A stretch of DNA of 63,223 nt from Clostridium sp. CAG:245 (GTDB lineage Bacteria; Bacillota; Clostridia; TANB77; CAG-508), in the NCBI GenBank assembly GCA_000435175.1, contig FR880072.1, positions 19,114 through 82,336 on the forward strand. Direction: 5' to 3'. The translations under genes were made by a program, and so were the position numbers. Positions 1 to 63,223 of the stretch are shown one piece after another (within the stretch, counting starts at the first letter, position 1; the number at the start of each line of letters is the position of its first letter). The notes beneath the pieces were generated by a model, which was given only the letters and a program-made list of their open reading frames with translations, was not told where the DNA came from and did not search any database.

Positions 1-36
1 TCCAGTCATTGTTTTACGAAGATTTCTTTCTTCCAT
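1..36 (-). CDS. rpsQ: 30S ribosomal protein S17, first 12 codons only (runs off the window)
   Basis: The reverse strand reads ATG GAA GAA AGA AAT CTT CGT AAA ACA ATG ACT GGA = MEERNLRKTMTG, a typical S17 N-terminus. A GAAAGGAG RBS lies at 41-50. The position after rpmC matches the conserved operon order. Confidence 0.8.
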   Translation of the reverse strand, partial: MEERNLRKTMTG

Positions 37-86
37 AATATTCTCCTTTCTACATTCTAAGGAATACAACGTTTTAGTTGTATAAA

Positions 87-413
87 TTATTCAGCTTTAC
101 TTTCTTTTTTTGTAGTTGTTTTTCTAGCTTTCTTTTCTGTTCCTTCTGTAGCTTCTTTTTTTGCCTTGCTTGCAGTTTTCTTTTCTGCTTTTTTTGGCTC
201 TTCTGCAACTACTGGTTCTTCACCTTTTAATTCTCTTTCAGTTAAAACTGTTTTTATTTTTGCAATGTCTTTCTTAACTTCTCTTATTTTCATAGGATTA
301 TCTAATCCGTTTGTTGCTAAGCTAAATCTTAGTTTGAACAATTCTGATTTTAATTCTCCTAATTCTTTTTTTAAGTCTGGTGAAGACATTTCTCTAATCT
401 TATTTATCTTCAT
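87..413 (-). CDS. rpmC: 50S ribosomal protein L29 with a long Lys/Glu/Thr-rich C-terminal tail
   Basis: 108-aa ORF. The first ~63 aa ([57 protein letters not shown]) look like L29. It lies between rplP and rpsQ. The extra ~45 aa form a tail ending [15 protein letters not shown]. Confidence 0.9.
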
Positions 414-843
414 CTAATTCACCACCTACTTCAGTTTCCTTTTTAACAAATTTACACTTAACAGATAGTTTGTTAGCAGCAAGTCTTAATGCTTCTCTTG
501 CAACGTCTTCTGAAACATCTGCAAGTTCAAACAATATTCTTCCTGGCTTTATAACTGCTACCCAGTATTCAACTGATCCTTTACCTTTACCCATACGAGT
601 ATCTGCTGGTTTCTTTGTTATAGGTTTATCTGGGAAGATTTTTATCCAAACCTTTCCACCTCTTTTTATATATCTTGTCATAGCAACACGGGCTGCTTCT
701 ATTTGGTTAGAAGTAATTTGACCTGCTTCTAATGCTTGAAGTCCATATAATCCATCTGTTACAACGTTACCTCTTGTTGCTTTTCCTCTATTTCTACCTT
801 TTTGTTGTTTTCTATATTTTGTTCTTTTTGGCATTAATGGCAT
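400..843 (-). CDS. rplP: 50S ribosomal protein L16
   Basis: 147 aa, [20 protein letters not shown]..., a typical L16 N-terminus, in the expected operon position. Confidence 0.95.
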
Positions 844-1505
844 TATCTGTCTCCTCCTTCCACTGCTTTCTTCTTAGCTGGAAGAACTTCTCCTTTATAT
901 ATCCAAACTTTAACTCCAACTTTTCCATATGTTGTGTTTGCTTCTGCAAATCCATAATCAATGTTAGCTCTTAATGTTTGAAGTGGTATTGTACCTTCTT
1001 TGTAGAACTCAGTTCTAGCCATATCTGCTCCACCAAGTCTTCCTGATACAGATGTCTTTATTCCTAAAGCACCCATCTTCATTGTTTTTTGCATACATTG
1101 TTTCATTGCACGTCTGAATGAAATTCTTCTTTCTAGTTGTCCTGCTATATTTTCAGCAACTAATTGTGCATCTAAATCTGGTGATTTAACCTCAACAATA
1201 TTTAGATTTACATCTTTTCCAATCATTTTTTGTAATTCAGCTTTTAAGCTTTCAGCTAAATTTCCACCTTTTCCTATTACTAGACCAGGTTTAGCTGTGT
1301 ATACGTTAACTTTAACGAATTTTGCTGTTCTCTCGATTTCAACTTTTGAAATTCCGCTAGCGTATAATTTTTTCTTAACATATTCACGGATTTTGTGATC
1401 TTCAACTAGATAATCTGCAAAATGTTTTGAATCTGCATACCATTTTGAGTTCCAGTCTTTTATGATTCCAACTCTAAGTCCGTTTGGATTCATTTTTTGT
1501 CCCAT
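843..1505 (-). CDS. rpsC: 30S ribosomal protein S3
   Basis: 220 aa, [24 protein letters not shown]..., in the expected operon position. Confidence 0.95.
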
Positions 1506-1526
1506 TTTCTATTATCCTCCTTACTC

Positions 1527-1892
1527 TTAGTCTCTTTCTTTAAGAACTATAGTTATATGACTTGTTCTCTTTCTAATTCTAACAGCTGAACCTTTTGCAG
1601 CTGGTCTTATTCTTCTTAATGTAGGTCCTTGATTTGCATATATTTCTGCTACATATAATTTATTGCTCTTCATTCCATGGTTGTTTTCAGCATTTGCTAT
1701 AGCTGATTTAAGCAATTTTTCAACGATTTCTGATGCAGCTTTTGGTGTAAATTTAACTATTGCTAATGCTTCATCAACATCTTTTCCTCTTATTAAATCT
1801 GCTACAATCTTAACTTTTCTGCTTGAAATTCTAGCATACTTTAGAGTTGCACTTGCGCATGGTACTACTTCATTTTGTACTGTATCTTCCAT
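1527..1892 (-). CDS. rplV: 50S ribosomal protein L22
   Basis: 121 aa containing [18 protein letters not shown], an L22 signature region, in the expected operon position. Confidence 0.95.
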
Positions 1893-1919
1893 TGCTCTTA
1901 TTTACCTCCTTAATTATTT

Positions 1920-2198
1920 TTATTTTGTAGTTGTTGTCTTATCTCCTGAATGTCCTTTAAATGTTCTTGTTGGAGCAAATTCTCCTAATTTATGTCCAAT
2001 CATTTCTTCAGTAATATATACTGGAACATGTTTTCTTCCGTCATGAACAGCTATTGTGTGTCCAACCATTTGTGGGTATATTGTAGAAGCTCTAGACCAT
2101 GTCTTTAATACTTCTTTCTTTCCACTTTCATTCATTGCTTCAACTCTTTTTAATAGCTCTGGAGCAACAAATGGTTTCTTTTTACTAGATCTTGACAT
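1920..2198 (-). CDS. rpsS: 30S ribosomal protein S19
   Basis: 92 aa, [19 protein letters not shown]...[32 protein letters not shown]. Confidence 0.95.
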
Positions 2199-2200
2199 TA

Positions 2201-3025
2201 TTATTTCCTCCTCTTAGCTATAAATTTATCAGTTCTTGAATTCTTTCTTGTCTTGTATCCAAGTGCTGGTTTACCCCAAGGAGTCATTGGTCCTGCGTGT
2301 CCTACTGGAGCCTTTCCTTCACCACCACCATGAGGGTGATCTACTGGGTTCATTGCAGATCCTCTAACTTCTGGACGTTTGCCTAGATGTCTTGTTTTTC
2401 CTGCTTTACCTAATTTTATGTTTTCATATTCTGCATTTCCCACAGTTCCTATTGTTGCTCTGCAGTTTAGCATTATTAATCTCATTTCTCCTGAAGGTAA
2501 TCTTAAATTTGCAAATTTTCCTTCTTTAGCCATAAGTTGAGCTTCTTGACCTGCAGCTCTAACTAATTTTCCACCTTGACCTGGGTTTATTTCTATGTTA
2601 TGAACCATAGTACCAACTGGAATGTTTTCTAATTTTAGACAGTTACCTGGTTTAATATCAGCATTTACTCCTGACATTACTGTATCACCGTCTTTTAATC
2701 CTATAGGAGCTAATATATAGCTTAATGTTCCATCTTCATATTTAATTAAAGCTATATTTGCACTTCTGTTTGGATCATATTCTATACCAACTACTGTTGC
2801 TGGCATATCTTCTTTTTGACGTTTAAAATCAATTATTCTATATTTTTGTCTATTCCCTCCACCTTGGTGACGAACTGTGATTCTACCATAACTATTTCTT
2901 CCTGCTTTTTCTTTCTTTACTGTTAATAAAGATTTTTCAGGAGTCTTTTTTGTTATTTCAGCAAAATCAGATACAGTTGTGTTTCTTAGTGATGGAGTTA
3001 CTGGTCTAAATTTTTTTGTTGCCAT
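2201..3025 (-). CDS. rplB: 50S ribosomal protein L2
   Basis: 274 aa containing [16 protein letters not shown] and [14 protein letters not shown] motifs. Confidence 0.97.
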
Positions 3026-3125
3026 TTCTAATTATCTCCTTAAATTTTTATATTAGTGAATTTTTTCCTGCTTCACCTACAGATATTTTTTATTATCCGA
3101 GTTACCTCTCGCTATTTTTATTTAA

Positions 3126-3473
3126 CTACGCACCCATGAATTCATCAATAGATGTCTTATATTTTGTAGCTATTTTTGTTTCTTTTCCGCCTTTTGCAAG
3201 ATATGTTTTGTCTGATGGATTTGTATCTATTGTAACAATAGCTTTTTTCCAATCAGATGTTCTTCCAACATTTCTTCCAACTCTTTTTTCTTTTCCTTTT
3301 ACTGTTATAGTATTTACTCTTAATACTTTAACTCCGAAAAGTTTTTCTACTGCATTGGCTACATCAACTTTTGTAGCTTTCTTGTTTACTTTAAAGGTAT
3401 ACTTTCCTTCTTGTATTCCAGCATTACTTTCTTCAGTAATTATTGGTTTTATTATAATGTCTTCTGGTCTCAT
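3126..3473 (-). CDS. rplW: 50S ribosomal protein L23 (with a C-terminal extension)
   Basis: 115 aa in the expected operon position, with KYTFKVNKKATKVDVANAVEKLFGVKV. About 30 aa follow the usual end. An unusual 100-nt gap separates it from rplB. Confidence 0.9.
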   Translation of the reverse strand: MRPEDIIIKPIITEESNAGIQEGKYTFKVNKKATKVDVANAVEKLFGVKVLRVNTITVKGKEKRVGRNVGRTSDWKKAIVTIDTNPSDKTYLAKGGKETKIATKYKTSIDEFMGA

Positions 3474-4096
3474 TATGCGTACACCTCCTCTAATTTCTTA
3501 ACAGCGTCTTCTGTTACAACTAATTTGTTGTATTTTAATAAGTCATAAACATTTATTGTTTCAACTAATGTTGTTTTTACACCTTCAATATTTCTAGCTG
3601 ATTTTTGAACTTTTTCGTTCTTTTCTGGAAGCATTATTAATGCTTTTCCTTCAACTTTTAAGTTTGAAAGAGCTTTTACCATTTCTTTTGTCTTTATATC
3701 GTTTAATGGTAAGCTATCAACAACTACTAATTCGTTCTCTAAAACTTTTGAACTTAATACTGATTTAACAGCTAATTGTCTTTCTTTCTTGTTTACTGTG
3801 TATTTGTAAGAACGAGGCTTTGGTCCTAAAGCTATACCACCTTTTATCCATTGTGGTGCTCTTATACTTCCTTGTCTTGCTCTACCTGTACCCTTTTGTC
3901 TCCATGGTTTTCTTCCACCACCAGAAACTTCGCTTCTTGTTTTTGTACTTTGTGTACCTTGTCTTTGATTTGCTAAGAAATTAACTAGAACACTGTGTAC
4001 AACTGCTTCATTTGGTTCAATTCCAAATACTGCTTCATTTAATTCTAGTTCTTTAACTTTCTTTCCATTTATATCATATACGTCTATTTTAGGCAT
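3473..4096 (-). CDS. rplD: 50S ribosomal protein L4
   Basis: 207 aa containing GGGRKPWRQKGTGRARQGS. Confidence 0.95.
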   Translation of the reverse strand: MPKIDVYDINGKKVKELELNEAVFGIEPNEAVVHSVLVNFLANQRQGTQSTKTRSEVSGGGRKPWRQKGTGRARQGSIRAPQWIKGGIALGPKPRSYKYTVNKKERQLAVKSVLSSKVLENELVVVDSLPLNDIKTKEMVKALSNLKVEGKALIMLPEKNEKVQKSARNIEGVKTTLVETINVYDLLKYNKLVVTEDAVKKLEEVYA

Positions 4097-4112
4097 CTTT
4101 CTTCCTCCTTCC

Positions 4113-4742
4113 CTATGCTTTTACGCTTTGTCTAATTTTTAGTATTGCTCCGTTTACTCCTGGAACACTACCTCTTACTAATATTACATTTTTGTCTAAG
4201 TCAACTGCAACAACTTCTAAGTTTTGTATTGTAATTGTATTAGCTCCCATATGTCCTGGAAGTCTCTTTCCTTTGAATACTCTTCCTGGTGTTGATGTAG
4301 ATCCCATTGAACCTGGTCTTCTGTGATACATAGAGCCATGTCCCATAGGTCCTCTTGATTGACCATGTCTCTTTATAACGCCTTGGAATCCTTTTCCTTT
4401 TGAAGTTCCTTGAATATCTACTTTGTCTCCTTTTACGAAAACATCAGCTTTAAATTCGTCTCCAACTTTAACGTCTTCTACAGAATCCATTCTAAATTCT
4501 CTTAAATGTTTCTTTAATGCTAATTTAGATTTTGCAAAATGTCCTTTAACTGGCTTATTAACTTTGCTCTCTTTAACATCTCCAAATCCTAATTGTACTG
4601 CGTTATATCCGTCTGTTTCGTTTGATTTAACTTGTGCAACAACACATGGTCCAGCTTCTATAACTGTTACTGGAATAACTTTTCCTGATTCATCAAATAT
4701 TTGAGTCATTCCAACTTTTTTTCCTATTATTGCTTTTTTCAT
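4113..4742 (-). CDS. rplC: 50S ribosomal protein L3
   Basis: 209 aa, [33 protein letters not shown]... Confidence 0.95.
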
Positions 4743-4839
4743 TTTAAAATTTTCCTCCTAACTATTGGCTAATGATTATTCACTAGCATGGTTTTTGTCA
4801 GATTTTTATAGGTTTCTAACTTTTTGCCTTAACTCATTG

Positions 4840-5169
4840 TTATTTTATTTCAATATTTACACCAGCTGGTAGTTCAATTTTTGTTAAACTTTCAACTGTT
4901 TTTTGTGTAGGATAAAGAATATCAATAACTCTCTTGTGTGTTCTCATTTCAAATTGTTCTCTTGAATCTTTGTGTTTGTGTGGAGAACGTAGTATTGTTA
5001 CGATTTCCTTCTCTGTTGGTAATGGAATAGGCCCTGAAACTTTTGCTCCAGTTTTTTTAGCAGTATCTACTATCTTATCAGCAGACTGTTCTAAAAGTTG
5101 TGGATCATAAGCTTTTAATCTTATTCTGATTTTACCATTTGCTACTTCTGTTGTTTGTTTCTTTGCCAT
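4840..5169 (-). CDS. rpsJ: 30S ribosomal protein S10
   Basis: 109 aa containing [21 protein letters not shown]...[19 protein letters not shown]. It is the first gene of the operon. Confidence 0.95.
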
Positions 5170-5458
5170 GTAATTTTCCCTCCTTAAATATTTTTTCTCG
5201 GTCGGAAGTTATAAACGCACCCTGGTGTTCTAAATATTACCAATATAAAAGCCCAAGTTTTTGCATGATTATCTTGGGATAAAGTGTACATTTATTAATA
5301 CATACTTTTCAGTATGCATAAGCTACCCGCAAAATCTCTTACGGATACCTTAACCTTACCGCCTGGTCTCAGCCACGACATGCTCCATGAAAGTTCCCTC
5401 CAACCTTGGTTAATTGTATGGTTGTAGCCACATTTCACTTCTTCGCTATCTTACATGC
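5170..5458 (-). promoter_or_regulatory. Long (~285 nt) 5' leader of the S10 operon with an internal terminator-like hairpin
   Basis: This is the distance between the consensus promoter (5465-5493) and the rpsJ ATG. In the transcript, the stem CCCAAG/CTTGGG (5252-5257/5273-5278) is followed by CUUUUAU. This stretch is noticeably more GC-rich than the surrounding spacer. Confidence 0.5.
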
Positions 5459-5464
5459 TTTACT

Positions 5465-5493
5465 ATTATATACCCAATTTCAACTAATGTCAA
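5465..5493 (-). promoter_or_regulatory. Sigma-A type promoter of the S10 operon
   Basis: The reverse strand reads TTGACA (5488-5493), a 17-nt spacer, then TATAAT (5465-5470). Both hexamers are perfect consensus. Confidence 0.75.
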
Positions 5494-5580
5494 CGATTTT
5501 TTTACAATTTTGTTACAATTTGTTATATTAACTTATTGTGTTTTATTCATTTTCATGAGTATTTCTAAATTATGCAAAAT

Positions 5581-5612
5581 AAAAAGACTTAAATTTTTAT
5601 AAATTCAAGTCT
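5581..5612 (-). terminator. Intrinsic terminator after the small alarmone synthetase gene
   Basis: The reverse strand reads AGACTTGAATTT-ATAA-AAATTTAAGTCT followed by TTTTT, 20 nt after the stop codon. Confidence 0.7.
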
Positions 5613-5632
5613 AATTAGTCTTTTATTTTTAA

Positions 5633-6307
5633 TTATATTGCTGCTTCTTCGCCTTGTCTTTTTCCCTCTTCTATCCTTTTTATTTCAGGGTACATCTTAT
5701 ATAATGAATCTTGTTTTGAAAGTCTTTTTATTTTATTTCCTTCAATTGTATAAAAAACTGGTAAATCAGATAAAACGTTCTCTCTATCATTTTCTAATCT
5801 CTCCGAAATAGCTATCAAATCTTTACTTTTATAATTTGCATAAGATAATTCGCCATACAAACATTTTTCTCTTAATTCTTCATCCCAATATTGTATTTCT
5901 ACTTCTGGAAAAGTTTCAGGGTTAATTCCACTATTAGCAGTATATTTTGCATGCATGTGAAGCATTTCGTGTATAGCATTATAAGATGAATTTGCTTTTC
6001 TACTATGGTCTTTTGTAGCATCTACTTTAAAATTTTTTTCAATTTCTGCTTGTATTTTTTTCAAATCTTCCATCGGTCCAATTATTCTTATTCCGAAACA
6101 ATCGTCAACAGCTTTCTTTCCTGTATTCTCATATGCTGATTTAAAACTTTTTATTCTTCCACTTACACTAACATTACCTGATACAATATTTGCTCTCTTC
6201 ATTTTTTCTACAATATAGCCAATCATTGCAGCCGTCATTTCATATCCAACACGTTGTCTTTCTATAAAAGAATTATAGCTTTTTCTCATTTCGTCTATGC
6301 TCTTCAA
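5633..6307 (-). CDS. Divergent RelA/SpoT-domain small alarmone synthetase-like protein
   Basis: 224 aa with a TTG start and AAAGGTGGG RBS. It has synthetase-fold landmarks in the RelQ order: GRIKSFKSAYENTGKK, DCFGIRIIG, SSYNAIHEML and EVEIQYWDEE...SYANYK. Confidence 0.65.
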   Translation of the reverse strand: MKSIDEMRKSYNSFIERQRVGYEMTAAMIGYIVEKMKRANIVSGNVSVSGRIKSFKSAYENTGKKAVDDCFGIRIIGPMEDLKKIQAEIEKNFKVDATKDHSRKANSSYNAIHEMLHMHAKYTANSGINPETFPEVEIQYWDEELREKCLYGELSYANYKSKDLIAISERLENDRENVLSDLPVFYTIEGNKIKRLSKQDSLYKMYPEIKRIEEGKRQGEEAAI

Positions 6308-6339
6308 TGTTTTCCCACCTTTCTCATTGGCATTTCTAA

Positions 6340-6368
6340 ATTATATCACATATAAGTATTTTTTTCAA
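6340..6368 (-). promoter_or_regulatory. Promoter of the alarmone synthetase-like gene
   Basis: The reverse strand reads TTGAAA (6363-6368), a 17-nt spacer, then TATAAT (6340-6345). Confidence 0.6.
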
Positions 6369-6436
6369 CAAAAATACAACCACATTTTCCGACATTCTTC
6401 TACAAGTAAGGATAAATTATTTTTTGTTGGTAAATA

Positions 6437-6465
6437 TTGTATTTTTTATAATTTTGTGTTATAAT
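6437..6465 (+). promoter_or_regulatory. Promoter of the 68-aa GC-rich ORF
   Basis: TTGTAT (6437-6442), a 17-nt spacer, then an extended -10 TGTTATAAT (6457-6465). Confidence 0.55.
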
Positions 6466-6499
6466 AAATTATATCATAAATAAAAAGGAGATAATTAAC

Positions 6500-6706
6500 A
6501 TGTACAAGGTAAAGGGTTTGTTCGTCATTAAGAAAGATGTTTTCATCTCTAACGAGCATTTTTTGAAAGGGCTTGACTATAAAGCCCAGGCATCAAAAGA
6601 CGGCTTCGTCCGGATAATTGTAACCGATACCCCCTCGACACCTGGCGACCCCATTAAGTATGTCTCTGACATCTTTTGTCAGCCCATGTGCCGGGCGGCG
6701 TACTAA
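6500..6706 (+). CDS. Small hypothetical protein (68 aa), compositionally foreign
   Basis: ATG preceded by AAAAGGAG with 9-nt spacing. It has its own promoter and a strong GC-rich terminator. Line 6601-6660 is 33/60 G+C by hand count. I recognised no motif. Confidence 0.5.
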   Translation: MYKVKGLFVIKKDVFISNEHFLKGLDYKAQASKDGFVRIIVTDTPSTPGDPIKYVSDIFCQPMCRAAY

Positions 6707-6714
6707 CACTCCTT

Positions 6715-6759
6715 GCTCCCCCATTAGCCCGTTCTAGGCTCGGGGGAGCCTTCTTTTTT
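6715..6759 (+). terminator. Intrinsic terminator of the 68-aa ORF
   Basis: The stem GCTCCCCC (6715-6722) pairs with GGGGGAGC (6742-6749) and is followed by CTTCTTTTTT. Confidence 0.8.
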
Positions 6760-6856
6760 ATTTTATTTTTTATTAATTATCTAATTGCTTCTTATTATTG
6801 GTTGGAATTTCGATATTTTTGAATTATTTTTTAAGTACTTACTTAGTTATTTAAGC

Positions 6857-6885
6857 AAAAAAATATCCCCTAAGGGATATTTTTA
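6857..6885. terminator. Bidirectional hairpin terminator (serves spoVG)
   Basis: AAAAAAATATCCC-CTAA-GGGATATTTTT lies immediately after the spoVG stop codon. Confidence 0.7.
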
Positions 6886-7179
6886 TTATTCAGCATCTTC
6901 AGCTTCGGTTTTTTCAACTGGTTCTGGATCTTCTGCTTCTTCATATTTTTCTAATACAGCTTTTGTAAGCTTGTCTCTTACTTCTTGATTAATAGGATGA
7001 GCTATATCGTAATATCTTTCACCTTTTTTTCTTCTAGGCATAGCAATGAATAAACCTTCTGGTTTTTCCATAACTTTAATTTCATGAACTACAAATTCAT
7101 TATCAAATGTTATTTGGGCTATTGCCTTCACTCTATTTCCTGAGTTTACTTTTCTAACACGTACTTCTGTAATTTCCAT
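6886..7179 (-). CDS. spoVG: Septation/sporulation regulator SpoVG
   Basis: MEITEVRVRKVNSGNRVKAIAQITFDNEFVVHEIKVMEKPEGLFIAMPRRK is a classic SpoVG sequence. I placed the start at the internal ATG (7179), behind GGAAGG. The protein has an acidic C-terminal tail. Confidence 0.9.
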   Translation of the reverse strand: MEITEVRVRKVNSGNRVKAIAQITFDNEFVVHEIKVMEKPEGLFIAMPRRKKGERYYDIAHPINQEVRDKLTKAVLEKYEEAEDPEPVEKTEAEDAE

Positions 7180-7405
7180 GTGAGCACCGCCTTCCAATGT
7201 TTTTATTTTTGTACTATTTATGTATGTACACTTATATTATTCTCCATTTTGTATTTTTTTCCTTCTATTTTTTCAAAAAATTTATAATTTTTTATATTTT
7301 TTTAATATATCAATTCAAAAACAAAGACGTAAAATATGTTGAATTTTTCCTATTTTAAGTATATAATATATTAGAAAAATAAAACATATAAAAGGAGTGC
7401 TTAAT

Positions 7406-8794
7406 TTGATTAATTTAGAAGAATTAAAAAAATATAAACATATACATATGCTAGGCATCGGTGGAACTAGCATGAGTGGGATTGCTACTATTTTAAAGAA
7501 ATGGGGCTTTTACGTTACAGGTTCAGACGCAAATGAGTCTGAATTGGTTGATAAATTAAAAAACAATGGAATTTCTGTTGTGATTGGTCATGATTTAGAT
7601 AACCTTAGAAAAGCTGATTTAGTCATTTATAGTGCCGCAATTTCTCATGATGATATTGAAATGCAAGAAGCAAAAAGATTAAATATTGAAACCATGGAAA
7701 GATCTACTTTCTTGGGAATTATCACTAAAGGTTATAGAGATACAATTAGTATTTCTGGAACGCACGGAAAAACCACAACCACATCTATGATTTCTGTTTG
7801 TTTTATGGAGGCTCATAAAGACCCTACTGTTCAAGTTGGTGCCATTTTAAAGCAAATTGATGGAAATTATAGAGTTGGAAATAGCGAATATTTTATATTA
7901 GAGTCTTGTGAATATGTAGAAAGTTTCTTAAAATTTCACCCAAGAACAGAAGTTATTTTGAATATAGACAATGACCACCTTGATTATTTTAAAGACTTAG
8001 ACCATATAAAAAATGCTTTTGTAAAATTTGTTGAATTACTTCCAAAAGATGGTTTACTAGTATTAAATGCTGATGACACTAATTGTGTTGATTTGTATAA
8101 AAATACGAATGCAAAAATTGTTACTTTTGGTATTGAAAATGAGAAATCGAACTTTATTGCGAGAAATATCACTTTTGACAACAATGGTTTTCCTCTTTTT
8201 GATGTATACAGAAATAATAGTTTTTATAAGAGCATCAAGCTTTCCGTACCAGGAATGCATAATGTTTATGATGCTCTTGCTTGTATTGCAACATGTTATG
8301 AATATGGTATAGATAAAGAAGATATAAAAGAAGGTTTATTAAAATATACTGGAGCCCACAGAAGATTCGAATTTGTTGGAAGTACAAATGGAGCAAATGT
8401 TTTCGATGATTATGGTCATCACCCAACAGAAATAAAAGCTGTATATGATGCAATGAAAAAGAAAAAATTTAATAGGTCTTGGGTTGTATTCCAACCACAC
8501 ACATATAGTAGAACCAAAAATCTTCTTACAGATTTTGCTCAAGTTCTTTCTGGATTTGACAATATAATAGTAACTGACATTTATGCAGCTAGAGAATCGG
8601 ATACTTTAGGTATTTCCTCTCAAAATTTGGTTGACCAAATTAATATTAATAGAGTAGGAAAAAAAGCTCTTTATATGTCTGATTTTAACGAAATTGCAAA
8701 ATACATTAGAGATAGAGTTATGCCAAATGATATAGTACTAACAATTGGTGCTGGAACAGTAACAACAATCGGTCCAAAAATAGTCGGAAAATAA
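7406..8794 (+). CDS. murC: UDP-N-acetylmuramate--L-alanine ligase
   Basis: Contains HMLGIGGTSMSGIA and GTHGKTTTTSM Mur-ligase motifs. The TTG start at 7406 is 8 nt after AAAGGAG. The ORF track's GTG at 7397 overlaps that RBS. Confidence 0.9.
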   Translation: MINLEELKKYKHIHMLGIGGTSMSGIATILKKWGFYVTGSDANESELVDKLKNNGISVVIGHDLDNLRKADLVIYSAAISHDDIEMQEAKRLNIETMERSTFLGIITKGYRDTISISGTHGKTTTTSMISVCFMEAHKDPTVQVGAILKQIDGNYRVGNSEYFILESCEYVESFLKFHPRTEVILNIDNDHLDYFKDLDHIKNAFVKFVELLPKDGLLVLNADDTNCVDLYKNTNAKIVTFGIENEKSNFIARNITFDNNGFPLFDVYRNNSFYKSIKLSVPGMHNVYDALACIATCYEYGIDKEDIKEGLLKYTGAHRRFEFVGSTNGANVFDDYGHHPTEIKAVYDAMKKKKFNRSWVVFQPHTYSRTKNLLTDFAQVLSGFDNIIVTDIYAARESDTLGISSQNLVDQININRVGKKALYMSDFNEIAKYIRDRVMPNDIVLTIGAGTVTTIGPKIVGK

Positions 8795-8865
8795 TATTCC
8801 ATCACATAAAATCTATATTTTTTACTATTTGTTATATATAAAAATAGTCTATTAGCATAAAATAT

Positions 8866-8906
8866 AAAAAGAAAATATTCACATTGTTTATGAATATTTT
8901 CTTTTT
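8866..8906. terminator. Bidirectional terminator between the convergent murC and transglutaminase-like genes
   Basis: AAAAA-GAAAATATTCA-cattgttt-TGAATATTTTC-TTTTT. Confidence 0.75.
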
Positions 8907-8923
8907 ATTTATATTAATATCTA

Positions 8924-10069
8924 TTATTTCCCATATTTTTCAGTCTCTATTGTTGGATATACAAATTTTTTTCCACTCTCTGTCATTTGTCCATTAGGAA
9001 AATGATTTTTATTCATTTCATTGCTTCCAACTAGGAAATATCTATGTTTTATCGAATCTGACACATATCCAGTTCCTTTAATAACCGGGTCGTCCCAAGT
9101 TGAATCTATAGCATACCACTTTCCGTATAGTTGTACATAATTCCATTCATGTCTTTCAGTTTTTCCTTCAGAGTTTGTTGCAGTTCCACTTACTAAAACA
9201 CATGGAATATCCACTTCATCTAAAATATATTTTAATGTTTCCGCATACCCCTCACAAACTGCAGATTTTTCGATTAATGCTCCATATAAATTATACACAT
9301 TGTTATTTGTTATATTTTGTTCGTAATCTAAATTATTTATAATCCAGTCGTGGGCATGCATTATTTTATTATAATCTATTCCACTTAGGCTTTTAACTAT
9401 ACTGTCCCTTGTTTCTTTTATTTCATTTAATATCGCATGTACTTTTTCTTTATTTTCTATGCCATTTGCCAAATAGCCATTCGAATCTGCTGGAGCAATC
9501 GACAGTGCATACGTTACTTTTTTACCATATGTAGTTTTTCTCATTTTCAAATTTATTTTTGTAACATCTATAAAAAATGTATCAACTCTGTCTAACATTA
9601 AGGCATCCCATGCTGATTGAAAACTAGTATCCAACTGTTTTTCTCCATCGTTCTCATATAATACACTTGCTACTTGATTCGACAATTTTATCTCATAATT
9701 TCCAGACATCATATTTGATAAATTACTTTCAATTGCATCATATATTAATTTTGCGGTATCATCTAATTGATTATAATAATACTTATTATTTTTCACATAT
9801 GCAAAATCATATTCTTTAGAATTTTCATAGTTCTCATCAATAGGAACGACCATTGTATTTTGGTTTTCCGTTGTTTCTACTTTTTCTACATTTATGTATT
9901 CATCTTGTAACTGTTGTACAACGTTTACTCCCTGTTCATAGCCTACTTTTATTTGTTGTTTATTGGATTGAATAACTTTATATATGTAAACTCCTAAAAG
10001 TAACACAATTAGTATTAATAAAACATTTATAATTATATACTGTCTTTTTTCTTTAGCACTGTTTCCCAT
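8924..10069 (-). CDS. Membrane-anchored transglutaminase-like cysteine protease family protein
   Basis: 381 aa with an N-terminal TM helix (YIIINVLLILIVLLLGVYIY). It carries a Cys-His-Asp core in transglutaminase-like order: SAVCEGYAE, then HEWNYVQL, then AIDSTWDD. Confidence 0.7.
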   Translation of the reverse strand: MGNSAKEKRQYIIINVLLILIVLLLGVYIYKVIQSNKQQIKVGYEQGVNVVQQLQDEYINVEKVETTENQNTMVVPIDENYENSKEYDFAYVKNNKYYYNQLDDTAKLIYDAIESNLSNMMSGNYEIKLSNQVASVLYENDGEKQLDTSFQSAWDALMLDRVDTFFIDVTKINLKMRKTTYGKKVTYALSIAPADSNGYLANGIENKEKVHAILNEIKETRDSIVKSLSGIDYNKIMHAHDWIINNLDYEQNITNNNVYNLYGALIEKSAVCEGYAETLKYILDEVDIPCVLVSGTATNSEGKTERHEWNYVQLYGKWYAIDSTWDDPVIKGTGYVSDSIKHRYFLVGSNEMNKNHFPNGQMTESGKKFVYPTIETEKYGK

Positions 10070-10097
10070 AAAAATGGTTCCTTTCTTTTAAAATCCC

Positions 10098-10823
10098 TTA
10101 ATATAACTTAATAATCGCATGAAGTGTGTTCTCGTCCTCTGACTTCATTGTTACGATATTTTGATTTTTCTCTTTTGTATATAGACACTTAAATTCATCA
10201 TTTAATCGTATCTGTTTTTTATACATTATCTCTATATTATTACACTCTGGTGCTTCATATACTTCTTCTGGTAAAACCTCATAAGCATAGTCCAAATAAT
10301 ATAAATTGTGAATATGCTTGTTAATATCTATGTCTCTTCTTTGTGCTTTATATTCTTGCTTTCTTATTATAGTAGTTGGTTCTTTTAATTTCAAAGTATA
10401 ATCTTCTTTGAATACTTTTTTAGTCTCACATTGATATTTTTCAATAATTTCAGGAGTTAATTCTCTTAGCTTTCCAGTGTTTATATCTACAATTGCCCAC
10501 TTGCTAGTAGCAATTGTGCATAGTTCTCCGCTCTCATCATATATCTCGTAGTCTCTATATGTAAAAATTCTATTTGACTCTCTTCCCCATGTATTTATTG
10601 TTAATTCTTCGTTATATATAGGCCTTTTTAAAATTTTAACTTTCCAACCTAATAGAATCCAACTAAATCCTACATTTTCCATATCATTTAATCCAAAATG
10701 TATGGTTTCTGATTGCCTAGCCCCTGCATTTTCTAATATTTTTAATATTGCCTTATTAGTTATTTTATTGGAGTAACCAACATCTTCTAAATCTATTCTT
10801 GTTTTACTTGTGTATATTGCCAT
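10098..10823 (-). CDS. Acyl-ACP thioesterase
   Basis: 241 aa. The N-terminal hotdog region reads YSNKITNKAILKILENAGARQSE...GFSWILLGWKVKILKRPIYNEELTINTWGR, typical of FatA/B-like thioesterases. Confidence 0.7.
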   Translation of the reverse strand: MAIYTSKTRIDLEDVGYSNKITNKAILKILENAGARQSETIHFGLNDMENVGFSWILLGWKVKILKRPIYNEELTINTWGRESNRIFTYRDYEIYDESGELCTIATSKWAIVDINTGKLRELTPEIIEKYQCETKKVFKEDYTLKLKEPTTIIRKQEYKAQRRDIDINKHIHNLYYLDYAYEVLPEEVYEAPECNNIEIMYKKQIRLNDEFKCLYTKEKNQNIVTMKSEDENTLHAIIKLY

Positions 10824-10892
10824 TTTATGCCTCTTTCTAATAATCTATCTATCATTATTATATATTATGAACAAATTATTTTCAATCAAATT

Positions 10893-11777
10893 TTAAAAAT
10901 CTGGCACATACTCTTCTTCATGTTTTCCTAAATCTTGCATATATCCATTCTCTATATCCAACAGATATAAATATTGCTCTATTTCTGAATATTCTTTGTT
11001 TGTTAATTTTCTATTCAAATACTTATCTTCTTTGGCCTTATATGTTGGAAAATATTGTGCCATTACACTCACATATGCTCTTGAATTTACATTTTCTTTT
11101 AACCATTTTAATATGTGTTTCGAATTTTGAATGTGTCCTGGAAGTACCAAGTGTCTTATTATTACTCCTTTTTTTATTAATCCATTTTCGTTAAACTCCG
11201 GAGTTTCCACTTGATTAATCATTTCTAAAATTGCCTTTGTTGCTATTTCAAAATAGTTTGGTGCTTTCGAATATTTTACAGCAATCTCATTAGAATAATA
11301 TTTTAAATCTGGCAAATATACGTCTATATATCCTTTCAGAGCCTTTATTGTTTCAACATTTTCATAACCATTTGTGTTATATATTACTGGAATTATAAGG
11401 CCTTTAGATTTTGCAATTTTTAAAGCTTCTATTATTTGATATGCATACATAGTTGGTGTTACTAAATTTATATTATTTGCACCATTTTTCTGCTGATTTA
11501 AAAAGATATCAGCTAGTTCTTCTATAGAAACTTCTCTTCCTTTTCCCTCTTGACTTATTTTATAATTCTGGCAGAATAAACAATTCAAGTTACAATTCGA
11601 AAAAAATACTGTACCAGAACCATTCTTTCCACTTATGCATGGCTCTTCATAATAATGTAATGATGCTAATGCAATTTTTATCTTATCATTACAACCACAT
11701 TTTCCTATTTTCCCTTCCAATCTATTTACTTTACATCTAAAAGGACAGACTCCACATTGTCTTAATTCCTCTAACAT
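10893..11777 (-). CDS. Radical SAM protein (PflX/pyruvate formate-lyase-activase-related family)
   Basis: Contains the CNLNCLFCQNY CxxxCxxC cluster motif and an N-terminal Cys-rich segment (CGVCPFRCKVNR). I chose the start at ATG 11777, behind GGAGGA. Confidence 0.75.
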   Translation of the reverse strand: MLEELRQCGVCPFRCKVNRLEGKIGKCGCNDKIKIALASLHYYEEPCISGKNGSGTVFFSNCNLNCLFCQNYKISQEGKGREVSIEELADIFLNQQKNGANNINLVTPTMYAYQIIEALKIAKSKGLIIPVIYNTNGYENVETIKALKGYIDVYLPDLKYYSNEIAVKYSKAPNYFEIATKAILEMINQVETPEFNENGLIKKGVIIRHLVLPGHIQNSKHILKWLKENVNSRAYVSVMAQYFPTYKAKEDKYLNRKLTNKEYSEIEQYLYLLDIENGYMQDLGKHEEEYVPDF

Positions 11778-11919
11778 CTTTATATTCCTCCATTTTAAGT
11801 TCAAACTAATACTACAATAAACCATTCCTACCCATTTGTCAATTTTTTCATTCAATATTATTTGACATTTTTCGTCACACAGCGTAAAATGGATATATCA
11901 AATAAATGGGAGAAAAATA

Positions 11920-12771
11920 ATGTTTGGACATAGAAGTGACGGCAGGAAATTAAAAACTGTTCCACCGTTTTTTAGAGTTATACCTTGTGTAATGTTGGAA
12001 AGAAACGATGCACAAGTTTATTTTAAGCAAGATATTAAATTAAAGGAATTAGATGAATACATTGATAGAAAAGCCAAAGAAGGAATAAAGCTTTCTTACA
12101 TGAATATAATTTATGCAGCTATAGTAAGAATCATTGCTGAAAGACCTTATTTAAATAGGTTTGCAATGAATGGTAGCCTATATGCTAGAAATCAAATATT
12201 TTTTTCTTTAGCAATAAAGAAAAGTTTTGCTGATGAAGGACAAGAAACAACAATAAAATTGCCTTTTACAGGAACTGAAAACATTTTCGAAATAAAAGAA
12301 AAATTAGACAAAGCAATAGAACAAAACAAAGATTACAGTACATCTAATAATACAGATGCATTAGCAAAAACCTTTAGTATTGTTCCAAATGGATTTATTA
12401 GAGCTGCTTTTAAATTTATCAAATTTTTAGACAAGCATGGTGCAGTGCCAAAGGCAATCATTTCAGCGAGTCCATTTCATACTAGCGTATTTTTAACTAA
12501 TGTTGGATCTTTAGGAATTGATAGTATTTATCATCATTTATACAATTTTGGTACTACCAGCCTATTCTTTGCAATGGGTAAAAAGAAGAAAAGTTATATT
12601 TATGATGATGATGAAATGCATGAAGAAAAATGTATTACCATAGCCTTTGTTGGTGATGAAAGAATTTGCGATGGTTATTATTATGCAACTTCTTTTAAGC
12701 AATTGTCTAAATATTTAAAGAAGCCAGAATTGTTGGAACAACCAGGAGTTGTAAAAGAAGATATAAAATAA
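11920..12771 (+). CDS. 2-oxoacid dehydrogenase acyltransferase/CAT-fold catalytic-domain-like protein
   Basis: 283 aa. The C-terminal FVGDERICDGYYYA resembles the DHRxxDG active-site motif of E2/CAT-fold acyltransferases, but with Glu in place of His. Confidence 0.4.
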   Translation: MFGHRSDGRKLKTVPPFFRVIPCVMLERNDAQVYFKQDIKLKELDEYIDRKAKEGIKLSYMNIIYAAIVRIIAERPYLNRFAMNGSLYARNQIFFSLAIKKSFADEGQETTIKLPFTGTENIFEIKEKLDKAIEQNKDYSTSNNTDALAKTFSIVPNGFIRAAFKFIKFLDKHGAVPKAIISASPFHTSVFLTNVGSLGIDSIYHHLYNFGTTSLFFAMGKKKKSYIYDDDEMHEEKCITIAFVGDERICDGYYYATSFKQLSKYLKKPELLEQPGVVKEDIK

Positions 12772-12777
12772 ATTTAT

Positions 12778-12817
12778 AAAAGCTGATATATTGTTTTAGT
12801 AACATATATCAGCTTTT
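12778..12817. terminator. Bidirectional terminator between the convergent genes
   Basis: AAAAGCTGATATAT-tgttttagtaac-ATATATCAGCTTTTT. Confidence 0.8.
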
Positions 12818-12819
12818 TA

Positions 12820-13998
12820 TTATTTTTCTATTTCTTTTCTAAAGCTTATACCATTTTCAAGTTTTGGTAAGTCTAACATATCTAATATTGTTGCAGAAAT
12901 ATCTGCAAATGTGCTTCTTATTCCTAAATTCACATTTTCTTTTATATTCTTTCCATATACCAATATTGGAGTATATTCTCTAGAGTGGTCTGTGCTTGGA
13001 GTGCTTGGGTCATTTCCATGATCTCCTGTTATAATAAGCATGTCATTTTCCTTCATTTTGCTCATTATTTCTGGTAATTTCGAGTCAAAATATTCTAGCG
13101 CTCTTGCATATCCTTCAATATTATTTCTATGTCCATATAACATGTCTGTATCTACAAGATTTGTAAATATCAATCCATTAGTGTCTTTCTTTATTTCTTC
13201 AATCGTCTTTTCTATTCCATCAGCATTTCCGTTTGTGTGTATTGCACTGTCTATTCCCCTACCACTGAATAAATCTTCTATTTTTCCTATTGCTACAACA
13301 TTTGTACCATTCTCATGCATTACATCTAACATTGTCTTACCAAAAGTATTAGACTCAAAGTCTTTTCTGTTGTAGGTTCTTGTAAAATTTTCTGATTTAT
13401 CTCCAATAAAAGGTCTTGCAATTACAGTTCCAACATTGTACTCTGGGTTATCTAGAATTTTTCTTGTAATTCTACAAATTTCATATAATTTTTCTACTGG
13501 AATTACGTCTTCATGTGCTGCTATCTGAAATACGCTGTCTGCTGATGTGTATATTATAGGATATCCTGTTTTTATGTGTTCTTCTCCGAAGCGTTTTAAA
13601 ATTTCTGTTCCAGAACCAACTTCATTGCATAAAACTCCTTTTACACCAGTTTTTTCTATAAACTCATCAATCAATTTTTTAGGAAACGCATTTGGATATG
13701 TTGTAAAAGCAGGATGCTTAATATAACCAGACATCTCCCAATGCCCTACTGGACTGTTTTTTCCATCTGCTTGTTCTTGTGCCTTTCCATATGCTCCTAT
13801 TGTCTTTTCTTGTTTTTCTCCAACCTTAACCCCGTCTATATTGTATATCCCTAATTTAGCCATATTGGGAACATTTAAAGACGTATTATTGTATATTCCA
13901 GCAAATGTATTGCTTCCTTCATCTCCATACTTGTTTGCATCTGGAGCCTCTCCGACACCGAAGCCATCAAGTACCATTATGATTACTCTGTCTACCAT
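12820..13998 (-). CDS. deoB: Phosphopentomutase
   Basis: MVDRVIIMVLDGFGVGEAPDA... and GDHGNDPS motifs. The start is at ATG 13998, behind GGAAAGGAAAAG. Confidence 0.9.
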   Translation of the reverse strand: MVDRVIIMVLDGFGVGEAPDANKYGDEGSNTFAGIYNNTSLNVPNMAKLGIYNIDGVKVGEKQEKTIGAYGKAQEQADGKNSPVGHWEMSGYIKHPAFTTYPNAFPKKLIDEFIEKTGVKGVLCNEVGSGTEILKRFGEEHIKTGYPIIYTSADSVFQIAAHEDVIPVEKLYEICRITRKILDNPEYNVGTVIARPFIGDKSENFTRTYNRKDFESNTFGKTMLDVMHENGTNVVAIGKIEDLFSGRGIDSAIHTNGNADGIEKTIEEIKKDTNGLIFTNLVDTDMLYGHRNNIEGYARALEYFDSKLPEIMSKMKENDMLIITGDHGNDPSTPSTDHSREYTPILVYGKNIKENVNLGIRSTFADISATILDMLDLPKLENGISFRKEIEK

Positions 13999-14140
13999 AC
14001 TTTTCCTTTCCATTGGCAAATAATCACAATTTTTGCTACGTCAAATTTCATTCAAAACGCAGTCACATACACCACGCATGCTCCCTTACCTTTTGAATTC
14101 ATTTTCCTTGCCAAAATTTGATTATTTCCCAACTCTTTTA

Positions 14141-16480
14141 TTATTTGCTTGTCAAATTATACTCATACACCTTCACATTCTTTACAAAATTATCAAATTC
14201 ATTCTTGAAAATATTTATATTAAATTCATCTTTTCCTTTTAGCTCAAGCTTATATTTATCCATATTTATAAGTCCTTCTTGAGATATGTCCATTCCTAAA
14301 GGAAGTGTTTGATTATTATTTTCAAAGAATGTTATATTCGAGTAAAATACTAACTTTGTATTTTCTGGAACGTTTATTTTATATAAATACGTTTCTTTAG
14401 ATGTAGAAGTTTTTTCTAGATTATCCAAAGTTTCGAATGGATTTACACTAAATTTGTCAAATCCATCTGGATCAATCTTTTCGTTGCTAGCCTTGTACAA
14501 AGATATATCATATGGAACTTCTATCTTTTCAGATTCATCTATAAGAATTTGTCTAAGTTCTTTTAATTTCTCTATAAATACGTCCATCTCTGTATTTAAA
14601 TTTACATTTAAAACTTTGTACTTATCTTTTTCCGCTTCTCTATGTTGATTATTTTTTAATGTTTTTATCTTTGTCTTATCTTGGCTGATATTTCCAAAAA
14701 TATCGAAATCCTTTTCTTGAATTTTATCAATATCTTTCTTGTAGTCGTCTTTTAATTGCTGCAATAAATTTGCTATTTTTGTTTCATCTGCTTTTAATAG
14801 CTTTTCCTTCGATACTATGTTTATTCCATCTAGTACAAAATTTGATGCAAACAATGCATCTTGTTCTTTATGTGTTAATTTTTCTCTTTGTTGGCTATCT
14901 ATCTTACTTGCAAAATTTTCTATATCTTCTTCATAATCAAATGTTTTTCTAAGTCCTGTACTCGCTGTTTCTTCCTCTTCTACTTCACCTTCGGCAAGCA
15001 TTTTCGACTCATCTTTGTTTGCATATTTCCAAAATTCGAATATACTCTTCTTATGCTCATCTATCTCTTCTAAAAACTCTGTTGCATTCTTTAATTTTTT
15101 ATCAATATTATCAACCTTATTTTGTAAAGCTTTTAAGTCTAGTTTTGCATTTTTATTATCTTTTACATTATTATCAAGTTCTTTGCCAATCTTAATAATA
15201 TCTTCTACAGTATAGCTCTTAGATTCTAATTCATCATCTTTAAAATGTTCTATATTTTCTTTATCTTGACTTAAAATGTCCTTTAATCTTTCTTTACTTG
15301 CAGAATGTTCAGAAACTTCTTCCTCTTTCTTACTTTTCTTTCCTTTAAAGAAATACTTTATTCTTCCCATAAAAGTTTTCTTGCACTCTAAGAAAGTAAC
15401 AATCTCTTTCTCTTTTCTAAGATATTCTAGGTTTTTCTGTTCTTCTTGCTTTTGCAAATCTTTGATATCTGCCTTTACTTCCTTAGTCTCAGTCTTAACT
15501 CTTTCGTTTTCTTTTATCTTAGAAATTGACTCTTTCTTCAAAAACTCTGGCAAAGTATCATATTCAATTTTTTCATCATTATAATAAAATTCTAAGCCAC
15601 CATTTTCACCAATCTTTATTTGAAATTGATAATCTTTTCTTAAATCATATGCTAAAATGAATAATGCTTTTATTAATTTATAACATTTTGAAGCTTCTTT
15701 TTTATCTTTGAGAATAATTCTATATTGGCTTGTCATTTTATCATATATAACAGTCTCTCCAACTATTTGCAACTGAATATTTCCTTCTTCGTCTTCTATT
15801 TCATATATAGAAGGCCAATTTTTAGTGAAAAACCACAAGTAATTTTCTAAATCTTCTATCTCTGATTTTTTTAATATTACTTCCGAATATTCCTCATTAC
15901 TGATAGGCACAAAAATAGTGTTATCCTTTTCACTCTTGCTCTTGCACGCTTCAATCTTTTTTTTCAATAAATAAAACATCGGCGAATTATCTGTTTCGTT
16001 TGTAGAAGCAAGCATAAAATATTTATCCGCATAATCAGAATAGAATATTTGCCACTTAAAATTATTAGCAAATTTCACATCAAATGGAATTTCTTTTTGA
16101 AAAGCCTCTTGTTCCTTTTCTATTTCTTGAATATCTGACACCCTAGTCTGATTTATCATTTTTAAAAAGTATGCATACTTTTCAAGATTTTCGTTTGCCT
16201 CTGGCTTCATATATGTAAATAATGGGCTGGCAAGTTTATACCTTTCCTCTAAATCATCTAGTCTGTCCTTTGGTGTAATTAATATTTCAATATCTTTTAT
16301 TTTTACGTACTTATAAACTTTATATGTAGTTTCGTCGTAAACCTTTGGTACTCTATATTCAAGTGGCTCAAAATCCTTTAAAAATTCTGGAACTTCTCCT
16401 AGTTCAAAACCAATATAGTCTACCTTCTCTCTTAACATATTTAAGTTTTCTGTTGTACCTTTTACTACTTTCCTTGGCAT
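14141..16480 (-). CDS. Large hypothetical protein: globular N-terminal region followed by a long Lys/Glu-rich coiled-coil-like region
   Basis: 779-aa uninterrupted ORF. I recognised no catalytic motif. The central ~250 aa are highly charged (KEKEIVTFLE..., KDNKNAKLDLKALQNKVDNIDKKLKNATEF). Confidence 0.6.
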   Translation of the reverse strand: MPRKVVKGTTENLNMLREKVDYIGFELGEVPEFLKDFEPLEYRVPKVYDETTYKVYKYVKIKDIEILITPKDRLDDLEERYKLASPLFTYMKPEANENLEKYAYFLKMINQTRVSDIQEIEKEQEAFQKEIPFDVKFANNFKWQIFYSDYADKYFMLASTNETDNSPMFYLLKKKIEACKSKSEKDNTIFVPISNEEYSEVILKKSEIEDLENYLWFFTKNWPSIYEIEDEEGNIQLQIVGETVIYDKMTSQYRIILKDKKEASKCYKLIKALFILAYDLRKDYQFQIKIGENGGLEFYYNDEKIEYDTLPEFLKKESISKIKENERVKTETKEVKADIKDLQKQEEQKNLEYLRKEKEIVTFLECKKTFMGRIKYFFKGKKSKKEEEVSEHSASKERLKDILSQDKENIEHFKDDELESKSYTVEDIIKIGKELDNNVKDNKNAKLDLKALQNKVDNIDKKLKNATEFLEEIDEHKKSIFEFWKYANKDESKMLAEGEVEEEETASTGLRKTFDYEEDIENFASKIDSQQREKLTHKEQDALFASNFVLDGINIVSKEKLLKADETKIANLLQQLKDDYKKDIDKIQEKDFDIFGNISQDKTKIKTLKNNQHREAEKDKYKVLNVNLNTEMDVFIEKLKELRQILIDESEKIEVPYDISLYKASNEKIDPDGFDKFSVNPFETLDNLEKTSTSKETYLYKINVPENTKLVFYSNITFFENNNQTLPLGMDISQEGLINMDKYKLELKGKDEFNINIFKNEFDNFVKNVKVYEYNLTSK

Positions 16481-16644
16481 ATTTGCTCCTCCAAATTTTG
16501 CAAATTAAATTACTGATTTAGTATATCACAACTTTATTAATAATGCTATAAAAATTTATTGTATAATAAAAACTTACGCCAATTTTTCAAAAAAAGAATA
16601 CAAACATATTTTTTTTATGTCCGTATTCTTTTTGATTATATTTC

Positions 16645-18570
16645 CTATTTTGCAAATGTTTTTATTTCTTCATCTATTTTTTCTACAAAGTCTTCTAGCT
16701 TCATTGCCCCAACGTCTCCGTCTTTTCTGTTACGAACTCCTACTTTTCCAGCTTCTTGTTCTTTATCTCCAACAACTAACATGTATGGAACTTTTTGAAG
16801 TTGTGCTTCACGTATTTTGTATCCGATTTTTTCTGCTCTATCATCAACTTCTACTCTTACTTCTTTATCTTGTAACGCTTCTTTAACTTTGTTTGCATAT
16901 TCTAAGTGCTTATCTGATATTGGGAGTACTTTTACTTGTACTGGTGCAAGCCATGTTGGGAATGCACCCTTTGTTTCTTCTATTAAAAATGCCATAAATC
17001 TATCTAGTGTTCCAAGTATTGCTCTGTGTATTACAACTGGTCTATGAGCTTTTCCATCTTCACCAATGTATTCTAGTTCGAATCTTTGTGGTAATAAGAA
17101 GTCTAATTGGCAAGTTGAAACTGTTACATCATGTCCTATTGCTGATTTTAATTGTACATCTAGCTTTGGTCCATAGAATGCTGCTTCGCCTTCTGCCTCG
17201 TAGAAGTCTAATCCTAGTTCTGTTAGTATTTCACGAAGTTGACTTTCTGCCTTGTCCCACATTTCGTCATCGTCAAAGTATTTGTGTTTGTCGTTTTTGT
17301 CTCTTAATGATAATCTAAATTTGTAGTCTTTAAATCCAAAGTCTTTGTAAACATCTAGTATTAATTTTACAACTTTTCCAACTTCATCTTTTATTTGGTC
17401 TGGTCTTACGAATAAGTGCGCATCATTTTGGCACATCTCACGCACTCTTTCAATACCGCAAACTGTTCCGCTGTCTTCATATCTAAAGTCGTGTGCTAAT
17501 TCACCAATTCTTATTGGTAAGTCTTTGTATGAACGCATTTTGCTCTTGAATATTAGCATGTGATGTGGGCAGTTCATTGGTCTTAATACTAATTCTTCGT
17601 TGTCCATTTTCATTACTGGGAACATATCCTCTTTGTAGTGGTCCCAGTGTCCTGATGTTTTGTATAGTTCAACGTTTGCAAGTGATGGTGTGTATACATG
17701 TTTGTATCCCATTCTTATTTCTTTGTCCTGAATATATCTTTCAAGCAATCTTCTTACTGTTGCACCATTTGGCAAATACATTGGAAGTCCTGAACCTACT
17801 AATTTATGTGTCATGAATAGTTCTAAGTCTTTTCCTAATTTTCTGTGGTCTCTTTGTTTTGCTTCTTCTAATTTTGCTAAATGTTCTTCAAGCAAGCTTG
17901 CCTTTGGGAATGATATAGCATAAATCCTTTGAAGCATTTTATTCTTCTCGTCACCTCTCCAATAGGCTCCAGAAGTTGATAATAATTTAGCACATTTTAC
18001 TTTTCCTGTGCTCATTAAGTGAGGTCCTGCACATAAATCTGTGAATTCACCTTGTTTATAAAATGATAAAACTTCGTCTTCTGGTAAGTCTTCTATTAGT
18101 TCTACCTTGTAATCTTCTCCTGCATCTTTCATTAATTTAATAGCTTCGCTTCTTGGAAGTTCAAATCTTTCTATTGGTAAATCTTCTTTTATAATTTTTT
18201 TCATTTCAGCTTCTACCTTCTCGAAATCAGCCTCTGAAAATCTGTATTCTGTGTCGAAATCATAGTAAAATCCACCATCTATAGCTGGTCCAATCGCAAG
18301 CTTAACATCTTTATATAATCTCTTGATAGCTTGTGCCATTATGTGAGATGTCGTATGCCAATATGCTTTTTTTCCATCTTCATCATCAAATGTTAAAATT
18401 TCTACATTGCAGTCTTTGTTTAAATTGTATCTTAAATCAACAACCTTTCCATCTACTCTTCCTGCAGTTGCAACTCTTGCTAAACCTTCGCTAATCTCTT
18501 TTGCAAGGTCTATTACAGAAATGCCTTCCTGTACTTCTCTTTTGCTTCCGTCTTTTAATGTAATTATCAT
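16645..18570 (-). CDS. thrS: Threonyl-tRNA synthetase
   Basis: Begins with a TGS domain (MIITLKDGSKREV) and carries class II aaRS motifs (HRAILGTLDRF). The start at 18570 is behind AAAGGAGGA. The longer ORF-track start would run into the T-box terminator. Confidence 0.95.
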   Translation of the reverse strand: MIITLKDGSKREVQEGISVIDLAKEISEGLARVATAGRVDGKVVDLRYNLNKDCNVEILTFDDEDGKKAYWHTTSHIMAQAIKRLYKDVKLAIGPAIDGGFYYDFDTEYRFSEADFEKVEAEMKKIIKEDLPIERFELPRSEAIKLMKDAGEDYKVELIEDLPEDEVLSFYKQGEFTDLCAGPHLMSTGKVKCAKLLSTSGAYWRGDEKNKMLQRIYAISFPKASLLEEHLAKLEEAKQRDHRKLGKDLELFMTHKLVGSGLPMYLPNGATVRRLLERYIQDKEIRMGYKHVYTPSLANVELYKTSGHWDHYKEDMFPVMKMDNEELVLRPMNCPHHMLIFKSKMRSYKDLPIRIGELAHDFRYEDSGTVCGIERVREMCQNDAHLFVRPDQIKDEVGKVVKLILDVYKDFGFKDYKFRLSLRDKNDKHKYFDDDEMWDKAESQLREILTELGLDFYEAEGEAAFYGPKLDVQLKSAIGHDVTVSTCQLDFLLPQRFELEYIGEDGKAHRPVVIHRAILGTLDRFMAFLIEETKGAFPTWLAPVQVKVLPISDKHLEYANKVKEALQDKEVRVEVDDRAEKIGYKIREAQLQKVPYMLVVGDKEQEAGKVGVRNRKDGDVGAMKLEDFVEKIDEEIKTFAK

Positions 18571-18599
18571 AAAAAATCCTCCTTTTGCATCTGGAAAAC

Positions 18600-18775
18600 A
18601 AAAACACTCCCAAATGCTTTTAACATTTAGGAGTGCATATATGCACGGTTCCATCCTAATTTTTTACTTAATTTACTAAGCAAGCTTTCGCCAGTTTCCT
18701 GTGAGGTAGTTTTTCAAATATGTTTGCTTAGAATTGCTTTCAGCCTATGGCAATTCTTCTCTAGAAGTAACCTTT
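18600..18775 (-). promoter_or_regulatory. T-box leader (threonine specifier) controlling thrS
   Basis: The transcript contains AAUUAGGAUGGAACCGUG, which matches the T-box motif (18643-18662). It also has a specifier-region ACUACC (Thr codons, ACC at 18705-18707), an AGAGA motif, and a terminator CACTCCTAAATG/CATTTGGGAGTG plus a T-run (18601-18635). Confidence 0.85.
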
Positions 18776-18853
18776 ATTTTACTTTGTCTCATTGCTTATC
18801 TATTCACATATTCTTATAATAGTACTTTTTTTGTATTATGTCAATACAATTTT

Positions 18854-20173
18854 CTATTTTTTAGTTGGTTTTCCTAGTAGTCTAAACATGTTTTTCTTGT
18901 ATTTTTCAACTCCTGGTTGGTTGAATGGGTTTACTCCAAGTATTGAACCAGACATTGCGCATGCAAGTTCGAAGAAATATATTAATTGTCCTAAAGTCTC
19001 TGCATTTAATTCTTGCATAGTTATTAATATATTTGGTACTTCTCCATCAGCATGTGCTTCTATTGTACCTTCCATTGCTTTTTTATTTACAAAATCTAAT
19101 GATTTGCCAACTAAGTAATTTAGTCCATCTAAATCATCTTCATCTAAGTTTATGCTTATGTCTGAACCTGGCTTTTCTATTCTTATTACTGTTTCAAATA
19201 GATTTCTTCTTCCTTCTTGAATGTATTGCCCTAAAGAATGTAAATCTGTTGTAAAGTCTACTCCTGTTGGGAATATTCCCTTTCCGTCTTTTCCTTCGCT
19301 CTCACCATAGAGTTGTTTCCACCACTCTGTTACATAGTGCATTTTTGGTTCGTAGTTTGCTAGTATTTCAATATTCTTATCATCTTTATATAAGATATTT
19401 CTTGCAACGGCATATTGATAACATTCATTATATTTTAAATCTTCATCACAATATTTATCTTGAGCAAATCTTGCACCTTTAATTAATTTATCTATATCAA
19501 CACCTGCAACAGCTATTGGTAAAAGTCCTACTGGAGTAAGTACTGAATATCTTCCTCCTACATTGTCTGGAATAATAAATGTTTCGTAATTTTCTTTTTC
19601 TGCTAATTGCTTTAATGCTCCTTTTTCCTTGTCTGTTGTAACATATATTCTGCTTCTTGCTTCTTCCAAATCATATTTAGCTTCTAACAACTCTCTAAAT
19701 ATTCTAAATGCAATAGCCGGCTCTGTTGTAGTTCCAGATTTTGAAATTACATTTATAGAAAAGTCTTTATTACTTATTAAATCTATTAGCTCGCTCATGT
19801 AGTTAGGGCTTAAATTGTTTCCAACATATATTATCTGAGGAGTTTTTCTTTCTTCTTTGTCTTGTAAATTATAAAATGTATTCGTCAATGCCTCTATTAC
19901 TGCTCTAGCGCCAAGATATGAGCCACCAATTCCAATAACAAGTAGCACATCAGAATTTGCTTGAATTTTCTTTGCACATTCTTTTATTTTCTTAAATTCT
20001 TTTTTATTATATTTAGTAGGAAGTTCTAACCATCCTAAAAATTCATTTTCATCATCTTTTTTCTCGTGTAATTCTGTATGAATTTCTTCTACCTTTTTGC
20101 TATATTTAAAGATAGAACTTTCGGTTATGCCAGCATTTTTTAAATCTAACTTTAGTCCAACCATATATTTCAC
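18854..20173 (-). CDS. pgi: Glucose-6-phosphate isomerase
   Basis: 439 aa containing [12 protein letters not shown] and SKSGTTTEP motifs. Confidence 0.93.
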
Positions 20174-20296
20174 TCCTTTGTTTATTATATTTACAGTATT
20201 TATAATATATTAATTTTTTCTTTGTTTCAAGTGTTTTAGTAATATTTTTGTTGTAATAGCATACATTTATTATAAGTAAAAATAAAGGAGAAAACA

Positions 20297-21415
20297 ATGG
20301 TAAATGTAGCCGTAATAAATATAAAAAGTTTAATAAAAATCTTACTTATTCTATTTGTAGTAATATTTTTTATTTATTTTGTACAAGGCCTATCTATTAA
20401 TTTAAATAAGCTTGCTTTTTCTCCTTTTATCTTAAACCAAACAATTCCTGGTATTGCTACCACCAATAACTCAGATTTTTCTTCCATCGAGACATCATAC
20501 ATAGAATCAAAAAGTCCTCTACAATTTTTGCTAAATTCACAGCTCCCAGTTATGTCGTCTATAAAAGTAGCAACTCATGAAAGTGAAAATAATATTGTCG
20601 AAGAGCCTACCATTGTTGAAAATAATAATACCGATAATACTATTGAACATGCTAGTACGAATCTAGAGACACAAGTAATTGATTCTGCTGTGCCAAATAA
20701 ATACACAAATGATTATCACGGTGTTGAAATCAAAAATGGAACTAATTACACTTTAACTGATGATATTTTAAATTATGATAATTTAGAAATTAATAAAAAC
20801 GATGTGATGATTTTTCACACTCATACTTGCGAAAGTTACACTCCAACGGAAAATTTTGCATATGAAGAAAGTGGAACTTTTAGAACTACAGATTTAGATT
20901 ATTCTGTGGTACGTGTTGGTAATTCTCTTACAGACCAGCTAACTTCATATGGTTTTAATGTTGTACATGACAAAACATATCATGATTATCCCGCATATTC
21001 TGGTTCATATGGTAGGTCTATGGCAACGGTCGAAAACTTGTTAATTTCACACCCCAATACAGATATAATTATAGACTTACATAGAGATGCTATTGCAGAT
21101 ACTTCTTATGCTCCTTCTATTAAAATTGGAGATGAGGTTGTATCTCAACTAATGTTTGTAATCGGAACAGATGGTGGAGGCCTAGAACACCCTAACTGGC
21201 AAAAGAATTTACAATTTGCAGTAAAAGTTCAGAAAAAAGCAAACGAATTATACCCTGGGTTATTTAGACCAATACTATTAAGAAACAGCAGATATAACCA
21301 GCAACTTGGAAAAGCAGCCTGCATAATAGAAGTAGGAGCTACTGGAAATACATTAGAACAATCAATGGCTAGCATGAAATATTTAGCAAGAGTATTTTCA
21401 TCAATTTTTGACTAA
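20297..21415 (+). CDS. spoIIP: Stage II sporulation protein P
   Basis: N-terminal TM helix, then IFHTHTCESYTP...DLHRDA...NQQL, typical of SpoIIP. Confidence 0.8.
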   Translation: MVNVAVINIKSLIKILLILFVVIFFIYFVQGLSINLNKLAFSPFILNQTIPGIATTNNSDFSSIETSYIESKSPLQFLLNSQLPVMSSIKVATHESENNIVEEPTIVENNNTDNTIEHASTNLETQVIDSAVPNKYTNDYHGVEIKNGTNYTLTDDILNYDNLEINKNDVMIFHTHTCESYTPTENFAYEESGTFRTTDLDYSVVRVGNSLTDQLTSYGFNVVHDKTYHDYPAYSGSYGRSMATVENLLISHPNTDIIIDLHRDAIADTSYAPSIKIGDEVVSQLMFVIGTDGGGLEHPNWQKNLQFAVKVQKKANELYPGLFRPILLRNSRYNQQLGKAACIIEVGATGNTLEQSMASMKYLARVFSSIFD

Positions 21416-21419
21416 TTCA

Positions 21420-21470
21420 AAAGTGTCTAGAACTATTAAATTAAAATTTAATAATTCTAGACACTTTTTA
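21420..21470. terminator. Bidirectional terminator
   Basis: AAGTGTCTAGAA ... TTCTAGACACTT, a 12-bp stem flanked by A and T runs. Confidence 0.75.
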
Positions 21471-21477
21471 TAATATC

Positions 21478-22818
21478 TTAAAAAACATTTGCATTCTGTA
21501 TTTTTTGAGAATTTACAGTAATAATTTGTGCAAGTAATTGTTGCAATAAAGGGCTTAATTCCTCTTGGCTATAATCATTTAATGCAACACTGTTTTCACC
21601 ATTTAATTCTGTAACTGTTACATCTTTAAATGTTATTGCATTATTGTATTCTACATTAAATTGTACGTCATTTGCATCATATGATACATAAACTTTTTCA
21701 GTTGCTCCATTATCCGAAATACCATCTAATTCAAAGCCAATTTCAAGTGAGCAATTCTCTTCTGAACTTGTTATAGTATATTTGCTTTTACTTGCAGATT
21801 TCTCTTTAGATATTGTATATTCTATATTGTTTGGAGTTGCAGTTGTTTCCTCTGTAAGCACATCTGCTGTATCAAAAGAACCTGTCTGTTTTATTGTAAT
21901 ATTCTTGCCTCGTTCTAATATTACAGACAATCCTACATTATCTTCATCTGTATTCACCTCAACATCAGCTTCCACACCATTTTCAGTACTTGTTAAAGTT
22001 ATCTTAATAGATGTATTTGAAAAATCTTGTTCATTTAAATCATTAATTTCTTGGTCAATATTATCTTGATATGTTGATATATCATCACTCATGCCCAACA
22101 TTTTAATAATTTCCGAGTCATTTTTAGCCTCATTTAAGCAGTATATCATAATATTTTTTAGGTTATCTTTTTCGATTGTTAATGTATATGAAGTATTATT
22201 ATTTTTTGTAAAGTTTGACTCTGAAAGTTGTCCTGCCAATTTTCCTATATATTTTGTTACTAGGCTTTTGATATTTTGAACAGTTATTGATGACTTATCC
22301 AATTTTATATTGTTTGGCACTTTCATTTCTTCATCAATTCCTAATTTATTAGAAAGCTCATCTAGGTTTTCATTTTTTATTCCAACATATTTATTAGCAA
22401 CTTCGTCAGAGCCAAGTGCAATCATCTGATTATTTTTTACAAGTTTAAATGCAAATTTTTCAGAATCCGAATAATTAATAGTTATTTCTTGTTCAAAATT
22501 ATCATTATCTACATCTGTTGCGCCTTTAATTGTAAGATTTAAGTCTGTATTAATATCAGTATTACCTCCTGATTTTACTCTTAATACTCCAGTGTTTTCA
22601 TAATTATTTGCTGATTTATTTGTGTAATACGTTTTTATGTTTTCATCATAAAAGAAATTATATAATTCCATATCTAACATGGTTCCATATTTAGAAAACA
22701 TTTGTGAATTACTTTTTAATAAATCTGTTGCAAAATACACATAAGCAAAAGCACCTCCGCAAACTGCTAATATAATCAATAACACTATTATTACAATTAA
22801 AGCTTTTTTATTTTTCAT
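21478..22818 (-). CDS. Hypothetical membrane-anchored protein
   Basis: 446 aa with an N-terminal TM helix (ALIVIIVLLIILAVCGGAFAYVYF) and an Asn/Asp/Thr-rich extracellular portion. No motif recognised. Confidence 0.6.
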   Translation of the reverse strand: MKNKKALIVIIVLLIILAVCGGAFAYVYFATDLLKSNSQMFSKYGTMLDMELYNFFYDENIKTYYTNKSANNYENTGVLRVKSGGNTDINTDLNLTIKGATDVDNDNFEQEITINYSDSEKFAFKLVKNNQMIALGSDEVANKYVGIKNENLDELSNKLGIDEEMKVPNNIKLDKSSITVQNIKSLVTKYIGKLAGQLSESNFTKNNNTSYTLTIEKDNLKNIMIYCLNEAKNDSEIIKMLGMSDDISTYQDNIDQEINDLNEQDFSNTSIKITLTSTENGVEADVEVNTDEDNVGLSVILERGKNITIKQTGSFDTADVLTEETTATPNNIEYTISKEKSASKSKYTITSSEENCSLEIGFELDGISDNGATEKVYVSYDANDVQFNVEYNNAITFKDVTVTELNGENSVALNDYSQEELSPLLQQLLAQIITVNSQKIQNANVF

Positions 22819-22822
22819 CTTC

Positions 22823-24202
22823 TTATTCTCCCTTTATCACTTTTTTAATACTCCCCGCATTAAATTCTGTTAATTTTTCTTCTCCTGTTTCCATATTTTT
22901 TACTTTTACTGTATTATTTGCAATTTCATCATCACCAATTACTATTACATATGGAATTTCAAGCTTGTCTGCGTATTTCATTTTTGCTTTTATTTTTTTG
23001 TTATTTAAATATATTTCTGTATTTATCCCTAATTCTCTCAAACTTGTTGCTAATTCTAGTGGAGCTTTTTTATTTTCTGTCATTGGAATTATTAATACAT
23101 CAGAAATTGATTTTTTATCTGCTTTAATTAAATTTAATTCATTTAATTTGTAGAATAATCTTGTTAGACCTATTGATACGCCAACTCCCGGAAGTTTTCT
23201 ATCTGTGTAATTTTCTGCTAAATTTTCATATCTTCCACCAGAGCAAACACTTCCAATTTCTCTATAGTCATTTAAGAAGGTTTCATATACGGTTCCCGTA
23301 TAGTAATCTAACCCTCTTGCTATTGTAAGGTCAACTGTGAAGTTTTTATCTGGCACTCCAAATAATCTAATATTTTCAACTACTTCTTTTAACTCATTTA
23401 CGCCTCTCGTAAATGTAGCATTTGTCATATTATCTGCACCAACATCTGTATTTTGAGACTCGCTTTCCACAATATTTGCACTATATAAGTCCATTTTTTC
23501 AAGCTTTTCTATCTTTTCATCTGCACTTCCGTCTATTCTTATAAAATCTATTATTGTGTTTACTATTTTTTCGCCTACTCCAAGCTCTGCTATTTCTTTT
23601 CTTACAGCTTGCTCTCCAATTTTATCTATTTTATCGATTATTCTTAAGATTTCTACAGATTTATCTTTTTGGCCAATCCCTTCAAATAAACCATTTAAAA
23701 TTTTTCTGTTATTTATTTTTATTGTAAAATTTTCAAATCCTAAAGTTCTAAAAGTCGAATAAATCACAGCTGGAAGCTCTGCATCATTTATAATGTCTAA
23801 AGTTTCATCTCCAATTATATCAATATCACATTGATAAAACTCTCTATATCTTCCCTTTTGTGCTTTTTCTCCTCTGTACACTTTCCCTATTTGATATCTT
23901 CTAAATGGAAAACTTAAATTTCCATAATTTTTTGCTACATATTTTGCAAGTGGTACAGTTAAATCAAATCTTAAAGCTAAATCCGTATCACCTTTTTCAA
24001 ATCTGTATATTTGCTTTTCTGTTTCTCCACCAGCTTTTGCAAGCAATACTTCAGCATATTCAATTATAGGCGTATCTATTGGCAAAAATCCAAATTTTTG
24101 ATACGATTTTTCAATTTTTTGCTTCATATCATCAAATAAAATCTGCTCACTTGGCAATAGTTCCATAAAACCAGGTAGAGTTCTTGGTTCTGTCTTTCCC
24201 AT
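22823..24202 (-). CDS. hisS: Histidyl-tRNA synthetase
   Basis: Contains LRFDLTVPLAKY, YRGEKAQKGRYREFYQCDIDIIG and GGRYENL motifs. There is no T-box: only 55 nt lie upstream. Confidence 0.92.
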   Translation of the reverse strand: MGKTEPRTLPGFMELLPSEQILFDDMKQKIEKSYQKFGFLPIDTPIIEYAEVLLAKAGGETEKQIYRFEKGDTDLALRFDLTVPLAKYVAKNYGNLSFPFRRYQIGKVYRGEKAQKGRYREFYQCDIDIIGDETLDIINDAELPAVIYSTFRTLGFENFTIKINNRKILNGLFEGIGQKDKSVEILRIIDKIDKIGEQAVRKEIAELGVGEKIVNTIIDFIRIDGSADEKIEKLEKMDLYSANIVESESQNTDVGADNMTNATFTRGVNELKEVVENIRLFGVPDKNFTVDLTIARGLDYYTGTVYETFLNDYREIGSVCSGGRYENLAENYTDRKLPGVGVSIGLTRLFYKLNELNLIKADKKSISDVLIIPMTENKKAPLELATSLRELGINTEIYLNNKKIKAKMKYADKLEIPYVIVIGDDEIANNTVKVKNMETGEEKLTEFNAGSIKKVIKGE

Positions 24203-24220
24203 ATTCTTCTCCTTTCATTT

Positions 24221-24253
24221 TTCGTCCAAAAAGGGTCGTCCCCATTGGGCGAA
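24221..24253. repeat. 33-nt GC-rich hairpin element, copy A
   Basis: ttcgtccaaaaagggtcgtccccattgggcgaa aligns without gaps to the copies at 32638-32670 and 48221-48253. Confidence 0.8.
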
Positions 24254-24257
24254 AATT

Positions 24258-24908
24258 TTAACATTCTTGTCGAGGTTTTAGTTCTAGGTAAATTGGCTTT
24301 TCTTCCTTTATTAATGTAGATTTTCCATGCCCCGGATATACTATTGTTTCGTCTGGTAATACAAGTAATTTTTTTGTAATCGAGTCTATTATTTGTACGA
24401 ACGAACTGGTTGGTAAATCTGTTCTTCCCCAAGTTCCTCTAAATAATGTGTCTCCCGAAAATAATAATCCTTCCTTTTCACAATATAACGAAGTAGAACC
24501 TTTTGTGTGTCCTGGAGTGTGTATTACTCTAAATTCTAGGCTTCCAACATGAATTAAATCTCTGTCGTCTACTCTTGAATCTGGTTCTAGTTCTATGTCT
24601 CCCATGTTAATGCAGGCGCTTAGATTTATGTTTTCGTCATCTAAACCTTCTGCATCGTCTCTATGGATTAATATTTTGCCACCTTTTTTACTCTTTACCT
24701 CTGAAACGGCTCCAATGTGGTCTCCATGGCAATGTGTTAAATAAATGTATTTTACATTTGCCTCTAATATATCTAGCATTTCTAAAATTTTATCTGCTTC
24801 TCCACCCGGATCTATAACCATTGTTTCTTTTGTTTCTTCGTCTTCTACTATGTAACAATTTGTTGCTTCTCCTAATGTCGTTTGTACTTTTAATCTTTTT
24901 AAAATCAT
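24258..24908 (-). CDS. MBL-fold metallo-hydrolase (glyoxalase II-like)
   Basis: 216 aa with the THCHGDH motif, in the usual relA-to-hisS neighbourhood. Confidence 0.85.
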   Translation of the reverse strand: MILKRLKVQTTLGEATNCYIVEDEETKETMVIDPGGEADKILEMLDILEANVKYIYLTHCHGDHIGAVSEVKSKKGGKILIHRDDAEGLDDENINLSACINMGDIELEPDSRVDDRDLIHVGSLEFRVIHTPGHTKGSTSLYCEKEGLLFSGDTLFRGTWGRTDLPTSSFVQIIDSITKKLLVLPDETIVYPGHGKSTLIKEEKPIYLELKPRQEC

Positions 24909-24970
24909 GTGTTGCTCCTATTTATTCCTTGGCTTCGTTTTATACGCAAGTCATATTTTTCATATATGTT

Positions 24971-27166
24971 TTATTTATTTCTTCTTACTTCATATACGCT
25001 GTCTATTTTTCTTATTGCTTTTAAAACACTGTTCAACTGTGCTATATTGCTTACTTCTAGCGTTAATTCCGTTAATACTATTCTTTCTTTAGATACTTTT
25101 GATGATACCGCCATTATAGGTGTTTTTTCTGCAGTTATTGTTGCAATTATGTCTGCAAGCAATCCATCTCTATCATTTGAAAATACTACAACATCAACAT
25201 TATAGCTCGATGGTTTGTCTGTATACCATGAAACATCTATCATTCTGTTTTCTTCAGATACCAAGTCTTTTACGTTCTTGCAGTCTTTTCTATGTACAGA
25301 TACGCCTCTTCCTTTTGTAATATATCCAACAATTTCGTCTCCTGGTACTGGGTTACAACATTTTGATAGTTTTACTAGACAGTTGTCTATTCCTTTTACA
25401 ATTACACCACTTGTTGATGGTTTGTTGTTTGTCTTTTCCTTTGTAAGTTCTTCTATTTTTTCTTCTAGATTTTCTTCTTTATGAACTTTTCTGTATTCTT
25501 CAAGTACTCTTGAAACTATTTTATTTGCTGTAATTGTTCCGAATCCAACACTTGCAAACATGTCATCTGCACTATTATATTTGTATCTTTCAAGTGCAGC
25601 TTCAACAAACTCCGGTCTAAACAATTCTGGGTAGCTCATTCCAATTTTCTTTACTTCTTTTTCTAAAAAGTCTTTTCCTCTTGCAATGTTTTCTACTCTT
25701 TCATTTTTCTTGAACCATTGTTGAATTCTAGTCTTTGCTGTACTACTCTTTATAAATTTAAGCCAGTCTCTACTTGGTCCTTTAGATTTATCTGATGTAA
25801 TAATCTCTACAATATCACCATTTTTTAATTTTGTTACAATAGGCATCATCTTGCTGTTTATCTTACAGCCAGTCATATGGTTTCCTATTTCTTCATGAAT
25901 ACTATAAGCAAAATCTATTGGTGTGGCTCCTCTTGGTAATACTTGAATTTTTCCCTTTGGAGTAAACACATAAACCTCATCTTCAAACAACTCTGTTTTT
26001 AATGTATTTAAGAACTCTTGTGGGTCTTGCATGTCTTTTTGCCATTCAAGTGTTTCTCTTAGCCAAGATAATTTATCTTGATTTACTACTACATTTGCCT
26101 TCTTGCCTCCCATGAAGCTTGCCTCTTTGTAGGCCCAGTGTGCGGCAATACCATATTCGGCTATTCTATGCATATCCCAAGTACGAATCTGTACCTCGAA
26201 TGGAGTTCCTTTTGGTCCTATCAAAGTTGTGTGTAAAGATTGGTACATGTTAGGTTTTGGAACCGAAATATAATCCTTAAATCTTCCTGGCATTGGGTTA
26301 TAAAGCTCATGCACAACACCTAATGCCGCATAACAATCCTTTACAGAATTTACAATAATTCTTAATGCGAATAAATCATAAATCTGGTCCAGAGTCTTAT
26401 TGTCTCTCTGCATTTTTCTAAAAATACTATATAAATGCTTTGCTCTACCAGTTATTTCAGCTTCTATTTTTTGCTTTTTTAATTGAACTCTTATCTCGTC
26501 CATAATCTGGTCGATGAATTTCAACCTTTCTTCTCTCTTCTTGTCTATTCCTTCAACAAGTTCTCTATATTCCTCTGGGTATAAATATTTAAATGATAAA
26601 TCCTCTAGTTCCCATTTTAAAGAATACATACCAAGTCTATTTGCAAGTGGAGCATACAAGTCCATTGTCTCCCTTGCATTTGCAATTTGACGGTCTCTGG
26701 CCAAATATTTTAATGTTCTCATGTTATGAAGTCTATCGGCTAATTTAATAAGAATTACTCTTATGTCTTTTCCCATTGCCAAGAACATTTTTCTGTAGTT
26801 TTCAACTTGTTGCTCTTGTTCACTCGTATAATTTAATTTTCCAAGCTTTGTAACACCATCAACCATTTCTGCAATCTCTGGCGAAAATTCCTTAGACAAA
26901 TCTTGCAAAGTTACATCTGTATCTTCAATTACATCATGTAAAAGAGCAGCACAAATAGTGCTCTCATCAAGTCCAAGTGTAGACAATATATATGCAACTT
27001 GAACCGGATGGATTATGTATGGTTCTCCAGACCTTCTTAATTGGTCTCCATGTTTAGACTTTGCAAAATCATATGCTCTTCTTATTAATTTTAAATCTGC
27101 TCTTCTATTAGATTTTTTTGCATTTTCTAATACTTCTTCTATGGTGTGATTTACGTTTTCCGACAT
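24971..27166 (-). CDS. relA: Bifunctional (p)ppGpp synthetase/hydrolase
   Basis: 731 aa with an HD domain (HDVIEDT), synthetase motifs (YQSLHTTL, EVQIRT), and TGS and ACT regions. Confidence 0.95.
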   Translation of the reverse strand: MSENVNHTIEEVLENAKKSNRRADLKLIRRAYDFAKSKHGDQLRRSGEPYIIHPVQVAYILSTLGLDESTICAALLHDVIEDTDVTLQDLSKEFSPEIAEMVDGVTKLGKLNYTSEQEQQVENYRKMFLAMGKDIRVILIKLADRLHNMRTLKYLARDRQIANARETMDLYAPLANRLGMYSLKWELEDLSFKYLYPEEYRELVEGIDKKREERLKFIDQIMDEIRVQLKKQKIEAEITGRAKHLYSIFRKMQRDNKTLDQIYDLFALRIIVNSVKDCYAALGVVHELYNPMPGRFKDYISVPKPNMYQSLHTTLIGPKGTPFEVQIRTWDMHRIAEYGIAAHWAYKEASFMGGKKANVVVNQDKLSWLRETLEWQKDMQDPQEFLNTLKTELFEDEVYVFTPKGKIQVLPRGATPIDFAYSIHEEIGNHMTGCKINSKMMPIVTKLKNGDIVEIITSDKSKGPSRDWLKFIKSSTAKTRIQQWFKKNERVENIARGKDFLEKEVKKIGMSYPELFRPEFVEAALERYKYNSADDMFASVGFGTITANKIVSRVLEEYRKVHKEENLEEKIEELTKEKTNNKPSTSGVIVKGIDNCLVKLSKCCNPVPGDEIVGYITKGRGVSVHRKDCKNVKDLVSEENRMIDVSWYTDKPSSYNVDVVVFSNDRDGLLADIIATITAEKTPIMAVSSKVSKERIVLTELTLEVSNIAQLNSVLKAIRKIDSVYEVRRNK

Positions 27167-27196
27167 ACTACCATCTCCCTTTACCTCTAAAAGACT

Positions 27197-28888
27197 TTAG
27201 CTTATGCTATGTCTCATGTCTTTTAGATTAATTTGTATATTTTCCATTCCCTTATAACTATTTATCTCTAAGTTTCCTACAACATCTACTTTTGAACCTA
27301 TCGCATATTCAGAAGATATATTTCCTAAATTAAATCCTATTGTGTCTATGTATTTGTTTTCGTCTTGAAGCATTGCTTTCAAGTGTTTTCCTTCCGAAAG
27401 TGTTCTGATTGATGTTATTTTCAAATTACTAATTTGGAATAATGGCATCTTATTTCCTTCTCCAAATGGTTCTAGCAATTCTAAGTCTTTTATATCTTTT
27501 ATGCTGATATCTTGTAATTGTACCTTTTCATCTATTTTAATTACTGGAACAATAGATGAAATGTTAGATTTTTCAGCATATTCTTCAAACTCTTTTTTAA
27601 ATTTTTCAAAATTATCTTTTTCTATTGTAATTCCAATTGCCATGCTGTGTCCACCAAATTGCTTGATGTACGTACTGCATTTTTCTAATGCCTCATGCAA
27701 GTCAAATCCAGGAATACTTCTTCCAGAACCACGAGCTAAATCGTCTTCGTAGCAAAGTAATACGCTAGGCTTAAAATACATGTCTGTAATCTTTGATGAA
27801 ACAATTCCAATAACGCCATGGTGCCAGTTTTCTCCACCTAATACTATACATGGAAGTCTCTGCTGTTCTGGGTCTTCCATCATCTTTTGAGCTTCATTAA
27901 ATATTCTCTTTTCAATTTCTTGGCGTTCTTGATTATACTCATTTAAATTATGTGTTATTCTCTCTGCCTCATCTTTACTATCTGTTAAAAATAGCTCTAA
28001 AGCTTCTTTTTCATGCCCCATTCTTCCACACGCATTTATTCTTGGAGCAACTCCAAAAGATATTGCCATAGAATCTATTTTTTTATAACCAATACTATCT
28101 AATAATACTTTTAAACCAATATTTCGTGTCTGTCTAACTAGCTTTAATCCTAATTTTGATATAGTTCTATTTTCGTCTACAAGTGGAACAATATCAGAAA
28201 TTGTTCCAACACATACTAAATCTAAGTATTTTAAATATTCCTCTTCTCTTACTCCCAGCCTCATCGAAATAGCCTGAGTTAATTTAAACGCAACACCTAC
28301 ACCAGCTAACCCATTAAATGGGTATTTGTTGTCTTTTCTCTTACAATCAACCACTGCAACCGCATCTGGCAATGTTTCGGTTGGTTCGTGGTGGTCAGTC
28401 ACAACAGTATCTATTCCAAATGACTTTGCAAGTTCAATCTCTTTGTTTCCAGTAATTCCACAATCAACCGTTATAATCAATGTATGTTTATTGTCTGCAA
28501 TTTCTCTTATTGCATTCTCGTTTAACCCATACCCCTCATGCAATCTATTTGGAATATACACATCTGTTTCAAGCCCTCTCTCAGCCAAAAATCTCTTCAA
28601 AACAGTGCTACTCGTAATTCCATCAACATCATAATCTCCATAAATTGCAACCTTTTCATGAGTTTCAATTGCCTTAACGACTCTATCTACCGCCTTCTCC
28701 ATGTCTGGCATCATGAACGGATCATGAAAATCTGTCCTTCTTGGATGTAAGAAAACCTCTATCTCATCACTGTTTGTTAATCCTTTATTTGCAATAATAT
28801 TTGCAACCAATTTACTTACGTTAAATTCTTCTGATATCTTGTTAATCAGTACATCATTTGCTTCGTTTAATTCCCATTTTTTATTCAA
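27197..28888 (-). CDS. recJ: Single-stranded-DNA-specific exonuclease RecJ
   Basis: 563 aa with DHH motifs (GDYDVDGITS, TDHH) and the DHHA1 motif GGHSMAIG. Confidence 0.93.
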   Translation of the reverse strand: MNKKWELNEANDVLINKISEEFNVSKLVANIIANKGLTNSDEIEVFLHPRRTDFHDPFMMPDMEKAVDRVVKAIETHEKVAIYGDYDVDGITSSTVLKRFLAERGLETDVYIPNRLHEGYGLNENAIREIADNKHTLIITVDCGITGNKEIELAKSFGIDTVVTDHHEPTETLPDAVAVVDCKRKDNKYPFNGLAGVGVAFKLTQAISMRLGVREEEYLKYLDLVCVGTISDIVPLVDENRTISKLGLKLVRQTRNIGLKVLLDSIGYKKIDSMAISFGVAPRINACGRMGHEKEALELFLTDSKDEAERITHNLNEYNQERQEIEKRIFNEAQKMMEDPEQQRLPCIVLGGENWHHGVIGIVSSKITDMYFKPSVLLCYEDDLARGSGRSIPGFDLHEALEKCSTYIKQFGGHSMAIGITIEKDNFEKFKKEFEEYAEKSNISSIVPVIKIDEKVQLQDISIKDIKDLELLEPFGEGNKMPLFQISNLKITSIRTLSEGKHLKAMLQDENKYIDTIGFNLGNISSEYAIGSKVDVVGNLEINSYKGMENIQINLKDMRHSIS

Positions 28889-29170
28889 ATTTTTCTCCTT
28901 ACCTTTTTAACATAATATTGACAATATTTTATAACAAACAGCCCAAAAATACAAGCATTTGAGGTAAAAATCATTTGGTAAATGTGAAATATCATATCTT
29001 TTGGCGGTCTGTAAATTGTATCAAGTAATGTTTTAGATTTAAGAATAGAGCAGTCATTGAATTACATTGTTTAGGCTTGTATACCTGTTGTAAATGGCAA
29101 AATAGTATGTCTTTACATCTACACCTGTGAATATACATACTTTTTTATTTTTTTAATTTGCTGAGTATAC

Positions 29171-29203
29171 CAAAACAACAGGAGGCGAAAATTTCGCCTC
29201 CTG
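29171..29203 (-). terminator. Intrinsic terminator of the PhoH2-like gene
   Basis: The reverse strand reads CAGGAGGCGAAA-T-TTTCGCCTCCTG followed by TTGTTTTG. Confidence 0.75.
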
Positions 29204-29285
29204 CCACTTGCTATGGAGTATTATTAGATTTACAATCACCTATCCTTTATATTTCGTTTGGTTATAACTTCTCTCTAATTTTACA

Positions 29286-30641
29286 TTAAAGAATTTCGAG
29301 TGCCTCCTGTGCCAGCTTGCCTCTCACAGATTTCTTGCTGTTGAGAGTAACCTGGAAGGTATGCGGATTGCCCTTCATCTTCTCGCTCAAATAGACCAAA
29401 CCATTATAGCGAGAGTTGAGTTCAGGATTGTTAACCTGGTCAGGGTCTCCCAAGAAGATAAACTTCGAACCTTCGGCCGAACGAGTAACAATATCCTTGA
29501 TGTCGCACGGTTTCACATTCTGCGTCTCATCAATAATAAACACAGTATGAGTAATTGTGCGACCACGCAGGAAACCAATCGGCTGAATCTCAATGTCTCC
29601 TCTTTCAAAGAATTCCTGAGCCTTCTTCTTCAGCTGAGCATTGGTAAAATCCGGGAACTTCGGACGAAGAATCTCCTTCAGATTGTCCAAGATACCTCCA
29701 AGATACGGACCGACCTTGTCGTCAATTTCACCAGGCAAGAAGCCAATTTCCTCATTGCCAACAGTAACAGTCGGAGTAGCAACAATAATCTGCTTATAAG
29801 ACACTCTGTTTTTGTCTCCCTTCTTTTCAAGGGAACTCAGAGCCATCGCCAAAGAGCAGTAAGTTTTGCCAGTACCGGCAACACCCTTCACAACTACCAA
29901 AGGTGCAATATCAGGAGGTGTTAGCAGCGATTCCCAGAACATGTCCTGCTCATTATTGAGCGACTTATGCATAACATTTTTGTAATACTGCAAACGAATA
30001 ATCCTGCCATTGGTATAACGACCAATAAGACCGGAATGCTCTCCGTTTATCACAACAAACTGGTTTTCCACCCACTCGTAATTCTCGTACTGCTGAACCT
30101 CCTCAACAGGAACACCATTTTCATCAGTGAACAGTCTGTCCAATGCTTCGCCCTGAATAAAGATTTCAGCTTTTCCGGTGTACTGGTCACAGGGCTTGGG
30201 GAAGATTTCATCCTTAAACAGCTCTGTGGTAATGCCCAGCTGATTGCCCTTCAACCGAATGTTCGGGTTTTTGGAAATCAGAATAACTTTCTCATTATTT
30301 GCCATCAGGTCTTTGCAAACCTGATAAACTCTGTGGTCAAGCCGAGAAAAGTCCGCAAGGTTTGCAATCTCCGCAGAAATAGGACCGTTATCCACAACTC
30401 GCAGACGGCTACCGTTACTCTGTTCAAAACCTTTTTCAGAAAGCAAATCCTTCTGCGGGATGTTGTCAATGTACTCAATCAGCTGGCTTGCCAAACTTTT
30501 CTTTTCAGGCACACCATTGTACCGATAAAGATTCTGCAAAATCGCCATAGGGATAACAATAGTATTGTCATCACCAAACCTCAAAGTAGGATTTTTTGAG
30601 GCCAACAACGACTCAGTTCTCAAGACAAATACTTTTTTCAT
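29286..30641 (-). CDS. PhoH2/YlaK-type protein: degenerate N-terminal PIN-like domain plus PhoH P-loop ATPase
   Basis: Contains Walker A GVAGTGKT, Walker B FIIDETQN, GDPDQV and the NNEQDMFWESLL linker. I placed the start at ATG 30641, 10 nt after AAGGAG. The gene is GC-rich relative to the host (27/60 in line 29401-29460). Confidence 0.8.
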   Translation of the reverse strand: MKKVFVLRTESLLASKNPTLRFGDDNTIVIPMAILQNLYRYNGVPEKKSLASQLIEYIDNIPQKDLLSEKGFEQSNGSRLRVVDNGPISAEIANLADFSRLDHRVYQVCKDLMANNEKVILISKNPNIRLKGNQLGITTELFKDEIFPKPCDQYTGKAEIFIQGEALDRLFTDENGVPVEEVQQYENYEWVENQFVVINGEHSGLIGRYTNGRIIRLQYYKNVMHKSLNNEQDMFWESLLTPPDIAPLVVVKGVAGTGKTYCSLAMALSSLEKKGDKNRVSYKQIIVATPTVTVGNEEIGFLPGEIDDKVGPYLGGILDNLKEILRPKFPDFTNAQLKKKAQEFFERGDIEIQPIGFLRGRTITHTVFIIDETQNVKPCDIKDIVTRSAEGSKFIFLGDPDQVNNPELNSRYNGLVYLSEKMKGNPHTFQVTLNSKKSVRGKLAQEALEIL

Positions 30642-30717
30642 TTGTATTATACTCCTTTGCAAATTGTGTTCTGAATATAGTGTACTTCAGAACTTTGTGT
30701 GTATTCGAACTTCTTAC

Positions 30718-30746
30718 ATTATATCACGCAAAGACCCATTTTTCAA
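30718..30746 (-). promoter_or_regulatory. Promoter of the PhoH2-like gene
   Basis: The reverse strand reads TTGAAA (30741-30746), a 17-nt spacer, then TATAAT (30718-30723) preceded by TGA. Confidence 0.6.
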
Positions 30747-30903
30747 CAATTTACATAATATTTTTGACTTGTTTTTTACGAATCACACCCACTTTATTTA
30801 TTTGCAATAAGTGTAGTTTGCACTATTTATAATAAATTTATTTTTATAACATTTGCAACTCAGTTCAAACTGTAAATAGTAACATTTGTTTATATATTAA
30901 CAA

Positions 30904-30930
30904 CTAAGGCTCCCATACTAGGAGCCTTAG
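30904..30930 (-). terminator. Hairpin after the beta-CASP gene (weak T tract)
   Basis: CTAAGGCTCC-catacta-GGAGCCTTAG lies 18 nt after the stop codon. In the transcribed direction it is followed by TTGTTAAT. Confidence 0.5.
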
Positions 30931-30947
30931 CATTTTTACGAATTATT

Positions 30948-32366
30948 TTATTCAAACTTGGTAGACATGCTCTTTACAAGTCCATCATGATTCACACGGA
31001 AGAAATAGCCACATCCTAAAATACCAACTCTATCTGTATCTACTTCATTGATAATCCTTTCTGCAAAAATTTGCTTTGTATCCGCCTCACCGTGGTTTAC
31101 AAGTACAAGCTCAAGGTGTTTGAACTTCTTGAGAAAGTCAATCATCTCATCAGCTTTTGCATGTGCAGAGTATTCAGTAGTATATTCCACCTGTGCCCTT
31201 TTCTTTACAAGAGTTCCTCCAATTTGCACAGGAGTTCCTACCTCAGCTTCTTTAAGCCTTGCTCCCAGAGTACCTTCTGCAGTATAACCAGTAAAGTGAA
31301 TTAAGGCATTTTCCCGGGTTAAATACTCCGGAATATACACCTGTGCAGGTCCATATGAGCCCATACCGGAAGAAGTCAAAATAATTTTTGCTTCCTCACT
31401 TTCCAATATTTCCGCCCTACTTGTTCTATCGACAAAAGTTAAATTTTCCGGCAAGAAATTCCACATTTCTTCCTTAATATCCAGCCCATCTTTAATATAC
31501 ATGTTCGTATATCTAATTGTAAGCTTTCCATCAAGAAAAATAGGAACTTTAACACTCAGCTGACAATTTTCTTGCATGCATTTAATCTCATACAAGATTT
31601 CTTGCGCTCGTCCAAGAGAAAATACAGGTGCAACCACAGTGCCTCCTTTATTGATGCTTTTAAGCACGTTTTCGGCAAAGCACTTAGTAATCTCGCTGGA
31701 TTCCATATTTCCATACGTTGACTCTTGAATAACTGTTAAGGGCAACTCCACAACCCATTTTGGCAGCTCAGGAACATCAAAAAACATATTCTTGTTATTA
31801 TAGTCTCCCGTGAAAAACAAGTTAATGTTTTCATACCCATCACTTGCAATTTGCACCAAAATGCTTGTAGCCCCCATAAGATGACCATTCCTAAAAAAGG
31901 TCGCCTTAATATTAGGACGAATTTGAATGGTTTCCTCGTAATCGCAACCATGGACAAGCTTAATTGTTTGAGTTACATCTCCTTCGTTATACAAACTCGG
32001 ATGGTTCTGCCGTTTTGCAACATCTTTCAGAACTCGGTAGCTGTCCTCCAATGCCAACGGCAAAAGTTTTGCGGTGGTTTTACTCATATAAATTTCCTTA
32101 TCATACCCCTTATTTACCAAAAAAGGTAAACGACCAGTATGATCTACATGATTATGAGTAACCAGGCAAAAATCAATATTAGCAGGATTAAAAGGCAAAA
32201 CTTCATTATTCTTGCTGTACTGCCTTTCCTGGAAAAGACCACAGTCAACAACAAATTTGACCGTACTATTATCTGGCTGTTTTACAATAATCAGATTGCA
32301 TGAGCCAGTTACCTCTGGATGCACAGCCATTATGTCTACATAGAATCTCCGTTCTTTTGAAATCAT
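30948..32366 (-). CDS. Beta-CASP family metallo-beta-lactamase nuclease (RNA-specificity-domain type)
   Basis: Contains HNHVDH (motif 2), NGHLMG, FTGDY, ESTYG (beta-CASP motif A), EYSAHAKADEM (motif B) and VNHGE (motif C). The start at ATG 32366 is 7 nt after GGAGGA. Line 31201-31260 is 25/60 G+C. Confidence 0.8.
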   Translation of the reverse strand: MISKERRFYVDIMAVHPEVTGSCNLIIVKQPDNSTVKFVVDCGLFQERQYSKNNEVLPFNPANIDFCLVTHNHVDHTGRLPFLVNKGYDKEIYMSKTTAKLLPLALEDSYRVLKDVAKRQNHPSLYNEGDVTQTIKLVHGCDYEETIQIRPNIKATFFRNGHLMGATSILVQIASDGYENINLFFTGDYNNKNMFFDVPELPKWVVELPLTVIQESTYGNMESSEITKCFAENVLKSINKGGTVVAPVFSLGRAQEILYEIKCMQENCQLSVKVPIFLDGKLTIRYTNMYIKDGLDIKEEMWNFLPENLTFVDRTSRAEILESEEAKIILTSSGMGSYGPAQVYIPEYLTRENALIHFTGYTAEGTLGARLKEAEVGTPVQIGGTLVKKRAQVEYTTEYSAHAKADEMIDFLKKFKHLELVLVNHGEADTKQIFAERIINEVDTDRVGILGCGYFFRVNHDGLVKSMSTKFE

Positions 32367-32435
32367 AAAATAATCCTCCATTTCATGATAAAGTTATTAA
32401 ACTCTAAAATGTTTTTTCAAACATTTTTCATTTTC

Positions 32436-32464
32436 ATTCTACTACATCATATAGCCATAGTCAA
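32436..32464 (-). promoter_or_regulatory. Promoter of the beta-CASP gene
   Basis: The reverse strand reads TTGACT (32459-32464), a 17-nt spacer, then TAGAAT (32436-32441). Confidence 0.55.
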
Positions 32465-32511
32465 TAAAAATCGCCCACAAAATAGACAGCCTTTAGTAGC
32501 AGATTTTTTAA

Positions 32512-32631
32512 GATTTACAAAAACAATTTTAAATTTTGAAAAATAATGTCAAGCTCGCCTTTTGAGGAGCCCAAAGGCTCCGACCAAGAGCGCCGTACCG
32601 AAATTTTTCAAAATTAAATTGTTCTTGCAAA
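32512..32631. repeat. Long imperfect palindrome with a GC-rich apex
   Basis: The arms are acaattttaaattttgaaaaat (32523-32544) and atttttcaaaattaaattgt (32603-32622). They enclose about 58 nt that contain a GGAGCC-caaa-GGCTCC hairpin. Confidence 0.6.
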
Positions 32632-32637
32632 GGAAAA

Positions 32638-32670
32638 ATCGCCCAAAAAGGTGCGTCCCCTTTGGGCGAT
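32638..32670 (-). terminator. 33-nt GC-rich hairpin element, copy B; acts as the lysS terminator
   Basis: atcgcccaaaaaggtgcgtcccctttgggcgat lies 8 nt after the lysS stop. It is the only copy followed by a T tract in the transcribed orientation. Confidence 0.75.
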
Positions 32671-32678
32671 TTTTGTTA

Positions 32679-34169
32679 TTAGTCTTCACTTTCTTCTGCT
32701 GCTCTTGGTTTCATTAATGGGTATAAAACTACATCTCTTATGTTATCACTGTTTGTTAAGAATTGTAAGAATCTATCTATTCCAAGTCCCCAACCAGAGA
32801 TTGGTGGCATACCATATTGCATAGCTCTTATATATTCTGTATCTATACTCATGGCCTCTTCATCACCATTAGCCTTTAATTCAGCCTGCTCTATAAATCT
32901 TTTTTCTTGTTCGTCACAGTCTACAAGCTCTGAATATCCATTTATTATTTCTTGTCCATTTACTACTAATTGGAATCTGTCTGTCAATTTTGGATTTTCA
33001 TCATTGCTTCTAGCAAGTGGAGATAAATCTATTGGGTGTTCAATTAGATATGTTGGGTTTATTATGTTTGGTCTACTTACTTTTTTGTATAATGTATCTA
33101 TTAAATTTCCTCTTCCTAATTGTTCTAAGTTGTCTGCCTCTAGTTTTATTCCTTTCGCTTTTATTTCTGCAAGTAAGCTTTCTGCTGTTTCGAATTTGTC
33201 AATATCTATTCCACAGTCTTTAAGTATTAAATCTCTGAATGATACTACTTGCCATTCTCCACCAAAGTCAATTTCTTGTTCTCCAATTTTGATATTTAAG
33301 TTTCCATCGAATAATTTTGATAATATGTATATAATCATTTCTTTTAAGAATTTCATATTATCTCTATAGCACCAATAAGCACTATATCCTTCAACCATTG
33401 TGAAGTCTTGTAAATGGTTTGCATCCATTCCCTCATTTCTGAAGTCTCTTGCAATTTCATACACATTTGAAAATCCACCAATTATAAGTTTTTTTAATGT
33501 TAATTCTGGAGATATTCTTAAATATACGTCCATATCTAATGCATTATGGTGTGTTATGAATGGTTTTGCAGTTGCTCCAGAAGCTGTATTTTGAAGAACT
33601 GGTGTATCTACCTCTAAGAATTCATGTGTATCTAAGAACTCTCTCATTAATCTGATAAACTTTGTTCTTAGTACAAATCTCTTTTTAGCATCATCGTTCA
33701 TTATTAAATCAAGATGTCTCTCTCTGTATACTGCATCTTGGTCTGTTAAACCATGGAATTTTTCTGGAAGTGGACGTATTGCCTTTCCCAAGAATGTGTA
33801 TTCATAAACTTGAAGTGATTTTTCTCCAGCTTGAGTTGTAAATATTTCTCCTTTTACTCCAATGAAGTCACCTATATCAACTGTTTCGTGTAAGAATTTA
33901 TATACATCTTCTCCTAAATCTTCTTTTTTAATAACTAGTTGAAGATGTCCCTCTAAATCCCTTAGATCTATGAAACTTATTTTTCCTAATTTTCTCTTAG
34001 ACATTACTCTTCCAGCAATTGAAACATCTTTTGTTCCATCTGGTAATTCTCTTGCTTCTTTAATTTGATGTGTTCTCTCATATCTCTCTGGATGTACGTT
34101 TACACCATTATCTATTAGCTTTTGCATTTTATCTCTACGTACTTGCATTAATTCTTTTATGTCTGCCAT
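32679..34169 (-). CDS. lysS: Lysyl-tRNA synthetase (class II)
   Basis: About 496 aa containing RERHLDLIMN, FRNEGMD and GLGIDRF motifs. The ATG at 34169 has better RBS spacing than the TTG at 34178. Confidence 0.93.
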   Translation of the reverse strand: MADIKELMQVRRDKMQKLIDNGVNVHPERYERTHQIKEARELPDGTKDVSIAGRVMSKRKLGKISFIDLRDLEGHLQLVIKKEDLGEDVYKFLHETVDIGDFIGVKGEIFTTQAGEKSLQVYEYTFLGKAIRPLPEKFHGLTDQDAVYRERHLDLIMNDDAKKRFVLRTKFIRLMREFLDTHEFLEVDTPVLQNTASGATAKPFITHHNALDMDVYLRISPELTLKKLIIGGFSNVYEIARDFRNEGMDANHLQDFTMVEGYSAYWCYRDNMKFLKEMIIYILSKLFDGNLNIKIGEQEIDFGGEWQVVSFRDLILKDCGIDIDKFETAESLLAEIKAKGIKLEADNLEQLGRGNLIDTLYKKVSRPNIINPTYLIEHPIDLSPLARSNDENPKLTDRFQLVVNGQEIINGYSELVDCDEQEKRFIEQAELKANGDEEAMSIDTEYIRAMQYGMPPISGWGLGIDRFLQFLTNSDNIRDVVLYPLMKPRAAEESED

Positions 34170-34255
34170 ATTTAACAACCCTTTCTAAAAAGCAAAGTTC
34201 TTATATTTACAAAACTTTGCATTTTCTCTTTAAAATTATGTAACCATTATATTAC

Positions 34256-34286
34256 AAAAAGCCTTGTGCGTCAAGGCTTTTCTTTT
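34256..34286. terminator. Bidirectional hairpin terminator after the phosphorylase gene
   Basis: AAAAAGCCTTG-tgcgt-CAAGGCTTTTCTTTT. Confidence 0.75.
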
Positions 34287-34293
34287 GGTCTAA

Positions 34294-36864
34294 TTATTTT
34301 GTTATCCATTTTACTAAATCCAAGTTTGCTGGGTCTAATAACATTTCATTTTTAGGCATTACTCTAAATGTATAACCATAGTTTCCGCCAGTTGTAAGTT
34401 CAACTGTTGCTTCATACTCATATTCTTTCTTTTCATCGTCACTGCCTATTAAATTCATAGGTATTATTTGAATTTTATCAACTATACCATTTTCCATTAT
34501 TTGCCCATAGTAAACTTGTGCTTCTATAGAGTTTTTATCAATGTTTGGTAGATATACTTTACATCTAACTGTAATGTTGTTTCCAGCATCTACTGTAATA
34601 TTATCTAAGTTACCCTTTTCTTGTTTTATTGTTATATCATTCCAGTTCGAATATAAATTGTTTTTCCAACTATTAAATTCTGCAACTGATGATAAATCTG
34701 TGTAATATTTGTTGTACAAATTGCAAAGTGGCATGTAAAATTTATTTGTATAATCTATAAGCATTCTAGCAGTGCTGTATCTTCCAGCATTAGACATTAT
34801 AGATTGCTTCATTATTTCCATCCATCTCTTAGATATTCCGTTTTCGTCTTTATCAAAGAATGTTGGAATTATTTTATTTTCTAATGTTTGATAAATGCTC
34901 TCGCTATCAGCATTATCTTGTTCTTCATAAGAAGAATATTCTGCATTGGTTCCTATTGTCCAACCATTTTTCTGGTTGTATCCTTCTGCCCACCAGCCAT
35001 CAAGCACGCTAAAGTTTATAACGCCATTTACAGCTGCCTTTTGTCCAGATGTACCAGATGCTTCCATTGGTCTTCTTGGATTATTTAGCCATACATCAAC
35101 ACCACTTACTAAATATTTAGATATACCTATATTGTAGTTTTCAAGTAAGAAAATCTTACCTTTAAATTGAGGCTTCATAGATAATTCGTGAATATATCTT
35201 ATTAAATCTTTTCCTCCGTTATCTGATGGATGTGCCTTGCCTGCAAATATTATTTGAACTGGTTTTCCAGCCTCATTTAATATTTGTGTTATTCTCTCTA
35301 AATCTTTGAATATTAAAGTAGCTCTCTTATATGTAGCAAATCTTCTAGAAAATCCTATTGTTAAAGCATTTGGATCTAATTTTGATGTGATATCATTTAT
35401 ATCACTATAACGATATCCCTCTCTTTTTAATCTATTTGTTATATTTTCTTTTACCAATTTTAAAAGCTTAACTTTTCTTTCCATATGAGCATTCCATAAT
35501 TCTTGGTCTGGAATGTCTGCAATCTTCTGCCAGGTTGCATCATTTTTGATATCATCTTGCCAATATGGTTTTAAATATTCATTATATAATCTCTTTAAAT
35601 TTGGTGCTAGCCATGTGCAAGTGTGAATTCCGTTTGTTACATAATCTATTGGAGCTTCATTTGGGGCTATGTTTGGCCATACCTCTCCAAATAATTCTCT
35701 CGAAACCGCACCATGTAATTTACTTACTCCATTCTTCTTTCCAGAGAATTTTAAAGCAAGAATTCCCATGTTAAATCCAGTATTAGATAAATCTGCATTT
35801 GGCTTCATTCCTAATCTGAAAAATTCTTCTTTGGTAATAGAAAATCTATTCCAATAATCTTTAAAATAAGTTTCAACTAAAGATAGTGGGAATATATCAT
35901 TTCCTGCTGGAACTGGTGTATGAGTTGTAAATACTGTTTTTGCAGCAACAATCTCCTCTGCCATATCGAAACTTACTTGTTTCTCTTTAATAATATTCTT
36001 CATTAATTCTAATATTAAGAAAGCAGAATGTCCTTCATTCATATGATATACAGTAGGATTTAATCCTAAAGTTTTTAGAAGACTTGTTCCAGCCATTCCA
36101 AGAACAATTTCTTGTTGGATTCTCATTTCTTGGTTTCCACCATATAAATGAGCTGTTATACCTCTGTATTCAGGAATGTTTGCATCTATATCAGAATCCA
36201 TTAAATATAGTTTAACTCTTCCAACATTAACTTGCCAAACCTTTAGATAAACTCTTTTTTTAGGCATATTTACATACACTAATAAATCTTTGCCTTCTAC
36301 ATCTTTTACAGGATATATTGGTAGAGTATCTATATCATTTTCTCTATCTTCTTCATATTGTTGTCCATAACCATTTATAATTTGATGGAAAAATCCTTTT
36401 TTATATAATAATCCAACAGCCACAAGTGGTATACCTAAATCACTTGCTGACTTCAAGTGGTCTCCTGATAAAATTCCAAGTCCCCCAGAATATATTGATA
36501 AAATTTGGTCTAATCCATATTCTGCTGAAAAATATGCAATCAAATCATTCTTATTATCTGGATAATTTTTCTTAAACCATGTTGATTTACTATTCATGTA
36601 GTCATAAAAATCATTTGCAATTTTATCATATTCCTTCAAAAACTCTGGATTTTCGGCTACTTTTTCCAATCTCTCCTGTGAAACAAGTTTTAAAAACTTA
36701 ACAGGATTCTTTCCAACAGTCTCCCATAAATCACCATCAATTATCTTAAATAATTTTAAGAAGTCTGTATTCCAAGCCCACCATAGGTTACCAGCAATTT
36801 CAGACAATTTATTAATTCTTTCTGGTAGTTGTGGAGTTACTGTTATTTTATTAAATACGTACAT
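34294..36864 (-). CDS. glgP: Alpha-glucan (glycogen/maltodextrin) phosphorylase, GT35 family
   Basis: Contains GGLGILSGDHLKSASDLGIPLV and EASGTSGQKAAVNG (pyridoxal-phosphate Lys region). The start is at ATG 36864, behind GAAGGAGGA. Confidence 0.88.
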   Translation of the reverse strand: MYVFNKITVTPQLPERINKLSEIAGNLWWAWNTDFLKLFKIIDGDLWETVGKNPVKFLKLVSQERLEKVAENPEFLKEYDKIANDFYDYMNSKSTWFKKNYPDNKNDLIAYFSAEYGLDQILSIYSGGLGILSGDHLKSASDLGIPLVAVGLLYKKGFFHQIINGYGQQYEEDRENDIDTLPIYPVKDVEGKDLLVYVNMPKKRVYLKVWQVNVGRVKLYLMDSDIDANIPEYRGITAHLYGGNQEMRIQQEIVLGMAGTSLLKTLGLNPTVYHMNEGHSAFLILELMKNIIKEKQVSFDMAEEIVAAKTVFTTHTPVPAGNDIFPLSLVETYFKDYWNRFSITKEEFFRLGMKPNADLSNTGFNMGILALKFSGKKNGVSKLHGAVSRELFGEVWPNIAPNEAPIDYVTNGIHTCTWLAPNLKRLYNEYLKPYWQDDIKNDATWQKIADIPDQELWNAHMERKVKLLKLVKENITNRLKREGYRYSDINDITSKLDPNALTIGFSRRFATYKRATLIFKDLERITQILNEAGKPVQIIFAGKAHPSDNGGKDLIRYIHELSMKPQFKGKIFLLENYNIGISKYLVSGVDVWLNNPRRPMEASGTSGQKAAVNGVINFSVLDGWWAEGYNQKNGWTIGTNAEYSSYEEQDNADSESIYQTLENKIIPTFFDKDENGISKRWMEIMKQSIMSNAGRYSTARMLIDYTNKFYMPLCNLYNKYYTDLSSVAEFNSWKNNLYSNWNDITIKQEKGNLDNITVDAGNNITVRCKVYLPNIDKNSIEAQVYYGQIMENGIVDKIQIIPMNLIGSDDEKKEYEYEATVELTTGGNYGYTFRVMPKNEMLLDPANLDLVKWITK

Positions 36865-37187
36865 TAAATTTCCTCCTTCGTAACTTATCAAATTCATCTC
36901 ATCGTTTAATATCATCATTCTATATTATGTATTAACAAACAGAAATTGTCAAACCTTTTTGACAATTTTTTTAAATTTAACGAAAAAATTTTTTCTTAAT
37001 TTTTAGACTCTAAATTAGTTCTAATTATATTTACTAAACTTTATTTTTTAAAGTCACTTTAAATTCATATTCTATATGTTATAATATATTTAGTAAAATT
37101 AACATTGCAGAAAATATTTACAAAAATATTTAATAAAGATTTTTTCAATAATACTATTTAATATAATTTGAAAGGGATGAATTTTAT

Positions 37188-37901
37188 ATGAAATTTATAA
37201 GAAGACTTTTATTATTTTTATTAATCATAATTGTCATTGTGTGCAGTGTATTCTATATGAATGGAAAAAAGTTGTATGACTCAAAACTATCATCAATAAG
37301 TCTTGAAGATAAAATTTCATCTATAAAATCAGATGAAAGCTACGTATCTTTAAAAGATTTACCAGACTATTACAAAAATGCAGTAATTGCAGTTGAAGAT
37401 CACAGATATTACAATCATGGAGCAATCGATCCAATTGCTCTAGCTCGTGCAATAGTCAGTAACATAAAACAGAAAGAATTTAAAGAAGGTGGTAGCACAA
37501 TTACTCAGCAAACAGCAAAAAACTTATACTTCATATCTGAAGATGATGTTGTAAGCCGTAAAGTTGCTGAAGGAATTCTAAGTTTCAAGCTCGAAAAAGA
37601 TTACTCGAAAGACGACATCTTAGAACTATATGTAAACACAATATACTTTGGGAATGGATATTATGGGATAAAAGAAGCCTGCAAAGGCTACCTAAAAAAA
37701 GAGCCAAAAGATATGACTCTTTATGATGCCACAATGCTTGCCGGAATTCCAAATGCACCAAGTGTGTATGCGCCAACAGTAAATTTTAATTTAACTCAGA
37801 GCAGACAGCGTAAGGTTGTTTCATCAATGCTAGAATATAAATATTTATCTCAAGAGCAAGCAGATAAATTAAATAAAGAAATTACAAATGCCAAATGGTA
37901 A
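37188..37901 (+). CDS. Monofunctional peptidoglycan glycosyltransferase (GT51)
   Basis: N-terminal TM helix, then EDHRYYNHGAIDP, GGSTITQQTAKNL and KDDILELYVNTIYFG motifs. Confidence 0.85.
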   Translation: MKFIRRLLLFLLIIIVIVCSVFYMNGKKLYDSKLSSISLEDKISSIKSDESYVSLKDLPDYYKNAVIAVEDHRYYNHGAIDPIALARAIVSNIKQKEFKEGGSTITQQTAKNLYFISEDDVVSRKVAEGILSFKLEKDYSKDDILELYVNTIYFGNGYYGIKEACKGYLKKEPKDMTLYDATMLAGIPNAPSVYAPTVNFNLTQSRQRKVVSSMLEYKYLSQEQADKLNKEITNAKW

Positions 37902-38110
37902 TGTACAAACTGGTACAAATTAGTAACTGAGAGCAAACTGTACAATTCATTACAAAATGTCATGAATCAGAATAACAGCTGTGTATGAAGAAAGAATTAT
38001 GCAATCTGTTACAAAAACATGTTAAAACATAATATAAAATATAGACAAAAAAATGCGTATGATTTTCAAAAGACGAATTCTTAATTTTAAAATAAGAGTT
38101 CGCCTTTTAT

Positions 38111-38506
38111 CTATTTTTTTATCAAATCCTCTAAAGTTTTACTATCCACATAATTTTCAATTGCATTATCTAGCCCTTGCCAGAAAGAATATGTTAAACA
38201 ACTATCTTGCTTATGGCATCCTTCCTGAACACATGTTGTTGGGGCTAAATCCCCTTCCGCAGTTCTCAAAATATCCCCAACTTTATATTCATCTGGTTTT
38301 CTAGCAAGCTTGTATCCTCCGGCATTTCCTCTAGAACTTTTCACATAACCTGCCTTATTCAATATTGCAATTATTTTTTCTAAATATTTTATTGAAATCT
38401 CTTGTCTTGTTGCAATATCTTTTAATGCTATATATTCTTTTGGATTATTCATGGCCAAATCCAGCATTATTGCTAATGCATATCTACCTTTTGTTGAAAT
38501 TTTCAT
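38111..38506 (-). CDS. Rrf2 family transcriptional regulator
   Basis: Begins MKISTKGRYALAIMLDLAMN, has a winged-helix region, and carries Cys residues at CVQEGCHKQDSC, which could be cluster ligands. Confidence 0.88.
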   Translation of the reverse strand: MKISTKGRYALAIMLDLAMNNPKEYIALKDIATRQEISIKYLEKIIAILNKAGYVKSSRGNAGGYKLARKPDEYKVGDILRTAEGDLAPTTCVQEGCHKQDSCLTYSFWQGLDNAIENYVDSKTLEDLIKK

Positions 38507-38523
38507 TATATTTTTCTATATGA

Positions 38524-38537
38524 TACTAAAGTTAGTA
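38524..38537. promoter_or_regulatory. Perfect palindrome upstream of the Rrf2 gene (candidate operator)
   Basis: TACTAA-AG-TTAGTA lies 18-31 nt upstream of the start codon. Confidence 0.35.
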
Positions 38538-38567
38538 CCATACACTCCTTTCCAGTTTTTATATTAA

Positions 38568-38604
38568 TTACAAACGGGGGATATGTTTTATATACTTCCC
38601 CCGT
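38568..38604 (-). terminator. Intrinsic terminator of the kinase-like gene
   Basis: ACGGGGGA/TCCCCCGT forms an 8-bp GC-rich stem, followed by TTTGTAA in the transcript. Confidence 0.65.
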
Positions 38605-38624
38605 CATATTTTGTCAAATTGTAT

Positions 38625-39242
38625 TTACTCCTCTTCTTTGCTTGCACTGTTTTCTTTGAATTTTGCATAACTTTCCTCAATTGCCCCCAGCAACCAGTCA
38701 TGCACCTCCACAGGAGTCTTGCTTTCAGTATTTAACAGCACCTTATCAATTTCCACGCTTTTTAAAAAGTTGCCAATGATTTCTCTGTTGAACTCATCAA
38801 TAAACTTTCTGTTTACAACGTGACCTTCTCCGCCTCGTCTTCTAATGCTTTCTTCGGTCGGAATAGTAAGTGCTACAATGAAATCAGTCTTAACTCCAAT
38901 AGCTTCAAAGAAATTTTCAACACATTTGCTTTTTTCTTCGGAAAATTCACCACGTTTAGCATACAAATAGTTCCACGAGAGAGAATCCACAATGCCACGG
39001 TCCACCAAAACAATATCTCTGACATTATTAATTTCTTCATAAAGTTTCTGTGCTGTCTTCAAGGTCATCCAGATGTTACCTTTGGAACTACCTGTTTTAA
39101 ACATATCAGGTACAATCTCCGCCGATTCTCTAACTAGCCCAACTTTATAGCCTTTTTCCTCCAAGCTTCTTCTCAGCATTTTCACGCTGGTAGTCTTACC
39201 AGCTTCAGGTGTACCAACAAATTCAACAATGAACGGCCGCAT
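38625..39242 (-). CDS. P-loop nucleotide kinase-like protein (thymidylate-kinase-like fold), compositionally foreign
   Basis: 205 aa. It has a P-loop (FVGTPEAGKTTS), then VGLVRESAEIV, a DR motif (VLVDRGIVDSLSWNY) and a basic lid (RRRGGEG), in the order seen in dTMP/dNMP kinases. Line 38701-38760 is 26/60 G+C. Confidence 0.5.
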   Translation of the reverse strand: MRPFIVEFVGTPEAGKTTSVKMLRRSLEEKGYKVGLVRESAEIVPDMFKTGSSKGNIWMTLKTAQKLYEEINNVRDIVLVDRGIVDSLSWNYLYAKRGEFSEEKSKCVENFFEAIGVKTDFIVALTIPTEESIRRRGGEGHVVNRKFIDEFNREIIGNFLKSVEIDKVLLNTESKTPVEVHDWLLGAIEESYAKFKENSASKEEE

Positions 39243-39432
39243 AGTTATGCAACTCCTTCCTCATTACAAATGAATTACGTACTCTGTATGTAGTTTATCA
39301 TCTTTTTTAAAAAAAGTAAATAGTATATGCTTATCATCCTTACATTTGCATTATACTTCTTTTCAATTTTTAGTTATTAATATATGTATCAAAAAATAAT
39401 TTCAGTAATTTTAGGTTTTTTCAAAAAATGTA

Positions 39433-39461
39433 TTGACATCTATTCAAAAATATTGTATACT
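39433..39461 (+). promoter_or_regulatory. Promoter of the tRNA pair
   Basis: TTGACA (39433-39438), a 17-nt spacer, then TATACT (39456-39461), about 20 nt before the first tRNA. Confidence 0.65.
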
Positions 39462-39480
39462 TCTAAGTGCGTTAAGAAAT

Positions 39481-39557
39481 GCACCCTTAGCTCAGTTGGT
39501 CAGAGCAACCGGCTCATAACCGGTCGGTCCAAGGTTCGAATCCTTGAGGGTGCACCA
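39481..39557 (+). tRNA. tRNA with a CAU anticodon (elongator Met or lysidine-dependent Ile2; not an initiator)
   Basis: The acceptor stem is GCACCCT/AGGGTGC, with a D arm AGCTCAGTTGGTCAGAGC and a T arm GGTTCGAATCC. The anticodon loop is CTCATAA and CCA is encoded. The anticodon stem lacks the 3 G-C pairs typical of initiators. By memory it resembles Bacillus tRNA-Ile2. Confidence 0.85.
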
Positions 39558-39582
39558 TTTATTATTTTTTAAATGGCTAAAT

Positions 39583-39668
39583 GGGCAGATGGCCGAGTGG
39601 CTAAAGGCGGCAGACTGTAAATCTGTTCTCGTAAGGGTACGATGGTTCGAATCCATCTCTGCCCACCA
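39583..39668 (+). tRNA. tRNA-Tyr (GUA), class II with a long variable arm
   Basis: The acceptor stem is GGGCAGA/TCTGCCC, with anticodon loop ACTGTAAAT, a variable arm TCTCGTAAGGGTAC and a T arm GGTTCGAATCC. CCA is encoded. Confidence 0.9.
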
Positions 39669-39940
39669 AGAATTAAGTAGTATTCTGAAAAGAATATTAC
39701 TTTTTTTGTTTCTCATAAAAAAAATGGATTCGAAAAGGAGGATCAGAAAAGCGTCCGGTGGACGGTTTTCCCGACGCGGCTTGACGAATCCATTTCTGCC
39801 CACCAAAAATTAAGTAGTATTCTGAAAAGAATATTACTTTTTTTGTTTCTCATAAAAAAAATGGATTCGAAAAGGAGGATCAGAAAAGCGTCCTGTGGAC
39901 GTTTTTCCCGACGTGGCTTGTCGAATCCATCTCTGCCCAC
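39669..39940 (+). repeat. Two tandem 137-nt units, each ending in a copy of the tRNA-Tyr 3' end
   Basis: cgaatccatNtctgcccac(ca) occurs at 39648-39668 (the real tRNA), 39785-39805 and 39922-39940, with a period of exactly 137 nt. Each unit also carries the hairpin AGTAGTATTCTGAAAAGAATATTACT plus a T-run. Confidence 0.85.
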
Positions 39941-39981
39941 AAAAAAACAGCATCTTGAAATATAGATACTGTTTTTATTTC

Positions 39982-40617
39982 TTATTTCATAATTTCTTTT
40001 ATAAATTCTTTTATTTCTCCCTCTTCTGCATTTTCAAAGAAATATTTTTTAAATTGTTCTCTATTTATTGTTTGTAGTAAAAATTCTCTATCAATCTCTT
40101 TTAAAATTGTAAGCATATCTTTATGCGTAATTTTTTTTACTTCATCTAATAGCTTTTTATTAGCCTGCTCTGGTACAACTCTTTCTTTGGGATATCCACC
40201 ACCAGCTGGTGCCTCAAATAATTTTTCAAATATATATCTTAATGTCAATTCTGAACCCCAACCGAAGCCTTTAGCATACCCTAATGCTACCGCATTTCCA
40301 GCATTTATTTGACTAAATAAATACGCATCTGTTGGATCCTCTATGTGACCACATAAAACATTTGGAAAGCTATTTAAAGCAAGACAAGCTCCTTCTCCTG
40401 TGCCACAACCAGTCACAACAAAGTCTACAGCCTTAGAATTTATTAATATTGCTGCTAGTAACCCAGCTTGTACATATGTTAAATTATTTTCTTCTGCACT
40501 TTCCATTCCATAATTATATACTGTATCACCATGTATGTTTGCAACATTCTTTAATTCTTTATAAATTATTGTATTTTTGCTTGCCTGACTATTTTCATTT
40601 ATTAATGCAATTTTCAT
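39982..40617 (-). CDS. RpiB/LacA/LacB family sugar-phosphate isomerase with a C-terminal extension
   Basis: Begins MKIALINENSQ and contains VVTGCGTGEGACLALNSFPNVLCGH. About 60 aa follow the usual domain end. Confidence 0.7.
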   Translation of the reverse strand: MKIALINENSQASKNTIIYKELKNVANIHGDTVYNYGMESAEENNLTYVQAGLLAAILINSKAVDFVVTGCGTGEGACLALNSFPNVLCGHIEDPTDAYLFSQINAGNAVALGYAKGFGWGSELTLRYIFEKLFEAPAGGGYPKERVVPEQANKKLLDEVKKITHKDMLTILKEIDREFLLQTINREQFKKYFFENAEEGEIKEFIKEIMK

Positions 40618-40791
40618 ATCAGCTAATCTTCCTTTCTTTTCTTAAATTGCTCGTATACAATTTTCTTGATTATATCCATTTTTTTCACAATAATTTAAAA
40701 AGAAAGCATATGTAATTTATATGCCTTCTTTATGCCTTTGTATTTTGCAAATTTTTTTATCATTAGTTATAATATTTATTTAAATAAAATA

Positions 40792-41664
40792 TTATCTTCT
40801 GTCTTCATCAGCACTTGGTAATGCTGGTATATCTAATACAACTTTTATCTTCATTATATATTTAATTGTTCTTACAAATTTGCTTTGTTTAAATCTTTGC
40901 CATAATGAAGGTTTTACTTCCACTCTTGTTGACTCATAATATTGTGTATCTTGTTCAACTGGCTGTGCCTGTTGTAAAATTTGTGCCTTTGGTTGTTCAA
41001 CTGTTTCTATTTTTTCTTCTACAACTTCTTCAACATCTTCTTGTGGTGCTGGTATTAATTTTAATGCATCTGCAACTTCTATGCCTATGTAGCTAAGAGC
41101 TTTTGACTTATCTTCAATTCTTTCCATGTCTATTTCGATATGTAAGTTTGATTCTAGGTTTGCAATTCTCGCATTTATTAATTTTAATGCATCTTGATAA
41201 TTTTGTGATTTGTCTGATTTTGATCTTCCAATTACACCTAATGTATCTAGTATATCTTCTGTGAAATCATCTGACATTTCTTTTATAGATTCTTTCCAGC
41301 CATCTTCTTTATTTACAACCATGTTTAAAACATCCTTTAGTTCACCTGATAAAGCGATGTTCTTCTCTCTTTGTCTTATTAACTCTTCTATTTGCTTTGT
41401 ATTTTCTTCAAATTCATTTGTAGCAAATTCTACAAGTCCATAAGCAGCTTTATACACACTCTTTGGGAAGTTTTTCTTTTTTGGATATTCAATTAAATAT
41501 GTTTTTATAGATTCTACTAGATCTTTAAAGAAAGCGTCATCTTCTAATTGAACGATTTGCTTTTTGCTATTTGGATCTATCAATCTTTGAACTTTCGCTA
41601 TGTTTGATAATATTTTTTCCTCAGTTATTACCATTCTTACATTTACTATGCCAGATCTAGACAT
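40792..41664 (-). CDS. Hypothetical protein
   Basis: 290 aa from ATG 41664, behind GAGGAGGA. It has an acidic/Gln-rich linker and a basic C-terminus. No motif recognised. Confidence 0.55.
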   Translation of the reverse strand: MSRSGIVNVRMVITEEKILSNIAKVQRLIDPNSKKQIVQLEDDAFFKDLVESIKTYLIEYPKKKNFPKSVYKAAYGLVEFATNEFEENTKQIEELIRQREKNIALSGELKDVLNMVVNKEDGWKESIKEMSDDFTEDILDTLGVIGRSKSDKSQNYQDALKLINARIANLESNLHIEIDMERIEDKSKALSYIGIEVADALKLIPAPQEDVEEVVEEKIETVEQPKAQILQQAQPVEQDTQYYESTRVEVKPSLWQRFKQSKFVRTIKYIMKIKVVLDIPALPSADEDRR

Positions 41665-41861
41665 TGTAAAATTCCTCCTCTTCATATGTATCACTATAAT
41701 ATAAAATAATTATATATTATTCAACAAAAAATTACAATAGTTACTGGTCGTTTTTGTATTACACTTTTCTAACAGTTTTATTACAAAAATATTACAGTAA
41801 CTATTTTTGTTAATTACTGCAATATTTCTGCCTTTCTTATTACGATTTTAGTATATATGGC

Positions 41862-43730
41862 CTATTTTATAGCCTTATCTTTATTTATTTCTGCGAATCT
41901 TTTTATTTTCATTGTTGTTGTTTTTTCAAATTCATCTTTCTTTATTTCAATTTTCTTTACGGCCTTATAAGATGTAAGCTTTTTATTGTTTTCTTTTACC
42001 TTATCCCAAATTATTTTATAAATTTCATCATCTGATAAATTCTTTCCGTGTAGCTCTTCTATTTTAGTATAGTTTGGTATAATTTTAGCTGTTATTATTA
42101 ATTCTTTGTCATGAGCATCTTCTGATTCTTTCTTTCCATATACCATACATTCAGATATTTCTGGAATTTCGCCAAGCATTAGTTCTATTTCTTCTGGATA
42201 AATATTTTTTCCATTTTGTGTTACTATTACATTCTTACTTCTACCAGTAATGTAAATAAATCCATCTGAGTCTATTCTTCCAATATCCCCAGTGCAGAAA
42301 TATCCATCTTCCATAACTTCATTTGTTGCTTCTTCATCTTCATAATACCCCAGCATTACAGTTGGTCCTTTGATAAGAATTTCTCCCTCTCCAGCATCAT
42401 TTACATTTTTTAGTTTAATGTCTGTATCCTTTACGGCCATACCAGTTGAAGCATATCTAGATGGTTCATATTCTGGTGTTAGCGCTGCAATAGGAGCTGT
42501 TTCTGTAAGTCCATATCCTTGTAAGAATTTTATTCCTATATCTTCTACCCATTTGCCAACTTTTGCATCGATTGGAGCAGCTGCAGAAACTATTATTCTA
42601 AGATTTCCACCTAAGTTATCTAATATTTCTTTAAAAACTTTTCTCTTTATATCTATATTTACATTTTTCAAAAGATTTGTAATATGTATCATAGAATTTA
42701 CCATTCCATCTTTTTTGCTTTTCTTAATTGTTTCATTTATTTTCTTGTATAGACTCTCTATTAGTAATGGAACAGCGAGCATTGCTGTTGGTTTCGATTC
42801 TTGCAAGTTTGGCACAATATATCTTAGTCCTTCACATACAGCAACAGAACATCCACATGCAAATGGAAGTAAGAAACCTATTGTTGATTCATATGTATGA
42901 TGTAATGGAAGTACTGAGAATAGTCTATCTGAAGTATATAATCTTACATATTCTGAAACTGCATTTATATTAGCTGCCAAATTTCTATTGCAAATCATTA
43001 CTCCCTTAGATTTAGAAGTTGTTCCTGAAGTGAATATTAACATTTTAAATTCTTCTGGATCAATTTCTATATCCAAATATGATGTATCTCCACTATCAAA
43101 TATTTCCTTTCCTTCTTGTATTAGATAATTGAATCCCATGTGTTTATCCATTATATGTTCATCAGAATCCATTTTAATAAAATATTTTACAGTTGGAACA
43201 TTATTCTCTATCTTTTTTATTGCATCCTCTTTTTTAGCCGAATAAATTACAGCAGTTGCATTTGCTCTATTAATTACATTCTCAAGTTCATTTTCTGGAA
43301 GTTCCTTATCAACAGGAACAACTATTCCAGCACCACAAAGTAACGTCATATAAGATACATACCAATCATATGTTGTTTCACTAACAATTACTACTCTTGA
43401 ATTCTTTGGTAGCATTTTTATAAGTTTAGAGCCCAAGTCTACTACGTCCTCACCAAACTTTTTATATGTGTATTCTTTGTATGGTTCTTTATGATTTGGT
43501 TTTTGCAATATTAATGTTTCATCTGCGTAATTTTTCATAGAATGTATAAATATTTCTTTTACAGTCTTATAATCTGTTGCTGGATATGGTTGATGCTTTT
43601 TGTTTTTCTTTTCTTGAGCTTCCATAACTTTCGAATAATCTACTTTTACATCTTCAACATTTGGTATATCATTCATTTCAATCTTTTTAAATTTAAAATC
43701 TGGTATTTTAAAATCTTTTAATATTCTCAT
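41862..43730 (-). CDS. Long-chain fatty acid--CoA ligase (AMP-binding family)
   Basis: 622 aa containing the AMP-binding motif IFTSGTTSKSKGVM, plus GYGLTET and TGDIGRIDSDGFIYITGRSK. Confidence 0.85.
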   Translation of the reverse strand: MRILKDFKIPDFKFKKIEMNDIPNVEDVKVDYSKVMEAQEKKNKKHQPYPATDYKTVKEIFIHSMKNYADETLILQKPNHKEPYKEYTYKKFGEDVVDLGSKLIKMLPKNSRVVIVSETTYDWYVSYMTLLCGAGIVVPVDKELPENELENVINRANATAVIYSAKKEDAIKKIENNVPTVKYFIKMDSDEHIMDKHMGFNYLIQEGKEIFDSGDTSYLDIEIDPEEFKMLIFTSGTTSKSKGVMICNRNLAANINAVSEYVRLYTSDRLFSVLPLHHTYESTIGFLLPFACGCSVAVCEGLRYIVPNLQESKPTAMLAVPLLIESLYKKINETIKKSKKDGMVNSMIHITNLLKNVNIDIKRKVFKEILDNLGGNLRIIVSAAAPIDAKVGKWVEDIGIKFLQGYGLTETAPIAALTPEYEPSRYASTGMAVKDTDIKLKNVNDAGEGEILIKGPTVMLGYYEDEEATNEVMEDGYFCTGDIGRIDSDGFIYITGRSKNVIVTQNGKNIYPEEIELMLGEIPEISECMVYGKKESEDAHDKELIITAKIIPNYTKIEELHGKNLSDDEIYKIIWDKVKENNKKLTSYKAVKKIEIKKDEFEKTTTMKIKRFAEINKDKAIK

Positions 43731-43785
43731 TTTCTTCGTCAGCAGTCTTTAAACCACTGCACTCCTTTCCCAATTCTAATACTAA

Positions 43786-44352
43786 TTATCTCTTTAATTT
43801 TCGTATAAATGTTTTTTCTATTTCTGAATATAATTCTTGTACATTTATTTCTTTATCTGTTCTCATTTTGTAAATCAAACTCGAACAAGTAAACCCGAAT
43901 ATACCAGAGGCTATAACATTTTTATCACCGTCAATTATTTCTTTTTTGTTTATTCCATTTTCAACAATTTTTTCTATCATTTGTATATATTCGAATACAT
44001 ATTTTTTGCATAAAATACTTCTTGGTCCATTACCCCATATTTCACTCAAAACTATGGTCATGAAATCTTCATATTTTACTAGTACCTTTATTTCTATTAA
44101 CACAACAGCTTTGATTTTATCTATTGAGCTTTCCAATTTTTCAGTTTTAATTTCAACACTGTTTTTTAATAGTTTCACTCCCTCTTCAATTAAAAATTGA
44201 AAGATTTCTTCTTTGCTTGAAAAGTGATAATACAGTGTTCCTTTTGCCACTCCAACATTTGCAGTTATTTCTTCTATGCTAGTTGCATCATATCCTTTTT
44301 CTGCAAATAGTTTCATCGATGTCTCGAATATTTTTCTTTTTGTTTTATTCAT
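43786..44352 (-). CDS. TetR/AcrR family transcriptional regulator
   Basis: The N-terminal HTH reads KRKIFETSMKLFAEKGYDATSIEEITANVGVAKGTLYYHF. Confidence 0.88.
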   Translation of the reverse strand: MNKTKRKIFETSMKLFAEKGYDATSIEEITANVGVAKGTLYYHFSSKEEIFQFLIEEGVKLLKNSVEIKTEKLESSIDKIKAVVLIEIKVLVKYEDFMTIVLSEIWGNGPRSILCKKYVFEYIQMIEKIVENGINKKEIIDGDKNVIASGIFGFTCSSLIYKMRTDKEINVQELYSEIEKTFIRKLKR

Positions 44353-44438
44353 TTATTTCACCTTTAAAAAATTCAATATATTCAAAATTATACTATATTT
44401 TTAGTATTACATGCAATATTTTCGAACATATAGTCAGT

Positions 44439-45449
44439 TTATTTTTTTAATCTCTTCTTACCATCTAGAACGTCTAAATTATCTAACGCCTTGCCAGTTC
44501 CTAGTGCTACACACGAAACAGAATCTTGTGCTACCATTACATTTATCCCAGTTCTCTCTTGCAATAATTTATCTAGTCCATCTATAAGGCATCCTCCGCC
44601 AGTCATGTATATTCCTCTATCACTTATATCTGCAGATAATTCTGGTGGTGTTTTTTCTAATATTGAATGAACAGCTTCCACAATTTGCTCTGCACATTCG
44701 GTTAGCGCCTCAAGCATTTCACTTGAATATACTGTAACTGTTTTTGGTAAGCCAGTTATTAAATCTCTTCCCCTAATTTCCATTTCTGCATCCTGTATTT
44801 TGGGATATACACATCCTATGTTTATTTTTAAATCTTCTGCCGTTCTTTCGCCTATCATGATATTATGCTTCTTTTTTACATATTTGACTATCGACTCATC
44901 GAATTTATCTCCAGCAACTCTGATTGATGTGCTTATAACCGTTCCACCTAAAGAGATAATTGCAATATCAGTTGTTCCTCCACCAATATCTACTACCATA
45001 TTACCGCACGGCTTTGATATATCTAAGCCTGCTCCTATTGCTGCTGCAAGTGGTTCTTCAATTAGATATACTTTTCTTGCTCCGGCTTGTGATGCTGCAT
45101 CAATAACCGCTCTTTTCTCAACTTCTGTAACTCTTGATGGTACACAAATCATTATTCTTGGTGCAAAAATATACTTTCCACATATTTTATTTATAAAATA
45201 CTTTAACATTTTTTCTGTAACTGTGTAATCTGATATAACTCCATCTCTTAATGGTCTTGTTGCAATTATGTTCCCCGGTGTTCTTCCTAACATTCTTCTT
45301 GCTTCTTTTCCAACAGCAAGTACATCACCTGTATCTTTGTCTACAGCAACCACTGATGGTTCTCTTAAAACTATACCTTTTCCTTTAACGTATGCAATAA
45401 CTGTGGCTGTTCCTAAATCTATGCCTATATCTTGTCCAAATTCTAACAT
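44439..45449 (-). CDS. mreB: Rod shape-determining protein MreB/Mbl
   Basis: Contains IGIDLGTATVIAYVKGKGIVLREPSVVA, VDIGGGTTD and MTGGG actin-fold motifs. Confidence 0.92.
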   Translation of the reverse strand: MLEFGQDIGIDLGTATVIAYVKGKGIVLREPSVVAVDKDTGDVLAVGKEARRMLGRTPGNIIATRPLRDGVISDYTVTEKMLKYFINKICGKYIFAPRIMICVPSRVTEVEKRAVIDAASQAGARKVYLIEEPLAAAIGAGLDISKPCGNMVVDIGGGTTDIAIISLGGTVISTSIRVAGDKFDESIVKYVKKKHNIMIGERTAEDLKINIGCVYPKIQDAEMEIRGRDLITGLPKTVTVYSSEMLEALTECAEQIVEAVHSILEKTPPELSADISDRGIYMTGGGCLIDGLDKLLQERTGINVMVAQDSVSCVALGTGKALDNLDVLDGKKRLKK

Positions 45450-45622
45450 CAGTATCTTCCTTTCAATTCTGATTATTGCTAAACTGTTACAATTATATTA
45501 CACATTTTAGTAAATTTCAAACCTTTTACTGCATTTTATATAAATACTTATAAAAAATAAAATAAAAGTCAGGTTAACTTTATTTCCAGTTTTTTCTGCT
45601 TTTATTTTTCCGTTTATTATTG

Positions 45623-46126
45623 TTATAAAATTACATATTTTAATAATATTATTGCTGATAAAAATATTGATATATTTTTTATTTCTTCATTTTCTGCATC
45701 TGATAAATTAATTAGTTGAGCATTAGATTTTTCTTGTATATATTCGTCTACTATGCTCATATTGAATGATTTTATATTTTCTGCCTCAAAGTTTATGGTA
45801 AAGTTTTTTGTTTCTTTTGCTTTCAATTCGTCTATATCAAGATATTTTGTCAAAATCACATTACCTTTCTTAGACAAGAAATTAATCTTAACATATTTCG
45901 AATGTATATCTGAATCACTATTATTGGTTAATTTTCCTTTTACATATCCATTAACAAATGTTGATTTTGCTTCGTCAACTTCAATCTGTATTTCATCGCT
46001 CGAATAAACATTCTGTTCCATTGTCTCGTATGTACCTTTTATAAAGCCAATTGATACAACTGTTACAAAAATATAAAATGCCACAAACATTAAAAGATAT
46101 TTTCCAAATGTTTTTAATCTACTCAT
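45623..46126 (-). CDS. Hypothetical membrane protein (TM helices at both termini)
   Basis: 167 aa, with FGKYLLMFVAFYIFVTVVSIGFI near the N-terminus and ISIFLSAIILLKYVIL at the C-terminus. Confidence 0.55.
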   Translation of the reverse strand: MSRLKTFGKYLLMFVAFYIFVTVVSIGFIKGTYETMEQNVYSSDEIQIEVDEAKSTFVNGYVKGKLTNNSDSDIHSKYVKINFLSKKGNVILTKYLDIDELKAKETKNFTINFEAENIKSFNMSIVDEYIQEKSNAQLINLSDAENEEIKNISIFLSAIILLKYVIL

Positions 46127-46171
46127 AATTTATTACCCCAACTATAACCTTAAATATCTTTGTCTATTGTT

Positions 46172-46831
46172 TTATAATTTTCTAAATACTCCAGCAACTT
46201 TTCCTAATATCTCACAATTTGGTACTATTATAGGATCCATTGTGGAATTTTCTGGTTGTAGTCTTATATGGTCTTTTTCCTTGTAGAACGTTTTTACAGT
46301 TGCCTCGTCATCTATTAGAGCAACAACGATCTCACCATTCTCAGCTGTATTTTGTTTTTTTACAAGAATATAATCACCATTCATAATTCCTGCTTCTATC
46401 ATACTTTCTCCTCTAACAGTAAGCATAAAACAGTCACTATTACCAATAAAGTCTAGTGGTATTGGGAATGTATCTGTTATATTTTCTACAGCTAAAATTG
46501 GAGCTCCTGCAGTTATTCTTCCAACAACAGGTACTTCTACCATTTCTTTACCAGAATATACACTCTTATCTTCTGATTGTGCTGGTTTGTAGGGTTTACC
46601 GCCTCTTATAAGCTGTAATGTTCTACCTTTTTTATCTTTCCTTGATATATAACCTCCATCTTCTAGTCTTCCTAAATACGAATGTACTGTAGCTGTTGAT
46701 TTTAGACCTACAGCCTTTCCTATTTCTCTTACTGATGGTGGATATCCATTTTCATTTAATTCAGTTTCTATGAATTTTAGAATGTCTTTTTCCCTTTTAT
46801 TTAACTCTAAAGGATCTCTTTTTCTAGCCAT
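46172..46831 (-). CDS. lexA: LexA repressor
   Basis: Has a winged-helix region (PPSVREIGKAVGLKSTATVHSYL), the cleavage region GRITAGAP, and a Ser/Lys dyad (RGESM ... VKTF). The start at ATG 46831 is 8 nt after AGGAG. Confidence 0.92.
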   Translation of the reverse strand: MARKRDPLELNKREKDILKFIETELNENGYPPSVREIGKAVGLKSTATVHSYLGRLEDGGYISRKDKKGRTLQLIRGGKPYKPAQSEDKSVYSGKEMVEVPVVGRITAGAPILAVENITDTFPIPLDFIGNSDCFMLTVRGESMIEAGIMNGDYILVKKQNTAENGEIVVALIDDEATVKTFYKEKDHIRLQPENSTMDPIIVPNCEILGKVAGVFRKL

Positions 46832-46888
46832 ACTAATCACTCCTAAAATAATTTCTGCAACTATATTATCATAAAAAAAGGCGTTTGT

Positions 46889-46902
46889 CAAACAGAAGTT
46901 TG
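46889..46902. promoter_or_regulatory. LexA (SOS/Cheo-type) box overlapping the lexA promoter
   Basis: The palindrome CAAAC-NNNN-GTTTG is a variant of GAAC-N4-GTTC. It overlaps the -35 TTGACA (46886-46891), and the -10 TAATAT lies at 46863-46868 after a 17-nt spacer. Confidence 0.6.
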
Positions 46903-46924
46903 TAACTTTGTAATTTTTTTCAAA

Positions 46925-48241
<1,317 letters not shown>

Positions 48242-48253
<12 letters not shown>

Positions 48254-49258
48254 ATAATCTAATTTCATTGCTTTCTTTACTTTTTTCATCGTCTCTTGTG
48301 CGACTTTTTGAGCCTTTGCTGTTCCTTCCATCAGTATTTTATCTACTATTTCTGGATGGTCTTCATAATATTTTCTCTTTTCTCTAATTGGTCTTAAAGT
48401 TTCTATTATGTTATGAGCTAGTTGTTTTTTACAAGCTACACAGCCACGGCTTCCTGCTCTACATTCTGTGCATACGTTTTCATATTCTTCTTTTGTTGAG
48501 AATAAATTGTGATAGTATGCGACCATACATACATCAGGGTTTCCTAAATCGTCTTTTTTTATTCTCTTTGGATCTGTTACAGCGCTCATAACTTTTCTTG
48601 TTATTTCTTCTTCGCTATCAGATAAATATATTGCATTTCCTAGAGATTTTCCCATTTTCTCGTTTCCGTCTAAGCCTTTTATTCTTTTTGCTGATGATAA
48701 GACTGCTTCTGGTTCTATTAAAACATCTCCATAGATAGAATTAAATTTTCTAACAATTTCTCTGCACTGTTCAATTAATGGTAACTGGTCTTCCCCAACT
48801 GGGACTAATTCGCCTTCGAAACATGTTATATCAGCTGCTTGGCTTACTGGATATCCTAAAAATCCATATGTAACACTTTCTCCGAATACATCTCTTTTTT
48901 GAGCTATTTCTGTTTTAACGGTTGGATTCCTTTCTAGCCTTGCAATAGTTACTAAATTAGAGTAAAACACTGTAAGTTCAGCAACTTCTGGTATCATAGA
49001 TTGAATATATATTGTTGTCTTTTCAGGGTCTATTCCAACAGATAAATAATCCATTGCAACTTCTATTACATTTTTTCTTACTTTATCTGGATTGTTAAAA
49101 TTATCTGTTAATGCTTGCACATCGGCAATTAAAATATATGGATCATATAAACCTGAATCTTGCATTTCTACCCTCTTCTTTAAAGAGCCAAAATAATGAC
49201 CTATATGAAGTTTTCCTGTTGGTCTATCTCCTGTTAAAATCCTTTTTACTTTTTCCAT
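48242..49258 (-). CDS. trpS: Tryptophanyl-tRNA synthetase
   Basis: Class I motifs are present: the HIGH-type GKLHIGHYFG and the KMSKS-type KMGKSLGN. No T-box fits in the 160-nt upstream spacer. Confidence 0.92.
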
Positions 49259-49420
49259 ATTATTCTCCCGTTCTATTAACTTATTTTTTTCTTTATATAT
49301 TATATAAGATTTGCCTTAATTTTACAATACTTCTGCGAAATCCTATTATTTTTTCTTGAATATAATTTTATATATTCAAAAAATCCTAACATCGGATTTC
49401 TCCAACATTAGGATTTCACA

Positions 49421-49798
49421 TTATTTGCTTTCTGCTGTTGCTTTTTTTGTAGTAGCTTTTTTAGTTGTTGTTTTCTTTTCAACTTTTTTCTCTACTTTTT
49501 CAGCCTTTGGAGCTTCTATTTTAGCTGCCATAGCTTTTAATTCTTCAGCAGTATATACACTAACTTGTTTCTTATCTCTTCCAAGTCTTTCGAACTTAAC
49601 TGTTCCTGTTACTTTTGCATATAAAGTATCATCGCTTCCTATGCCAACATTTTTTCCTGGATGGAATTTTGTTCCTCTTTGTCTTACTAGAATGTTTCCA
49701 GCTGGAACAACTTGACCATCAGCTCTTTTTAGTCCAAGACGTTTTGACTCACTGTCTCTTCCGTTCTTAACACTACCTTGACCTTTCTTATGAGCCAT
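49421..49798 (-). CDS. rpmA: 50S ribosomal protein L27 (no N-terminal propeptide; long Lys/Thr-rich C-terminal tail)
   Basis: The protein starts directly at the mature-type N-terminus [22 protein letters not shown]. About 42 aa form a tail ending [20 protein letters not shown]. Confidence 0.92.
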
Positions 49799-49841
49799 TA
49801 TGTTTCACTCCCTTCATGTTTTTATATTCTCTATATAATTA

Positions 49842-50180
49842 TTATTTTGTTTCTGCTTTCTTCTCTGCAGCAACTTTTATAGATGTTATTTCAACCTTTG
49901 TGAATGGTTGTCTATGTCCTTGAGTTCTTCTTTCATTTTTCTTAGCTTTGTATCTGTAGATAACTATTTTCTTACCTTTTCCATTAGCTAATACTTTTCC
50001 CTCAACTTTTACACCTTTAACATAAGGAGCTCCAACTTCTACTTTTTTGTCATCAGATACTAAAACAACTTTATCAAAAGAAACTTTCTTTCCTTCTTCA
50101 GCATCTAATTTTTCGAAGAATACAACATCACCTTCTGCTACTTTGTATTGCTTTCCACAACTTTCAATTATTGCGTACAT
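49842..50180 (-). CDS. rplU: 50S ribosomal protein L21
   Basis: Begins [25 protein letters not shown]. The start is at ATG 50180, behind AAGGGAGG. Confidence 0.92.
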
Positions 50181-50323
50181 TAATTGTACACCTCCCTTTA
50201 TATGTATACTCGCTAAGCATAAAATACAAGGCATCTAGCTTATTTTTTATAATCTAGCATTTAGTGGCCCGACTCAGGCGGCTTACAGGCTATAATTTTA
50301 TCACATAAATTTATTATTGTCAA
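50181..50323 (-). promoter_or_regulatory. rplU promoter and ~110-nt leader (possibly an L21-leader-type element)
   Basis: The reverse strand reads TTGACA (50318-50323), a 17-nt spacer, then TAAAAT (50295-50300). The leader contains a GC-rich segment, gcctgtaagccgcctgagtcgggccac. The assignment to the Firmicute L21 leader family rests on position only. Confidence 0.45.
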
Positions 50324-50326
50324 TGT

Positions 50327-51550
50327 TTATAGTTTTTTTCTTGTCATTTCTAATAAATCTAGTTTTGTAAAACCCATTATTTGAGTTTTACTCCTATCTT
50401 TCTTTAATTCTTTGTCTAATAAATTCATTATATTTTTACGGTCTTGTTCTTCTTCCATATCGATGTAATCTATTACGATTATTCCACTTATGTTTCTAAG
50501 CCTTAATTGTTTTGCTATTTCCACTGTTGCTTCTTGATTGACCTTATATATTGTATTTTCCTTGCTTGAATTTTTCTTTCCTGTGAATTTTCCAGAATTT
50601 ATGTCTATGGCTGTTAGTGCTTCTGTTTTATCTATTGTTATAAATCCTCCACATTTTAGCCATATTTTTCTCTCTTTCATTTCTTCTATTTGCCCAGCTA
50701 TATCATGCATTTGGGTTAAATCCTCATTCTCATTTAAAATAACTTCAACATTTTCTTTTCCAATTTTCTTTAAATATTCTAATATTGTTTCACAGGTATT
50801 TTTTGAGTTAACAATTACTCTATCTACATCAGTTTCTAATACACTTACTAAAAACTTTGATATTACATCATAATTTTGGAAAATTAGCTGTGGTCTTTTA
50901 TCTTTCAAATTTTCATTATATGATGCCTTTATCTTTTTCCATATTTCTATTAAATCAGCAACATCTTTTTCTATTTCAGCTTTTTCCTTGCCTTCGGCTG
51001 ATGTTCTTAAAATTAGTCCGTATTTACTGTTTTCATTTAATTCACTTAGTATTTCAGAAGCTAGCTTTTTTAGTCTTGCTCTTTCTTCTTTGTTTTCAAT
51101 CTTTTGAGAAATTGTTATAAAATCTACATTTATCATTAATACAGATAATCTTCCAGTTATGCTAATATGTGTTGATACTCTTGCTCCTTTTAGGTTTTCC
51201 TCACTCTTTTTTACTTGTACAAGTACTGGCATATTTACTTTTAAATAGTCTTTTATTTTATATTTTTCAAGATTTTCGTCTTTATTGCCCGTCACATTAC
51301 TTACCTTTGGTATTACATCTTTTATATGTATAAACGCATTTTTATCTTCTCCAATATCAATAAAAGCCGACTGCATTCCTGGTAAAAGGTCTCTCACAAT
51401 TCCACAATAAATATTTCCTTCATTAGCTTTAATAGATTCGTCATCATCATATTTCTCAATTAACTTACCATTTTCAACTAATGCTATTAAATTACTACCA
51501 TCCTCATTTTTATTAATTATTATATCTTTCATTTTGTTATATTCCTTCAA
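50327..51550 (-). CDS. rng: Ribonuclease E/G family protein
   Basis: 407 aa with an S1 domain (GNIYCGIVRDLLPGMQSAFIDIGEDKNAFIH), AIDINSGKF, and the catalytic-core order of Rne/Rng. Confidence 0.85.
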   Translation of the reverse strand: MKEYNKMKDIIINKNEDGSNLIALVENGKLIEKYDDDESIKANEGNIYCGIVRDLLPGMQSAFIDIGEDKNAFIHIKDVIPKVSNVTGNKDENLEKYKIKDYLKVNMPVLVQVKKSEENLKGARVSTHISITGRLSVLMINVDFITISQKIENKEERARLKKLASEILSELNENSKYGLILRTSAEGKEKAEIEKDVADLIEIWKKIKASYNENLKDKRPQLIFQNYDVISKFLVSVLETDVDRVIVNSKNTCETILEYLKKIGKENVEVILNENEDLTQMHDIAGQIEEMKERKIWLKCGGFITIDKTEALTAIDINSGKFTGKKNSSKENTIYKVNQEATVEIAKQLRLRNISGIIVIDYIDMEEEQDRKNIMNLLDKELKKDRSKTQIMGFTKLDLLEMTRKKL

Positions 51551-52104
51551 TTCAATCTATTCATTGCATTATCTATTCCGATTTTCAGAATTTCTTCAAC
51601 TGCAACTTCTGCTTTCTCCACACCAATTTCTAGTTTCTTATATTCCTCATCATTAACTCTTCCTATGACATAATCGACTAAATCAGCTATTTTCTCTTGT
51701 TTTCCTGTTCCCACTCTAACACGTGGGAAATCAGTAGTATTTAACTCTCTTACCATGGATTTCATTCCATTGTGTGTCCCGGCTCCACCTTTTTTTCTTA
51801 TTTTCATAGTTCCAGTTTCTATATCTATATCATCAAATATTGTTATTATATCTTTTGCTTCTATCTTATAAAATTTAGCAAACTTTTCCACACATTCTCC
51901 ACTCGCGTTCATAAATGTTTGTGGCTTTAACAATATTACTTTTTCACCTTCAATAACACCTGTTCCAAATAGTCCATTAAATTTTTCTTTTTTTACTTCT
52001 ATTTCGTATTTTGTAGATAATTTATTTATTACATCAAATCCCATGTTGTGTCTTGTTTTAGAATACTCTGGCTCTGGATTTCCAAGCCCCACTATCAAAT
52101 ACAT
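51547..52104 (-). CDS. pth: Peptidyl-tRNA hydrolase
   Basis: Contains MYLIVGLGNPEPEYSKTRHNMGF and GTHNGMKS motifs. Its stop overlaps the rng start by 4 nt. Confidence 0.92.
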   Translation of the reverse strand: MYLIVGLGNPEPEYSKTRHNMGFDVINKLSTKYEIEVKKEKFNGLFGTGVIEGEKVILLKPQTFMNASGECVEKFAKFYKIEAKDIITIFDDIDIETGTMKIRKKGGAGTHNGMKSMVRELNTTDFPRVRVGTGKQEKIADLVDYVIGRVNDEEYKKLEIGVEKAEVAVEEILKIGIDNAMNRLN

Positions 52105-52211
52105 AGTTTTCCCTCTTCTTTTAAAAATTTCACTTGATAGTATAGCATAAATTTTGACACATTGCAAAAAATATTATATAATTCCAATAGATTATTTTTA
52201 TGGAGTAAATT

Positions 52212-53120
52212 ATGGAAAATTCAAATTTTAAATCTGGCTTTGTTTCTATGTTAGGCAGAACAAATGTTGGAAAATCTAGTATTATAAATGCCTTAGTCGG
52301 CGAAAAGGTTGCAGCGGTTGCAAACAAAACTCAGACTACAAGAACTGCAATTAGGGCAATTGTAAATCGTCCTAATTCACAAATTATTTTTGTAGACACA
52401 CCTGGAATACATAAACCAAAATCTAAGCTCGGAAACGTAATGGTGGAAACTGCTTTTGGAGCCTCTTTGGATGTTGATATAATTGTTTTTGTTATTGATG
52501 CAACTTCTGAGGAAATTGGCAGAGGTGACCGAATTATATTAGACAAGATAATAGAATCTAAGAAAAAATGTATTCTTGTAATTAACAAAATTGATTTAGT
52601 TGATAAAGCTCAAATTGCAAAATTAATCGAGCTATATTCTAACGAATATAATTTTCAAGCTGTTATTCCTATTTCTGTTACTAAAAATAAAAACTTAGAT
52701 GTTTTGTTAGATGAAATTGAAGCTCACCTAAAACCAGGTCCTGCATATTATGATACTGAGGAATATACTGACCAAACCTTGAGACAACTTGCAGAAGAGA
52801 CCATAAGAGAAAAAGCTTTGAAACTTTTGAATGATGAAGTTCCTCATGGAATTTACGTTGAAACAGATAAAATGAAATTTAGGAAAACTAAGACTGGCGA
52901 AGGAATTTATGACGTTTCTGCAACTATATATTGTTTAAGAAATTCACATAAAGGAATCATCATCGGAAAAAACGGACAAATGCTTAAAAAGATTGGAACA
53001 TATGCAAGAGAAGACTTAGAGAAAATGCTGGATACTAAAATAAACTTGCAGTTGTGGGTTAAAGTTAGAAAAGATTGGCTAAATGACACAGCACTTGTTA
53101 AGAAATTTAAATTACAATAA
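52212..53120 (+). CDS. era: GTPase Era
   Basis: Contains GFVSMLGRTNVGKSSIINAL, DTPGIH, NKID and a C-terminal KH domain. Confidence 0.93.
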   Translation: MENSNFKSGFVSMLGRTNVGKSSIINALVGEKVAAVANKTQTTRTAIRAIVNRPNSQIIFVDTPGIHKPKSKLGNVMVETAFGASLDVDIIVFVIDATSEEIGRGDRIILDKIIESKKKCILVINKIDLVDKAQIAKLIELYSNEYNFQAVIPISVTKNKNLDVLLDEIEAHLKPGPAYYDTEEYTDQTLRQLAEETIREKALKLLNDEVPHGIYVETDKMKFRKTKTGEGIYDVSATIYCLRNSHKGIIIGKNGQMLKKIGTYAREDLEKMLDTKINLQLWVKVRKDWLNDTALVKKFKLQ

Positions 53121-53195
53121 TTTTTAGTATAAAAAGCTAAAATTAGCAAAAGATAAAATTAGCTAGTATATTTGTTATACATTAGGAGGAGTCAT

Positions 53196-53381
53196 ATGAT
53201 AAAAAAATTAGCATGGAATACTTTTAAAAACACTGGTAATATCAATACTTTTTTGGAATTAATGGAAGTAGAAAATGTTGAAAAAGATTTACAAAAAAAC
53301 GCGCTTAATAATCAAATAAATTACGAGAAGGATATTTATGGGAATAATAAAGACAAAAGGAATAATTCTTTTAGAAAGTAA
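53196..53381 (+). CDS. yqzL: YqzL-family small protein
   Basis: MIKKLAWNTFKNTGNINTFLELMEVE matches the YqzL N-terminus. It sits in the conserved slot between era and recO. The ATG at 53196 follows AGGAGGA. Confidence 0.7.
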   Translation: MIKKLAWNTFKNTGNINTFLELMEVENVEKDLQKNALNNQINYEKDIYGNNKDKRNNSFRK

Positions 53382-54066
53382 CATGGGAGATTTTGATAAA
53401 ATGGTATCAATTTTAACTCCTGATATTGGTAAAATTGGTTGTGCTGCAAAGGGGGCTAGAAAACCTAAGAGTCCTCTTATGGCTGGCACCCAATTTTTAA
53501 GTTTTAGCGACTTAGTTGTATATAGTGGTGTAAATTCTTATAATCTAAACTCATGCGAGCCTATCGAAGTTTTTTACAATATTCGTAAAGATTTAGACAA
53601 GCTAACATATGCTTCTTTTATTTCAAGGCTTGTATATGATGTTACTGACGAAAACCAATACACGTATAAGATACTTCAATTGTTATTAAATACATTATAT
53701 ATAATCTCAGAAACAGACGTTGACAAAGATTTTATACTGTCTGTTTTCGAATTGCGTCTTATGGTATTACTAGGTTATTCTCCAAGACTCGGAAAATGTG
53801 TAAGCTGTGGCTCTCCAGAAAATATCTGCTATTTTAGCATAGCTCACAGTGGCTTTTTATGTAACAACTGTGGAAGAGTGGATAAATCTGCAATTCAAAT
53901 TACTAAAGATACTTTCGATGCTCTAAAATATATATGCACCGCACCTGCAAAAAAAATATATTCATTCAATGTATCTGATGAATCAAAAAGAGAACTGCAA
54001 ATAATTAGCAGTTTGTATTTAAATAAGAATTTAGATAAAGATTATAAATTTGAGAAGCTATTTTAG
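53338..54066 (+). CDS. recO: DNA repair protein RecO
   Basis: Begins with an OB fold (MGIIKTKGIILLESNMGDFDKMVSILT) and has a zinc motif CVSCG...CNNCG. It overlaps yqzL by 44 nt. Confidence 0.9.
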   Translation: MGIIKTKGIILLESNMGDFDKMVSILTPDIGKIGCAAKGARKPKSPLMAGTQFLSFSDLVVYSGVNSYNLNSCEPIEVFYNIRKDLDKLTYASFISRLVYDVTDENQYTYKILQLLLNTLYIISETDVDKDFILSVFELRLMVLLGYSPRLGKCVSCGSPENICYFSIAHSGFLCNNCGRVDKSAIQITKDTFDALKYICTAPAKKIYSFNVSDESKRELQIISSLYLNKNLDKDYKFEKLF

Positions 54067-54585
54067 CATTTTTCCCTTCATATATACATCATAATAATTT
54101 TTCAATAAGTTATATGATGGATTTATGGTTGGTACAATTTCTTTATTTTCTATCATCTTGTCAAATTCTTCAAAAGTTACATTTTTAATATTGGCTACCT
54201 CTTCATCTTGCAATATTATTTTATCTTTTGAAAATATTCTTTGTACTAACCATATATCAACTATATCTTTTACCCTTGTATAACTTCCTATATATGTTAT
54301 CTCTTCATCTTGTATATCTAATCCTAACTCTTCTTTCGTTTCTCTTTTTACAGCTTCTAAGCTGGTCTCACCACTTATAACGCCTCCACCTGATTGTTCC
54401 CATAATCCGGGAAATATCTTCTTTTCATTAGAACGTTGCTGAATCCATAATTTATTGTCTTCAAGAAGCCAAACATGGACTGAAATGCTATATTCATTTT
54501 TTTCCAATTTACCTCTTTCTCTTATATTTTCTAATTTTTCTCTTCTTTTATTAAAAATATCAACATTCTCCATTTCCACCTCCAT
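54058..54585 (-). CDS. NUDIX hydrolase
   Basis: Contains the Nudix box GGGVISGETSLEAVKRETKEELGL. The alternative start at ATG 54573 is preceded by GGAGGTG. Confidence 0.85.
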   Translation of the reverse strand: MEVEMENVDIFNKRREKLENIRERGKLEKNEYSISVHVWLLEDNKLWIQQRSNEKKIFPGLWEQSGGGVISGETSLEAVKRETKEELGLDIQDEEITYIGSYTRVKDIVDIWLVQRIFSKDKIILQDEEVANIKNVTFEEFDKMIENKEIVPTINPSYNLLKNYYDVYMKGKMLK

Positions 54586-54699
54586 AATTTATAATAATAA
54601 TTTATTCCACATACAGTATATCATATTTTTATTTACAAAGCTATTAAAGTTTACCAAAAAAATAATTCGTATTACTAAATAACACGAATTATTTTTTCT

Positions 54700-55779
54700 T
54701 TAATCAACATCCTCTGTTACGGTTTCCTCTGCCCCTTCTATTGTTACTTTTGCATTTATTGGGCATATTTGAACATATGTATTTCCGTCATTTACTTTTA
54801 TTTCGTTTCCATCTAGGTCTTTATACACAGTTTGTGCACTTCTTGAAGTCTTTTCACAGGTAATTTTTATTGCTTTACCATTTGTAATATAGTATCCATT
54901 TAATGTTCCAATATTTGATAATGTTTGTCTGTCTTTGTTTTCTCCATCATTCAATACTGAATTTTTTGCAAATGTTATTATTATATTTTTTGTTGTTATA
55001 TTTTCTCCTGTACTCCAATCAGTTTCTTTTACGCCTTTTGAGTATCTTTGATATCTCTTTGTTGTAGCATCATATGTATATTCTACATCGTTTGAATAAG
55101 AATATGGAATAGTTATTTTTTCTGCACTCTGACCATCTGTTAGTTCAACTTCATCTGTTACATATTTTAATACACTTTCTTTTGTAGATGTTGTTTTGTA
55201 ACCTTTACGTTCTGCTATTGATAAAATTTTTGCTGTGCTTGTTGCTACATTATGTGGCGCTCTCTTATCTTTTACTCTCCAGAAAGAACTCTCGCTTTCT
55301 GAAATTCCGTTTATGTTATTTACCCCCAAATTAGAAATGTCATATTGTGCTTGTGGGCTCCAACCGTAATGAACATATATTGCATCATTTTCTAGGGCAT
55401 AATCTAAGAAATAATGTCTTGAACTTCTTACAGGTCCAATTTTTTCTAGGTTTTGTCCTTTAAATAATGCCATTAGTCTACTTTCTCCACCTTCAACAAT
55501 AATTTCATAAACCATATATGCATTATTTAGTCCGCCCTGTGGTAATGCTGCTTTATGATTATCTATCATAACTGCTATTGGCCTCTCATCACCCTTAAAA
55601 GTTTGAACTGTTTTTATTTCAACTTCTAATGGTGGTTCTTCAACTGTATTCTGTGGTTCTTCATCGTTACTTGCTACATTTTGAGATTTATCTCTATAAA
55701 ATTTATAGGCAATTATTCCTCCGCATAATATAACGATTATTATTAAAATTACTACAAGTATTCTAGTTTTATTATTCAT
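54700..55779 (-). CDS. DUF3048-type (YerB-like) secreted/lipoprotein
   Basis: N-terminal TM or signal helix, then RPIAVMIDNHKAALPQGGLNNAYMVYEIIVEGGESRLMALF, typical of this family. Confidence 0.7.
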   Translation of the reverse strand: MNNKTRILVVILIIIVILCGGIIAYKFYRDKSQNVASNDEEPQNTVEEPPLEVEIKTVQTFKGDERPIAVMIDNHKAALPQGGLNNAYMVYEIIVEGGESRLMALFKGQNLEKIGPVRSSRHYFLDYALENDAIYVHYGWSPQAQYDISNLGVNNINGISESESSFWRVKDKRAPHNVATSTAKILSIAERKGYKTTSTKESVLKYVTDEVELTDGQSAEKITIPYSYSNDVEYTYDATTKRYQRYSKGVKETDWSTGENITTKNIIITFAKNSVLNDGENKDRQTLSNIGTLNGYYITNGKAIKITCEKTSRSAQTVYKDLDGNEIKVNDGNTYVQICPINAKVTIEGAEETVTEDVD

Positions 55780-55836
55780 ACTTTATACTCCTTGTTTGCT
55801 ATATTTATAAAATTCGAACATTAAGCTCTTTCTTTT

Positions 55837-56589
55837 TTATTGAATTTTAAATATTGTTAATCCATAAATTAACAGTACTATTAAAACTCCCATACATGCT
55901 CCAAAAACGATTTCCGCTTTGGTTCTAGCATTACTTCCAACTCTATTTTCAACAACTAGTATTGATAAAATTAATGCAAGTGTGAATGTTACTATATCTT
56001 TGCTGTTTAGCCAAATTGCTGTTAGTGCTGCAAATGCTATTGCAGATTGACCACTTGGAACAAATCCCTCTTTTACAAGTTCTCCCCTCTCAGTTTTCTT
56101 TGAGCAACCTGCTTTCATAGAGATTACTGCTATTACAACCAACATAATCGCAACAAAAGCAAGATGCATTGGTGACTTTACCATATTATTAAATATGCTA
56201 TCACTAATAGCCTTTAAATTTTCTTCTTTAAAAAATATAAAATATCCAACCACTAAAGCATTGCATGCTGCCAACACAACCGCTCCGGCTGCAACATCTT
56301 TTGAAATTTTTGCCTTTGGATGATAAACATCTACAAACAAATCAACCACAGTTTCTATCGCAGTGTTTATCAATTCTGCAAATATAACCATAAAAACTGC
56401 AAATAGCAAACATAAAAATTCTGCCGTATTTAGTCCATAAAATAAAGATAACACCATTACTATAACGGCTAGCACAAGCTGAATTCTAATATTTCGTTGA
56501 GTTGTCGCCGAGTAAATTATTCCGTTTGTTGCATTTTCCCAGGCTTCAAAAAAGTTGTCGTTTTTCATTTTATGATCGTCTTTTTTCAT
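55837..56589 (-). CDS. dgkA: Diacylglycerol/undecaprenol kinase (DgkA) fused to a degenerate PAP2-like membrane domain
   Basis: The N-terminal ~125 aa match prokaryotic DagK (FAELINTAIETVVDL, KDVAAGAVVLA). The C-terminal ~120 aa carry PSGQSAIAFA and NRVGSNARTKAEIVFG, which resemble PAP2 motifs C2/C3 but lack the His residues. Confidence 0.75.
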   Translation of the reverse strand: MKKDDHKMKNDNFFEAWENATNGIIYSATTQRNIRIQLVLAVIVMVLSLFYGLNTAEFLCLLFAVFMVIFAELINTAIETVVDLFVDVYHPKAKISKDVAAGAVVLAACNALVVGYFIFFKEENLKAISDSIFNNMVKSPMHLAFVAIMLVVIAVISMKAGCSKKTERGELVKEGFVPSGQSAIAFAALTAIWLNSKDIVTFTLALILSILVVENRVGSNARTKAEIVFGACMGVLIVLLIYGLTIFKIQ

Positions 56590-56601
56590 ATTACTTCCCT
56601 A

Positions 56602-57087
56602 CTATCTTGTTATATTTAATTTACTTAAAACATACTCTTCTTTTGGTCTCATTATAGCTTTATCTTCTTCTTTTATATGATCATATCCCATTACATGATA
56701 AAATCCATGTACTACCATATAGGCAAGCTCTCTTTCTACACTATGACCATACTCATTTGCTTGTTCTATAACTCTTGGAATAGAAATCATTATATCCCCT
56801 AAAACATCTTCAACAATTTCTTTTTTTGTTTGGCTTTCTTCTACTAATTTATCAAGTTCCTCTTTTTGAAACATTGGAAAAGATAGCACATCTGTCTCTT
56901 TATCAATTTCTCTATAATGCTTATTTGTTGCTCTTATTGTTTCTGGATTTGTTAATATAACATTTAAATATAGATTTGTGTTCATAAGCTTTTCTGTTTC
57001 AAAACAAGTTTGAACAACCTTTTGAATTATTTTTTTGTATTCATCATTTTCTTCTATTTCAAAGAAATCTATTTGTACAATTTCCAA
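56602..57087 (-). CDS. ybeY: rRNA maturation endoribonuclease YbeY
   Basis: Contains the HGFYHVMGYDH zinc-binding motif. Confidence 0.92.
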   Translation of the reverse strand: MEIVQIDFFEIEENDEYKKIIQKVVQTCFETEKLMNTNLYLNVILTNPETIRATNKHYREIDKETDVLSFPMFQKEELDKLVEESQTKKEIVEDVLGDIMISIPRVIEQANEYGHSVERELAYMVVHGFYHVMGYDHIKEEDKAIMRPKEEYVLSKLNITR

Positions 57088-57105
57088 AATATTACCTCTT
57101 TTACT

Positions 57106-58347
57106 TTATATTACTACTTTATCTAAAACTTTTTCTGTTTCAGCTTCTACTTTTTTGTAGCATCCTTCCGATGTACAGCTGTTTTTCAATTCTTTCATTG
57201 CACCTAGTGCAACTAGTTTTCTCTTGTAAAATTTAATTATTCTAAAATATCTATTATAATTTTTGTACACTTCTTTTAGTTCTCTTTTTAAGAATAATAT
57301 TTCTTTATTCTTTGAATATTCCATGTAACTCTTTTCTCTTAGTTCATTAACTTTCTTATATTCAGCATAAAACTTTTTGTATTCTTCCCTATCAGAAGGT
57401 TTGTCCCAATAAATTTTTGTAGATAAAAGCCTTAAATTGTAATCATCTATAATGTTGATTAACAATCCATAAGCTTTTTCTTGCTTTCTAATAACTTTTG
57501 TGTCCATTATTAAAGTTCTTGCATCTACTAAAAGTTTTTCATAACATTGTTCTGCAATTACAAGTGGCAAACTATGTGTAAATAATTTTCTGCTTATTCC
57601 AAGTAATATCATATTTTTTTCAATTACATCATTTTGATCAAGTTTGCCAACTGTAAATCTTTCGAAGTTTTCATAGTCTGATAATATTTCTTTATAAATT
57701 TTATTATCAGGTTCTTCTTTCATTTTTATTGGTAAAATATCTGTTATATATTCTTCAACTGTTCCAAAGATTTTATTATAAATTTCATCTTTTTCTCTTG
57801 GTTGTAAATCATCAGATAATTTTATTGAATAATTTTTCAATAATTTTTTATATAAAGCTTCCATTCTACTAGCATAAAAATGCTCATATCTATCTGTAAG
57901 TTTTTCTTTATTTAATTCTTTTACCGTGTCATAATCCAACTGTATTAAGAATATTTGCTTTCTGTATTTATACTCCAAATATTCAGTATCTTTTAAGTGA
58001 ATTACCATGTAATACTTAGACAATGCTTCTCTTTCGAAACCTGTTGCTGTATCATTTTTTACTTTTTTGTAAACATTATCCATCATGTGTTTATCTATTG
58101 CTTCAAGATAAAGAGAAAACATATCCTCATATTTTTTCTCTACTTCATCCTTTTTGTCTGCTTCTACATTTTCACTATTTGTGTAATTTTCATAAGCTTT
58201 TAAAACATTGTTCCTCTTTATAGAAATTAACATTCCATTAATTCCTATCTTTGTTGGTATTAATAGTTTTGTGATAGTATTTGTTAATTTAGTAAAAAAC
58301 TTTTTATCTGAGTAAACTCTAAGACTTTTTTCTTCCATATCTCTCAT
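57106..58347 (-). CDS. Hypothetical protein occupying the usual phoH/pgpH slot
   Basis: 413-aa ORF packed tightly between yqfD (4-nt gap) and ybeY (18-nt gap). It is Lys/Glu/Tyr-rich, with no P-loop, HD or TM motif visible. Confidence 0.6.
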   Translation of the reverse strand: MRDMEEKSLRVYSDKKFFTKLTNTITKLLIPTKIGINGMLISIKRNNVLKAYENYTNSENVEADKKDEVEKKYEDMFSLYLEAIDKHMMDNVYKKVKNDTATGFEREALSKYYMVIHLKDTEYLEYKYRKQIFLIQLDYDTVKELNKEKLTDRYEHFYASRMEALYKKLLKNYSIKLSDDLQPREKDEIYNKIFGTVEEYITDILPIKMKEEPDNKIYKEILSDYENFERFTVGKLDQNDVIEKNMILLGISRKLFTHSLPLVIAEQCYEKLLVDARTLIMDTKVIRKQEKAYGLLINIIDDYNLRLLSTKIYWDKPSDREEYKKFYAEYKKVNELREKSYMEYSKNKEILFLKRELKEVYKNYNRYFRIIKFYKRKLVALGAMKELKNSCTSEGCYKKVEAETEKVLDKVVI

Positions 58348-58351
58348 CCTT

Positions 58352-59536
58352 TCAAAATACTATTTTTTCTTTAGTCCCAATATTTTCTAATACCTCGTAG
58401 GTAACCTCTGCCTCTACATAATCATTATTTACATTGGTATTTACATACTTTTGTAATACCTCCGGATTATCCTGCAGTTTTTCTTCTATTTTTTTGCATG
58501 CTTTTTGCACACTTAATTGCTTTGCTTCCTCAGTTCCGTAGGTAATTTGCTTTTCTACTATTTCTGAATTTGTAATTTTTACAAGTTCTATTGGCAAATA
58601 AAAATTAGAAAATATTTTTACCGAATTGCACGTTTCTATTGTATCATATTTTTCAAATTTTGGAAGGGTTTTGAACAAATTTATTGTAAAATTATTTATT
58701 TTTATTTTATATTTTTCTTCTGTGTTTCCTGTTTTTTCTTCAATTACCTGATTTAGAGCCACTTTTCCCTTTTCTGTGTACCAAACTTTCGCCTTTACTT
58801 CCCCCTCCGCATGTACATACCTAGTACCAGTATACTTGCCGTCTATCCAACCCGCAATAAGAATGTCTCCTTTAGTTACAACATCATCTTGTTTTACTAC
58901 GGGGATACCGTTTTGTGCACTTATCTTTACTATCTGTGCATCTTTTGTTGCAATAATGTTACAATAATCTTCTTCGTTTATTATTTCAGGTTTAGCTTCT
59001 GCTTCCACTATCTTTACAATAGCATTTGTGCCTTCAATACTTATTCCAATCCAAGCAATATCAGCTCTTTTCAGCCTTATCTCATTTATTATCTCTTGCG
59101 AATTGACTCTACTCTTTAAAGTCCCTACTTTTAATCCCTTTTGTTCAAGCATAGAAACAATTTCACTTTGATTAATTTTGTTATTTCCTTCTACTCTTAT
59201 ATTCCATACAAATTTAGAAGTAACAATTAGCAATATTGCAATTAAAATAACGAAAAATGCAAATATTTTTCTTTTTCTATACCTATTTAATATGAAAGGT
59301 AATCCTTTTTTCTCCTTAATTTGTATCTTGCATTTGCATTCTCTAGCAATTCTGCACAGTCTTTTAAAATCTTTTATGCCAGTATTTATATATACAATAG
59401 TGCTCTTCTCTCTTTTTACATTCCAGAAAAATATATTTTCATTTATACATTTATTTATAAACTTTTCAACAAAATATCCTTCAATCTTTATATTAATATA
59501 CCCAAGAATATATTTTATTAAAATTCTAAAAAACAT
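58352..59536 (-). CDS. yqfD: Sporulation protein YqfD
   Basis: 394 aa, adjacent to yqfC, with a central TM helix (IFAFFVILIAILLIVTSKFVW). The size and layout fit YqfD. Confidence 0.8.
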   Translation of the reverse strand: MFFRILIKYILGYINIKIEGYFVEKFINKCINENIFFWNVKREKSTIVYINTGIKDFKRLCRIARECKCKIQIKEKKGLPFILNRYRKRKIFAFFVILIAILLIVTSKFVWNIRVEGNNKINQSEIVSMLEQKGLKVGTLKSRVNSQEIINEIRLKRADIAWIGISIEGTNAIVKIVEAEAKPEIINEEDYCNIIATKDAQIVKISAQNGIPVVKQDDVVTKGDILIAGWIDGKYTGTRYVHAEGEVKAKVWYTEKGKVALNQVIEEKTGNTEEKYKIKINNFTINLFKTLPKFEKYDTIETCNSVKIFSNFYLPIELVKITNSEIVEKQITYGTEEAKQLSVQKACKKIEEKLQDNPEVLQKYVNTNVNNDYVEAEVTYEVLENIGTKEKIVF

Positions 59537-59550
59537 ATTTTTCTCCTAAC

Positions 59551-59835
59551 TCAATCTTCTATTTTTTCGAAATCAATAGTCTCTATGTCACCTGTTACCA
59601 TTATATCGTCACTCGTCATCTCACTTAATTTTAAATTAAACCCATTTATATTTATAATTCCGATATAAGTTTTTATTCTTATGTATATATCTTGATATTC
59701 TAGAATGACCTTATAATTTTCTATAAGCATCTTCTTAAATCCTGCTATAGTTAGCTTTGGCTCATTTGTACATATTTCTTTCGGCACTTCTAAAATTCTA
59801 TTTAGTGTGCTCTCTTTTTTACGCTTTCGTAACAT
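59551..59835 (-). CDS. yqfC: Sporulation protein YqfC
   Basis: 94 aa containing PKLTIAGFKKMLIENYKVILEYQDIYIRI, directly upstream of yqfD. Confidence 0.8.
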   Translation of the reverse strand: MLRKRKKESTLNRILEVPKEICTNEPKLTIAGFKKMLIENYKVILEYQDIYIRIKTYIGIININGFNLKLSEMTSDDIMVTGDIETIDFEKIED

Positions 59836-59857
59836 AATCTCACCTCTGTAATATATT

Positions 59858-60700
59858 CTATCTTTCGAAATTGTCTATATTTCTAAATTCATACCCTCTA
59901 TTTTTTATCTCTTTTATTACCTCATCTAATATATTGCTATTATCTTTTGAAGTTGCATGTAATAACATTACCTCTCCATTGTGAACATTATCTAAAATTT
60001 TCTTCTTTCCATACTCTTCTCTTCCCTGTTTCTTTTCATCCCAATCATCATATCCAAAAGACCACATTACAGTCGTATACCCAAGTGTATTTGTATAAGC
60101 CACAGTTCTCTCACTATACTCTCCTTTTGGTGGCCTCATGTACTTCATTTCGTATCCGAATTTTTCATAAATTGCCGAATGTAAGTCCATCATTTCTTTC
60201 TTAATAGTATCTAAACTACAATCTGGCATTGATTTATGATTAACAGTGTGATTTCCAACTATATGTCCTTCATTAATCATTCTCTTAACCAATTCAGGTT
60301 GTGTATTTACATAGTGTGCAGTTATAAAAAATGTAGCTTTTACATCATTTTGCTTCAATACCTCTAATATTTTTTCTGTATAACCAGCCTCATATCCCAT
60401 GTCAAATGTTAAATATACATACTTTTTCTCTTTGTTTCCCATATAAATCCCGTTATATTTATCTAAAATCTCCATGTTCTTCTTTCCAACATCTGGTTGC
60501 TCAGAATTGTTGTTTCTCTTTATTCCCCAGCCAATTTTATTGTTTGGCAACTTTTCAATTTGTGCTAATTCTCCACTCGTATGTACAGCAATATTATTTT
60601 CTTTATTCATTTGTCTAGCAAAACAAATTCCACCTATCATAAAAACCATAAAAATAGCAATAATTGCAATCTTCTTGCCCTTGATTACTCTCATAAGCAC
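59858..60700 (-). CDS. pdaA: Polysaccharide deacetylase, PdaA-like (delta-lactam-biosynthetic de-N-acetylase)
   Basis: Signal/TM helix, then YLTFDMGYEAGYT, ATFFITAHY and GNHTVNH motifs, as in PdaA-type NodB domains. Confidence 0.7.
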   Translation of the reverse strand: MLMRVIKGKKIAIIAIFMVFMIGGICFARQMNKENNIAVHTSGELAQIEKLPNNKIGWGIKRNNNSEQPDVGKKNMEILDKYNGIYMGNKEKKYVYLTFDMGYEAGYTEKILEVLKQNDVKATFFITAHYVNTQPELVKRMINEGHIVGNHTVNHKSMPDCSLDTIKKEMMDLHSAIYEKFGYEMKYMRPPKGEYSERTVAYTNTLGYTTVMWSFGYDDWDEKKQGREEYGKKKILDNVHNGEVMLLHATSKDNSNILDEVIKEIKNRGYEFRNIDNFER

Positions 60701-60956
60701 TCTCCTTTTTTCGATACTATTTAATTCTATGATAAAAACTTATTAATATAACAAATTTATAGACAAAAAAATAACGATACACTTGCCGAACATAAGCATT
60801 GCATCGTTTTTTAATAATTCTCTTCAATCTCTAATTTAAAATATTTCAATTGTTACCCATATATTCAAATTAGAAATTTTTATTCATTTTTCACATAATT
60901 CAAATAATTTTCATTTACCTCTTGCATTTTGCATTAGGTACAATTTTCTTTCGTTT

Positions 60957-61454
60957 TTACATTGTAGCAGATGAAACATGGAATACCTCTCCATTCTTTC
61001 CTATCTCATTTAAGGTTCTCTTTAATATTTTATGGTCATCATCTAAAAGTATAACATAATCATATTCATTCAATTTTTCCATCATTTTAATACTCTTTAT
61101 AAATTCTCTATTTTCTGCATTATAATCTCCATTTTCTTTATTTAACAAGATATAGTTTTCTTCCCTAATAAATGGAGCATATTTCTTAAGCCATTGCTTC
61201 TTTTCCTCTACTATTATAAAGCTTCTTGCAAGAGACAAGATATATACATCTAAATTATCAATCTCATTTATTTTTTCTAAATTTTTTAGAATTACTTCCA
61301 ATGGTTCTGCATTTAAAAATACTTCCTTTGTTTCAGTTGTTACAAAATTTTCTGGGAAAACTCTGTATTCCACAATTGTGCCATCCATATCAACAAAAAG
61401 AGCTACTTTTTTATGTTTTTTGCAAATTTCTTTTATTCTATTATAAAATTCCAT
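60957..61454 (-). CDS. HAD-superfamily hydrolase (5'(3')-deoxyribonucleotidase-like)
   Basis: Contains the DxD motif FVDMDGTIVEY and later LLDDD. The start is at ATG 61454. Confidence 0.6.
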   Translation of the reverse strand: MEFYNRIKEICKKHKKVALFVDMDGTIVEYRVFPENFVTTETKEVFLNAEPLEVILKNLEKINEIDNLDVYILSLARSFIIVEEKKQWLKKYAPFIREENYILLNKENGDYNAENREFIKSIKMMEKLNEYDYVILLDDDHKILKRTLNEIGKNGEVFHVSSATM

Positions 61455-61580
61455 AATTTCCCCCAAAAACAATTTTCATAGATATATATATTTTACAATA
61501 TTTTCAGTAAAAGTGCAAGTATTTTGCAACTTTCGACATTTTTATTTTATTTTTTTAATTAAAATATTGACAATATTTAA

Positions 61581-61611
61581 AATTTGGAATATATTAGTAA
61601 TCAATTTGGAA
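61581..61611 (+). promoter_or_regulatory. Pair of 9-bp direct repeats (candidate LytTR binding site) upstream of the response regulator
   Basis: AATTTGGAA at 61581-61589 and 61603-61611 are separated by 13 bp. A TATAAT lies at 61639-61644. A separate TTGACA-17-TATATT promoter lies at 61567-61595. Confidence 0.4.
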
Positions 61612-61679
61612 AAAATTGGGTAGTTTCTGTTTTTTCAATATAATCCCCGATTTATTTTATATTTAAAGGAGATGAGCTT

Positions 61680-62400
61680 ATGATAAAATTTGCACTATGT
61701 GACGACAATGTTCAAGTATTGTCAAAATTGAAGGAAATGTTGGAAAAAATTTTCCTAAAGTATGACTACCGGAGCCACAATAGTGTTTACTGCATCTAAC
61801 TCCGGAGATTTATTGAATTACTTAAATACTAATACCGTTGATGTTCTATTTCTGGATATAGACCTCAATTCAACATTAAATGGCATTGAAATTGCTAAAC
61901 AAATTAGAAAAACAAATAAATTTACATATATAATTTTTATTACAGCACATTTTGAATATATTGTTTCGGCTTATGAATGCAAGACGTTTGATTTTATTCA
62001 TAAGCCATTTAATATTTCTACTTTAGAAAAAACTATAAATCGTCTATCAGAGGACATACGAAATAACTCAACTAAATTTTTAAATTTGAACAACAATAAA
62101 CAATTAGTAAATCAAACTCTTGTAAACTTTATTGAGAAATCAGGTGCCAAAACGGTATTTAATTTAACTACCGGCATAGTAGAGACATATGGCTCCTTCA
62201 ATAAAATTTCTCTGAGTCTCCCAAAAAATTTTGTTAGATGCCACAAATCTTTTATTGTTAACATTAATAACATTCGAAATATAGATTTTAAGACAGACAC
62301 TATATTCTTTAAGACTCCGCCAAACTCTTTTTGTTTCATTGGCGGAAAATACAGAAAAAATTTTATGGAGGTTATAAATAACTATGGAAATTTTAAGTAA
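61680..62400 (+). pseudogene. LytTR-family (AgrA/VirR-like) response regulator interrupted by a frameshift
   Basis: ATG 61680, behind AAGGAG, encodes MIKFALCDDNVQVLSKLKEMLEKIFLKYDY and then stops at 61797. The rest of the receiver (VDVLFLDIDL) and the LytTR domain (FVRCHKSFIVNINNI) continue in the +1 frame, which is open from 61759. Confidence 0.7.
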
Positions 62401-63223
62401 TCTATGGGTAGCAATGACTACCGAAAATGAAACTATTATAAATATATTATTAATATTATTTCTTTTTATAGAAATTCCTATAACAATGCAAATCTTTCTT
62501 ACAATATTTAATGTCAGATCAACTGTAAAGCAAAAACTTTCTTATCTAGCTCTAACCGTGCCTATTGGAGCCTTTTGTGTTTTCTTTATTCCAAAACCAT
62601 ATAGTAATATAATAACAATGGTAACTGCACCTTTTATTATAATGGGAGTATTTAAAATGAATTTCTTTAAAGCTCTTCTATCCGAATTTTTTTCAATTGC
62701 AATAATTACTGTTTTAGAAATAGCCCTTGCAAGAATCTTTTTCTTCATTTTCCATATAGATTATGATGCATGTGCATATATTCCAGTTTTTAGAATTGCA
62801 ATTAACTTTTCTATATATTTTTTAATTTTACTTATGTGCAAAATAGTAAAAGAACACAAATTTAATATAAAACTCTTTGACAACATCGGCACGCGTGAAA
62901 AAATAACATTATTCTTAAATCTTACAATTGCATTTATCGTACTCTTTATGCAAATGTATTTAATCGGTTATTACAACGATACACTTCCTGCATTTATTGT
63001 TTGGGTTAATCTATTGTCATTAATTTCTTACTTTGTATTAAGCTTTTATAGTATCATCAAAACTATGAATTTGCAGAAAACTAAAGATGATTTAGAACAA
63101 GAAAAGCAATACAATAAAACTTTACAAATTCTTCATGATAATATTAGAGCCTTCAAACATGATTTTGCAAATATAATTTCAGGCATTGGTGGTTATGTTG
63201 AAACAAATGATATGGAAGGACTA
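62384..63223 (+). CDS. AgrC/VirS-like (HPK10) sensor histidine kinase, N-terminal part (runs off the window)
   Basis: The frame stays open from ATG 62384 to the window end and is absent from the ORF track. It has multiple TM helices, then the H-box region LQILHDNIRAFKHDFANIISGIGGY. It overlaps the regulator's 3' end by 17 nt. Confidence 0.75.
   Translation, partial: MEILSNLWVAMTTENETIINILLILFLFIEIPITMQIFLTIFNVRSTVKQKLSYLALTVPIGAFCVFFIPKPYSNIITMVTAPFIIMGVFKMNFFKALLSEFFSIAIITVLEIALARIFFFIFHIDYDACAYIPVFRIAINFSIYFLILLMCKIVKEHKFNIKLFDNIGTREKITLFLNLTIAFIVLFMQMYLIGYYNDTLPAFIVWVNLLSLISYFVLSFYSIIKTMNLQKTKDDLEQEKQYNKTLQILHDNIRAFKHDFANIISGIGGYVETNDMEGL

Follow-up and report, generated by a model that had tools for sequence, protein, structure and literature searches.

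The window, the whole 63,223-nt stretch of DNA that was analysed, carries two RNA-handling genes between lysS and recJ, in the order lysS, β-CASP, PhoH2-like, recJ, with all four genes on the minus strand. The open reading frames, strand and neighbours are as described in the original prediction, and Pfam profile searches (PIN_4 and PhoH for one protein; Lactamase_B, Beta-Casp and RMMBL for the other) bear out its assignment of the two genes to the PhoH2 and β-CASP families. The promoter-like site, 5′-UTR inverted repeat and post-stop hairpin that it described for each gene are also present. The features of the locus are as follows:

27197–28888, minus strand: recJ (ORF)
29179–29203, minus strand: PhoH2-like terminator hairpin, CAGGAGGCGAAA/TTTCGCCTCCTG, perfect 12-nt arms
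29286–30641, minus strand: PhoH2-family gene, 451 aa, PIN-fold N-terminus and PhoH P-loop ATPase (Pfam, AF2, motifs); longest form in the ORF list 29286–30662
30668–30693, minus strand: PhoH2-like 5′-UTR hairpin, GTTCTGAA-N10-TTCAGAAC, a perfect inverted repeat (arms 30668–30675 and 30686–30693)
30718–30746, minus strand: predicted PhoH2-like promoter, TTGAAA-17-TGnTATAAT (consensus scan 11/12, extended −10)
30904–30930, minus strand: likely terminator hairpin 3′ of the β-CASP stop codon, 10-bp stem (hairpin search)
30948–32366, minus strand: β-CASP metallo-β-lactamase ribonuclease gene, CPSF73/TTHA0252 type, 472 aa (Pfam, motifs, homologue N-termini); longest form in the ORF list 30948–32381
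32406–32427, minus strand: 5′-proximal stem-loop of the β-CASP mRNA, AAAATGTTT-GAAA-AAACATTTT, 9-nt core (inverted-repeat search)
32436–32464, minus strand: predicted sigma-A-type β-CASP promoter, TTGACT-17-TAGAAT (consensus scan 10/12)
32508–32623, no strand assigned: small inverted-repeat element between the lysS terminator and the β-CASP promoter, outside the gene pair
32679–34178, minus strand: lysS (ORF)
28971–32677, no strand assigned: sharp-edged block of deep divergence from related genomes, a putative allele-replacement tract (DNA identity, dS)

The β-CASP protein matches Pfam Lactamase_B, Beta-Casp (4e-20) and RMMBL, and its start is placed at ATG 32366, which has GGAGG upstream, is where homologues start and gives the 472-aa protein called in most contigs; the alternative upstream ATG 32381 would give 477 aa. 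All seven motifs are intact, with 10 of 10 catalytic motif residues kept (D, HxHxDH, H, D, E, H, H), and the protein is predicted to be a stand-alone, working ribonuclease. Its nearest solved structures in the PDB are Cas14, archaeal CPSF and TTHA0252. With TTHA0252 of Thermus thermophilus and the CPSF73-type enzymes it shares the MBL, β-CASP, RMMBL order, the intact motifs, a similar size (472 versus 431 aa) and the absence of N-terminal KH domains, and the PDB match to TTHA0252 is full length (139 bits), but identity is only about 30% and the window protein falls in a distinct subfamily of low-GC gut Clostridia. TTHA0252 is not known to have a helicase partner. In both NCBIfam (241 bits) and the PDB (153 bits) the best match of the window protein is Cas14 of type VII CRISPR-Cas, which has the β-CASP nuclease core in common with it, but the NCBIfam score is far under the 800 set as cut-off for the family, about 180 C-terminal residues of Cas14 are missing from the window protein, and the locus has neither a CRISPR array nor nearby Cas7/Cas5 genes.

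The PhoH2-like protein (likely start ATG 30641) matches Pfam PIN_4 (E = 3e-9) and PhoH (1e-43) and contains GVAGTGKT, FIIDETQN and GDPDQV, the motifs originally listed, with Walker A and B present; its AF2 model (pLDDT 82.5) matches 3b85 in the PhoH domain (TM 0.81) as well as the PIN domains 1o4w, 3ix7 and 2hwx. The layout, with a PIN_4 fold at the N-terminus and, at the C-terminus, a PhoH P-loop ATPase bearing the Walker A and B motifs, is that of mycobacterial PhoH2 (which has a PhoAT partner), and the NCBIfam PhoH2 model gives a full-length but weak match (137 bits against an equivalog cut-off of 680). Unlike mycobacterial PhoH2, the window gene has no small phoAT-like ORF upstream, and its protein has R, N, Y, D and N at the five PIN acidic positions in place of D, E, D, D and D. 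Five canonical PhoH2 proteins in the same comparison retain all five acidic residues, and the first Asp is gone in 44/44 and the last in 42/44 of the aligned members of the clade to which the window protein belongs, a clade separate from the canonical one, confined to uncultured gut Clostridia and recurrently found beside a β-CASP nuclease. Judged by these residues, the PIN domain is probably catalytically degenerate throughout this clade of at least 51 species, with the PIN fold kept. The window has no second PhoH homologue: as originally noted, canonical phoH is missing from the yqfD-ybeY slot, which is occupied by a 413-aa ORF that matches no Pfam family, and no phoH adjoins ybeY (56602–57087). 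The original description of the gene had not remarked on the loss of PIN catalytic residues.

The gap between the two genes, given as 285 nt in the original prediction, has that length for the longest ORFs but is 306 nt with the likely true starts. Each gene has a predicted promoter, a 5′-UTR hairpin and a terminator of its own, and with separate promoters and terminators in all alleles the pair does not appear to be an operon. The predicted β-CASP promoter is kept in the divergent alleles of the related genomes L101, L103 and L108, and its terminator stem is preserved in sister alleles via compensatory changes; the 5′ stem-loop, which is followed by a second small hairpin, retains its structure in L103 and L194 despite changed bases, with individual z-scores that are weak (−1.4 to −2.7). 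The predicted PhoH2-like promoter is likewise preserved in sister alleles, in the alignment the promoter-to-start stretch is visibly better conserved than the coding sequence (about 82–84% in 90-nt windows versus 64–88%), and the terminator hairpin is identical in L103 and L101 and has one loop difference in L108. PhoH2-like orthologues at other loci have strong perfect hairpins of unrelated sequence in the same place (z mostly −2 to −4). The inverted-repeat element at 32508–32623 is missing from this site in L101, L103 and L108, which carry copies of 76–86% identity at other intergenic sites.

The base composition of the segment is unusual: GC is 0.381 for 28889–32678, with a peak of 0.444, against 0.309 for the whole window, and GC3 is 0.35–0.49 against 0.19–0.24 in the flanks. 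The hand counts that had led to the genes being called compositionally foreign (27/60, 25/60 and 17/60) are exact and the GC is indeed raised, but the anomaly is mainly a shortage of A in the third codon position with T not reduced, rather than simple GC enrichment. Third-position A depletion occurs lineage-wide in 39/39 and 33/34 loci of the two gene families, and the composition anomaly follows the orthologues at 42/42 and 25/26 other loci, wherever the genes lie; it is a trait of both gene families and no mark of the lysS-recJ locus. The A-depleted codon usage common to both genes, together with their structured 5′ UTRs, suggests that mRNA-level control or selection acts on both.

Neither is the pair a variable insert, and the horizontally acquired islet of the original prediction is not supported. 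The arrangement lysS-β-CASP-PhoH2-recJ is found in 24/24 contigs reached via the flanking lysS, and the pair fills the same slot in four related genomes (L101, L102, L103 and L108); in a further relative, L194, the slot reads lysS-β-CASP-recJ, PhoH2 being absent. Both proteins nest within lineage-specific clades, their nearest relatives coming from the same uncultured Clostridia lineage, and both genes are fixed chromosomal residents of this low-GC gut lineage. The flanks have 94–98% nucleotide identity to the related genomes (up to the lysS stop codon on one side and from about 28970 on the other) versus 75–77% within the block, and dS is saturated in the block, at 1.7–3.5, versus 0.08–0.21 in the flanks, with dN/dS of 0.04–0.07. 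The window copy is a deeply diverged allele, and the sharp edges of the divergence are compatible with allelic replacement, in which a diverged allele pair would have been brought in by homologous recombination across conserved flanks with no new insertion. Because L103 and L108 have identical PhoH2 genes and β-CASP genes of only 89% identity, the two genes were exchanged independently.

A β-CASP gene directly adjoins the degenerate-PIN PhoH2 gene in 10/51 species, where the two genes lie in tandem, converge or diverge and the flanks differ, but is a neighbour at 0/66 canonical PhoH2 loci (Fisher p = 1.4e-4; p = 1.8e-3 when the window genus, from which the linkage hypothesis arose, is left out); these statistics count species, which are non-independent, and phylogenetically they represent only two, perhaps three, events. 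The β-CASP and PhoH2 trees, both neighbour-joining only, have their deep topology in common, with the divergent and convergent groups basal and the window genus branching deep among the others. To this extent the two-gene module of the original prediction is partly supported, and the two genes may well belong together. Counting against an obligate module, the orthologues of each gene are mostly unlinked from the other, the slot in L194 is without PhoH2, and the two genes recombine independently. β-CASP is non-adjacent in about 80% of the species with a degenerate-PIN PhoH2, PhoH2 lies within 7 kb of 0/27 closer β-CASP orthologue loci, and the neighbours of unlinked orthologues are housekeeping genes (thrS/rimP-nusA-infB, ligA, fba, smpB, obg, trpS, pth, dnaE). 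The statement that PhoH2 plus β-CASP is not a named system agrees with full-text searches for "PhoH2" and for "PhoH" with "beta-CASP", in which no paper on the pair came up; the one paper to contain both terms deals with PhoH-like and TTHA0252 as distinct genes.

How, then, is the pair best explained? Recent acquisition of a foreign islet from a distant, GC-richer donor would account for the raised GC and GC3 and the sharp boundaries, but every relative and strain sampled has the slot filled, both proteins have their closest kin in the same lineage, the A-specific anomaly recurs at the other loci with T unreduced, unlike the effect of a GC-rich donor, and, as originally noted, no integrase or transposase lies within 28889–32678, nor is there an att duplication; this reading is largely refuted and we consider it highly improbable. 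An NTPase with a separate nuclease is a common layout of defence systems, and an anti-phage or anti-plasmid module in which phage conflict drives allele turnover could also explain the deeply diverged mosaic alleles at a conserved locus (especially in the 5′ third of β-CASP), the Cas14 matches and the phage homologues of both families in PHROGs. The anti-phage interpretation fares poorly, however: PADLOC matches are local P-loop similarity only (e.g., Nhi and AbiO, over 70 residues), with nothing below E = 0.006 for β-CASP, the Cas14 score is far below its cut-off and TRF gave no CRISPR-like array over 20000–45000, all contexts seen are housekeeping with defence genes and mobile elements absent nearby, presence is fixed rather than variable, the dN/dS values indicate purifying rather than diversifying selection, and the relatives on viral contigs reach no more than about 30% identity, with no contig carrying both genes. 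We regard a defence role as improbable.

It is quite possible, on the other hand, that these are independent housekeeping genes of RNA metabolism, adjacent as a by-product of shuffling where translation and RNA genes cluster in small genomes. Their separate promoters and terminators, the mostly unlinked orthologues among housekeeping genes, the lone β-CASP gene in the L194 slot, the separate recombination of the two genes and the small number of independent adjacency events all fit this explanation. It accounts less well for the restriction of adjacency to the degenerate-PIN clade in three orientations and with differing flanks, for the retention of the pair while flanks differ between the divergent and convergent groups, and for the unusual codon composition common to both families; the apparent loss of the PIN active site, moreover, fits dependence on another nuclease. 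Since the pair is fixed in the lineage and the genes are recurrent neighbours, it looks like a helicase plus nuclease and less like a fresh defence islet, and we tentatively favour a reading in which a helicase relies on an outsourced nuclease and the two serve to process or degrade RNA.

PhoH2 is a fusion of a PIN RNase and a PhoH RNA helicase, and the helicase has been proposed to supply the PIN ring with RNA (PMC7390352). The RNase TTHA0252 and YbeY have overlapping knock-out transcriptomes, and YbeY, whose gene neighbours a PhoH-like gene, reportedly acts with the PhoH-like protein (PMC4229858). PhoH (YbeZ)-YbeY, in which a PhoH-type ATPase gene adjoins a metallo-ribonuclease gene with presumed cooperation in RNA processing (PMC4229858), offers the nearest functional parallel to a PhoH ATPase whose nuclease acts in trans, but in the window the proposed partner is β-CASP rather than YbeY, the ATPase carries a seemingly dead PIN domain and the genes are apparently not co-transcribed. 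RNA degradosome assemblies (RNase E/RhlB; RNase Y or J with CshA) are alike in concept, an ATP-driven helicase aiding a ribonuclease on structured RNA, but the putative window pair has a predicted PhoH ring ATPase instead of a DEAD-box protein and a CPSF73-like β-CASP enzyme instead of RNase E, Y or J.

With a helicase and an outsourced nuclease, the PhoH ring would bind structured RNA and then unwind or thread it using ATP, and cleavage, which in canonical PhoH2 would be carried out by its own PIN ring, would here fall to the β-CASP enzyme in trans, as 5′-3′ exonuclease and endonuclease. Both genes would be ancestral to the lineage and their neighbourhood would have arisen or persisted several times; in the window genus, PhoH2 adjoins a β-CASP gene already resident in the lysS-recJ slot of a relative. 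The PhoH2-like and β-CASP proteins may thus form a small helicase-nuclease machine that processes or degrades RNA in these gut Clostridia.

ORF calling in the window gave the minus-strand gene order glgP, lysS, β-CASP gene, PhoH2-like gene, recJ and relA, and the ORFs and their Pfam matches together bear out the original prediction that two same-strand genes lie between recJ and lysS. The four flanking ORFs are the following:

34294-36918, minus strand, glgP
32679-34178, minus strand, lysS
27197-28888, minus strand, recJ
24971-27166, minus strand, relA

The segment between recJ and lysS (28889-32678) has a G+C content of 0.381 compared with 0.309 for the whole window, and the three 60-nt G+C counts first reported for this region are exact on recount. 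The β-CASP gene probably starts at ATG 32366 (472 aa) and the PhoH2-like gene at ATG 30641 (451 aa); both starts have a good Shine-Dalgarno box and agree with the N-termini of homologues and with the majority of contig calls, and with them the intergenic gap is 306 nt. The 472- and 477-aa β-CASP “alleles” within the species were rejected as merely differing start-codon calls.

The PhoH2-like protein matches Pfam PIN_4 (E = 3.1e-9, residues 12-147) and PhoH (1.2e-43), and its ATPase motifs are intact, with Walker A, Walker B and GDPxQ all present in exactly the form originally read from the sequence (GVAGTGKT, FIIDETQN and GDPDQV). Its AF2 model (pLDDT 82.5) resembles the PhoH domain 3b85 (TM 0.81) and the PIN domains 1o4w (TM 0.61) and 3ix7 (0.62), and SMG6 (2hwx) was also matched. 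PhoH2 is described as the fusion of a PIN RNase with a PhoH RNA helicase; the mycobacterial protein carries out ATP-dependent RNA unwinding and RNA cleavage, and in the model proposed for it unwound RNA is fed into the PIN ring (PMC7390352). The window protein shares this PIN_4 + PhoH architecture but has lost the PIN acidic site, since the positions that are D, E, D, D, D in canonical PhoH2 align with R, N, Y, D, N, and it scores 137 bits against the NCBIfam equivalog NF053827, below the cut-off of 680. The first PIN Asp is missing in 44/44 aligned members of its clade and the last in 42/44. Because acidic catalytic positions are replaced in clade members, the PIN domain of this “dead-PIN” clade is predicted to be a pseudo-nuclease; active as well as inactive proteins are known in the PIN_4 group (PMC5499597). 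With a DNA pattern specific to the clade, this type was found in 45 species, each of them represented by uncultured Clostridia MAGs, and the earlier PhoH2 scan adds six more to make 51.

The β-CASP gene product matches Pfam Lactamase_B, Beta-Casp (PF10996, 4e-20) and RMMBL (PF07521, 1.6e-9), and has the complete set of MBL motifs 1-4 and β-CASP motifs A-C (D46, H76xH78xD80H81, H167, D193, E220, H407 and H430), all of whose catalytic residues are invariant across 45 family members. Its nearest solved structures are Cas14, archaeal CPSF and TTHA0252, and it falls below the family thresholds of Cas14, aCPSF1 and RNase J. Against RNase J it scores only 18 bits with TIGR00649 (cut-off 400) and 16 bits with RnjA (820), and against Cas14, the type VII CRISPR nuclease, 241 bits (cut-off 800) in a match that spans model positions 10-428 of 612 and leaves out the C-terminal extension. 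A Cas14 gene would be expected beside a CRISPR array or Cas7/Cas5 genes; the window gene has lysS, recJ and relA as neighbors, and TRF found no CRISPR-like array in window positions 20000-45000. TTHA0252 is a 5'-3' exoribonuclease, probably also an endoribonuclease, that affects global mRNA levels, and the profile of its knock-out overlaps that of YbeY, whose gene adjoins a PhoH-like gene (PMC4229858). In the window a 413-aa ORF without a Pfam match (57106-58347, minus strand) lies between yqfD (58352-59536) and ybeY (56602-57087), a slot usually occupied by phoH and pgpH, and no second PhoH homologue is present in the window, so that the canonical phoH is indeed missing from this place as first noticed.

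Each of the two genes has its own predicted promoter, 5' UTR inverted repeat and hairpin after the stop codon, in agreement with what had been claimed for them; these elements, all sequence predictions, are the following:

32464-32436, minus strand, sigma-A-type promoter of the β-CASP gene
32406-32427, minus strand, hairpin in the β-CASP 5' UTR
30904-30930, minus strand, hairpin past the β-CASP stop codon
30746-30718, minus strand, sigma-A-type promoter of the PhoH2-like gene
30668-30693, minus strand, hairpin in the PhoH2-like 5' UTR
29179-29203, minus strand, hairpin past the PhoH2-like stop codon

In every allele the β-CASP gene is followed by a terminator hairpin and the PhoH2-like gene is preceded by a promoter of its own, so the two are predicted not to be co-transcribed as an operon. 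Alignments of divergent alleles show promoters, 5' UTRs and terminators to be visibly more conserved than synonymous sites in the coding regions, and the PhoH2 terminator is nearly identical among them. At unrelated loci, PhoH2 orthologues have strong and perfect hairpins in the corresponding part of the UTR, with unrelated sequences (z mostly -2 to -4). The window's own genus and L194, a more distant relative, retain the β-CASP UTR hairpins with some bases altered, although these hairpins are individually weak. Such structured 5' UTRs are compatible with post-transcriptional control of both genes, which is known for several ribonucleases. Rfam found nothing on the segment except a chance snoRNA match (E = 0.57). 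PhoH2/PhoAT toxin-antitoxin pairs have a short co-transcribed antitoxin-like gene upstream; the window gene differs in this respect, as the stretch from the β-CASP terminator to the start of PhoH2 has no credible minus-strand ORF of at least 20 aa. Two smaller features were seen at the ends of the segment. One is a ~115-nt element (32508-32623) in which AT-rich 16-nt inverted ends flank a GC-rich core; it is inserted after the lysS terminator and ahead of the β-CASP promoter. It is missing from the same site in related genomes, and since L101, L108 and (twice) L103 have copies of it (76-86% identity) at other intergenic sites, it resembles a small dispersed repeat of the MITE or REP type. The other lies at 28971-29177, after the PhoH2 terminator and ahead of the recJ promoter, where the window is ~150 nt longer than related genomes; an imperfect 19-nt inverted repeat (29099-29117 / 29128-29146) is part of this additional stretch.

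Is the pair a horizontally acquired islet that varies among relatives, as had been proposed? Contigs encoding exactly these proteins are >99.6% identical over 18 kb, with one exception at 98.8%, and the order lysS-β-CASP-PhoH2-recJ is present in 24/24 contigs that were reached through the identical flanking lysS, a lookup not biased toward presence of the pair. L101, L103, L108 and the truncated L102, four further genomes that are GTDB species representatives or metagenome contigs, also have the pair in this slot, so its presence is fixed and the expected variability of the recJ-lysS insert was not seen. This fixed presence, together with a composition anomaly that follows the orthologues elsewhere (below), argues against an acquired islet. 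No integrase, transposase or att duplication is present among the ORFs at the borders, again as first reported, and the borders fall at the lysS stop codon and in the promoter region of recJ. Farther along the window, a tandem repeat (39648-39992; 2.5 copies of a 137-nt unit) comes after tRNA-Met and tRNA-Tyr genes (39481-39668, plus strand). It opens with the 3' end of tRNA-Tyr and in this resembles att-type duplications that have been reiterated where integration takes place at a tRNA gene.

The DNA sequence of the pair itself is nevertheless highly diverged: flanking DNA is 94-98% identical to that of the related genomes and identity drops to 75-77% exactly from the lysS stop codon to ~28970, upstream of recJ. 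The dS values are 1.7-3.5 in the β-CASP and PhoH2 genes versus 0.08-0.21 in glgP, lysS, recJ and relA, and since dN/dS in the two genes is 0.04-0.07, the window copy represents an old divergence under purifying selection rather than fast evolution. These values fit a distant allele having been swapped in for the resident pair by recombination in the flanks. The divergent block is mosaic; for example, the L103 and L108 PhoH2 proteins are identical and their β-CASP differs by 11%, with the differences concentrated in the 5' third of the β-CASP gene, and the two genes are thus not always exchanged together. Other species pairs give a mixed answer on a higher divergence of PhoH2 compared with the DNA around it (yes for L301/L282, no for L114/L115). 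L194 has glgP-lysS-β-CASP-recJ without PhoH2, and relatives whose recJ is 40-64% identical have neither gene near recJ. In a search for an empty thrS-rimP site from which PhoH2 would have been translocated, thrS was found at 16648-18564 and rimP is absent from the window.

The composition of the two genes was originally taken as foreign, and it is indeed atypical at this locus, but it is not specific to it. Orthologues of the PhoH2 clade have a G+C content at third codon positions (GC3) above that of neighboring ORFs in 42/42 species loci (mean excess +0.13, neighbor SD 0.035), and PhoH2 is the top-GC3 ORF in 34/39; β-CASP orthologues exceed their neighbors in 25/26 loci. The deviation is chiefly one of adenine: the A content at third positions (A3) is 0.13 and 0.25 in the two window genes versus 0.42-0.54 in the four flanking genes, and at four-fold sites A is 0.12 and 0.30 versus 0.52-0.68. 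T shows no such reduction, and among the purine codons those ending in G are enriched. Lineage-wide, A3 is 0.35 for both families versus 0.47-0.48 for their neighbors (loci L021-L047 and L281-L324), and it lies below the neighbor mean in 39/39 PhoH2 and 33/34 β-CASP loci, whether the two genes are adjacent or unlinked. High-expression codon bias was rejected as the cause because of the enriched G-ending purine codons, and the undiminished T led us to reject a GC-rich donor as well as GC-biased conversion; judged from codon usage, none of the three would be expected to yield the A3 pattern. A third compositional outlier among the real genes of the window (38625-39242, minus strand; A3 0.28, GC3 0.38) has a codon composition like these two and encodes a 205-aa P-loop protein with weak matches only to MobB, thymidylate-kinase and KTI12.

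Are the two genes functionally connected, or is this the coincidental adjacency of two independent housekeeping genes, which is the main rival explanation and a quite conceivable one? Most orthologues of the PhoH2 clade and of β-CASP are unlinked, and closer orthologues of both families lie apart from each other among housekeeping genes. The first β-CASP scan, whose sample did not include sister species, had no PhoH2, recJ or lysS within 7 kb in any of the at least 80 loci listed, and the first PhoH2 scan, mostly of canonical PhoH2 from other phyla, had a β-CASP neighbor in one (L127) among at least 80 listed. The WGS prefixes of the two locus sets do not overlap, but as these are sampled sets this is not informative on co-occurrence. 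This picture was reversed when a scan specific to the dead-PIN clade replaced the sampled, mostly canonical set: β-CASP is the immediate neighbor of dead-PIN PhoH2 in 10/51 species, as read within 8-kb blocks that leave some neighbors out of view, and in three orientations (tandem in the window genus; convergent in L284, L319, L320 and L323; divergent in L311, L321 and L322). Compared with 0/66 canonical loci this gives a Fisher p of 1.4e-4, or 1.8e-3 without the window genus, although the species are not independent. The flanking genes differ between divergent and convergent groups, and related genomes often align across the pair only. NJ trees of both proteins place these two groups at the base as sisters and the window genus far inside a set of unlinked orthologues, which suggests at least two independent associations, or one retention and one re-association (two to three independent events); on the same trees both genes look vertically inherited in the lineage. 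Other neighbors were also noted: in L031, L034, L040 and L042 a ~537-aa Clp/FtsH-like AAA+ ATPase with Walker A and HEIGH motifs, and in L112 a 384-aa Clp-like AAA protein (9464-10618), adjoin a β-CASP orthologue that is not beside PhoH2, and such proteins may be another ATPase partner. In the convergent L319 the PhoH2 beside β-CASP is truncated to 229 aa (6428-7117), perhaps because this copy is decaying or because the assembly breaks there.

An anti-phage function, which had been suggested from the layout of an NTPase beside a nuclease, we consider very improbable. PADLOC gave only ~70-residue P-loop similarities (Nhi, 2.9e-8, and AbiO) and nothing better than E = 0.006 for β-CASP, every context seen is a housekeeping one without a defence-island setting or a CRISPR-like array nearby, and fixed presence under purifying selection also speaks against it. 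Viral contigs have only distant relatives (~30% identity or less over the full length, and up to 43% across the PhoH domain alone) and none has both genes, and a phage origin of the pair was rejected on these grounds. Thus the original observation holds, and of its interpretation a candidate functional pair survives, while the acquired islet and the defence system do not. The best-supported mechanism, which we put forward tentatively, is that a PhoH-type helicase without a nuclease of its own and a β-CASP RNase act together in RNA processing or decay. A more elaborate version, which taken as a whole we think rather unlikely, would have the PhoH2 of this uncultured gut Clostridia lineage be a pure RNA helicase/adaptor whose dead PIN ring recruits the CPSF73-like β-CASP protein as nuclease in an undescribed bacterial RNA-decay machine, with both genes recoded, by a lineage-wide depletion of synonymous A and by structure in the 5' UTRs, in such a way that the mRNAs evade or adjust the activity of the very proteins they encode. 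In a limited full-text literature search, which is not proof of absence, neither a pairing of PhoH2 with β-CASP nor a PhoH2 clade with a dead PIN domain was found described.

Few poorly understood proteins of bacteria and phages are as widespread as the PhoH-family ATPases, and the division of labor between PhoH2 helicase and PIN nuclease is still just a model. If the two genes are unrelated, the finding shrinks to two ordinary RNA-metabolism genes and an allele replacement. The A-depleted codon usage common to two mostly unlinked genes throughout the lineage is an odd signal, which may arise because the encoded activity selects on mRNAs. In a natural dead-PIN clade with an intact, separate β-CASP ribonuclease as recurrent neighbor, the model of PhoH rings feeding RNA to a nuclease can be tested directly, and the pair would supply a first functional setting for the bacterial β-CASP enzymes of the stand-alone, CPSF73-like kind.
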